Part shown: in pieces, positions 1-51,451 of the stretch
Layout: every line of letters begins with the position of its first letter
Numbering within the stretch: position 1 is the stretch's first letter
Origin: Pseudovirgaria hyperparasitica
Taxonomy: Eukaryota
DNA length: 51,451 nucleotides
Assembly: GCA_010093815.1 (NCBI GenBank)
Contig: ML996581.1
Reading direction: 5' to 3' (one strand)
The notes under the pieces: model-generated
The model's database searches: none
Seen by the model: only the letters and a program-made list of their open reading frames with translations
What the model was told of the DNA's origin: nothing
Position numbers and translations under genes: made by a program

Positions 1-2033
1 AAAGCATCTTGAAACACCGGAAAATGCAAGGACAGAGGCCATGAGCGGGCGGCTACGCAGTGCAAGGTTGGGCACGCCGACTTGCAGTACATACAGTTCA
101 TCTTGATCGAATGCGACAAGGCGTCCGGTTCTGGTTATGTAATCTCCGAAAAGCACAAGTTCAGTCGCTCCAAAGAAGCCAAAACTCTCTGCAAGCGGTG
201 TAGGTGTGTCGATTCGCCCAAATGATTGCGGTTTTGTAGCATATTCTTTCAATATCGATAGTTCGCGGGTACTGGATCGTGTTGATATGCCATCAAGTAC
301 TTGACGTTTTAGTCTCACAAGACTCTTCTGGGAGCTTTTGGCTTGAGGATAGCAACATGTATATCCGTATGCTACACAGCGGGAACATGATGGTTTTATT
401 TCGTCACACTGTATTCATTTTTAGCCATCTGACCAGATACCGCTTACGACAATGCAATGGATCGACTGTTGTTTCGATGGCTTACCTTTTTTCTCTGCTG
501 CTTACATCGCAAACATCCATTCCTGGATTTTCCATGAGGTCTGCGAAACTTGAACTCAGATGTTATCGACATCATTGACATGGCGCGAGCAGTAATTAGC
601 GTAAGGAATGAGATGTCTGTCTATGGTCGGACTTTGATTCTAGAAGGGAGGGCTCATTAGGATTGATATTATACGCGTGATGGATCTATCCGAGAACCGG
701 TGGCTCAGTCTGGTACCGCGCGATCCGGCAAACAGTCGAGCCCCGCTCTGGGCACTCCCGTGTGCTCAGCCATATTGCGGCTGAATGCATCGGCTCGGAC
801 AGGGTCTCACCGTAAATCTCCTGGCTTATAACAGAATCTCCTTCCGGACTTGCTTACAATTCTGATTATCTGCATCTTTGCCCTTCCTTGCTTGCATCAA
901 TCACACTGGCGGTCGGAATTCTCTGACATACTTTGTACCGCTCCTCCAAGTTGGGTGTTCCGCAAAATCCAACTCATCATGCACGAGGATGCTTAGCAAT
1001 AAGATCGAGGACTTTTTACACACGAGGGGTGTCTTTGGATGGAGAGTGGATACAGCTCCGAACAGAGTAGAATTCGAGGTCTTGGTGACTTTCGAATCCT
1101 AGACCAGATATATCATATTAGTAAATGTGCCCAGAAACAAAGGATTTGAGCTTCCGATCTTGTGCCAGCAGAAATGATCCCGAAGGTAGATAAAATAAAG
1201 GGTATGAGGTGGTTGATGACTTGATTATTGTCAGTATCTTGGACTTCCAGTCCAGAGCAAGACAGTGATGACGGACAACACACAATACAAATGGAATGGC
1301 GGCCCGGATACTGAGCATGGGAGGTCTTTTAATCAATGAGGCTTCCTTCCATCGGAAGTTGACATGCGGATCTTCGTTTCTTTCGGATCAGTACGCCTGT
1401 AGATGTTGATGGGACATGGTTTCTTGGCTTGTGTGAAAATGACTCCCCGCATTGAAGGACACCAGACAATTACAATTACATGTACTAAATAGCAAAGTGT
1501 GAAGCTAGAGAGCTCCAAAAGCTATGCCGTGTATGCAGGACAACCAACAGACACCTGTGGGGTGGAATGGATGGAGTGGAAATATTGAACGGGCCACTCC
1601 GGGACCAACTCAGCCGCGGTCCAACCACAATAATAATTTGGCATGCTAAGTTGTAAGCATTTCAGCCCCGTTGGCTTGGGCTGACAGGGAACATTCGTCG
1701 ATTTGTCACGTAGCCACTAAGCTGCTAAGCCTACCCCAAGTGCCAGCAAAATAAAAGTCAGGTGCGTTTGCGTATGCTGACCTCGTGCGTATAACGCCTA
1801 TACGCTTCATAAGTGAGCAAGAGCACTGCTAGCCTTACGAGACGGAAAGACGATCATTCCTTGTAGAGCGAAATGCCTTGGAACAATTTGCAGTCGTAAA
1901 CGCGGCAGTGTATATATTCGAGATATAAAGATGTTGAGATGGCAGGCAAAAAAAGTGTCAACTCACTTACTCGCAACATCAGACTCCAAATCAACACTAT
2001 CAATTTGCAATCAAGATTATCTTCAGAAACAAA

Positions 2034-2863
2034 ATGATTTCCAAGATTCCTCCTCATGTCTTCCTTGCCATCATGGCTTTGTCTCCTGCCATACACGCTG
2101 CACCTCGTCCAGTCACTAGAGAATCTCCTTCTGGTCTTAGTTTGACGCAGCAACTTACTCTGGCAGACACGTACGTCACAAATGATCGATGGATATCACA
2201 GCCTTGACAAATTCATGTAGTGCTGCCGACCGATATGCCCTCCTGCCGAATGACTCTGACTTCGTATACGACTTCAATACTGCCAGCCCGCAGCTGCCCA
2301 ATCGCAAGAATTTCCCAGCGCTCGTTGGCACCGGAGTCAGCATGGCTACGGCATCTTTTCCAGGTATGTTCTCAATCGCCCTCACCCGAACTCATGATCA
2401 CGACGGGAACAACTAACGTCATTTATGAGTAGCCTGCGTTGTAGCCCCAGTCCATATCCACCCCCGAGCCACTGAGCTGTTCCTCGTCACCTCCGGTACA
2501 ATTCAGACCACCCTGATCCCCGAATTCGGCGCTGGTCCTCTACCGTCAACATCAAATACTGCGAACCCAAATACCCGCATCATATCCAACACTTTGACCG
2601 CAGGCCAGATGACTGTTTTCCCTCAGGGTGGCTTCCACCTGCAGATCAATCCAACGTGTGAGAATGCGACTGCGGCGGCGGCATTCTCGAGCGATGACGA
2701 AGGGGTCATCGCAATCGTACCTAGTTTAGTTTCTCTGAATGAAGGGTTACTACAGGATGTGTTTGGTCAGAGTCTCGGTGCGGAGGAGATCGGTCGGGTC
2801 AGAGAGGCGGCGAAGCAGGGGCTGGCGCTCATGGAGGAGTGTAAGAAGAGCTGTGGTCTTTGA
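2034..2863 (+). CDS. Secreted germin-like / spherulin-1-like cupin, ~236 aa, 3 exons (2034-2170, 2221-2363, 2433-2863)
   Basis: The hand-spliced frame is open. It has a hydrophobic N-terminus (MISKIPPHVFLAIMALSPAIHA). Introns are GTACGT..TAG (2171-2220) and GTATGT..CTAAC..TAG (2364-2432). Germin box 1 is HIHPRATE and box 2 is VFPQGGFHLQIN. Confidence 0.9.
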
Positions 2864-3882
2864 GAACGATGTGTCACTTCTCTGGCACACGAGACGTATC
2901 GTCAGCGTGTACTAGAGAATACATCGAGAAAGGCGAGTTTTGACTTCAGTTTCATGCGTACCAACTAGATACATTCGTTACTTCAGCTTAGGAAGTTTCA
3001 ATAGAAAAAAGTGCACAATATCCCAGAATACTCAGGATAACACGTAGTAGTTTCTGTTAATCAAATGTTAGTAAGTTGTTGTAAGGTCAAAACCAAGCCA
3101 AGGAATATTTCAGTCTATCGTCGCTAAGATTCATTGAGATAGCGTGCTATAAATGGCACTGATGGAATAAAGGGGTGAACGATCAACTCCGTGTTTGACT
3201 AGTTCCGATTTACTGAGTACAAAAGTGAGTGGATAGAATCGGTGATCAATAAACGAATGGATAATTATCTACGTTTGCTATTATTGCATAATACCTGCCG
3301 TTTAAGGTACCTTTAAGGGGCATTTCAGCTTGATGTTTAACCAGGAGCCACCATTGACAAACAGGGGTATTGCAATGGAATCATTCAAAGATCATGCCAA
3401 AATCCACTGGAAGCACAAGAGCGGATGACTCTATCCTGATAGCTCTAGCTAATTATAGACGGTTACACGACGTCTTAATGTGCACTTCCGTAGGACTTTT
3501 ACTGCTCTACAATTCCCGGAGCAGGTGAGATGCAAAGAAGATACGACTAGTGATACAGGTGACTCATTCCGGACATGGTTTGATTGTATATGTGACGCCA
3601 AGATATTGAATTTATTGCTATGCGTCTCAAACCTTGCTTGTTTCTGCATGTATATTAGGAGCCGTGCGCAAATATCATGGGACCCCTGAGTCCTCTTCAC
3701 AATCGATTTGCTAGCCACAATCTGCAATCAAGAGAGAACATTGCCATGCGAGGTAGCTCGCAGACCGTGGTATATAATCTTGTCTTCCATTTTTCTGCAC
3801 TGGAACCGCCATCGAACTTACACAGACTATAACCATCGCCGAGCACCCCTAACTTTCACTGTGAACATTCGTCAGTAACAAC

Positions 3883-6800
3883 ATGACCACACTCGAAGAT
3901 GTCAAGAAACATCTTCGTCTAGAGGCCGATGCGTACATGCCATTCAATCGACGACCTCTGACAGACGAAGAATACGGCAATGGTTTTGCCATCATACGCA
4001 ACGGATCGGGTGCGTTGATCTACGAAAACTTCATTGTTCCTCAACTCTCACGTGTTACATCTTATCTTCTTAAATTTCAGACAAGCCTTACTTGCCTTGA
4101 AGTCGGTCCAGGACCAAGAAGTGTTCTTGGTGCACTACCTCTTGATGTTCGTCGAAGCATCACCAAGTTCGATGTCTTCGAGCCGAATGTCTTATTCGCA
4201 TTGGAGTTACAAGAGTGGCTTGAACCTACCACAGGAATTGATCCTCCGTTTCCATCATTATGCGACAAGTCTACTATTCATGTAGAAAGATTCGGGATAG
4301 ACTCGCGCCCATCCATAGCGAACTCCACACCCCAGTACAACCTGATATTGTTCTGTCAAAGTCTATACGGACTATCTCCGAAGCACGAGGTCGTTCGTCA
4401 AGCTCTTAGTATGGCCACCAAGGCTGGGATCGTGGTTGTGGTTCATCGAGGCACTTCGCTGGATCTCGGTAGCCTTGTGTGCCACGACAACGTGTTCGAT
4501 ACAACGGGGCAAGTTCAGGTTGAAGAAAGTGATGAAGCTCTGGATCGCTTCTCTGCATTCGTGGCAGGTTTCAAGCCCAGTGAAGTGGATACAGATAAGA
4601 GTATCCGGCCCAAGTGGCGCGCGGTATGCCGTGAGTACGGAAAGCATGAGATGAGCAAGCCCACTCGTATATCCTTCTCTTGCCCTACCATGATGGTCAC
4701 GTTCAATCATGGCGCGACTGCGCTGACGGAACTTATAGACAAAGTTCCCATAGCCGAGCCTGGAAGGAGAATCAAGAATTCCGAAGCACGACTGAATCAT
4801 CCCGCTGCGATATTAAGACCAAAGGATCATGTTCAAGTTCAAGAGTGCGTAAGATGGGCACTTAAAAACAAAGTAGGCCTTAGTGTCATGAGCGGAAGCC
4901 ACAGTGGGCACTGCCAATGGTCCAATGTGGTAGCAATCGATATGGAGGCATTCGACCAGATTCATATCATCAAGAATCAAAGGTCAGACATAGAGTCTCT
5001 GGTGGTTGCTGGCACCGGCTGCAAGGGCGGAGATATTGTCAAACGAGCAATGGCAGAACGCCTGAGTATTCCCTTGGGATCTCGTCCGAGTGTCGGTGCA
5101 GGACTATGGCTACAAGGTGGCATCGGTCATCTTGGTAGGCAGTATGGCCTTACGTGTGACTCCATCATTGGAGTTGTCCTTGTTGGTGTCGAGTCTGGTC
5201 AAATATTTTACATTGGGAATGTGCCAGCTCAATACAGACCAGCGGGTGCCACCCGTCCAGAATTCGAACTTGACTTGCTCTGGGCAATCAAGGGAGCTGG
5301 AACCAATTTTGGCATTGTCACCCACGTCATATTCAAAGCTGTTCCAGCTCTCGTTCACTCTGTTCAGCACTACGAGCTACGACTTTCCACATCAGACGAG
5401 GTCTGTTTGGAACTTGGAAATTTTCATCGGCTGCTCGCTAGCAAGGCTCCTCGTGAAGAGTCTGTCGATGCCTACCTATATACTTACAAAGGTCAGCAGA
5501 TACTAGCGTGGTCGGTCATTAAAACCTCCACCACGAAGCTCCGCTTTGCAGGCTTAGTACCCATGAAGGAGAGCACAACGGCCCACCACTCTAGTATTGT
5601 TGATGATAATGGCCTTTTTGATGAAGAATACCACATCTCAAGCATGCCGGGTGACCATGGGAGTGGCAAGACGTCGTCTTTCAAACGATGTGTCTTTCTC
5701 AAGAGCATAGAAACAGCAGAAGTTCGTGAGAACCTTTCCAGAGCTACATCTTCTGCCCCTTCGGAGTCTTGCTATGTCCATCTACTACATGGTGGAGGAG
5801 CCATGGCTGATGTCTTAGAGAGTTCAACTGCTTTCGGCTGCCGCGACTGGGAATACGCCTGCGTGATTACCGGCGTCTGGAAGCGAGACAAGGATGGCAC
5901 ACCTATTTCGAGACGTACCGTGGGATGGGTGTATGACACCGTGAACAGTTTCCTACCGCTATGCAGTGGTATATATGGTGCGGACCTAGGGCCAGATCCA
6001 CGGGACCTCCCTCTCGCAGCCAAAGCATTCGGGTCCAACCGACCTCGCCTTGCTCGACTGAAGGACACACTTGATCCTTATAATGTATTAGCATATGCAT
6101 GCCCCCTACCACCAATCACTCAAGGACAGAAACTCATTGTTCTTGTGAGCGGAGATACGTGCGCTGGCAAGGATTATTGTGCTAAGATATGGGCCGACTC
6201 TATCAATGCATGCATGCCCAAAGCTAACTACGCCCAAGTGATCAGTATCAGTAACCAAGCAAAGAAAGACTATGCGGCCGCTACACCTGGATGTGATTTA
6301 GACCAGCTCCTCTATGATCGCGCCTACAAAGAGGAGCACCGTGCGGCCCTAACATTGTTCTGGCAGCACCAGATGGCGCTGAATCCACAGCTTCCTGAGG
6401 AGCACTTCCTCGATACAGTGGCCGGGGCTGCAGCTGCAGATGTCTTATTCATCACTGGCATCCGGGACGATGCTCCTGTGGCAACTTTATCCTATCTAGT
6501 CCCAGCATGCCGAGTCGTCGAAGTTCGCGTTACATCCAGTAGAAATGTACGGGAGGTCCGTTCTAATGGCAGAGACAAGCTCGAATCAATGGCTCTCAAG
6601 CATCGTCCTTGTCTCAATTTCGAGAACAATGCAAATGGGCCCGAACTAGCCAAAGGATTTGCGACACGTTATCTATTCCCATACCTCCACGAAGATCTCC
6701 GGAGCCTGGCTGAGTTGGTAAACAAAGTACGCAACTTTCCTACACCCGGCACAGACTTTTGTCACATTCTTGGAATTGTACAACGACCCGGAGGTCTGAG

Positions 6801-7275
6801 CCTCTGCACTTCACTCCTACAGGCCCACTTCCATGGCTCTTGGTCAGATATCGACGCCATCGTATCTTGTGAAGCTGGTGGGTTCATCTTTGCATCTGCC
6901 TTGGCAATTCAAGTCAAGAAGCCTCTCATCTTGATCCGTCGAGCTGGAAAGCTTCCGCGTCCAACGGTTTCAGTACTAAAGCCTCAATCATACATATCAA
7001 TTGTAGGTCAGACTGCCAAAGAACCTGAGAGGCTTGAGATGGATCGTGATGCTCTGCCAAGAGGGGCCTCCGTAGCTATTGTGGATGACGTACTATCCAC
7101 TGGAAGGACAATGTGTGCAGTGTTAGAGCTGTTGGAGCAGACTGGGGTCAGCGCCGAGAAGATTAGGATTCTTACGGTGGCAGAATTTCCAGTTCATCGT
7201 GGAAGACAGCTAATACAAAGAGGCGGATATGGGAGGAGCTTAGTCCAAAGTCTCCTAGTCTTTGGTAATAAATAG
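3883..7275 (+). CDS. 1130-aa multidomain enzyme: class I SAM methyltransferase-like + VAO/berberine-bridge-type FAD oxidoreductase + animal-type phosphomevalonate-kinase-like P-loop domain + APRT-like type I phosphoribosyltransferase
   Basis: Intronless ORF. SAM motif I: LEVGPGP. FAD-binding PCMH/BBE motifs: PAAILRP..VMSGSHS, GLWLQGGIGHLGRQYGLTCD, LLWAIKGAGTNFGIVT, FGSNRPRLARLKDTLDPYN. PMVK-like motifs: SGDTCAGKDY and LLYDRAYKEEHR. APRT/PRPP-binding motifs: NFPTPG, EAGGFIFA, IRRAGKLP, IVDDVLSTGRT. Confidence 0.9.
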   Translation: MTTLEDVKKHLRLEADAYMPFNRRPLTDEEYGNGFAIIRNGSGALIYENFIVPQLSRVTSYLLKFQTSLTCLEVGPGPRSVLGALPLDVRRSITKFDVFEPNVLFALELQEWLEPTTGIDPPFPSLCDKSTIHVERFGIDSRPSIANSTPQYNLILFCQSLYGLSPKHEVVRQALSMATKAGIVVVVHRGTSLDLGSLVCHDNVFDTTGQVQVEESDEALDRFSAFVAGFKPSEVDTDKSIRPKWRAVCREYGKHEMSKPTRISFSCPTMMVTFNHGATALTELIDKVPIAEPGRRIKNSEARLNHPAAILRPKDHVQVQECVRWALKNKVGLSVMSGSHSGHCQWSNVVAIDMEAFDQIHIIKNQRSDIESLVVAGTGCKGGDIVKRAMAERLSIPLGSRPSVGAGLWLQGGIGHLGRQYGLTCDSIIGVVLVGVESGQIFYIGNVPAQYRPAGATRPEFELDLLWAIKGAGTNFGIVTHVIFKAVPALVHSVQHYELRLSTSDEVCLELGNFHRLLASKAPREESVDAYLYTYKGQQILAWSVIKTSTTKLRFAGLVPMKESTTAHHSSIVDDNGLFDEEYHISSMPGDHGSGKTSSFKRCVFLKSIETAEVRENLSRATSSAPSESCYVHLLHGGGAMADVLESSTAFGCRDWEYACVITGVWKRDKDGTPISRRTVGWVYDTVNSFLPLCSGIYGADLGPDPRDLPLAAKAFGSNRPRLARLKDTLDPYNVLAYACPLPPITQGQKLIVLVSGDTCAGKDYCAKIWADSINACMPKANYAQVISISNQAKKDYAAATPGCDLDQLLYDRAYKEEHRAALTLFWQHQMALNPQLPEEHFLDTVAGAAAADVLFITGIRDDAPVATLSYLVPACRVVEVRVTSSRNVREVRSNGRDKLESMALKHRPCLNFENNANGPELAKGFATRYLFPYLHEDLRSLAELVNKVRNFPTPGTDFCHILGIVQRPGGLSLCTSLLQAHFHGSWSDIDAIVSCEAGGFIFASALAIQVKKPLILIRRAGKLPRPTVSVLKPQSYISIVGQTAKEPERLEMDRDALPRGASVAIVDDVLSTGRTMCAVLELLEQTGVSAEKIRILTVAEFPVHRGRQLIQRGGYGRSLVQSLLVFGNK

Positions 7276-10200
7276 CTGTAGTTCGAAGCAGACTTCCTAT
7301 CAAACAATTAGTTCAATTCTATGCCTATATTTGAAGTTAAACTAAAGTACTTTAGTTTACTCTACTATATATTTAAACTAAACTATTAGTTATAGTAGTA
7401 GAATTATAGTTAACTAAGTTAAACTAAAGTTTAGTAGGTAGTTGAAGAATCTCGTAAATATAGTTAAAATATTATATATTTAAGGCTATATAGTCGATTT
7501 TTATACGTCTTAGTATATACCTAGGTAGATTTAAGTACTAAATTATCTAAATTTAATAAGAAACTAACTAGTATACTTTTACGTAAACTACTAGTTATAG
7601 ATAAGGCTATAACGCTACTAACTCTTTAAATCTTATAGATAGTCGATTAATAGTAGACTTATCTTACTTCGTTATAGTATAATTATATCTTCTACCTTAC
7701 TAAATATATATTTATTATTATAGCTTAAAGCTAGTATAGAGAGTATATTAATTATAAGTTTATAAAGGTAAGAAAACTTATTCTTTCTATCTAGCTACTA
7801 CTAGATTAGACTATCTATAATATTAGACTTACTATTAAGGCGATAATAGATACTTAGCTTATCCTTCTCTTATCTTTTAGGGCTCTTTATCTTTATTTTA
7901 TCTAAGTATTACTCTACTTATAATAGCTAAGATAGAGATTATATAACTAGAAGAGATAGAGATAGTAGTAAGAAGAGTAATAGAGATTAGTATAATAATA
8001 ATAATAATAATATTATATAACTAGGTAGAGTAGTTTACTCTATAGGCGTATACCTTCTCTAGTCTAAGCTATTATATAAGAAGAAACCTTTATATAAGGA
8101 AAAACTCCCTTTTCTCTATAATTATATCTTGTGAAACCTTCGTATTATCTTAAGTATATAGCCGTTAGGAATATCTATAGACCTATAACCTATAGTACTA
8201 TTATTTTACCCTTAGGTAGCACGTATAGAGTACGGGGGTTATTAGTTAAGAGTTACCCTTAACTAATAATCGGGGTTCTCCCGGGGTTCTTCCGGCGTAT
8301 ACCGGGGTCTATCTAGTATATACCTAGTTACTTCTAGTATATATATCTAGGTCTATTAGTATTAGGGAAGAGGGAGATATATAAGTATCTACTAGGCGAT
8401 CTCCTTAGGGTACTTATTAAGCTACTATATAATATTAGAGGTCCTTATTATATAGATAAGCGATTATCTCTATATATAGAGGTCCGGGTATATCGCGAGA
8501 TAGTACTATATTATATCTCTCCGGCCGTATACTTTATACTATAGAGACGCGTCTAGAACGCCCCTCTAGTATAGATAGTATAGAAGTTCTATAGCTTCTA
8601 TTTAGGCTTAGAGGAGGATACATACTTAGGCTTTTATAAGCCCCTTATATATCTATCTACTTAGCTCCTTCTATAGTCCCTAAATCTATTCTAGATATCT
8701 ATTCTATTAGGATACCTAATAGGTCTAGAGGACTTTCTTCTATTTATCCTAGGTCTATAACCGTATAGCCTATATAAGCTCTTAAGGGTTCTACCGGTCT
8801 AGGGAGGCGTCTGGGTTATCCCCGATCTCTTATATAATTTAGTTTAAGTCTATCTCTATTAGGCTCTTATACTATAGTCGATTCTAGTCTATATATAGTA
8901 GTACTTAATAGTAGATACTAACTTATATATATAGCACGGTAAAGGTATATTTAGCGTATCCTACGCGTTCCTATACTTATTATTTAGTAAAGTATATTAC
9001 CCTCTATATCTAGTAGAAGTTATATATACTTATTACGTTTATCTCGCGCCGTAGTAGTACTATATTAGTAGCCTTATATACGCTAGAAATAAGATAGAGT
9101 ATATAGTTCTATATAGACTTAAGCTTTATTCGCCTAGCCTATATAAGGGCTATATACTAGTACTCGTATCTATACGTGAAGGCGGGTTATACTATAGAGA
9201 TATATAGTTAGCGTACCTTATCCTAGGCGGTTTCCTATATAGAGGCCGTAATCTAGTATATAGCGGCTTCTACCTTAAGGGCCCTAGATACTATATATAT
9301 AATCTATAGGCCCTATTTAAGTTTATTATTAATTATAACGCTAAGTACGTATATACTCTATATCGGCGGTTTAGTAAAAGCATCTATTCTAGGATATTAC
9401 TCTCCTTCCTTAGTAGCCTATTTCCTATAGTAGTTAATAAAGTATATAAGTTAGTATTTCTTAGAGGCAAACTTTACTCTATAGCGCTTTATCTACTAGA
9501 TATATCTCTTATAGTCTTATTCGAGGTGTTTATATATTAAACTAGTATTATTATTAATAGCTAGGAGGTATATATCGTCGGCGTATCCTACTACCTCTAT
9601 ATATTATATTCTCTATAGAAGGTCTACGGTAAAGAAGAGAAAGAGAATTAGGGAGATAGTACTTCCTTATAGAATACTATATATTATCTTCTTATATTTA
9701 CTTTAATATCTAGAGATATATATCTAGGTAATTCTTTTAGTAAGAAAGGACTATATAAACCTTATAATCTATTCGGGTATATATCTCTTCTATAGATTAT
9801 AGATAAGTCTTATATAGTTTATCTTATTAAATGCGCCGGCTATATTAAGGGAGAGTAATGTTACTACGCGTCTCTATTTCTATATAGTCTAGATAACTTT
9901 AAGGATATATTAGATAGTAGTAATTAGGGAGCTCCTAGTTTTCACCTTCTAATTTACTAGAAGAAGGTTATATTCTTATACTATGGTACTTATCTTCTTC
10001 GTAATCGTGGCCTTAAGTATTTTACTAAGATAGAAGAGAAGGGTAATTAGTCTCTATCCTTTTAGGGAGTTAGGGTTCTTCCCTAGTTTTAGAAGTATAA
10101 TAGTATAGACAGCCCGGAAGCTTTAGAGGTGGTATCTATTCTTAGTATATATCTAGAAGATAAGGCTAATAAGTAGTAGGGTCACCTATATAGTATATTT

Positions 10201-11729
10201 AAGGTATCTATTTAGTATTCTATCTAGTCTAGACACTTTATCGTTCGAGAGTACTCTAATAGTATTAAGAATCTTCTCTTCCGTAATCTCTACGGGGATA
10301 TTAACCGCGTCTAGATATATATTATTATTAATATCTAATAGATCTACTAGCTCTAGGGGGGGAAATATAACTTCTTAGAGAATCTCTATCTTTTCGGGGC
10401 TCGTAGTATATATTCTCCCCTAGTATATTAGGGGAGGTATTAGTAGTAGTAGCGTCTACACGTCCGCGCTCTTAGCCTACTTTACTATATACTATAGCCC
10501 TATAGTCTATTATATATATTTATTAGTAATTATATACTAGTATTTATATTATTTATTATAGAGGGTCTTATCTTAAGATTGGATTATCTCTTTCTATTCC
10601 TCCTATGCCTTAGTTATCTAGATATAGTATACGCGTGTATATAGTCTCCGGGCTACCCTTCTACTTTTATATATTTAAGGTATACCCCTTACGTCTAGAG
10701 GCTTATACGTTTAGTATAGTACGTATTTATCTCTTAAGTTTTAGAAGGCTTAAAGAAGAACTTACACGGCTCTATCTATAGCTAGGCTATTAGAGACGTT
10801 AACTATAGAGGGGTCTAGAATCGCCGATCCTAGGTTCTTCCTATACTTCTCCTAGTTAGTATCTTTCTATAGCTATCTCCCCTATTATTCGTTAGGTATA
10901 GATATATCTATCGCGGTCTCTATATATTTATAATTAGAGTCTATTTACGTCTTACTAGGGCGGTAGTATTATACTCTATAGCTTATATATTCTATAGCGA
11001 AGGTAAGGTTAAGTATAGATCCCTCCTTATCTTCCTTATATTTCCTCTATATAATTTATCTAACCGGCGTAAGAAGGTATAGAAGGTTATAGTACCTTAT
11101 ATATAGCTCTCTTACTCTAAGCTCTTCCCTAATAACTATTAGGCCTCCCTACTATCTATAGTAGAGGTTAAAGTTATCTAGAAGGATATATTATTCTAGT
11201 TCCGTAATACTCTCTAGTATAGTATCTAGTATAAGTAATTCTCTCTAGTTATAGATATTATAGATATAGAGGGGCCCTATATCTATCTAGAGGTATAGTA
11301 TTATCTAGAGATTATCTTATTCTATATAGAACTATTCTAAGAGCGGGATAGATTTATATATATAGAAGAGAACTCTCCTATCTAGGCCCGGGGGGTAGAT
11401 AGTATAGTATTCTAGGTGTGTCGTTAGTTTATTAGTTTAGTAGTATTTATAAGGTTCCTAAATAGCTATTATTATAGCGTCTATCTCTTCTAGAAGCATA
11501 GCCTAGTTTTCTTATTTATAGTATATATTCGCCTATATAATAATAAGTATATCTTAACTCCTTATTAGGTGCTAGGAAATACTTAAGCCTATATACTAGT
11601 AGCGTTAAGGCGCGACTATCTCTACGCGGTAGCTACCTTAAGAATACCCTAGGGTTATTCTATCTTCCTTTATATAGTATACTATTACACGTTAGCCTCT
11701 TCTTCTTATAGATTAGTTAGTATAGTTAT

Positions 11730-11967
11730 TGTAAAGAGTAAAGACGTGGGATAGTAGTCTAACAGTTCATAGAGAGATATAGGAATGTATTTATAGAGTA
11801 ATCTTACTCTCATACGAGGTTGATTCCTAACGAGTAGGAATCGGTTTATACGGTCCACTTATATAGTAACCTCGCTTAACTTAGCTAACTTAACCCAGCT
11901 CTGGCCACTACGTGGCTGTATAGATTAGAATAGTCTATATAGGTCCGTTATAGTTCCCGTCCTAATA
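11730..11967 (-). repeat. 3' LTR of chromovirus A
   Basis: TGTAAAGAG...CCTAATA, a direct repeat of 19535-19772. Confidence 0.95.
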
Positions 11968-12446
11968 ATATCCTTCTTCTTTTTATACTTCGCCCCGAAG
12001 TACTTAAGTATATATAATCCTAAGTCTCTATAATCTATCGTGTATCTATATATCCGTAACTAAGTTCCTATAACGTTATAACTATTCTTAATATAGGTGA
12101 ACTCGAGATTCTAGTTTACTTTTATTAGTTTATATACGCGCTTATCCCTTGCTTCGTGGCTACTACCTAGGACACGTAATCGCTACTTTAGTCGAGCATA
12201 TATTTAGCTTCGCTTACCTTTAATTTTATTCTCTAGTATATCTACCTCGCTCTTAAGGTAAGTCGTTAATTTATATACTATCTTCCCTAGTTTAGGTTTA
12301 GAAGGGTCTATAGTGGTCCATTCTTATTAGAACCGGTCCTATGTAACCTATTCGCGTTATTACGGTTACTAATTTAGCTTCGTCAATCGCCGTTAAGGGT
12401 GGACGAATATTCCTTTCTTAGATCTCTAGCTAACGTGTATATATAG

Positions 12447-13850
12447 ATGTCTAATACTAGTCCTATCTCTAAGCCTACCTCCTCCTCTCGTAAGACTCGC
12501 TCTAAAGGTATCGCCTCCTCCCCGGCCACGCCGGCTAAGAAGCCCACCTATCGCGGTAGTATAAAGGCGCGCTCTAAGTCGGAGAAGAGAGTAGCTAGGG
12601 CTACTACTACTACTACCTCTACTACTAATATGGCCACTAGTCGCTCTAATCTAGGTAATCCTAGTACTAAACTTATGGATAAAGTGGTCGTAGGTTCTCC
12701 TCTCGCTCTAAAGCGCACGCCGCCTACTCTACCTCCTCTAGAGGATAAAGAAGATCTTATTATAGATGATAATCGCGAGCCCTCGCGCTCACCCACGCCG
12801 CCGCCTCGCCGCTTTTCCTTCCGGTCTAACATGGACCGATTTAGTCGCTCTAGGTCCTTTTAGGACCTTAATATTCGCTCTAAACCCCAGCCTACTAATA
12901 ATAAGGCCTAGGTCGCCGAGGATACTAAACGTGGTCACGGTTTATACTATAGGAAAACGGCGAACTACGGTTCGATATACTATAAGTGTATTAAGGGCTA
13001 TACGGCCGGCTCTAAATATCTCTTTCGCTCTAACTCTAGCATTAGCTACTACTCTACTAACCGCGACGGGCCTATACGCCCTATCTTTACTCTACCTACC
13101 CGCTACCGCCGCTATACCGTGACTAGTAAGACTTATCTATAGGTAAGTATAATGGGCTATCTTAATCTAGTATGATCTAAAGTGGTCCGCGCTAATACAT
13201 TCTTAGGTTCCTATGCGTATATAAGATATATATAACGACCTTCGCGTCCGCGAGACCCTCGGGGGTCCTTATAGCCGCCTATCTACTATATAGAGGGAGT
13301 TTAGGGAGCGCTATAAGCTCTTCCTAGAGGTTATTAAAGTATAAGTTACGAGCACGTTAATTATTTTTAACACCCGTTGATTTTTCTAGCCGCCGCGAGA
13401 TCCCTAGCGCCTAGGCTACCTATTCTAGGGAGTCTATCCTAGCTATAGAGGCCGTAGAGAGGATTCGCTCTATCCCCCCCTATCCGTCTCGCGCTACTAA
13501 CGGATCTCGTAAGAGGTCTACTATTTCTCCCTCTAAGTCGCCTTATAAGAGGGTATATATTCCCTTCTAGATTATTCTAGATCGTGTTAGCTAACTTTAG
13601 ACCTAGTCGCTACGCTCTAGCGCTTAAGGCTCTTCTCTCTAGGCTCTAACGGATCGGGTTATTACTCTAGAGGCTAAGGTCGTCGTTCTCCGCCGCTATG
13701 TCGTGTAGTTAGAGAGGACTATACTAGAGATTAGGACGGATAATAAGATAGAGAAGTAGCTCTATGGTTCTGGCTCTATATGTTAGCTCTATGCCTAGCT
13801 CTATATATTCTAGATCTACTATAGGTGGTGCGCGCCGGCTCTGTTTACCT
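12447..13850 (+). pseudogene. Antisense accessory gene inside chromovirus A: basic S/P/R-rich N-terminus, Cys-rich Zn-cluster-like motif, introns; 3' end approximate
   Basis: ORF 12447-12863 continues in frame through TAG stops to (C)RR(C)TVTSKT(C)L* at 13104-13142. An intron GTAAGT..GCTAAT..TAG (13143-13206) follows, then VPMR... in frame. The Cys calls rest on reverting TAT/TAC to TGT/TGC. Confidence 0.6.
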
Positions 13851-16800
13851 AGCTTTTATCTATTTTAGTCCTTTTTGGACCGTTTAGATACCCGTCGGCC
13901 AGTTTCTAGTAATTTAATTCTTAACTTAATGATATTATATGTGCGCTCGCTTAGCTTATGACTATCGGTTTCTACATTCTAATTTTCCTTGAGTTACCTA
14001 AGTGTGGGCACCGTATATAAATTGGTTTATCTCTATAAATTCCATTAGAGTACCCGAACTAGTGGCCTAGTAGTTATTAGTTTAGATACTCTAACCTTTT
14101 ATATTTCGTGTTAAGAGTTTAATTCTATGGTGGGGTACCTTTTTTTAGGTTCTTAGTCCCATGTTTTTCTCGTGTATAATGGTCCATATTAGTCTATTCT
14201 AGACTCTTCTATGTTATTCTATTGTAGTGTGTCGCGTCGCGTTCCTAAAATGGTTATTTACGCTTTCTTCGCGTCTAGTAACCGTGCGACGCTTGAATTA
14301 TGGGGCTACCATATAGAGTTTTCCTAGTACGCGTCTAGATTTCCTGGTTTAGCACTTCGTTCTCTACGGTATCCTTCTTCTTTTTATAACGACCGCGACG
14401 TCGCTATGCTTATATTAATAATACGCTATTCTATATCTTTTACTTATACGCAGCCATTATAGAACTTAAGATATATACCGCTAGTTCCTAGGTGTCCTCG
14501 TCCTTAGTATAGTCCTTCTAACGGATTCTATATTTCTAAACACCGTCTTTATCAATCCTATGTTTAATAATATAGTCCACTTCGAACACGTCTAGTCCAT
14601 CTTAGGGTATAATAGAGTATAACTATACGTTCGTACGGCCATACACGTTAGGTCGAAATCTTTCGAGTAGTAAGACGTGGAACACGTTATAGATTCTTAT
14701 ATCGCTTCCTAAGTTAAGCTCGTAGACTCTTATACTAATACGACGTTTAATTCGGAAGGGACCAGCCATTTTATAATCGAGCTTCTTATTTACTCGCGAT
14801 GTTCATATATTACGGACGTTAAGAAGGACCTCGTCGCCCTCCTCGTACGTCTAATCCTTAGCTAACCTATTATAGTACTTCGTATACGAGTCGTTTACTT
14901 ATTAGATTATAGCGCGATAGTTACGTACGGTTTTAAAGATTTTAATCGCTAATTCCTAAGCGTGGACGTTCACGTCTATTATTCGATTAAATTAGACCGT
15001 CTAAGGCTTAAAACCTATCCTTAGACTGCGTCCGAGGTTCGCCTAGAAAGGTATAATACCTGTCGTACTATAACGACTATTATTATATACGAACTCTACT
15101 ATACTTAGTAGAGAGGCCTAGTCGTTCTACTTAAAATTATAGAATACACGTAGGTAGGCCTCGAGCGTCTAGTTCTATCGCTCTATCTAGCTATCCGTCT
15201 AAGGATAAAATACTATAGACATATTTCTATTTATACTTACCATTTCGTAGAATAACGTCTAGAATTTAGACGTGAAGGTACTTCCTCGGTCCATAACAAT
15301 CCTTTTTAGTATACCATGGACCTTAATAATCTCGTTCTAGAACACCTACGCTAGTTCTTTAGATGTAATCGTCTTCTACACTAGGATATACCTAGATATC
15401 TTTATAAGTCTATCTATAATAATAAGAATAGAATTATAACTCATCCTAAGTATCTCGCTTAGAGGTAAGTCAACTATAAAGTCTATAGTAATATCTTCCC
15501 ACATAAAGAGGGGGGCTAAAAGAGGCTGTAAATTCCTATATAGCTTATACCTAGGGGCCTTCGTTCTTTGATAAATCGGATAAGTAGCTATCTATTCTTT
15601 AATATACTTGGGTATATCTTTCTAAAAATAGTACTAACGAATTAAGCTTAGGGTACGTATATATCTAAAGTATCCTACTAGGTTAGCGTTATAGTATCGG
15701 CTAACTACGTTAAATCGCGCGTTACCCGTCGGCATATAGTACTTTCTATCATAGTAAAGTAAGCCGTCCATAAAGGTCTACTTATAGTCTACTTTAGTCC
15801 GTAATAACCTATCTTACTATATTTTACGTAACTTTAAAACTATCGGGTCTATCTTCTATAGATCCACGATTAACTAGGCGAGGTTAATTAGATATTTACG
15901 CCGGGTATTATCGCCCTTCCCGACAGCGCTAATAAACGGTCTACTAGGGACTTCGGTACCGCGTCTTTAGTTACCGGCTTCGGTCTTAGAGATTCGATTA
16001 CCGGTATTAACGTTAGCATCTCGCTAATCGCCTAATAACTTAAAATCTAACCTTATCCTTAAGAGTTAGGCCTATAGCTACTCTAGGACCCTATAGCCAC
16101 TATAATCCTAGGCGCCTTCTTTATAGTTAGGTCTTCTTAACATCCTATTAGCTAGGTTTATACTTCTAGGTCGATAGTAGATTATAAAGTAAAAGTTCGT
16201 AAGCTACTTAGCCCATTAGACCTATTAATAGTTTAAAACTATCGTGCTTATAAACCCCTTTAAGTTATAGTAATTAGTTAGTAACTCGACGTTATATATG
16301 GTACCTTTAAGATAATATCGCCACTATTTAAACGACTCTACTATTACTAGTAGCTCTTAGTTATAGATAGTATATCTAGTCTTAACATCGACTATTTTGC
16401 GTAAGAAGAACGTAACTAGATACTATTAGACCTTTTTAGACTTAGTTAGTCTAGACTAGAAGAGAATGCCTAAGATTATAAATTCTAACGCGTTAGTTTC
16501 GACGCGGATAGGTTTAGTTAGGTCGAAGTATACTAGTAATAGGGTAGTTATAAATGCCTCTTTGATTTTCTCGAAGGAGGCCCTTTCGCCTTCCGATAAT
16601 TCTATAGGCTACGATTTAATATTATACTATTTCTATCTACCGCGGACCGTAATAGACGAATCTATGGTAGTAGTACGCGTGTTAAGTAGTACTACTAGCC
16701 GGGAGAAATGCTTAACGAATTTTCGGTAGTAATTAGCGAATCCGATAAAGACACGTATATCTCGAACCGATCTTAGTTTAGACTAGTCCACGATAGTAGC

Positions 16801-19534
16801 GACCCTATCCCTTTCTATGGTTATACCTTAATTAGTAATAACGAAGCTAAGGAAGTTAACGTGGTCCTAGTAGAACTCGTATTTAGATAGCTTAATATAT
16901 AGCTTATGTTTTTCTAGCCTATCTAGGACTACGCGTACGTGCTAGATATGTTCTTCTTTGTTATTAGAGAAGATAAGGATGTTATCGAGGTATACGATGC
17001 ACGTTATATCGAGTAGGCCTACTAGCGCGTTATTAATGTACGCTTAGAAGGTTCCTAGCGCGTTAGTTAGTCTAAAAGGGACTACTATGTACTCGAAGTG
17101 TCTATAACGGGTCCTAAACGCCGTTTTCTACTTATCGCCCTTCTTAATACGTAGGCGGTAGTAGGCATCGCGTAGATTAAGCTTAGTAAAGATCTTCGTG
17201 CGCCCTAGTCTATTAATAGACTCGGAGATAAGAGGTAGTAGGTAACGATTCTTTCGCGTGATATTATTTAGGCTATAGTAGTTAACACATAGACGGAGAC
17301 TCCTATCCTTCTTCTTTATAAAGAGGATTAGAGCTCTAGCTAGGGATATACTAGGCCTAATCTATCCTTATATAAGGTTCTTTTCGATGTATTCTCGAAG
17401 GACCTATAGCTCGGGTTCTAATAGAGGGTAGATGGGTCCGTGTAGGGGTTATTAACCGTCTTCGAGGTTAATAGTAAGGTCGGTAGATTAGTATTAAGGT
17501 AATTTGGACGAGTCGATCGCTAACGCGACATGTTAGTATATTTTATACTAATATAGTAGGTTTTTATCTACTTTAATACTAAGCTCTCTATTTTAAGTAA
17601 GTAAGAGAACGTAGATAGCGGAGATTACCTTTTCGTAGTCCTTCTAGAATTATTCGTCGTCGACTAGCTATACTAGGTTCCATTATAGTAGGTACATGCG
17701 CTAGCCAGCTGTTTTCTAGATGAAGTCTAGTTTCGGGTTATATTTTTCAAGCTACGGTATACCGAGGATTATATCAAAGGGACTATCTACCATGATAAAG
17801 GTTAAGTAGTAGGGTTTCCACTTCCCCCCGCTATCCTAGATGCTATATTTAATAGTATAGATACCCTACGATTTAATAGGACCGTCGATACTATAGAAGG
17901 TAGCACCTATTAGTGCTTGAATATCGACGTTAAGTTCTCGTGCTCGTTAAGTTAATATAACGTTAGTAGCTAAACCGCTATTAAGCATTGCGGTCTAATG
18001 TTATCTATAAGGGACCTCGATAGGCCTAGCCTATAGTTTAATATACTAGTTGGCTAGTTATCCCTCTATTTTAGTTGCGTCTACGAGTCGCGAGGGTTCC
18101 TTATAGATAGTTAGTTTTTTATATCGTGTACCGGGTAGTTAGGCGCGATGTGTCCTAGCTACTAGCACTTATAGTATATAACTAACTTAGTATCTATATT
18201 AGTATTCGGTGGTTTCCCTAAGCGGTACTCGGGTACTATATAGTCTATTCTACCATAGGTATAGTAGGTGACTTTAGGTCGTTTATATAAGTCGTTTCTC
18301 ACGTCTTAATATATCGACTAGTAGAAAGATCCGCGGTACGGGCCTCGTCTTCTTAAGTTCGTAGAGTAGTAGCGCCCATAAGGTGTTCCGCGCGATCTAT
18401 TACTAAACCGGTCCTCTTTAGACGATTTTATATCGGATTAGATTAATAGGGATAGTCGTGCGCCTATACGACGTTAGTTATTTATTATACGCTAATGTTA
18501 TTCTATAAGATTCGCGAGTGCCTAAAGGTTAGTAGAGATAGACATTATAAGGTCGATGCGTTCCTTTACGCTCGGGTTAAGAGACCTTTTAAAGTTATCG
18601 CATTATCGAACCATGTAATCTTCCTCGGCTTCTCTCTAAAGAGGTCGGAGGTATTTAAGGAGTTATAACGGGGATTGTCTCTCTCGCTATTAAGTCTTAA
18701 AGATATAGCTCTAAGCCTATTCGCGTCGCTCGGCTCTATTACCGAAGTATTAAAGAAGGAATTCGGTGAACGTGTCCTAGTTATACGCATCCTTAGGGTG
18801 TTTAATTCGATGTACTATCTAACGTTTAGATGGCGTTAGGTCTAGGTAGTTCTATACGAACCTAATCTTATTACTATCGTTTATAAATAGGTAGAAGAAT
18901 CGGCTATACTAGTAAGCCTATTCGTGAAAGCTCCTCCTGGTTTTACCGTCGAAGTAAGGTGGTTTCTTAGGCCAAGGTAACTAGGATAGTAATAGACTTA
19001 GTTAGACTGTTTTAGCTTAAGTTAATCCATATTAGTATAGATTAGTTGCTACTAGCACTAAAGCGCGTAGTACGGCTTCGAGTCTAGCGGTTCGTCCTCG
19101 CGCTTCATTGAGTTTACGAAGTTACTACTCGAGCTAAGCCTAACGCTACCTCTCCGTGTATAGCTTGGTATATACGTCGTTATAAGGCGTGGTTAACGTT
19201 AGTCGGTTCTAACGAATTAATTCGTTAACGTTAATAGAGTCTAGTCTTATAGTAAGAATAGGTCTAGTATAGTATAAACTAGACCGCGATGGAGTATGAT
19301 GGACTCCTTCCTTATTACCTAGGTAATCTTCTACGGTTATACGGAATACCGTACTAGTTATTAGTGCGATAGCCTATAGGGTGTACTTATCGGTGGAGGT
19401 AGTCATAGGGAGACTATTCTCTTCGTTTAGATTTAGAGAGAGTCTCTCGTATAAGGTAGTGCCACGGGTATTATAGCGCGTAGTAGGAGCTATCTCTATA
19501 AGCTACTATCGTGCTATATAGAGAGGAATTAAAA

Positions 19535-19772
19535 TATAAAGAGTGAAGACGTGGGATAGTAGTCTAATAGTTTATAGAGAGATATAGGAATGTATTTATA
19601 GAGTAATCTTACTCTTATACGAGGTTGATTCCTAACGAGTAGGAATCGGTTTGTACGGTCCACTTATATAGTGACCTCGCTTAACTCAGCTAACTTAACC
19701 TAGCTCTGGCCACTACGTGGCTACATGGATTAGAATGGTCCATATAGGTCCGTTATGGTTCCCGTCCTAACA
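19535..19772 (-). repeat. 5' LTR of chromovirus A
   Basis: TATAAAGAG...CCTAACA, 238 bp, matches 11730-11967. Confidence 0.95.
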
Positions 19773-22700
19773 GTTATAGGTAAGGTTAGAGTAGATAGTA
19801 GAGGCCTCGTAGCTTAGTATATCTACCTTATCTCTCTCGCCTTTATAGTGTTAATATACTTAGCGACTTATCTACGTTTTATATATATTATAGACTATAA
19901 TAGATAGTTTCTATTATAATTAGAGTACTTAGTAGTATCTTTATTATATATATAGTTCTTCTATCCTTTATATAGGTATTCCTAGATATAGTAGTTCTAT
20001 TAGTACTATCCGTAGGTAGCTTTCTAAGAGTATCTCTACCTAGTATATCTATATCTCTAATAGTTAAAGTATTAGATTATTACCTATACTCTATTCTATA
20101 GTTCTACTATAAGTAACTTCCTCTTAGCTAAGAAGCCTTCTTATATAATCTAATAGACGAGGGCGGGGTCTTAGAGCTCTACTATTATAGTAGAATATTT
20201 TTTTAATTTTACTTTAATCCCTTATACATTCTTCTACCACGCCTTTATAATCTTAATTCTAGGGTATTTCTAGTTATTAGATTATTCTATTTACTTAATA
20301 TTATTAGCGCTAATAATATATCCCCGGATAGAAACTATATATATCTATATTAGATATATATTAGCGCGGACGGATATACTAGAGAAGATATTATTAATCG
20401 CGTTTAGGTCGCGGGAGATAGTCTACTAGGCTATATTAGTAGTAGTAGTTAGTACTATACCTTCTAGAGTAAGTTTAGCTATAACTATATTTAACTATAT
20501 TTCTTTTTATTTATTAATCTTATTAATAATATTCTTTAGGGATACCTTCTAGACCTATATAAGGACTTCCTTATCCTAGATAGTAATCTATATACTATAT
20601 ACTTCTTCTATAGATATTCTTAGTATTTAGATTATCCCGGTTATACTATCTAATGGTACCGCGACTTATATCTAAGTAGTTAGATATCTCTCCTAGGTAA
20701 GGCCTTCTTAGATCCTTAGTAGACTAGCCTTAATTTAGTCTAGTCTAGACTCTAGACTCGTTTCTAGTATCTATTTTACTTCTATAGTAAGCCCCTTAAT
20801 ATTCCGGACTAGACTCTAAAAGATATTAAGGAGGGCGGTCTCTCCTTTCTTAACCTCCCTCTCTACACGTGCTATCTAGTATTTAATCTTATCTATAAGG
20901 GTGTCCACGAGTAGAGTCCTCCCTATCTTAGTTATCTATAGTACTTTATACCCCTAGTTATTTTTTATTTTCTAGATAGTAGTTTAGTCGTCCTAGAATA
21001 TACTACTATATAGCTATTTCTATTATACTAGTAGTAGAAGTATATCTAGCGGAAGTTAGAGTATATCGGTGCCGGAGGCCGCTATAATTATTAGTTAAGG
21101 GCTACCCTTAACTAATAAAGGGGGTTAGCATGTTAGCGTTTATTAGTAGTAGTCTATACTTATTACTCTAAAGAGTTTTTAAGTATATATATATAGTATC
21201 TCTATACGTTGGTACTATTATATATTATATACTATACGTACGTATATATATTAGAAGTTATTATACTCGGTATACTCTATTAATTGGTATCTATAGATTG
21301 CTATATCGCCCTAAATTAACTAGTTCTAGTCCCTTCGAGATTAAACTTCCTTAAATACTACTAGTATACGCTTAAACATTAATAGAGATTAGTATAAGTA
21401 ATAGAGTATAAGAAAGTCTAATTTTAGACTATCTTATAATACCTATAGATATAAGTCTACTAGATCCTTATTATCTTACTTAAAGAAGTATTTCTATATA
21501 GAATAAAGATATATAGTAGTATAGTATATAACGTTTTCCTTTACTAGGTGTAATGAATTACTAGCTAGAGCCATAGAAGGATACGTAGACTCTAGTATAA
21601 GTAGCGTAAGAGATAGTATAGTATGTAGGAGAGGTACCTATAATATAATAGATAGCCTTAGATAGTAACCTAAGGCCAAGATAGATATCTATAGGAAGAG
21701 CTAATCATAGGTACTTAGAATAGGTATTCTAAGTAATCTATATAGTAATTAGAAATAGAATATTAGTATTCTAAGTAATATACTAAACGCTTAGAATAAG
21801 CATTCTAATTAGAGAACCTTAGTAGAACTATATAGACCCTTTAGACCTAATCTCTAGAGATAGTTCTATAGTAATTAATTTAAACTTATACTAATATAAT
21901 TACTACTTTACTCGCCTACTAGCTAGTTACTATTTATACTCTATTAATACTTACTATAATTCTACTTACACCTCTCGGAGCCTTCTAAGTACCCTTTACC
22001 TTTAGGAAAACCGGGATACTCTATAGAACGGACTACTTTAGGGATAAGCCGCACCCTTATTAAGGAAGGTTTATTATACTAGGTTATAGTACTTTACTAG
22101 CTTACTTCTCGCGTTATTAATTATAATCTATAGATAGTCTTTAAGCGGTAGATTAGACTATACTTTACTAATAGATATAATAGAAGTAGATTTAGAAAAC
22201 CTAAGGTTATTAAAGTATAATTCTAGAAAGTACATTAATAGAAGAATTTACTAGATTACTCTATAATTAGTCTTATAGTCTCTTCCTTTAGTTCGTAGAA
22301 GTACTTTCTTAATAGATAAGAGAGTATTAATATATATATAAATAATACTCTAGTTATAGTTATTAAGTCTACCTTCTATAACGAATAATAGAATTCTATT
22401 TACTAAGTTAACTACTTTATTATTAGAGTCTTTATCTTTAGTATCTATAAAGAGATCTTAGTTAGACTACTATAGATTACTATATCGCTAACTTTAGAAG
22501 AGAATTTCCTTAATAAACTCGTTAATTATAGCTTATAATATAAGGCTACGCTCTATAAAGTCGTGATAGCTATTCTAGCACGTCTTAACTAGCTTCTTTA
22601 GTTAAACTAGGATAAACTTTATATCCTTTATAAGCGCGTTCTTATTATAAATCTTCTTCTATATAGTCTTAAATCTCTAGTATCTCTTAGTAGAGTAATA

Positions 22701-24179
22701 GATAAAGTAGATAATAGACTAGAGTACTATAATTAGACCTTTTTTCCGCTATTCTTAAAGGAAGGTAAGCTTAGTAATAAGATTCTTAGATAACTTATTA
22801 AATGCATTCTTATTCTTACTAAAAAGAAGCGCCTAGGTAGTAAGATTAAGATAGTATAGAAAGTAATAAAGACGTGAATATTTACCTATACTAGGGAGTT
22901 CCTTTATAAGGAGTTCTACTACTATAGTATTATTATTTACTCTATTAAGGACGAAGTAGCTAACTCTATCTTTAATCCCCTATCTCTTAAGTATAGCTAT
23001 TATTAGATTCTTAAAGTTTTTACTAGTATAGCTACCTCTAATCTCTAGTAGACTAAGGGAAATATCTATAAAGATACTATCCCTATTAATAAAGTATACG
23101 GTATATAACTATAGAGAGAGATAATAGTTTTATAAGCTCTAGCTATTAAATAAGATATAAATCTTTAAGATAGTAGTATTTAGAATACTATAGAGGGATT
23201 TAGAGGCTTCTATATATATCTTTATAATATAGCTCCTAAGAGTATCTATACTTAGCTATATTACTACTTCTATCTCTAGATTTACCTTTATAATAGTATT
23301 ATAGAGATAGCTATTTTTAATTATCTATAGAGACTAAGAGTTAAGGATAATCTACTTAGCTATTAATTAATTAAAGCTATTAGATTGGAAAGTCTTAATA
23401 AGTAGATTTACTATATTCTATTCTATCCTTAACTTCTTAATTATTATCTTAAGTACGTCGCCTTATATACGCTTCCTTTTCCTATCTCTATATATAGAGT
23501 ATTTATTATAGAGATATTCTACTAAGTTTATTATTAAGTCTACCTTAAATTATCTATCTAAACGTCTCTTATAATAGTATATATAATACCACTAGTACTT
23601 TACTCTATTATTTATCTATTAGAGATAATACCCGTATCGCTAGATCTAGCTAAAGCTATTAGCCCGCTTAACTATCTCTATAGACTTAATAAAGAATAAG
23701 AGATATTACTAATTAATATCTTTATATATAGACTTATTATTAGGGTTAATAATAGAGTTATAATCTAGATCTTCTACGCTATCTATATTATCTAATTCTA
23801 TTCTAGAGGGCTCTCGAACTAGATAACTATATAGATTAGTAGATATAGGCTCGTATAGAATAGGGCTAATACTAGAGAGAGATAGTATCGTCGAGTCATA
23901 GGTAGTAGTATCTTAAGTTAGTATTAGATTCTAAGATATATCTTAAGGCTTCTTTATATATATATTACGCTACGAACGCTCGGTCTAGCTATACTACTTT
24001 TTAAATATATCTTAAGAGTACTCCTTAGGGGCACGAATAGACCGCTAGAATACTATATTAAGGTTATTAACGTGTAGTTATTAACACGATAGTATTTAAT
24101 ATATATAGTAAATAAGGGAAGTTAGCCTACGGCCTAACTCTAGTACTTATAAAATTAGAATAATCTTAATACTATAGTC

Positions 24180-24201
24180 TATATATATATATATATATAT
24201 A
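24180..24201. repeat. (TA)n microsatellite
   Basis: (TA)11 read directly. Confidence 0.9.
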
Positions 24202-24500
24202 CTTTAGTTTAGTTTAATTATTTATAGTTTAATACTATCTTAAATTAAAGTTAAACTAAAGTATTAGTTCTTAGTAAGAGACCTTAACTAAACTAAACTA
24301 ACTAGTTCTTAAGGCGGTTAAATTAAAGTTAAACTAATTAATAGAAAGTCTAGTTCAAAGTATATTACCTTTAGGCCTATAGTTAATACCTAGTTTCGGT
24401 TATTATTATAGTTAAATAGAAAAATAACGTTATTATTATATAGAAAAATTACTATTATTTCTATATTCTATATTTAGTTAGAAACTTAATAATATACTAT

Positions 24501-24503
<3 letters not shown>

Positions 24504-24531
<28 letters not shown>
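24504..24531. repeat. (TA)n microsatellite
   Basis: (TA)14 read directly. Confidence 0.9.
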
Positions 24532-25128
24532 AGAATTAGAGCTTTATATACTAACTACTATACTAAAAGAACTAAATCTTAAAGCTACTACTCTTCTAAT
24601 AAGAATCTAAATAGTATATAGAAGATATATATAGTATATATACCTAATAAAAAATCTATATTTTAATCTTTTTCTTCTTCTCTTCTCTATAGTATCTACT
24701 AATAGAGGTTTTCTTAGAATAATTTATCTATCTACTCTTTTTTTAATTCTTTAATATAGAGAGTAAAGGTCTATATAGAAGTAAGTATATTTAGATATTA
24801 TTAAAAAACTTTCAAGTTCTAGAGCTCTAATTTTAAAGATATTAAAGAAAATATAATATTTAAAGAATATAGAAAAATATTTTTCTATCTATGTATATAA
24901 CATGTACTAAGTGTCGCGCTAAAAAAGGTATAGACCGGGGACAGCACACTGATTAGCTACAGTAACAAGCCCGGACGTGACAGCCTCTCGGCCACAAATC
25001 CACCCTCGCGCACAACTGTGATTCAAACTGTGTCTCCTCAGCCCTATAATTTGAACGGAATATATAAACCTATATCTATATAATTTGACGGTACCTCCCA
25101 GGTCACGGCCCTATCTTATCCTCCGGCT

Positions 25129-26172
25129 ATGGCTCAGCGTCCATTATACGAGATTGGGAACACCGAGAGCAGCATTCATAACACCGACGTTGAACTAAAC
25201 GTCTTCGTCAGCGATACACACTTCTGTATTAACCTGCTCACTGCCAATTTCGAAGGTAGCCCCGGACTGCTAAAGGAGTATTTGCTTCATGTAGAACACT
25301 CGGATCCAGAATACATTCCGCCTCTGCCAGAGAATCCTGACGGTAATGAGTTCGTTGACCCTCTTGAAGAATTCTACGAATGGGCGACGAAACCGTTTCT
25401 ATCGCTATTTCGCGAAATACCTCCCTTGGATCGCCAACGACTGTACACGCTCCAGGATTGCCTGTTTCCCAAACAAGTCAGTTACACCCTACAGTTGGCT
25501 GGGGATGAGCTGGTTCCAGTTCAAGTGCCAAATGACGCCGCTGTAGAATACGCTCGTGTTGGTGTCCTACTTCCTCCCGCCAGAAGGCTCGACAGCTCTA
25601 CATTCCCCGTTTACCGTCCGCGTGATATCCATATTCGGCTGAGCGATAACGCGATGGCCCTGCCACAGGCTGGTAGAGTATACCTCCAGGGACAGGATGT
25701 TTGCTTCTTTAAGAAGTTACTACCAGGTGACATCTCTATGACTAGTCGAGAGCTATCTACATACGCTAAGATTCATGCCGCTGAGCTCAAAGAGGACGTG
25801 CACACCTCTCGACTCCTCGGCTTAGTTGAAGACGAGGTAACATCGAGAATAGCCGGTTTTCTATTATCATACATCGACTGTGCTAATAAGACACTGCTCT
25901 GCGCTGGATGGGATCCGAATCAGGCCTTGCTGCGCGAAAAATGGGTTCAGCAAATAACACATTCGATCCACGAGCTTCACGCGCACCAGATCGTCTGGGG
26001 AGACGCGAAACCTGATAACGTCCTTATTGACGAGCTTGATAATGCATATTTAGTTGATTTTGGAGGTGGGTATACGAACGGCTGGGTGGATAAAGAATTG
26101 GTGAACACTGTGGAGGGCGATTTGCAGGGGCTCGAGCGAATAGCGAAATACCTCTCTGAAGCTCCTGTGTAA
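25129..26172 (+). CDS. Fungal protein-kinase-like protein, 347 aa, intronless
   Basis: Intact ORF with catalytic loop LHAHQIVWGDAKPDNVLID, DFG motif (LVDFGGGY) and a VAIK-like CFFKK. Confidence 0.88.
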   Translation: MAQRPLYEIGNTESSIHNTDVELNVFVSDTHFCINLLTANFEGSPGLLKEYLLHVEHSDPEYIPPLPENPDGNEFVDPLEEFYEWATKPFLSLFREIPPLDRQRLYTLQDCLFPKQVSYTLQLAGDELVPVQVPNDAAVEYARVGVLLPPARRLDSSTFPVYRPRDIHIRLSDNAMALPQAGRVYLQGQDVCFFKKLLPGDISMTSRELSTYAKIHAAELKEDVHTSRLLGLVEDEVTSRIAGFLLSYIDCANKTLLCAGWDPNQALLREKWVQQITHSIHELHAHQIVWGDAKPDNVLIDELDNAYLVDFGGGYTNGWVDKELVNTVEGDLQGLERIAKYLSEAPV

Positions 26173-27076
26173 CGTAACAATCATACAGAGGCGGATAATC
26201 TGTGTTGGAAGTACGCGGTTGCCCTTGCAGAATCGCACGTCATTCATTATCTTTGCGAGTCCTGCACCATTATACAGTTCCCCTATGGCAACACTAACCA
26301 ATTACATTTAGTTAACTACCTGCTTCATTGGATTTCCATTAAATTATGGTATTCCGGCTTCACCGACTTGCCGTAACGCTCTAGAAGTTCGTTGTGCTCC
26401 TCACCCAGGTCGTTCAAGTACAGCACTTCACTATGATTTACTATACCATTAGATCCGAAGGGTGCCTTCAAGGACCTCAAAAGTTTAAGACGTGCGCTTA
26501 AGCGTTCTTCGCTGTGCTATGCGCCCTCGACATTCCTTCTACTGTGCCGCCGGCACAATGTTTCGCTCTATCTCAATGACTAGACATTGTCATCCCACCA
26601 TAGAACGGAAACAGTCCAAGCGCCATGAGTAAATGAGATTCATTCCAGGTTTATCTGCGAAAAAGTTCAGTTGGAGAGAACACAATCCGAGGAGATTTTC
26701 AGGAGGTAGTCGTGGCAGCTGTGTTCCTTCAGCGCTTCGAACCATATTTAGCATCCCACGATAAAGGCGCAATTGAGTAGACTATGGTGTTACTAACAAG
26801 CATTGCTTCTGGAGGCATTGACAGATACGCTAAGCATTGGATCCGAGAATGGAGGACTATACCGATCTGGTATGATGCTTCTTCACGGGCTGTACGTAAG
26901 AGAAAAATACCTCGAGAGGGTAAATTTCCATGAACAATTGAATTAAGCATTTTTCAAATCATTTGACGTCTAAAAGCACCTTCTTTAAGTACACATTAGT
27001 ATTCTTATCTTCACACAGACCAACCTCCAACTGAATGATACAGTCTCATTCAGTTGACTGATCCAACGTGCCATGA

Positions 27077-27418
27077 CCAGTTAATCTAACAATTCAAATA
27101 AACGGCCCAGCGTCCTCAACCGATCCCCAGTACAGAGTATATCGATGTAGCCCCCGGGCTTTTTTTCAGGATCATGTATTGCCAGCGTGTGCGAGTTCAT
27201 CCCAGAAATTGGAAAGCGAAAAAACCATGTATGGAATCGAAAGAACTGTTACTGCCGTCGCGGACCCGAGCCTGTGCTACTGCCCGAAATGCTACTTGAA
27301 GGACGTGGTGCAAGGAGGCTAGTGGTGTTACATATGCTACCGTATCAAGGACCATGGCGACTACCATTTCGAGCTGCCGCTCAATAACATGGCAGAACGT
27401 CACTATGCGGGTATCTAG
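27077..27418 (+). pseudogene. Possible small zinc-finger gene remnant
   Basis: One frame reads ...LCYCPKCYLKDVVQGG*WCYICYRIKDH..., i.e. two CxxC pairs split by a single TAG at 27320. The start could not be resolved. Confidence 0.3.
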
Positions 27419-27699
27419 TCTTCACGACGCGTTGCAAGTGTCTATGAATCAGTGTTATGCCGCTCGGGTTGCTTGGTACACCAAGATATAAGTATGGAGG
27501 GGAAAATTATTATCGATAAATGGAAGTTGATAGGCTCTCAATGGCATTTCGAGACTGTGCTCTAGTCTATCAACCATATTTCTCCCTCACACTTCGGCAT
27601 TAGTATGTATGAAATATCCCGATTGGAACGGCGCTAAGGGCTTTACTAACACTCCTTGGGCCAGAAGAACTTTTAGAAATTTGGTATGGCTAGCAGGGG

Positions 27700-28720
27700 G
27701 AGTGAAGGGTGCAAAGTGGTAATCAGGGGCGTACATAGATTTTAGTGTTTACAGCGAACACGTTTGGGCTTTTTGTCTCATAAACTAGTGCGACGAGTTA
27801 GACTCCATGCCTAAAGATCGCCGTTATGTTATCATTTTAGTACCGGCCTTTTTGTCACAGTATTCCAACGCGATGTGCTGAAGACATGGAAATACATAGA
27901 TGGCAAATGCATCAACTAGGTAAGTCCACATTCCAGAAACAGAGCTGTGCTCAGGCTATTGCTAACTGCTATCTCGAGTCATCGTATTACAGGATATATA
28001 AGGCAATGAACATTGTGCAAGCTGTCATACTCACGGTTCTATTGGTCGCTATTATAGGTATGAGACTTGGAGGTCCCAGCATCTAAGAAAGTAGTCTTGG
28101 TTATTGCGTTTATATCAAGTCTCCTGTAAAAGGAGGAAACATTGCTTTTCATTACGATGGTCAAGCGTAGCCGACAAATCTCTAGAGTCATTCAAGCAAT
28201 CGCTGTTCGAATTCATTAACTCGGTTTAATGTATACAGCCTAGATTGGCTCATCGTGGGATCTAACATACCCAGAGGCTAGGATAGCCATTGCAATGAGC
28301 CTGACAGTAAACGTAGCAATTATTGCCCCTTGCATTCCGTTCCTCAAACCCTTAGTGGATACTATGTAGATAGGGTGGTCAAACAACGATGTCAGAAAGG
28401 GGCTAGGTTCCCGCGTGCCATACTCAGAGGGGTCGCCGAACAGTTCCAAGCTCTATATATTTAGTACAGGCTTAGTGATTCAGGAAGGCTCATAAACAAC
28501 TAAGTTCGAGAGTTGTAGCAATGCAGGAAGGGAGGGACTAGAGATCATGTCGGCGGCAATCAAGGATGCCCTGAAAGCTAGTGCTGTGCCGCAGAACACG
28601 GGACCTTCATCCATAGAATAATTAATAGAGCGCCTGCTCATAGACGGTGCAGGTAGAGCGCCATCTAAGCCTGTAAAGCCTTTGTTTGCAGGAGAGTCGG
28701 CTCCACTTTCCGTGCATTGA
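27700..28720 (+). pseudogene. PTH11-like (rhodopsin-domain) integral membrane protein pseudogene; 5' limit approximate
   Basis: GLFVTVFQRDVLKTWKYIDGKCIN* is followed by a GTAAGT..GCTAAC..AG intron (~27920-27978). Hydrophobic helices follow, then WDLTYPE..VNVAIIAPCIPFLKPLVD, which resembles PTH11-type TM7. Several in-frame TAG/TAA stops are present. Confidence 0.62.
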
Positions 28721-28953
28721 CTCAATTGCACAGCGATACTCATTCTGTTAAACATGGAACACCATCAAAGTTGAATTACAAGGCTAAGTTCTCAAGGTTC
28801 CAAGAGCTAGGCCACTACGTGTCGCCTCAATGATGAATGTGCCACACTAATGCATATTTAAGTGACGTCTTGCCCAGCTCCCTAAAGGCTTGAGCCAACC
28901 TTGCACTTGACATTCCACACATCCTCTCCTCACAATCTATTAGCTCAGTCAGA

Positions 28954-29751
28954 ATGTCCTTTGAACTTAGCCCCGTGGAAAAGCACGAGTTGCGCGATGT
29001 TATTAATATGCTTTTCAAAGCCTATGATAGCGAGTCTGCCTTCGTTAATGCTATCTACCCGTATACTTTGACTGAGGATGGTATCAATGGCCTTGACATG
29101 GTCGTCGCTCGCCTCGAATACCTACGCGATGTACTTGATCCGAGTACCCAATGGTGGAAAGTCACCGACATAAGCACTGGCGAGATTATCTTAGCTTCGC
29201 AGTGGAACGTGTACTACAAAGACTCGGAGAAGCCCCCACCGATGCACCTTGATGGCCCTCCTAAAGCATGGAAGGACGAGACAGAGAAGAAGTATGCTAT
29301 CGAGATGTTTAAGAACTTCATCGCGCCTAGGGAGGCAAAATATGCTAAGGATGATGTACATGCCCCGATCATATGTGAGTTATGCATACGAATACTAGTA
29401 ATAGCTCGATACTAACGGAATAGGTCTAAACATTATGGGAACTACTCAGAAGCACCGAAGCAAAGGGGCTGCATCTCTACAGATAGCCTACTACAACGAG
29501 TTAGCTGATAAGCTCGATGCCTTTGTAAGAAACGAGCTGTATTCCAAGCGCGCATTACTGAATATTATGCTATCTAGATCACTACTGAGTCCACCATAGC
29601 TGCGGAGAGACTGTACAAGAAATATGGGTATGAACCTAAACAGGAGTTCGTGGTAGAGGCGATTTCGGAGGAATTTGCCAGTCGACCAAAGGAGAAACTA
29701 ATCTTCATGGAGCGCGAAAGACGTTCCAAGCGAGGAGACGTACATAAGTGA
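28954..29751 (+). CDS. GNAT-family N-acetyltransferase, ~231 aa, 3 exons (28954-29374, 29424-29524, 29578-29751)
   Basis: Introns GTGAGT..CTAAC..TAG and GTAAGA..TAG keep the frame. Acetyl-CoA motif HRSKGAAS and motif B ESTIAAERLYKKYGY are present. Confidence 0.88.
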
Positions 29752-29819
29752 GGATGTTCCGCGATGCAGCCAAGCATAAGATGGTCGCTCTGTTTGCAGA
29801 GATGCATGTTAGCTAGCCT

Positions 29820-30720
29820 GAAAGTCGTTCGTTTTGTTAGCAACTCGGTACATTTGAGCCCATCACTGCTCAGCTTCTCAATACTGCCCTCGTCCAGCAG
29901 GGATACATCAAGGCTTGACTGCTCCAAATCGCATCACAAGAATCAACCATTCGGTAGACGATGATTCCAGTAATGGGAACGAACTAGTACGTATAAATAA
30001 GCGCGTGGATACACAAGTTGGTAATTCGGCAGACGTAAATTTGTTAGGTTCACACATAGATGAACTTGCGCAATCCACAATTTCATTAATCGAGGTAGCT
30101 TGCGGTTCCAAGTTGGTAGAGGTAGTTAGTGTCGTCTTCATCGCCCGATCCTAATACCAATGTTCGCTTGTCCTCGAAATTATCGAATGTATTGCTCCAT
30201 CGCCAATCTTTGGCTACCAGGTGTTTAAATGCGAATGTTGTGTGTTGGTTTTTATTGGACCAGATCTCGTGGCGGATGAAGTATGTGTGCGGCCTTGTTA
30301 CTTTTAATGCGCCAATAAGAGACTCCCAAAGCCCAGTCTAAATTGTCATAGAAGATCTCTTAGGTATGATAAGTTAGGAAAGGAGATATGTCATGTATGT
30401 GTCTTAACATCTCGCTTTTACTGCATGAAAACTTCTCCGTAACAGTTTCCGTTAGGTCCATATTCTAGACTGCACATGTTCCCCTGGCTTGCGGTGCGAC
30501 ACGACGAAGAACAGGGCGAAGGTATACTTGACTGGAAGGTACTGCTAAGGGTGTAGGGGTGAGAAGTACAGAGGTTTGTAGTACATTGACGTGAGCGAGT
30601 TTCAAGCCGCCAAACCATTGTGTCAAACGGGGTCTTCCATTCGTACACATATACACGAGTATGCAGTGATCGGTTTTCAGACTAAAACCCAACAAATAAT
30701 TTGACCCGACAAGAAACTCG
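29820..30720 (-). pseudogene. Degraded coding remnant of unknown family
   Basis: Protein-like minus-strand stretches (e.g. TRPHTYFIRHEIWSNKNQHTTFAFKHLVAKDWRWSNTFDNFEDKRTLVLGSGDEDDTNYLYQLG) are broken by stops and frame changes. Confidence 0.3.
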
Positions 30721-30730
30721 CTAGACATTA

Positions 30731-31748
30731 TCATAGAACGATAGCACCGAGAAATCGCAAGTCCTCGCTGTCCCCTGTGGCCAGCTCCCCCTGCTAAAAG
30801 CCATTATCTAGGAACAGACCAATAAGTCTTGCGGCCTTGATGAGCCGCTTCGTCACGTCCGACGCACCTCCTAGATAGTAGTAAAACCGGAGCCAAAAAA
30901 GATCGCGGAGCTCTTCGTGATTGGCGTGGTAACGCTAACAGTCCCTAGATATAGTTCGAATCCCTAGCATGGTCTCGAGTCCCCCTAGCGACATTCCATA
31001 TGGACTAAACTTGGCGCCGCTCTAGTCATAGATGCCTATAATTCTGCCCGTAGCTATGTTCACGTGAATATTATTATCGAGAAGGTTATCATGATTAAGC
31101 GTAAATGGCTAGTCATCGGCAAAGAGATCCGGGAGGCATAGGATAAGATTATTAAGCGTCGAGCGAAAGCGCTTGGGAAGTCCTCCACGAAGTCGCTGGA
31201 GTTGCGATAGATAATTGTAATAGAGCTGGTCGGTAGATGCTCGTTCCATGTTCTTAGGCGTGTTATGATATGCTAAGGCGAAGAATCTACCCCGGCTATA
31301 TTAGCTAACTGTGTAGCTACAAGGTGTAAAAAGAAGGGTAAACGAGCCTTGCGTAGTCGTCGATGGTGGATCGTAGGAGGTAGTAGTTGTCGCTCTGTAG
31401 CTCGGATCTGGCTAGATACATACAAGTCCCCCTAATATTGTTCATGATATAAACAAAGACATTGCCAAGGGTACCATGATATTTATGATGTGGTACAAAG
31501 CCCTAGTAGGCTTGCTTAATAGCCTAGAGTAGTTTCAAGTCGAGAGGCGAATTCTAATCTCGAAATTGAATGACATGTGTCCCACCGTTAACGGTGTAAC
31601 TAGTTACGCCCTAAGACGGTGTTAGGGTAACGGGCCCGCCAGTTATTTCTTGGGCTAATGCGTCGCATTCCTACTGCACGACAGAAGTGTTCTAGGTGAA
31701 AAACCTCTGTATCTGGTACTAGGATAAGGCAGAAAGGTCTATCGACAT
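30731..31748 (-). pseudogene. Aminoglycoside-phosphotransferase (APH)/kinase-like gene inactivated by RIP-type stops
   Basis: ATG at 31748. Motifs are (Q)GVTSYTV..VIQFR..LD and the Brenner-type NHD(D)LLDNNIHV..GRIIGI(C)D(W). There is one intron at ~31282-31347. I count 11 internal stops, all TAG (CAG/TGG->TAG), and see no frameshift. Confidence 0.82.
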
Positions 31749-31829
31749 TATGCGGTATGTCGCTGCGAATTTAAGGTAGTTTCATGATTAAAAATCAGGT
31801 GATAGAGAAAGCTAAGGCAGGGTACTAAC

Positions 31830-31977
31830 TATTAGAACTTAGCCTTAGGTAACGGCTAGACTCGTACGTACCTTAGTTAGAAGATAGTATAATAAGTAGT
31901 AAACGGTCACGTGCTAAATAGATCGGCGCCTCTTTATATATATACTCTTAGATTTCTACTAAAAGAATTTAGTAGTA
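31830..31977 (+). repeat. Truncated LTR related to the chromovirus B LTR (approximately U3 only)
   Basis: TATTAGAACTTAGCCTTAGGTA...GATCGGCG..TTTATATATATACTCTTAGATTTCTACTAAAAG matches 32969-33125, with a divergent middle. Confidence 0.8.
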
Positions 31978-32916
31978 GCTATCTTTAAGATTAATAGTAA
32001 GGTTAGTAGATTAGTATTAGAGTAGTTTAGAAGAATTAATTACTAATATAATATATTAGTATATTTTATACTAATATAGTAGGTTTTTATCTATTTTAAT
32101 ACTAAGCTTACTATTTTAAGTAAGTAAGAGTATATAGATAGAGTAGAGATTATCTTATTATAATTCTTCTAGAATTATTTATTATTAATAAGCTATACTA
32201 GTTTCTATTAAAATAGGTTTATATACTAGCTAGCTATCTTCTTAAGAAAGTCTAGTTTTAGATTATATTTCTTAAGCTATAGTATATCTAGAATTATATT
32301 AAAGAGACTATCTACTATAATAAAGATAGAGTAGTAGAGTTTCTATTTCTCTCTACTATTCTAGATACTATATTTAATAGTATAGATACTATATAACTTA
32401 ATAGAACTATTAATATTATAGAATATAGTATCTATTAGAGCTTATATATTAATATTAAGTTCTTATACTTATTAGATTAATATAATATTAGTAGCTAAAC
32501 TACTATTAAGTATTATAGTCTAATATTATCTATAAGAGACCTTAATAGATCTAGCCTATAGTTTAATATACTATTTAGCTAGTTATCTCTCTATTATAGT
32601 TATATCTATAAGTTATAAGAGTTTCTTATAGACTATTAGTTTTTTATATTCTATACTAGATAGTTAGATATAATATATTCTAGCTACTAGTACTTATAAT
32701 ATATAACTAATTAGTTAGTTATATTAGTACTTAGTAGTTTCTCTAAATAGTACTTAAGTACTATATAGTCTATCTTACTATAGGTATAGTAGATAACTTT
32801 AGATTATTTATATAAGTTAGTTCTTATATCTTAATATATTAATTAGTAGAGAGATCTATAATATAATTTCTATATTCTTAAGTTTAAGAAGTAGTAGTAA
32901 TCTTATAATATTCTAT
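31978..32916 (-). mobile_element. Internal gag-protease fragment of the chromovirus A/C family
   Basis: Reverse complement of ~45775-46712, and homologous to ~17455-18390. Confidence 0.85.
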
Positions 32917-32968
32917 TATAAAGAAGCTATTCTTTTAATATATAAAAGAATATAGTATAGGCCTATAG

Positions 32969-33196
32969 TATTAGGACTTAGCCTTAGATAGGACCCGACC
33001 TACATATACCTTAGCTAATAGGGTTAGGAGGTAACGTGAAGGGCGGTAAATAGTTATGTACTAGATAGATCGGCGTCCCTTTATATATATACTCTTAGAT
33101 TTCTACTAAAAGGGTTTAGTAGTAATTCGTTCTATAATAGAATACACCCTATTATTCTATCTAACTATACTACTATCTAATAACCCTATTCTTATA
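32969..33196 (+). repeat. 5' LTR of chromovirus B
   Basis: Direct repeat of 41795-42022. Confidence 0.95.
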
Positions 33197-36100
33197 TTCG
33201 AATTACTCTCTATATAGTACTATAGTTAAGATAGTCTAACTAGAACCGAGAAGGTTAATATAATCTACTATAGGGATAAGTAATACTATATTAAATAATA
33301 GGGATCCTCTATAATTAGTATTAATCCTAGCCGTTTCTAACTAAGAAGTAGAAATATTAGACTAAATCACGGAGCTTTTAGACGAAGAAATAGTAGATAT
33401 ACTAAGTAACTTCTAATAATATAAAGCCGGACAACGAGTCATGGCGGAGCCACGCGAGGTATTATAATAAACTATCGCTAAACTTTAGAAATATATCGCG
33501 AATTAGGCTCGAGAGATTTAAACCCTTAAAGAATAGATAGAACGCGTGAAACTCCTCGTAAAGAGACGAGAACTTAAGGAGTCTCTTAAAGAACTACGCC
33601 GAACGATAGTAGGTAGATAACTTCCTATACTAATTTAGGCGGAATTAGTTTACCTACCATTAGAGTTATAATAATCTACTATATACCCGGCCGCTTCGTT
33701 ACTAATTTACCCTACTCCTTCCCTAGGTATACTAAAATCTAAAGACCCGACTATATTTATAGAGAAGAACTAAAAGGAGTAGAAAGACTAGAAGAGAGAC
33801 TACGAAAAGTACTTCCTCGATAACTCTCTACTCTTTTCTACTAAAGTATAACGTATTTCGTTCGGAGAACGATACCTAGGCTTATAATCCCGCGATTAAT
33901 AGGATAGATAGAAGGAAGTATAGCTACTATCTACGATAACCTAGGAATATTTAGCTATATTTATACTAAATACCCTCGGAATAGATAGAGAACGTAAAAG
34001 AAAGGTACTATCTAAGTTAAGAAGCGTGGTATAACGACCGAACTAGACATCTACTTAACTACTATAATACCTCTAAAACCTATAGAATAATATCCCTATG
34101 CTATAGAAAAATATTTATATATTCTAGTTTCGCGAAGTACTACTTCCGTTAATCCGCGAAAGACTAGAAATAGTATTATTAAGTTTTAACTATCTACACG
34201 AATTAGAGGAGAAAGCTAATAAATACTACCGTATTCTTAAGAAATATAGCTCTCTAGGTAAAACCAACGAACCCTATACGGGTTAGAAACGAGGTTAATC
34301 GAATACATTTAATTAAGAGTAACCTTACCGCGATTAGTACTAGAAGAGTATAAATCGGGGTAGAAACGTGTTAAGAGAATACTAAAATAATTAAGGCGGT
34401 ACTTCTTAACACGGAAAAGGATAATACATAGGCTTAAATATAACGCCTATTATAAAATAGTAGGATTATAGTATACTTCGTTACTATAAGTATAGAGAAA
34501 TAGAATATATTTCGCCTAACTATAAGAATCCGAAAAAAGAATAGGCTAGTACACGAGATCTAACCGCGTCCTTAGCTAAATTATATATACTTAGGAGGAG
34601 CCGTAGCGCCTTCCGGTAAGTAAAGACCTAATATTACTAAAAGTATTATTATCTATAGTAAATAGTAATAAAACTATATAGGCCCTCGTAGACACTAGTA
34701 TAGAAGATAATTATATTTCGTCGATTCTTATAAAGGAGTATAGATTATTATACGATCTTAGTAAAGTTAGCTAAACTATTATAGTTAATAGATATAAAGT
34801 TAGAACTTTAGATAAAGCTATAACGAATTATAAAGTTTATAACTTAAAGATAATAAAATAGTAGATGTCTAATAAATTTATTATAGCTAATATTAGCTAA
34901 TAGAATATGATTCTAGGGATGCCTTAGCTTAGATATCTAAACTCTATTCTTAATTTTTAGAAGGAGATATTAACGTTCCGATAATACTATAGTAAATTAT
35001 ACTAGTAAGTCGTAACTATTAGTAAGGAGATATAGAACCTTACTATACGGACCCGATCGTTACTAATCTATCTTACGTTCTTATCGATTATTAATAAAGA
35101 TAAGAATAATAGTAATAATTAGGGCGAAGACACGCTACCTAACGTATATTCATAGTATACGGATATGTTTTTAGTAGAAGATACGTTACTTCTCCCTAAT
35201 TACGGGCTATATAAGCTTAAGATTAAGCTCGAAGAGAGAGTAGACGTCCCTTATAGTCTACTTTACCTACTTTCGAGACTAGAACTCGAAGTTCTTTATA
35301 AATATATTAAAGAATATCTTAGAAGAGACTAGATACGTTATAGTACGTTATTAGCTAGTATATCTATTCTCTTTATAAAGAAGAAAGATAGAAGTTTATA
35401 TCTATGCGTCGACTATCGGGTACTAAATACGGTAACTAAGAAGAATCGTTATCTATTACCGCTAGTTAGTAAATCTTTAGACTAATTAATAAAGGTAAAG
35501 TACTTTATAAAGCTAGATTTACGAGATATATATTACTAGCTTTAAATTCGTCGCGGAGATAAGTGGAAAACCGCATTTCGGACTAGATATAGTTATTTTA
35601 AGTATACTATTATACCATTTAGGCTAATAAATGCGCTAGGAGCGTTTTAAGAATATATTAATACTATACTCGTAGGATTACTTAACGTGATTTACGTAGT
35701 TTATCTTGATAATATACTAATTTACTCCGATAGTATATAGAATTATAAAGAATACGTGAAATCGGTACTAAATCGTCTAAGGTAGTATAAACTCTATATA
35801 AAATTATCTAAATATAAGTTTTACTAATAAGAAGTTAGGTTTCTCGGCTTTATTATAATATATAGCGGCCTAAAAATAGAGCCGGAGCGTATAAAGACTA
35901 TTATAGAATAGCTAGAATCTACTACTATACGTTAAATTAGAATATTTATGGGTTTCGTGAACTATTATTATAAATTTATTATAGGCTTCTTATAAATTAC
36001 GGCGTCGCTTAATAAACTTATAGAGAATAGCGGTAAAATCCCTATAGATAGGCGAGTATAGCGTAAAGCTAAGTCGGTCGAGATATAGTTAACGCCGGAA

Positions 36101-37216
36101 GCGCGAGATACGTTCCGATTATTAAAGAATTACTTTATAACTACGCCGATTCTTAGGTATTTTAATCCCGAGAAGTATATTTAGATCGAAACTAACGCGT
36201 TAGAATTCGTAATTACTAGAATTATTAGTTAACTATATAAAGATATAAAAGATAAGGTGTAATAGTACCTGGTCGCTTTCTTTTTCTATAAAATAGTAGA
36301 TATAGAGACGTGTTATAACACGTATAACTAGGAACTACTTATAATTATTAAGAGTTTTAAGTAATGGTAATATTATTTAGAAGGCTCCGTATATTAGATT
36401 AAATTATTATTAGATTACGTAAATCTACGTTACTTTATATTAACTAAGGTCCTTAATCGCCGATAAGTATATTAGGCTAAGTAGATATTAATATTTAACT
36501 TTAAAATCTTATATAAAGCTAGAAGAGAGAATAAAGCTAATCCTCTATCGCGGCGTGAAGATTATAAGAAATTGTTATAGAATAACGTAGATAGTCGGTG
36601 TAAGTTAGACTATACTATACTTTAGATACTATAAGACTAGTTATCTAATAGAATACTAGAAGCTAGGATACTTTCGGCGATTCTCTACGGGAATTAGAGC
36701 GGGTATTAAGTAATCTAAATAAACGTCTAAGAAACTAAGAAAACCCTTAAAGACTTAATTAAATCTACCTAGAATTCTAATATATTAGTAAAGAAAGTTA
36801 TAAGTATAAAAGGAAGCGCTATAGATCTGCTATGGTTATTAAGGTAGGAATAACAATTAGACGCGATCTACTTCTAAGGCCGACTCTACGTGCCGGAAGG
36901 CGGCTTATAAATTAATATTTTAAGGGAATAGTACGATTATACGTTAGTAGGGCACTTTAGTATTATAAGGATAGTTAATTTAATCTAAAGAACGTACGAC
37001 TAGCCGGGTCTTTATAAATATATAAAAGACTATATAAAAACGTATAACGTTTACTAGCATATAAAAGTATATAGATACTTACTATATAGTAAATTAAGGC
37101 TATTACCTATACTAAAGGAGGTATAGAAGGAATTATTAATGGATTTCATTATAGATCTACCCCTAAGTAAGTATTCTAGGTATATTTATAATAGTTTACT
37201 TATAGTTCTAGATAGA

Positions 37217-38869
37217 CTACGAAGTCTTACGAACCGCGTCCACGTTATCGTAGCTAGACAATGCCTCTTCGGAGGTAGTAAGAGGTTTAGAGCGGCGTTA
37301 ATAGCGACCTCGTCATTACTAGGTAGATGGTTATAGAGTTTTCGCAACGCGTTACTCTATAGGGACCACACCGTAATAAACCAGCTAGGATAGTATATAC
37401 TTCTATCCTATTCTTAATTAACGCGTTAAGAGGAGTCCACGAGGATACCGGGATAAGAAAACCATCTAACGCGCTACTACTATATTGAAAGCAGGCCTAA
37501 ATCTACCTTACTATATAGGTAGAGAAAGCGGAAGTCCTAGTAGCGCGATAGGACACCTTAAGGCTTAAATGGCTCTAGATATATAAGAATTAGCGAGAAA
37601 TCACGTCGAGGGTAACTATAAACTACTATAGATGAACTTATTAAGGCTAACTCTCCTATAGTATTAAACTACATTTATTAAGACGCCTAGCGCGACCACT
37701 AGTAGCGCGACTCTATTAAGACCTTTCGCTTAATATAGGATACCGCTTAGGTCTAGGATAGATAGAGCGGCTCCCGTGCACGAGAGATATTATAGTCTAC
37801 CGTAGGAGGTAGGGCGCTAGTATATATAGATAATAGTATACGGACATAGATAAGAGGCGGCTATAGAGACCTATTAAAAAGTAGTAGAAATAAGTCGGGT
37901 TAGTAGATAGAGGATACTTAAGTCGCCTAGGCGCGTTACGCGAGTATACACGTATAGGATTTAAAGAATACTCGTCTATAAGACACGGTTAGCCTATTAT
38001 AGAGAGATCCTTATAGGTAACGCGAAACTAGATAGTAGCTATACTTAAAGGCGGGGCGTGGTATATAGTAGTAACTATTAGCTCTAAGGACCTTACCCCT
38101 TTAATAGGCTCTAACCTTTAGTATACCTAGAAGTAGGCGGGATTACGTCCTAGCTAGGGAGACTACTATATAGCCTAAGAGAACGGATACGCGTGTTAAT
38201 TTATAAAGAGATAGAATATATTACTAGGCACGTACGCTAGTAATATAAGTTTAAGGAGTAAATCTCGTAGTTTCCTAGCTAGATAAGGCATCGTACCTCT
38301 CTTCTAGTAGAGCTAGAGGTATAAGTCTAAAGGGGATGAGATAAGGCGAAAACAGGAGTAGGGCCTAATAGTATAGGGCACGTCGAACCTATAGGAGTCA
38401 TCCAACTTTAAACTAGAGGCCCGATCTTTACACGCAAAGGTAGAAGCTTATCTATACGATAAGAACCTCCGATATCATACGATGGCTTAATAAGTACTCT
38501 AAGGATGTCGCCCGGTAGATAATTACACACCTACTACTCCTCTAATTCTAGTAGACCTAGAAATATATACCGGAAGAAACCCGGTATACATTAGAGAAAA
38601 CCCGGTATATACCGGAAGAACCCCTTAACTAATAACCTCCGTACCTACACGTGCTACCTAAGGGTAAAATAACGGTAACATAGGCTATAGACTAATAGGT
38701 GTACCCTATAGCTATATACTTAAGAAGAAACAAAGGTTTAACGAGATGTAATTATCGACATAAGGAAGTTTTCCCCTCTTGGGTTTCTTCTTATATAGTA
38801 GCTTAGACTAGAGGAGGCATAGGCCTATAGAGTACTACTCTACCTAGTTATATAATATTATTATTATTA
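37217..38869 (+). mobile_element. Composite non-autonomous retroelement, copy 1: 1204-bp 5' module (37217-38420) + ~450-bp LINE 3' end with (TTA)n tail
   Basis: The TSD TTATAGTTCTAGATAGA (37200-37216 / 38870-38886) splits the integrase at LLIVLDR|FTK. The 3' part is homologous to the LINE 3' end at ~8000-8490. Confidence 0.9.
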
Positions 38870-40339
38870 TTATAGTTCTAGATAGATTTACGAAGATATT
38901 ATACTATATCCCTATAAGGAAGACAATCTAAGTACCGGATCTTATAGATATACTACTCCGTAACGTAGTCCGGCTCTATAGTATACTAAATGGTATAGTT
39001 TTAGATAGAGGTCCGTAGATAACGTCTAAATTTTAGAAGGATTTCTACTATACGCTAGGAATTAAGCGGAAACTTAGTACTACGTTCTATCTATAAATAG
39101 ATAGATAGACGGAGCGGTAGAATTAGATAGTCGAGGCGTATTTACGTATATATTATAACTATAAGTAGAATAACTAGGTAAGGTTAGTCTATATTGCGGA
39201 ATTTGCGTATAATAATAGCCGATATACGTTAACCTACGTAAGTCCGTTCGAAGTAAACTTCGGTTAGAACTATAATATATAGTTCTTAGGGACGTAGTTT
39301 AAAGTAGAATAACCTAATGTTAAAGTAATAGAAATTACTATAGAACTATTCTAAACGTAAAGAAGTATTATAAAGTTACTATAAGATACTACGAATTATA
39401 GTAAATCGCACTATAATAAGGGTAGAAAACCTATGATCTTTAATATTAGGGATAAAGTTTTACTAAATAGTAAGAATATTCGTAGTATTAGGCTAAAGAA
39501 GAAGCTTAACTATATAATAATAGATCTATATAAGATTACTCGTGTAATTAATAACTAGGCGTACGAGTTATAACTCCCTCCTATATTAAAGATATATAAT
39601 ATATTCTATATTACACTTCTCGAGCTATTTCATGCCTTATTATTACTAGATCGTTCCGAATAGATACTATATAAAGTAGTTACGTAAGAAGGTATAGATA
39701 TCTACGAAGTTAAGTAGATACTTAGCTAGTAACGCGCCGAAGATAGCACGTAGCTATATAAGATTTATTAGAAAGAATATAATCCTAACGAAGATACTTA
39801 GGAACCTATAATAAATATTAGTAAAGTAGCGATATTAGTATATAAGTAGCGATTAGTAAAGGAAGCCGCGGAATCATAGAGAATTATACTAAAGTATAGT
39901 AATTCGATATTTTTTAGTATAGTTCGGCGCTAAGGACGGCCGTCTAAAAGGAAGAAGGTAAAAGAGATATAGATCTTAAAAACATTCTAAGGAATTAAGG
40001 AACTTCCTTAGAAAGTTTAAACTTAGAACTTTAAAAAATTTAACTAAAAAGGAGACTTAGAAAAATAATTTACTAAGAGAAATAGACATCAAAAATCACT
40101 ACCAATCAGTATAGATCAGTATAGATTACTAAAGAGATTAAAGAAGTTATTATTAAAGAAAGATAAAATTAAGAAAGCTAAAAGAAAATATAAAGATCTA
40201 TATAGATCTATATAAACTCGTACTAATCTATCTAGAAGAAGTAAGATCGCTTTAAAATTAAAACTAAAAAACTAAAAACGCTAGATAAAAGAGATATATT
40301 AGTACCAATTAGTATAGATCTAAACCAATTAAGTCGGAG

Positions 40340-41334
40340 TAGGAGTAGAAGTACTAATTACCGCGATAGTTACATCTAATTCCTTCCGCTAGTTCTTATT
40401 TAGTATAGTATAGAGCTTTATAATATAAGTCTCTAGCCTTTCGTTCCGATGCTATAAATTCTATATAGCACGCCTTATAGCTATAAACTCCTCTATAGAA
40501 ACCTATAGAGCGGTAGAACCTAGAATAGAGAGGGACGGACCGGTGTAGGCACGCTAAGAATTATATAAATTAGTAAAAAGATTTAATAATCGGTATAGAA
40601 CCATATACCTTTAGTATAGAAACTTCTAGATTAGAGCTATCTTCCCTAAATTTATAGCTCTTTAGTACGTGTAAGGAAGGAACCTTAGCCTTTTTACTAG
40701 AACCTTTTCTAGAAATTTTAATATTACTAGTATATAGAAAGAAGTCTAAAGTAGTAGAGATTTTAGTACTATTATAGAGATTAATATATATTAGTAAGAA
40801 TCTATAACGATTTAAGAAAAACGATATTATCTAGTAATCGCGGTAATAATAGCTATAGTAGATTCTAATAAATCCTTATAGATCTTATTAGAATCATACT
40901 CCTAGGCGTAACTCTTACCTTAGATATATAGCTCGTAGAAAGCCTTCTCTAAGGCGTTATAATCGGTAGTACTACGCTCCTTATTAGTAGGGGTTACTAG
41001 AGGCCTAGTAGTAATCTATACTAATATAAGTAAATCTATATAAAGTTCTTCGAACTTACTTAAATATCTATAAGTAATAACGCTTCTTAGTCACGTAAGT
41101 ACCGTATATTATAGATTTAGTACCGCCGTAAGTAATATACGATAGAAAGCGATAACTATAATAATATATAGCTAGATTATTAGAGCCCGGTCTAGGTCGG
41201 GGTAGATTAATAGCTTTCGATATATTAGTAATATATACGAGATAGGGATTATTCAAAGGCACCTATTTCCGCGCTAATTACTTTAGAGCGTCGAGATTTC
41301 GGGAAACTATATTATAATTATTACCGATTTACAT
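40340..41334 (-). pseudogene. Antisense accessory gene inside chromovirus B: Cys-rich Zn-cluster-like motif, introns; 3' end approximate
   Basis: The ATG at 41334 is in frame with ORF 41068-41262. The frame reads P(C)LV(C)...(C)GT(C)VTKKRY(C)L* after reverting Tyr codons. Minus-strand GTAAG donors are at 41054-41059 and ~40914-40918. Confidence 0.5.
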
Positions 41335-41794
41335 AGATTATTATAAATAATGTTATTACTAGCTAAGGATGGTATAAAAATTAGTAAATTACGTAAATCG
41401 TACTAAATTATAGTAAATCTATATAAATCTATATCTATAAGGATCGGTTAATATACCTAATAATCTAAAAAACTCTATAAAGAGTTAAGAAGTTTTTTAA
41501 AGAAAGAAATATTTCTAAGAAAAGATTTTAATATAGGTAGCACCCGGGCTTACCTAATTATATTACGTGATACGCTAGGCCTAATTAGGTAATCTTACCT
41601 ATATAAGAAGTTAAGATAGATAAAATCTAGTTTATTAGGAAAACGCTTATATAAATCTTAGATTAGTAAATATTAGTAAGTATCTAAGACGAAGCGTAGA
41701 GAACGACTAAGGTCTTACGAGACTTAGGATAGGGATATAGAGATAGATAACAATCTAGGTCACTAAGGGCAGCTTCCTAGAGGGAAGAGATAAT

Positions 41795-42022
41795 TATTAG
41801 AACTTAGCCTTAGGTAGAACCCAACCTATATATACCTTAGCTAATAGGGTTAGGAGGTAACGTAAAGGGCGGTAAATAGTTACGTGCTAGATAGATCGGC
41901 GTCCCTTTATATATATACTCTTAGATTCCTACCGAAAGGGTTCGGTAGTAATTCGTTCTATAATAGAATACACCCTATTATTCTATCTAACTATACTACT
42001 ATCTAATAACTCTATTCTTATA
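41795..42022 (+). repeat. 3' LTR of chromovirus B
   Basis: Direct repeat of 32969-33196. Confidence 0.95.
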
Positions 42023-42718
42023 TATAGAGAAGCTATATATAACTCTTAGTATAAAAAATAAGTAATTAAAAGAATACCTAAGATAGAGTTAAAAGGTAGC
42101 TCTTTCTATGTCTATACTATTATAAAACTTAGTAATAATACTTATCTATATATAAACTTTTATCTTTCTAAAAATAGAGTAAAATAGTCTAGTATTAATA
42201 AAAATATAGGCCGCTAAATAGAACGACTTTTTTAAAGTTCTAGTTTTAATAGGGTACTAGCTATTAGAATTGATACTAGAATAGACTTAGCTAGACTACT
42301 ATAGTCTAGTACGGTCCCGTAACAGGCGGATCTAGATTAAGTTAGCTAGATTAAGTAAGGGTACTATATAAGTAGAACGTATATATCTAATTCCTATTCT
42401 TTAGAAATTAATCTCATTATAAGAGTAGACTACCCCTTAAAATATATCTCTAAATTCTTCTATAATCTATTAGACTACTATTCTATGTCTATAATTCTTA
42501 TATTTTAATTTCTCTTTATATAGTATAATAGTAGTTTATAGAAATAGCTCTAACTACTTATTATAATACTTATAGTACCGTCTCTTATAGTAGACCTTCT
42601 TCTAACTTAAATAAGAAGAATAGTCTATCTATAACTATCTCTACTAATAACTATATCTTATAGACTACTATACTAATAACTTATATAATATTCCGTATAA
42701 CTATAGAAGATATTATAG

Positions 42719-42848
42719 AATATAAGGATAGAGTCTATTATACTCTATCTTAGTCTAGTTTAAACTATACTAGATCTAATCTTAATATAAGGATAGAGTC
42801 TATTATACTCTATCTTAGTCTAGTTTAAACTATACTAGATCTAATCTT
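42719..42848 (+). repeat. Perfect 65-bp tandem duplication within element C gag region
   Basis: AATATAAGGATAGAGTC...GATCTAATCTT occurs at 42719-42783 and 42784-42848. Element A has only one unit. Confidence 0.92.
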
Positions 42849-43536
42849 AATATAAGGCTAGACTCTATTAACGTTAACGAGTTAATCTATTAGAATTATC
42901 TAATATTAACTATATCTTATAATAATATATATACTAGACTATATAAAGAGAGATAATATTAGATTTAACTTAAGTAATAACTACATGAACTTAACGAAGC
43001 TTAAGAATATACTATAAGACTTAAAGCTATATTATATACTTTAGTTCTAGTAATAACTAATCTATATTTATATAGACCTATACTAACTAAAACGGTCTAT
43101 TCTAGTCTACTACTATCTTAATTACCCTGACCTAAGAAACTACCTTACTTTAATAGTAAAAGTATAAAGAGTTTCTATATATAGACTTATTAATATAGCT
43201 AATTCTTCTATCTATTTATAAATAATAGTAATAAAATTAGATTTATCTAGAACTACCTTAATCTAACGCCTTTAGAATATTAGATAGTATACTAAATTAA
43301 ATATTCTAAGAATATCTATAACTAGGATATATTCACTAAATTTCTCTTCTAATATTTTAGTAATAGAGCTAAATAACGCGACTAGGTCTAGGGCTATATC
43401 TTTAAGACTTAATAATAAGATAATTAGTTACTATTATAACTTCTTAAATACCTTTAGCCCCTCTAGAGAGAAGCTAAAGAAGATTATATAATTTGATAAT
43501 ATAACGACTTTAAACAGTCTCTTACTCTAAATATAA

Positions 43537-45584
43537 TAATAATAATAATAATATTATATAACTAGGTAGAGTAGTACTCTACAGGCCTATGCCTCCTCTA
43601 GTCTAAGCCACTATATAAGAAGAAACCCCATAGGGAAAAACTTCCTTATATCTATAACTACATCTCGTTAAACCTCTATTTCGTCTTAAGTATATAGCTA
43701 TAGGGTACGCCTATTAGCCTATAGCCTATATTACCGTTATTTTACCCTTAGGTAGTACGTGTAGATGCGGAGGTTATTAGTTAAGGGCTACCCCCGACTA
43801 ATAATTAGGGTTCTCCTAGGGTTCTTCTAGTATATATCGGGTTACTACCAGCGTATACTAGGTCTCTTCCGGTATATATTTCCGGGTCTACTAGTACTAG
43901 AGGAGTAGTAGATATATAAGTATCTATCGGGAGACGTCCTTAGGGTACTTATTAAGCTATTATACGATATCTAAAGTCTTCGTGACGTGGATAAGCCATT
44001 ACCGTTATATATAGAGGTTAGAGTATATAGCTAGATAGTAGCGTATTATACCTCTCCGGCCGTACGCCTTACACTATAGGGAGGTATCGGGAACGCCTCT
44101 CTTATAGATGTAGTATAGGAGTCCCATAGCGCCCGTTCGGGCTTAGATAAGTATAGATACTTAGGCTTTCGTTAGCCCTTTATACATCCATTTACTCGGT
44201 TCCTTCTATAGCCCTCGAATCCACTCTAGATACCTATTCTACTAGAAGGTCTAGTGGGCACGGAGTGCCTCTTTCTACTTGTCTTAAGTCCATAACCGTA
44301 TGTTTTTCACGAGTTCTTAAAGGCTCTACTAGTCTAGGAGAGCGTCCGGGTTATCTCGGACTTCTTATACTACTTGGCTAGCCTCTAGTTCGAAGTCGGA
44401 TAACTCCTATAGGTTCGACGTGCCCTATACTATTAGGCCCTACTCCTATTTTCGCCTTATCTTATCCTCTTTAGGCTTATACCTCCGGCTCTACTAGAAG
44501 AGGGGCATGACGCCTTATCTAGCTAGGAAACTACGAGGTTTACTCCTTAAACTTATATTACTAGCGTACGTGCCTAGCGACACGTTCTATCTCTTTATAA
44601 ATTAATACGCGTATCCATTCTCTCGGGCTATATAGTAGTCTCCCTAGCTAGGACGTAATCCCGCCTACTTCTAGATATACTAAAGGTTAGAGCCTATTAA
44701 AGGGGTGAGGTCCTTAGAGCTAGTAGTTACTACTATATACTACGCCCCGCCTTTAAGTATAGCTACTATCCGGTTTCGCGTTACCTATAAGAATCTCTCT
44801 ATAATAGGCCGACCGTGTCTTATAGGCGAGTATCCTTTAAATCCTATACGTGTATACTTACGTGACGCGCCTAGGCGACTTAAGTATTCTCTATCTACTA
44901 ACCCGACTTATTTCTACTACTTTTTAATAGGTCCCTATAGCCGCCTCTTGCCTATATCCGTGTACTATTATCTATATATACTAGCGCCCTACCTTCTACG
45001 GTAGACTATAATATCTCTCATATATAGGAGCTACTCTATCTATTCTAGACCTAAGTAGTATCCCGTATCGAGCGAAAGGTCTTAATAGAGTCACGCTACT
45101 AGTAGTCGCGCTAGGCGTCTTAATAAACGTAGTTTAATACTATAGGAGAGTTAGCCTTAATAAGTTCATCCGTAGTAGTTTATAGTTACCCTCGACGTGA
45201 TTTCTCGCTAATCCTTACGTACCTAGAGCTATTTAAGCCTCGAGGTATCCTATCGCGCTACTAGGACTTCCGCTTTCTCTACCTACATAGTAAGGTAGAT
45301 TTAGGCCTGCTTTTAATATAGTAGTAGCGCGTTAGGTGGTTTTCTTATCCTAGTATTCTCGTGGACTTCTCTTAACGCGTTAATTAAGAATAGGATAGAA
45401 GTATATACTATCCTAGCTGGTTTATTATGGTATGGTCCCTATAGAGTAACGCGTTACGAAAACTCTATAACCACCTACCTAGCGACGACGAGGTCGCCAT
45501 TAACGCCGCTCCGAACCTCTTACTACCTCCGAAGAGGCATTGCCTAGCTACAACGACGTGGACGCGGTTCGTAAGACTTCGTAG
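43537..45584 (-). mobile_element. Composite non-autonomous retroelement, copy 2: same 1204-bp 5' module (44381-45584) + ~840-bp LINE 3' end with (TTA)n tail
   Basis: TSD C(T/C)TACTCTAAATATAA at 43521-43536 / 45585-45600. 43537-44380 aligns by eye with LINE 7996-8845, and 44381-45584 is the reverse complement of 37217-38420. Confidence 0.9.
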
Positions 45585-48500
45585 CCTACTCTAAATATAA
45601 AGAACTATCTTAACCTTATAATAATAATCTCTATAGACCTCTAAGCTCTTATAAACCTTATAGAGTAATACTAGTATATAATAAATAATTAATACCACGC
45701 TAGTGTACGACTATCCCTAATAATCTAATCTAATATAAAATTATCTAACTAAAACTAATTTAGTAATAGATCTTATAGAATATTATAAGGTTACTACTAT
45801 ACCTTAAATTTAAAACCACGAGAATTATATTATAGATCTCTCTACTAATTAATATATTAAGACGTAAGGACTAACTTATATAAATAATCTAAAGTTACTT
45901 ACTATACCTATAGTAGAATAGACTATATAGTATCTAAGTATTATTTAGAGAAACTACTAAGTACTAATATAACTAACTAATTAGTTATATATTATAAGTA
46001 CTAGTAGCTAGAATATATTACGCCTAACTATCTAGTATAGAATATAAAAAACTAATAGTCTATAAGAAACCCTTATAACTTATAGATATAACTATAATAG
46101 AGTAATAACCCGCTAAATAGTATATTAAACTATAGGCTAGATCTATTAAGGTCCCTTATAGATAATATTAGACTATAATACTTAATAGTAGTTTAGCTAC
46201 TAATATTATATTAATCTAATAAGTATAAGAACTTAATATTAATATCTAAGCTCTAATAGATACTATATTCTATAGTATTAACGGTCCTATTAAGTTATAT
46301 AGTACCTATACTATTAAATATAGTATCTAGAATAGTAGAGGGAAATAGAAACCCTACTACTTAACCTTTATTATAGTAGATAGTCCCTTTAATATAATTC
46401 TAGGTATACTATAGCTTAAGAAATATAATCTAAAACTAGACTTCCTTAAGAAGATAGCTAGCTAGTATATAAACCTACCTTAATAGAAACTAGTATAGCT
46501 TATTAATAATAAATAATTCTAGAAAGATTATAAGAAGGCGATTTCTACTATCTATATACTCTTACTTATCTAAAATAGTAAGCTTAGTATTAAAGTAGAC
46601 GAAAACCTACTATATTAGTATAAAATATACTAATATATTATATTAGTAATTAATTTCTCTAAACTATCTTAATACTAATCTATTAACCTTACTATTAATC
46701 TTAAAGACGGCTAGTAACCTCTATATAGATCTATCTACCCTCTTTTAGAACCTAAATTATAAGTCCTTTAAGAATATATTAAAAATAACCTTATATAAGA
46801 ATAGATTAGACCTAGTATATTTCTAGCTAGAGCTTTAATCCTCTTTATAAAGAAGAAGGATAGGAGCCTCTATCTATATATTAACTACTATAGTCTAAAT
46901 AATATTATATAAAAGAATTATTATCTACTATCTCTTATCTCTAAGTCTATTAATAGACTAGGGTGTATAAAGATCTTTACTAAGCTCGATCTATATAATA
47001 TCTACTATCGCCTTTATATTAAGGAGAGCGATAAATAGAAAACGGCTTTTAGAACCCGTTATAGATACTTTAAATATACTATAGTCCCTTTTAGACTTAC
47101 TAACGCGCTAGATACCTTTTAAGTATATATTAATAACGCGCTAGTAGATCTACTTAATATAATATATATCGTGTACCTAGATAATATCCTTATCTTCTTA
47201 GATAATAAGAAGAAGTATATCTAGTATATATATATAGTCCTAGATAGACTAGAAAAGTATAAGCTATATATTAAGCTATCTAAATACGAGTTCTATTAGG
47301 ACTATATTAACTTTCTTAGCTTTATTATTACTAATTAAAGTATAACTATAGAGAGAGATAGAGTTACTACTATTATAGACTAGCCTAAACTAAAATCCGT
47401 TTAAGATATATATATCTTTATTAGCTTTACTAACTACTATTAAAAATTTATTAAATACTTCTTCTATCTAGCCGCACTACTTAATATATATACTACTACT
47501 ACTAACTCGTCTATTACGGTCTATAGTAGATAGAAATAGTATAATATTAAGTTATAATCTATTAAATTAATAGAGGTTAAAAGAATATTCTTCGAGAAGA
47601 TTAAAGAGATATTTATAACCGCTCTATTACTAGTATACTTTAATCTAACTAAATCTATTTACGTTAAAACTAATATATTAGAATTTATAATCTTAGACAT
47701 ACTCTTCTAGCCTAGACTAATAGAGTCTAAAAAGATCTAATAGTATCTAGTTATATTTTTCTTACGTAAGATAGCTAATATTAAAACTAGATATACTATT
47801 TATAACTAAGAGCTACTAGTAATAGTAGAGTTATTTAAGTAGTAGCAATATTATCTTAAAGATACTATATATAATATTAAGTTACTAACTAATTACTATA
47901 ACTTAAAGGGGTTTATAAGTATAATAGTTTTAAATCGTTAATAGATTTAATAGACTAAGTAGCTTATAAACTTCTACTTTATAATCTACTATTAATCTAG
48001 AAGTATAAATCTAGCTAATAGAATATTAAGAAGACCTAACTATAAAGATGGCGCCTAGAATTATAGTAGCTATAGGGTTCTAGAGTAGCTATAGGCCTAA
48101 CTCTTAAGGATAAGGTTAGATAATAAGTTATCTAATAATTAGTAAGATACTAACGCTAATACTAGTAATTAAATTTATAAGACTAAAGCTAGTAACTAAA
48201 GATATAGTACCGAAGTCCCTAGTAAGCTATTTATTAGTACTATTAGAGAGGGCGATAGTACCTAGTATATATATTAAGTAGATCTTATCTAGTTAATTAT
48301 AGATCTATAGAAGATAGACCTAATAGTTTTAAAGTTATATAAAATATAGTAAGATAGATTATTATAGACTAAAGTAGACTATAAGTAGACCTTTATAGAT
48401 AGCTTACTCTACTATAATAGAAAGTACTATATACTAATAGATAATATATAATTTACTATAGTTAGCCGATACTATAATACTAACCTAGTAGAATATTTTA

Positions 48501-49430
48501 GATATATACGTACCCTAAGCTTAATTTATTAGTACTATTTTTAGAAAGATATATCTAAGTATATTAAAGAATAGATAGCTACTTATCCGATTTATTAAAG
48601 AATAAAGATACCTAGATATAAGCTATATAGGAATTTATAGCCTCTACTAGTCCCCCTCTTTATATAGAAAGATATTACTATAGATTTTATAGTTAACTTA
48701 TCTCTAAGTAAGATACTTAGAATAAGTTATAATTTAATTCTTATTATTATAGATAGACTTATAAAGATATCTAGGTATATCCCTATATAGAAGATAATTA
48801 TATTAAAAGAACTAGTATAAGTATTCTAGAATAAGATTATTAAGGTCTATAGTATACTAAAAAGAATCGTTATAGACCGAGAGAGTATATTTATATCTAA
48901 ATTCTAGATATTATTCTATGAAATAGCTGGTATAAATAGAAATATATTAATAGTATTCTATCTATAAATAGATAGTTAGATAGAGCGATAAAACTAAACG
49001 CTTAAGGTCTATCTTTATATATTCTATAATTTTAAATAAGATAACTAGGCCTCTCTACTAAGTATAGTAGAATTTATATATAATAATAGTTATTATAGTA
49101 TAATAGGTATTACGCCCTTCTAGGCGAACCTAGAATATAATCTAAGGATAGGTTTTAAACCATATACGGTCTAGTTTAACTAAATAATAGATATTAATAT
49201 CTATACGTAGAAACTAGTAATTAAAACCTTCAAACCGTACATAACTATTATATAATAATCTAGTAAGTAAATAAGTTATATATAAAGTACTATAATAGAT
49301 TAGTTAAAGATTAAATATATAAGAAGGAAGATAAAGTCCTTCTTAACATCTATAATATATAAATATCATGAGTAAATAAAAAGCTCGATTATAAAATGGC
49401 TAGTCCCTTCCGAATTAAATGTTATTATTA

Positions 49431-51356
49431 TAGAAATACGACGTATATATAGACGTAAGAGTATTTATAGAATATAGTAAGTTTAATAAGGGAGGAAGCT
49501 AGAGTCTACTCGGCTTTCTTAAGATATAGAATAGAGTATACTATTAAAAAGAGGCTCGCTTAGCTTTATTAAGTAAGGAGAGAGTAGTAGTATAGGCGTA
49601 GTATACTAGCGTTAAGTATACCTAGGGTCTACTCTTAATATTACCCTCTCCCTCTACTTATTTATTACTAGAGTCTACCCTAGCTATAGACTACTTATAA
49701 GCGTTAGCTAGCTTATTTCTACTAGCTTTCTAGAGAACTATTAATAAAGCTACTCTTCTATACCTAGTTATTATAGTAGTAATTACTATTAGCTTATAGT
49801 AATACTTATTATTATATATAACGCCCCCTAATATAGGCCTTAGTAACTAGACTTAACGTCTACTATTAGGTTATAGCATATATACCTTCTATTAAAAGAA
49901 TCTATCTATTAAATCTATTATAGGTTATTTATAGAAGACGGTTTAATTTCTATATTAGTAGCTCCTTTTATATCTATATCTCTCTAGTACTAGGTAAATA
50001 GCTATCTATCTAAGAATAGCTTCCCGACGTAGTAGTGTCTATTATTACTCTAGTAGTAATAATTATTATTATAGGATAGTAGTAACCTCTATTATTACCG
50101 TATATAGTACTCTCTATAAGCTAGACTACTTAGACTTAATATATATATTATATAGTAAGTCTAGCAAAATTCTACTAGATACACCATCCGTGCGTCTACT
50201 TTAATTTAGCCCTATACCTTCTTAGGCCTTAGCCCTATACCTTCTTAGACCTTAGACCTATTATTAAGTATTTAGGAGAAAGGGTTTAGTTCTTTAATTA
50301 AGAATTATTTTTATATTAACCTATCTCTTACTAGGTACTTCTTAGTTAATAGAGTGTCTATTATTATGTACGCTAGAACTATTTACTTATCTATTAAGAG
50401 TATATAAATAAGGGTTATTTATACGTTTTAGAGTTATATATAAATAGATATTTATATATTATAGATGTCTTATTTATAATATTCTATTCACGAAGTTCTA
50501 TTTATAATTTTAAGGGTCCTAGGTATAAAGGTATAGTTTCCCTTCTATTTTTCTAGACCTTAATAATCTCGTCTTTCTCTATTATAAGATTAGATTCTCC
50601 CTTCTTATCTAGTTAGAGTCTAGTTACTAATACTTAGGTTCTATAGATAAATAATATTATCTACTACTAGAGCTATGCCCTAGCTAGTAAAGACTATACT
50701 AACTAAGTAGTAAGTATTAGACTCTATATTATTCTTATTAGACTCTACTAATTTACTTAGTTAAACTAAAGTTACTTCTATACTTATTATACCTTAAGAA
50801 GGGTAAATTATTAGAATCTATAAGCTAACTTAGAAGCCCTTATTATAATAACTACTAACTAAGTATTTTAGGCCGGAGATTACTTATATTACTTATATAG
50901 TATAGACTTAGTTAGCTAATACTAGGGCGTAAGTTCTTTTCCCTTCTAGTTCTATATTTTAATACCCGGCTAATAGTTAGTTTAGACTAGATATCTATAA
51001 GAATCTTACCTAGGTTCTAAAAGCTATAAAGGCTTTATAGCCTTTATAAGTAGCTAGTCTACTTTCTATATAAGACTATTTAGACTCTCTAGATAAATAA
51101 TCGCTAACTACGCTTTTAATACTATTACCTTCTAAATAACTATCTAGATAACTAATATAGTAGTCTAGTAGGGTTAAACGTAAGTTTAATCCTAGACTCT
51201 AGTTAAATTCTCTTACTAATCTTCTATTATAGTATAGATAGTATTCCTCTAGTATTAGTATTAGGGCTCTACTAGACTAATCTATAGGCCTATTAGAACG
51301 TACTAGTCTCTAGGTCTTTTTCTTTAGTATTTAATTCTCTTTTTTTTCATTCTTTT
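49431..51356 (-). other. Heavily RIP-mutated telomere-adjacent relic, probably minus-strand coding sequence of unknown family
   Basis: TpA-rich and unrelated to the other elements here. It has a minus-strand intron-like GTAAGA..CTAAC..TAG (51009-50970) and a 23-bp tandem repeat at 50206-50251. Confidence 0.35.
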
Positions 51357-51358
51357 GG

Positions 51359-51451
51359 TTAGGGTTAGGGTTAGGGTTAGGGTTAGGGTTAGGGTTAGGG
51401 TTAGGGTTAGGGTTAGGGTTAGGGTTAGGGTTAGGGTTAGGGTTAGGGTTA
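51359..51451 (+). repeat. Telomeric repeat (TTAGGG)n, right chromosome end
   Basis: About 15.5 perfect TTAGGG units run to the end of the window. Confidence 0.99.

Follow-up and report, generated by a model that had tools for sequence, protein, structure and literature searches.

We gathered evidence suggesting that P0001, a four-domain fusion protein of Pseudovirgaria hyperparasitica, belongs to a family of tailoring enzymes that are coupled to GTP cyclohydrolase I and act on a GTP-derived pteridine rather than on adenine, a reading to which we assign a probability of roughly 0.6. The pteridine role is preferred over adenine because protein fusions and gene neighbourhoods connect this family with GTP cyclohydrolase I and with dihydroneopterin aldolase (FolB), which act at the start of pterin synthesis. 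The gene lies in a stretch of 51,451 nucleotides, hereafter the window (Table 1). Pfam recovered all four domains in P0001, the methyltransferase below its cutoff, and the catalytic and cofactor motifs are intact, in line with the four sets of motifs in one intronless ORF that a preliminary description had reported from the letters of the DNA. The same description mentioned similar fusions without an assigned function elsewhere in ascomycetes, and the same fusion indeed occurs in many of them. The family extends over diatoms, chromerids, a streptophyte alga, chytrids and ascomycetes, and no publication on it was found in the literature.

Table 1. The P0001 gene, its domains and its motifs in the window
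Feature	Position (nt)	Strand	Residues (aa)	Details
Four-domain enzyme P0001	3883..7275	+		ATG-to-stop ORF, intronless, 1130 aa plus stop
Class I SAM methyltransferase-like domain	3883..4752	+	1-290	Motif I L72-E-V-G75-P-G77, acidic E100
BBE/VAO-type FAD-linked oxidase	4753..6117	+	291-745	Predicted covalent-FAD H340 (nt 4900-4902)
P-loop kinase, animal phosphomevalonate-kinase family, NMP-kinase fold	6118..6687	+	746-935	
Kinase Walker A motif	6151-6174	+		G757-x4-G762-K763-D764
Type I phosphoribosyltransferase, APRT fold	6688..7272	+	936-1130	
PRPP loop	7072-7110	+		V1064-A-I-V-D1068-D1069-V-L-S-T1073-G1074-R-T1076

Three lines of evidence tie the family to GTP-derived pteridines, namely fusions with GTP cyclohydrolase I, fusions with FolB and adjacency to a GTP cyclohydrolase I gene; the evidence from fusions and that from adjacency came from separate searches. 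The Pfam fusion scan covered 18 divergent representatives. P0184 (1257 aa) carries GTP_cyclohydroI (203 bits) together with the methyltransferase, FAD_binding_4, phosphomevalonate kinase (PMVK) and phosphoribosyltransferase (PRTase) domains; P0225 and P0213 show the same fusion in partial form. All five domains are also present in P0271 of the diatom Odontella aurita, a product of 1347 aa from a complete transcript. In another lineage, represented by P0237/P0272, FolB (41.7 bits vs. 31.8) precedes the methyltransferase, FAD, PMVK and PRTase domains, the methyltransferase having been demonstrated by hhalign. Two fungal gene models, P0301 of A. glaucus and P0323 of Rutstroemia, begin with GTP cyclohydrolase I at the N-terminus; in such fungal models, tandem genes may have been merged during annotation.

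Across 79 metagenome loci, only one gene recurred as a neighbour, namely GTP cyclohydrolase I (Pfam 214 bits). It occurs in 18 of these loci, and in 17 of the 50 that include 2 kb or more of upstream sequence, at distances of 211-2738 nt from the family gene; the 18 placements comprise 12 divergent upstream, four tandem upstream and two downstream. When near-duplicates were collapsed at 85% identity, 10 of the 20 informative lineages had the gene; collapsing at 95% left 26 lineages, of which 13 had it. The other 33 of those 50 loci of relatives lack GTP cyclohydrolase I, as does the window's own locus, and none of the 79 loci yielded a FolB-like gene; these absences count against a pteridine role.

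The N-terminal domain of P0001 matched Methyltransf_23 (residues 55-188) with 19.7 bits, under the cutoff of 27. This weak call is confirmed because relatives exceed the cutoff (P0147, 36.8; P0191, 34.3; P0177, 32.2; P0181, 28.9 bits), because G75, G77 and E100 are invariant, the sole such methyltransferase columns over 37 sequences from diatom to fungi, and because the predicted model (pLDDT 88) matches the fold of histamine N-methyltransferase best. The Z-scores of these matches lie between 17.6 and 19.5 for 238-246 aligned residues, the top one (Z 19.5) having an r.m.s.d. of 3.2 Å over 246 residues. The next fold family comprises the mRNA-cap guanine-N7 methyltransferases (Z up to 17.0), and NNMT comes first when Foldseek hits to the domain are ranked by E-value. 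Judged by its predicted model, the domain thus appears closest to ring-nitrogen methyltransferases.

The second domain matched FAD_binding_4 (residues 307-441, 51.8 bits vs. cutoff 26.4), followed by a weak BBE tail (residues 713-738, 17.9 bits vs. cutoff 20.6), which lies over the cutoff in the relatives P0124 (23.0) and P0161 (21.1). Among PDB sequences, that of 6-hydroxy-D-nicotine oxidase (2bvf) matches it best (E 2.4e-17), with H340 aligned to chain residue 72 in the 'SGGH' motif of that structure. This histidine of the GGGHS motif is kept in 31 of the 33 rows with residues there, the two exceptions being fragment sequences. The cysteine in the 'gsCpgvg' segment of 6yjo, which presumably makes the second FAD bond (6-S-cysteinyl) in bicovalent enzymes, aligns with R401, which is invariant in the family and therefore points to monocovalent FAD as in 6-hydroxy-D-nicotine oxidase. 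By sequence, the domain resembles the C-N-oxidising BBE/6-hydroxy-D-nicotine oxidases: it shares FAD_binding_4, the BBE-type C-terminus and the flavinylation-site histidine with 2BVF, EncM and plant BBE-likes, but identity is low and the invariant arginine occupies the position of the 6yjo cysteine. We know of no BBE-like oxidase that is fused to methyltransferase, kinase or PRTase domains or tied to pterins. The link to cytokinin dehydrogenases drawn earlier was not borne out, as the oxidase is of this BBE-like type and no cytokinin-binding domain appeared among the seven Pfam families reported for P0001 at E<=1.

The kinase domain belongs to P-mevalo_kinase (residues 755-870, 61.4 bits vs. 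cutoff 33.8), and its model (pLDDT 91) aligns with human PMVK (3ch4_B) over 173 of 188 residues (Z 14.5, r.m.s.d. 3.4 Å), which upholds the earlier assignment to the animal PMVK (NMP-kinase) fold and not the GHMP fold. G757, G762, K763, D764, S790, K794, R813, E817 and R820 are invariant over 39 sequences. Human PMVK (3CH4; PF04275) thus has in common with P0001 the Pfam family, the best structural match and the GKD Walker A, and residues aligned with its K48, K69 and R73 are present. Its K17, R18 and K19, which we take to be the basic P-loop residues (in numbering and in role), instead align with D758, T759 and C760 in P0001 and with E-S-C in the family consensus, so that acidic, small and Cys residues replace the basic triad. 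The acceptor is probably other than mevalonate 5-phosphate because the PMVK equivalog TIGR01223 gave 20.9 bits against a cutoff of 188.15, the triad is replaced and an adenylate-kinase-related protein (Z 14.2) ties structurally with human PMVK. The phmmer matches to PMVKs in the PDB reached only E 0.06-1.2.

The kinase and methyltransferase folds might also suit a module acting upstream of GTP cyclohydrolase I, in which the methyltransferase and oxidase would modify a guanine-type base, PRTase and kinase would convert it to NMP and NDP, and the triphosphate would then be ring-expanded by GTP cyclohydrolase I to a modified pterin. Such a route would account for the association with GTP cyclohydrolase I; the pairing of a PRTase with a subsequent kinase is natural for the conversion of a base to NMP and NDP, the kinase has an NMP-kinase fold, and the second-best fold of the methyltransferase is that of guanine-N7 methyltransferases. 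We nevertheless regard it as unlikely, as the FolB fusion associates the module with reactions that follow ring expansion and the kinase falls in the PMVK family rather than among the guanylate kinases.

The copy in the window deserves separate consideration. Its ORF is not a chance ORF, because only three stop-free stretches of at least 150 aa, including this one, exist in the 51,451 bases. The first and last residues align with the ends of 24 full-length homologues, and no frameshifts or intron-sized gaps were found in this alignment. With a GC content of 0.50 and RIP indices of 0.69 and 1.29, the gene has the character of normal coding DNA, in contrast to its flanks, which bear a RIP signature and in which RIP-degraded repeats adjoin the gene. 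P0001 is only 51-53% identical to members of the core clade, which are 66-93% identical among themselves, and it sits on a long terminal branch (0.74) in the tree. GTP cyclohydrolase I is absent across the 51 kb (best tblastn E 0.056), and no synteny was found. The low identity, the long branch, the missing GTP cyclohydrolase I and synteny and the RIP-signature flanks would all be expected if this copy were a decaying or neofunctionalised paralogue that has no pteridine role. This appears quite unlikely in view of the ORF that is intact over 1130 codons, with every deep-invariant motif residue kept, and the normal RIP indices of the gene; moreover, the divergent copies at loci L049 and L064/L065 do adjoin GTP cyclohydrolase I. 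The window's copy is apparently an intact though divergent paralogue, unclustered with GTP cyclohydrolase I.

The C-terminal domain bears most directly on the adenine hypothesis. It matched Pribosyltran (residues 969-1101, 61.2 bits vs. cutoff 26.3), and none of D1068, D1069, G1074 and T1076 varies across 39 sequences; the PRPP loop and the Walker A motif of the kinase are invariant from diatom to ascomycete. According to the preliminary description, P0001 would make or detoxify a methylated or oxidised adenine derivative, either cytokinin-like or a nucleoside antimetabolite, with an APRT-like domain ribosylating the purine base. In both the PDB and NCBIfam, adenine PRTases match the domain best (E 3e-29 and 1e-17, respectively), Foldseek superimposed the domain on APRT structures with TM 0.84-0.90 and an r.m.s.d. 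of about 2 Å, the comparison with 2dy0 gave a VIA Z of 24.3, and F959 keeps the stacking residue matching Phe26 of human APRT. This resemblance to adenine PRTases in both sequence and fold counts against a pteridine role. P0001 shares with the APRTs (human 1ORE/4X45, E. coli 2DY0) the type I PRTase fold, the loop that binds the 5'-phosphate of PRPP, the acidic pair D1068-D1069 and an 'IRxxGKLP' segment, whereas in P0001 one loop is nine residues longer, the hood changes from VFRD to (D/E)F(C/R)H and the PRTase sits inside a protein of 1130 aa. The cutoffs of all NCBIfam APRT equivalogs, curated models that include NF002636 and TIGR01090, were missed, with a best score of 101.6 vs. 125 and another of 90.7 vs. 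185.85. When aligned to 4x45/6fch, Arg67 of human APRT corresponds to Gly999 in P0001, Glu104 to Ile1040 (Ser in the family consensus) and Tyr105 to Val1041 (Val or Leu in the family); E104 and Y105 are presumably the catalytic flexible-loop pair, and Arg67 presumably binds PPi. No IPT or LOG was found among the 111 flanking ORFs scanned in relatives, and the adenine hypothesis also leaves both the GTP cyclohydrolase I neighbour and the fusions with GTP cyclohydrolase I and FolB without explanation. With these losses and without a cytokinin-binding domain, we consider it very improbable. The broader proposal that a single gene may encode a pathway to a modified heterocycle nucleotide still stands, but the purine or cytokinin substrate is unsupported. 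To our knowledge, no type I PRTase acts on a pterin.

GTP cyclohydrolase I feeds 7-deazapurines too, and bacterial toyocamycin and tubercidin pathways combine it with a PRPP-dependent PRTase. A pathway to a 7-deazapurine nucleoside (preQ0, toyocamycin or tubercidin-like), started by GTP cyclohydrolase I and with the PRTase adding ribose phosphate to a deazaguanine base, would match this logic and the association with GTP cyclohydrolase I, but it is highly improbable, as no QueD, QueE or QueC domain occurs in any fusion or in the 111 flanking ORFs and the FolB fusion indicates the 6-hydroxymethylpterin branch. PRPP-dependent ribosylation of a base derived from GTP cyclohydrolase I is exemplified by the PRTases ToyH/TubC of the 7-deazapurine antibiotics, and Cns3 of the cordycepin/pentostatin cluster, the PRTase of which is HisG-type, shows kinase and PRTase joined in one protein for fungal nucleoside natural products. 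Unlike P0001, these proteins belong to other domain families, act on other bases (adenosine, 7-deazaguanine) and have no fused methyltransferase or oxidase.

The results above establish which domains are present, that their motifs are conserved and that the family is joined to GTP cyclohydrolase I and FolB; for the preferred pteridine role, we infer the substrate, step order and regiochemistry as follows. GTP cyclohydrolase I and dihydroneopterin aldolase would provide 6-hydroxymethyl-7,8-dihydropterin or a near relative of the dihydroneopterin type, the aldolase being dedicated in some lineages and otherwise the housekeeping folate enzyme. The N-terminal methyltransferase would methylate a ring nitrogen, for which N8 is the best candidate. 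The oxidase, carrying FAD covalently on its histidine, could then oxidise the adjacent C7-N8 bond, and hydration and a second oxidation would give a 7-oxo (isoxanthopterin-type) ring. With PRPP as the donor, the APRT-fold domain might attach a 5-phosphoribosyl group to the pteridine and so yield a beta-riboside 5'-phosphate. The PMVK-fold kinase might then add a further phosphate, either to the ribose 5'-phosphate or to the hydroxymethyl group; this kinase step is the weakest part of the proposed pathway.

The known metabolites fitting best are the orphan asperopterin pair A/B of Aspergillus oryzae, which we take to comprise 8-methyl-6-hydroxymethyl-isoxanthopterin and its beta-D-ribofuranoside. 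The available part of one source lists asperopterins as A. oryzae pteridines, one of them titled 'isoxanthopterin glycoside' (PMC6208954). No family member of A. oryzae/flavus was found among the matches listed, which reached down to 75% identity. More specifically, and only tentatively, the product could be a new pteridine nucleotide of a cofactor- or signal-like class, conserved from diatoms to ascomycetes and not a secondary product of one lineage: a methylated, 7-oxidised 6-hydroxymethylpterin with a beta-5-phosphoribosyl (or diphosphoribosyl) group. Asperopterin A would then be its dephosphorylated form and the APRT-fold domain the first type I PRTase for pteridines.

The penilumamide (plm) cluster of Aspergillus flavipes, as far as the available part of its description goes, offers a related fungal system, in which duplicate genes of GTP cyclohydrolase I and dihydroneopterin aldolase serve a methylated pteridine product (PMC10549243). 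The proposed P0001 pathway would resemble plm in leading from GTP to a methylated and oxidised pteridine of fungal secondary metabolism with the help of a methyltransferase and an FAD-type oxidoreductase; the copies of GTP cyclohydrolase I and dihydroneopterin aldolase in plm are dedicated duplicates. In the same portion of that source, the plm enzymes are separate and feed an NRPS, whereas P0001 unites four activities in one protein; the plm oxidoreductases are of GMC, aldehyde-dehydrogenase and FAD-dependent types, and no kinase or phosphoribosyltransferase is described, so that PRPP transfer and phosphorylation by P0001 would have no plm counterpart there (PMC10549243).

If the pteridine reading is correct, one conserved protein and GTP cyclohydrolase I would constitute a compact branch of pterin metabolism that is present in many eukaryotes but unstudied, and the two would form a small two-gene cassette. 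A fungal pteridine glycoside described around 1970 and so far without assigned genes would gain them, phosphoribosyltransferase chemistry would extend to pteridines, and the PMVK-fold kinase would gain a function beyond the mevalonate pathway. The misleading database names 'adenine phosphoribosyltransferase', 'phosphomevalonate kinase' and 'CAZyme family AA7', carried by hundreds of proteins, would be corrected.

We propose that the fusion protein is a GTP cyclohydrolase I-coupled pteridine-tailoring enzyme, a statement to which, taken as a whole, we assign a probability of about 0.6. The bare link to pteridine metabolism appears more secure than this statement, and an asperopterin-type product clearly less so. 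The ORF encoding the protein is not a chance feature because the entire 51,451-base window contains just three stop-free stretches of at least 150 codons. Its termini (MTTLEDVKK... and ...LLVFGNK) match the ends of 24 full-length homologues in the alignment, where frameshifts and intron-sized gaps are absent. The preliminary description of four enzyme domains in one ORF was correct, since the Pfam search recovered all four, the methyltransferase at a sub-cutoff score. All four domains look active, and the kinase and phosphoribosyltransferase (PRTase) domains are enzymes other than those named by their family labels.

Features of the fusion gene and its surroundings in the window (nucleotide positions unless residues are stated)
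Feature	Location	Strand	Evidence or remark
Fusion gene ORF, ATG to stop, 1130 codons	3883..7275	+	ORF call in window
Methyltransf_23	residues 55-188	+	Pfam, 19.7 bits, under cutoff 27
FAD_binding_4	residues 307-441	+	Pfam, 51.8 bits
BBE tail, weak	residues 713-738	+	Pfam
P-mevalo_kinase	residues 755-870	+	Pfam, 61.4 bits vs cutoff 33.8
Pribosyltran	residues 969-1101	+	Pfam, 61.2 bits vs cutoff 26.3
Zn2Cys6 DNA-binding-motif ORF fragment	1-414	-	21.6 bits; runs off window; upstream of fusion gene
Cupin_1 ORF	2429-2863	+	55 bits; upstream of fusion gene
Gene-free AT-rich repeat blocks	7276-24000, 32001-51451		GC 0.30-0.36; degenerate repeat copies
Inverted repeat arms	14932-18331 / 45835-49234		81% complementary
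Inverted repeat arms	37213-38420 / 44381-45588		92% complementary
362-aa stop-free stretch	25084-26172	+	GC-normal island (24-32 kb) between repeat blocks

The flanking ORFs of 79 metagenome loci encoding relatives were clustered, and GTP cyclohydrolase I (214 bits) was the only recurrent neighbour, present in 18 of the 79 loci and in 17 of the 50 whose upstream sequence reaches 2 kb or more. Its distance from the fusion gene is 211–2738 nt, and its placement is divergent upstream (12 cases), tandem upstream (4) or downstream (2). When near-duplicates were collapsed at 85% identity, 10 of 20 informative lineages had it; at 95%, 13 of 26 did. A fungal genome of about ten thousand genes carries one or a few copies of GTP cyclohydrolase I, so this adjacency cannot be chance. 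Two further families of neighbouring ORFs (17 and 16 sources) were discarded because their ORFs run antisense across the gene for GTP cyclohydrolase I. A Pfam scan of 111 other flank ORFs identified NLR/HET genes, transposases, P450s, MFS transporters and one HAD hydrolase. Neither another recurrent partner nor any purine or cytokinin gene was seen among them, and a gene resembling dihydroneopterin aldolase (FolB) was absent from the 79 loci and the window at E ≤ 1. In single loci, a P450 and an MFS transporter flank the fusion gene (L060:14704-18556), an MFS transporter lies immediately downstream (L008:13863-15072), or a HAD-type hydrolase lies upstream (L063:319-1188); in such occasional loci they may represent additional genes for the pathway or for export.

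Pterin-synthesis enzymes are also fused to the module, as found among 18 divergent representatives. In P0184, GTP cyclohydrolase I (203 bits) is N-terminal to the methyltransferase, FAD oxidase, kinase and PRTase; P0225 and P0213 are partial forms of this architecture, and all five domains occur together in P0271, the complete 1347-aa product of a diatom transcript. P0237 and P0272 contain FolB (41.7 bits against a cutoff of 31.8), followed by a methyltransferase-like domain according to profile comparison. GTP cyclohydrolase I also stands at the start of at least two fungal gene models, from A. glaucus and Rutstroemia, among the matches listed, which could be merged tandem genes. The module might instead act upstream of GTP cyclohydrolase I, making a modified guanine nucleotide that is then ring-expanded; this would account well for the pairing of PRTase and kinase but is hard to reconcile with the FolB fusion, and we regard it as rather improbable.

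The methyltransferase assignment is strengthened by divergent relatives, in which Methyltransf_23 exceeds the Pfam cutoff (P0147, 36.8; P0191, 34.3; P0177, 32.2; P0181, 28.9 bits). In a 37-sequence alignment that extends to diatom, chytrid and streptophyte-alga members, the sole invariant columns of this domain are G75 and G77, of the glycine-rich SAM loop, and E100, the acidic residue following strand 2. The confident structural model of the domain (pLDDT 88) matched best to histamine N-methyltransferase (HNMT; Z 17.6–19.5 for 238–246 aligned residues) and then to mRNA-cap guanine-N7 methyltransferases (Z up to 17.0), and ranking by Foldseek E-value placed nicotinamide N-methyltransferase first; all three methylate heteroaromatic ring nitrogens. 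The closest solved relative of the oxidase domain is 6-hydroxy-D-nicotine oxidase (E 2.4e-17), where residue 72 of the SGGH motif, whose histidine is the covalent-FAD site, aligns with H340. This histidine is present in 31 of 33 rows with residues at the site, both exceptions being fragment sequences. The cysteine of the 6yjo 'gsCpgvg' segment, through which BBE-type enzymes form their second link to FAD, pairs with Arg401, which is invariant in the family. A cysteine at residue 344 (nt 4912-4914), four residues past the flavinylation histidine (H-S-x-x-C), is conserved in 30 of 31 full-length sequences spanning diatom and fungal members.

In the kinase domain, the Walker A motif G757-x4-G762-K763-D764 and residues S790, K794, R813, E817 and R820 are invariant in 39 sequences. 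The PMVK-like character in the preliminary description agrees with the P-mevalo_kinase match and with the top structural match of the kinase half (pLDDT 91) to human phosphomevalonate kinase (PMVK; Z 14.5, 173 residues), effectively tied with an adenylate-kinase-related protein (Z 14.2). It does not extend to orthology: TIGR01223 gave 20.9 bits, whereas its cutoff is 188; where human PMVK has basic residues before GKD, the fusion kinase has D758/T759/C760. The PRTase domain has the APRT fold (Z 24.3, TM up to 0.90) with an invariant PRPP loop (D1068, D1069, G1074, T1076). Nevertheless, every NCBIfam APRT model scored under its cutoff. Residue alignment to human APRT shows that Arg67, Glu104 and Tyr105 of the human enzyme are replaced by Gly999, Ile1040 (Ser in the family) and Val1041, and that a loop is longer. 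The preliminary description suggested that the protein may make or detoxify an adenine derivative, cytokinin-like or otherwise. The APRT-like fold is the sole support for that substrate, which the missing APRT residues and the partners GTP cyclohydrolase I and FolB contradict, and we consider it very unlikely. A 7-deazapurine route is likewise very unlikely; in the fusions and the 111 flank ORFs scanned, none of its partners QueD, QueE and QueC was seen.

In the proposed pteridine-tailoring pathway, GTP cyclohydrolase I and the aldolase, coupled to the module by fusion and adjacency, would provide 6-hydroxymethyl-7,8-dihydropterin. From the chemistry of its domains, the HNMT-like domain would N-methylate a ring nitrogen, the 6-hydroxy-D-nicotine-oxidase-like flavoenzyme might carry out a C-N oxidation to a 7-oxo ring, the APRT-fold domain could transfer 5-phosphoribosyl from PRPP to give a beta-riboside, and the PMVK-fold kinase may add one more phosphorylation to an unspecified acceptor. 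The asperopterins are 8-methyl-6-hydroxymethyl-isoxanthopterin and its beta-D-ribofuranoside. To reach these structures, the aldolase product would have to undergo exactly an N-methylation, a C7 oxidation and a ribosylation. This resemblance to the proposed product is a lead and no test, and it leaves the kinase unexplained unless the riboside had lost its phosphate before isolation. The asperopterins of Aspergillus oryzae are described as pteridines, one being termed a natural isoxanthopterin glycoside (PMC6208954). As a precedent, the penilumamide cluster contains duplicated genes for GTP cyclohydrolase I and dihydroneopterin aldolase that are devoted to modified pteridines (PMC10549243). 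The domain families and fungal pteridine clusters are already known; a methyltransferase-oxidase-kinase-PRTase fusion with a GTP cyclohydrolase I partner is not. A literature search for the four-domain fusion or family, with bioRxiv supplements outside its scope, found no publication, and a protein atlas look-up returned the family's own clusters only.

Full-length four-domain proteins number more than 120 in Pezizomycotina, with 49–52% identity to the window protein; they are listed as hypothetical or under names such as 'adenine phosphoribosyltransferase', 'phosphoribosyl transferase domain protein' and 'CAZyme family AA7'. When 50%-identity representatives were searched exhaustively, 194 proteins were recovered at E ≤ 1e-30. 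Among the named members of the family are proteins of Mesostigma viride, Chromera velia, the chytrid Blyttiomyces helicus and the diatom Odontella aurita. A pattern-based single-protein scan of prokaryotic genomes, a method that detects close relatives only, found none among 73 pattern matches. The Pezizomycotina core clade, spanning Geoglosso-, Lecanoro-, Leotio-, Dothideo-, Sordario-, Eurotio- and Orbiliomycetes, shows 66–93% mutual identity over about 1160 residues (P0003–P0120 alignment), with internal branches of only 0.004–0.03 (FastTree, 61 rows). Typical inter-class orthologue identity is far lower, and either extreme constraint or horizontal spread could account for the difference. 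This identity does not establish that a mobile element is involved or that the gene spread horizontally in recent times. The tree follows taxonomy in part, needing 17 label changes where the minimum is 8 and shuffled labels average 39, and it unites the Eurotiomycete core copies in a single clade, but some starred groupings conflict with taxonomy (Tolypocladium with Meristemomyces; Orbilia within Leotiomycetes/Geoglossomycetes). Since Gaeumannomyces hyphopodioides holds one core and one divergent copy, the two lineages are paralogous. Several genomes carry two copies on separate contigs (Aspergillus chevalieri P0298/P0299, A. glaucus P0301/P0317), the Penicillium camemberti cluster (P0311) is found on 13 contigs, and NLR/HET genes and DDE transposases are frequent in relatives' flanks, which suggests that the gene resides in dynamic, accessory genome regions.

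The window copy is 51–53% identical to core-clade members. In the tree it has a long branch and pairs with Penicillium malachiteum among basal divergent copies, a grouping that is possibly long-branch attraction. A decaying paralogue is unlikely because the motifs are intact. At the window locus, neither GTP cyclohydrolase I nor a degraded remnant was detected (best E 0.056), no synteny with the 79 loci was found, and neither the Zn2Cys6 fragment nor the Cupin_1 ORF recurs beside relatives in those loci. The approximately 44 kb downstream of the fusion gene consist mostly of AT-rich degenerate repeats. The long stop-free stretch in the island between them has a sub-threshold protein-kinase match (28.5 bits vs 31.7) over about 40 residues. 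The repeat blocks are strongly RIP-type (TpA/ApT 1.68–1.75; (CpA+TpG)/(ApC+GpT) 0.11–0.22), and the fusion gene, right at the edge of such a block, has indices of 0.69 and 1.29, respectively.
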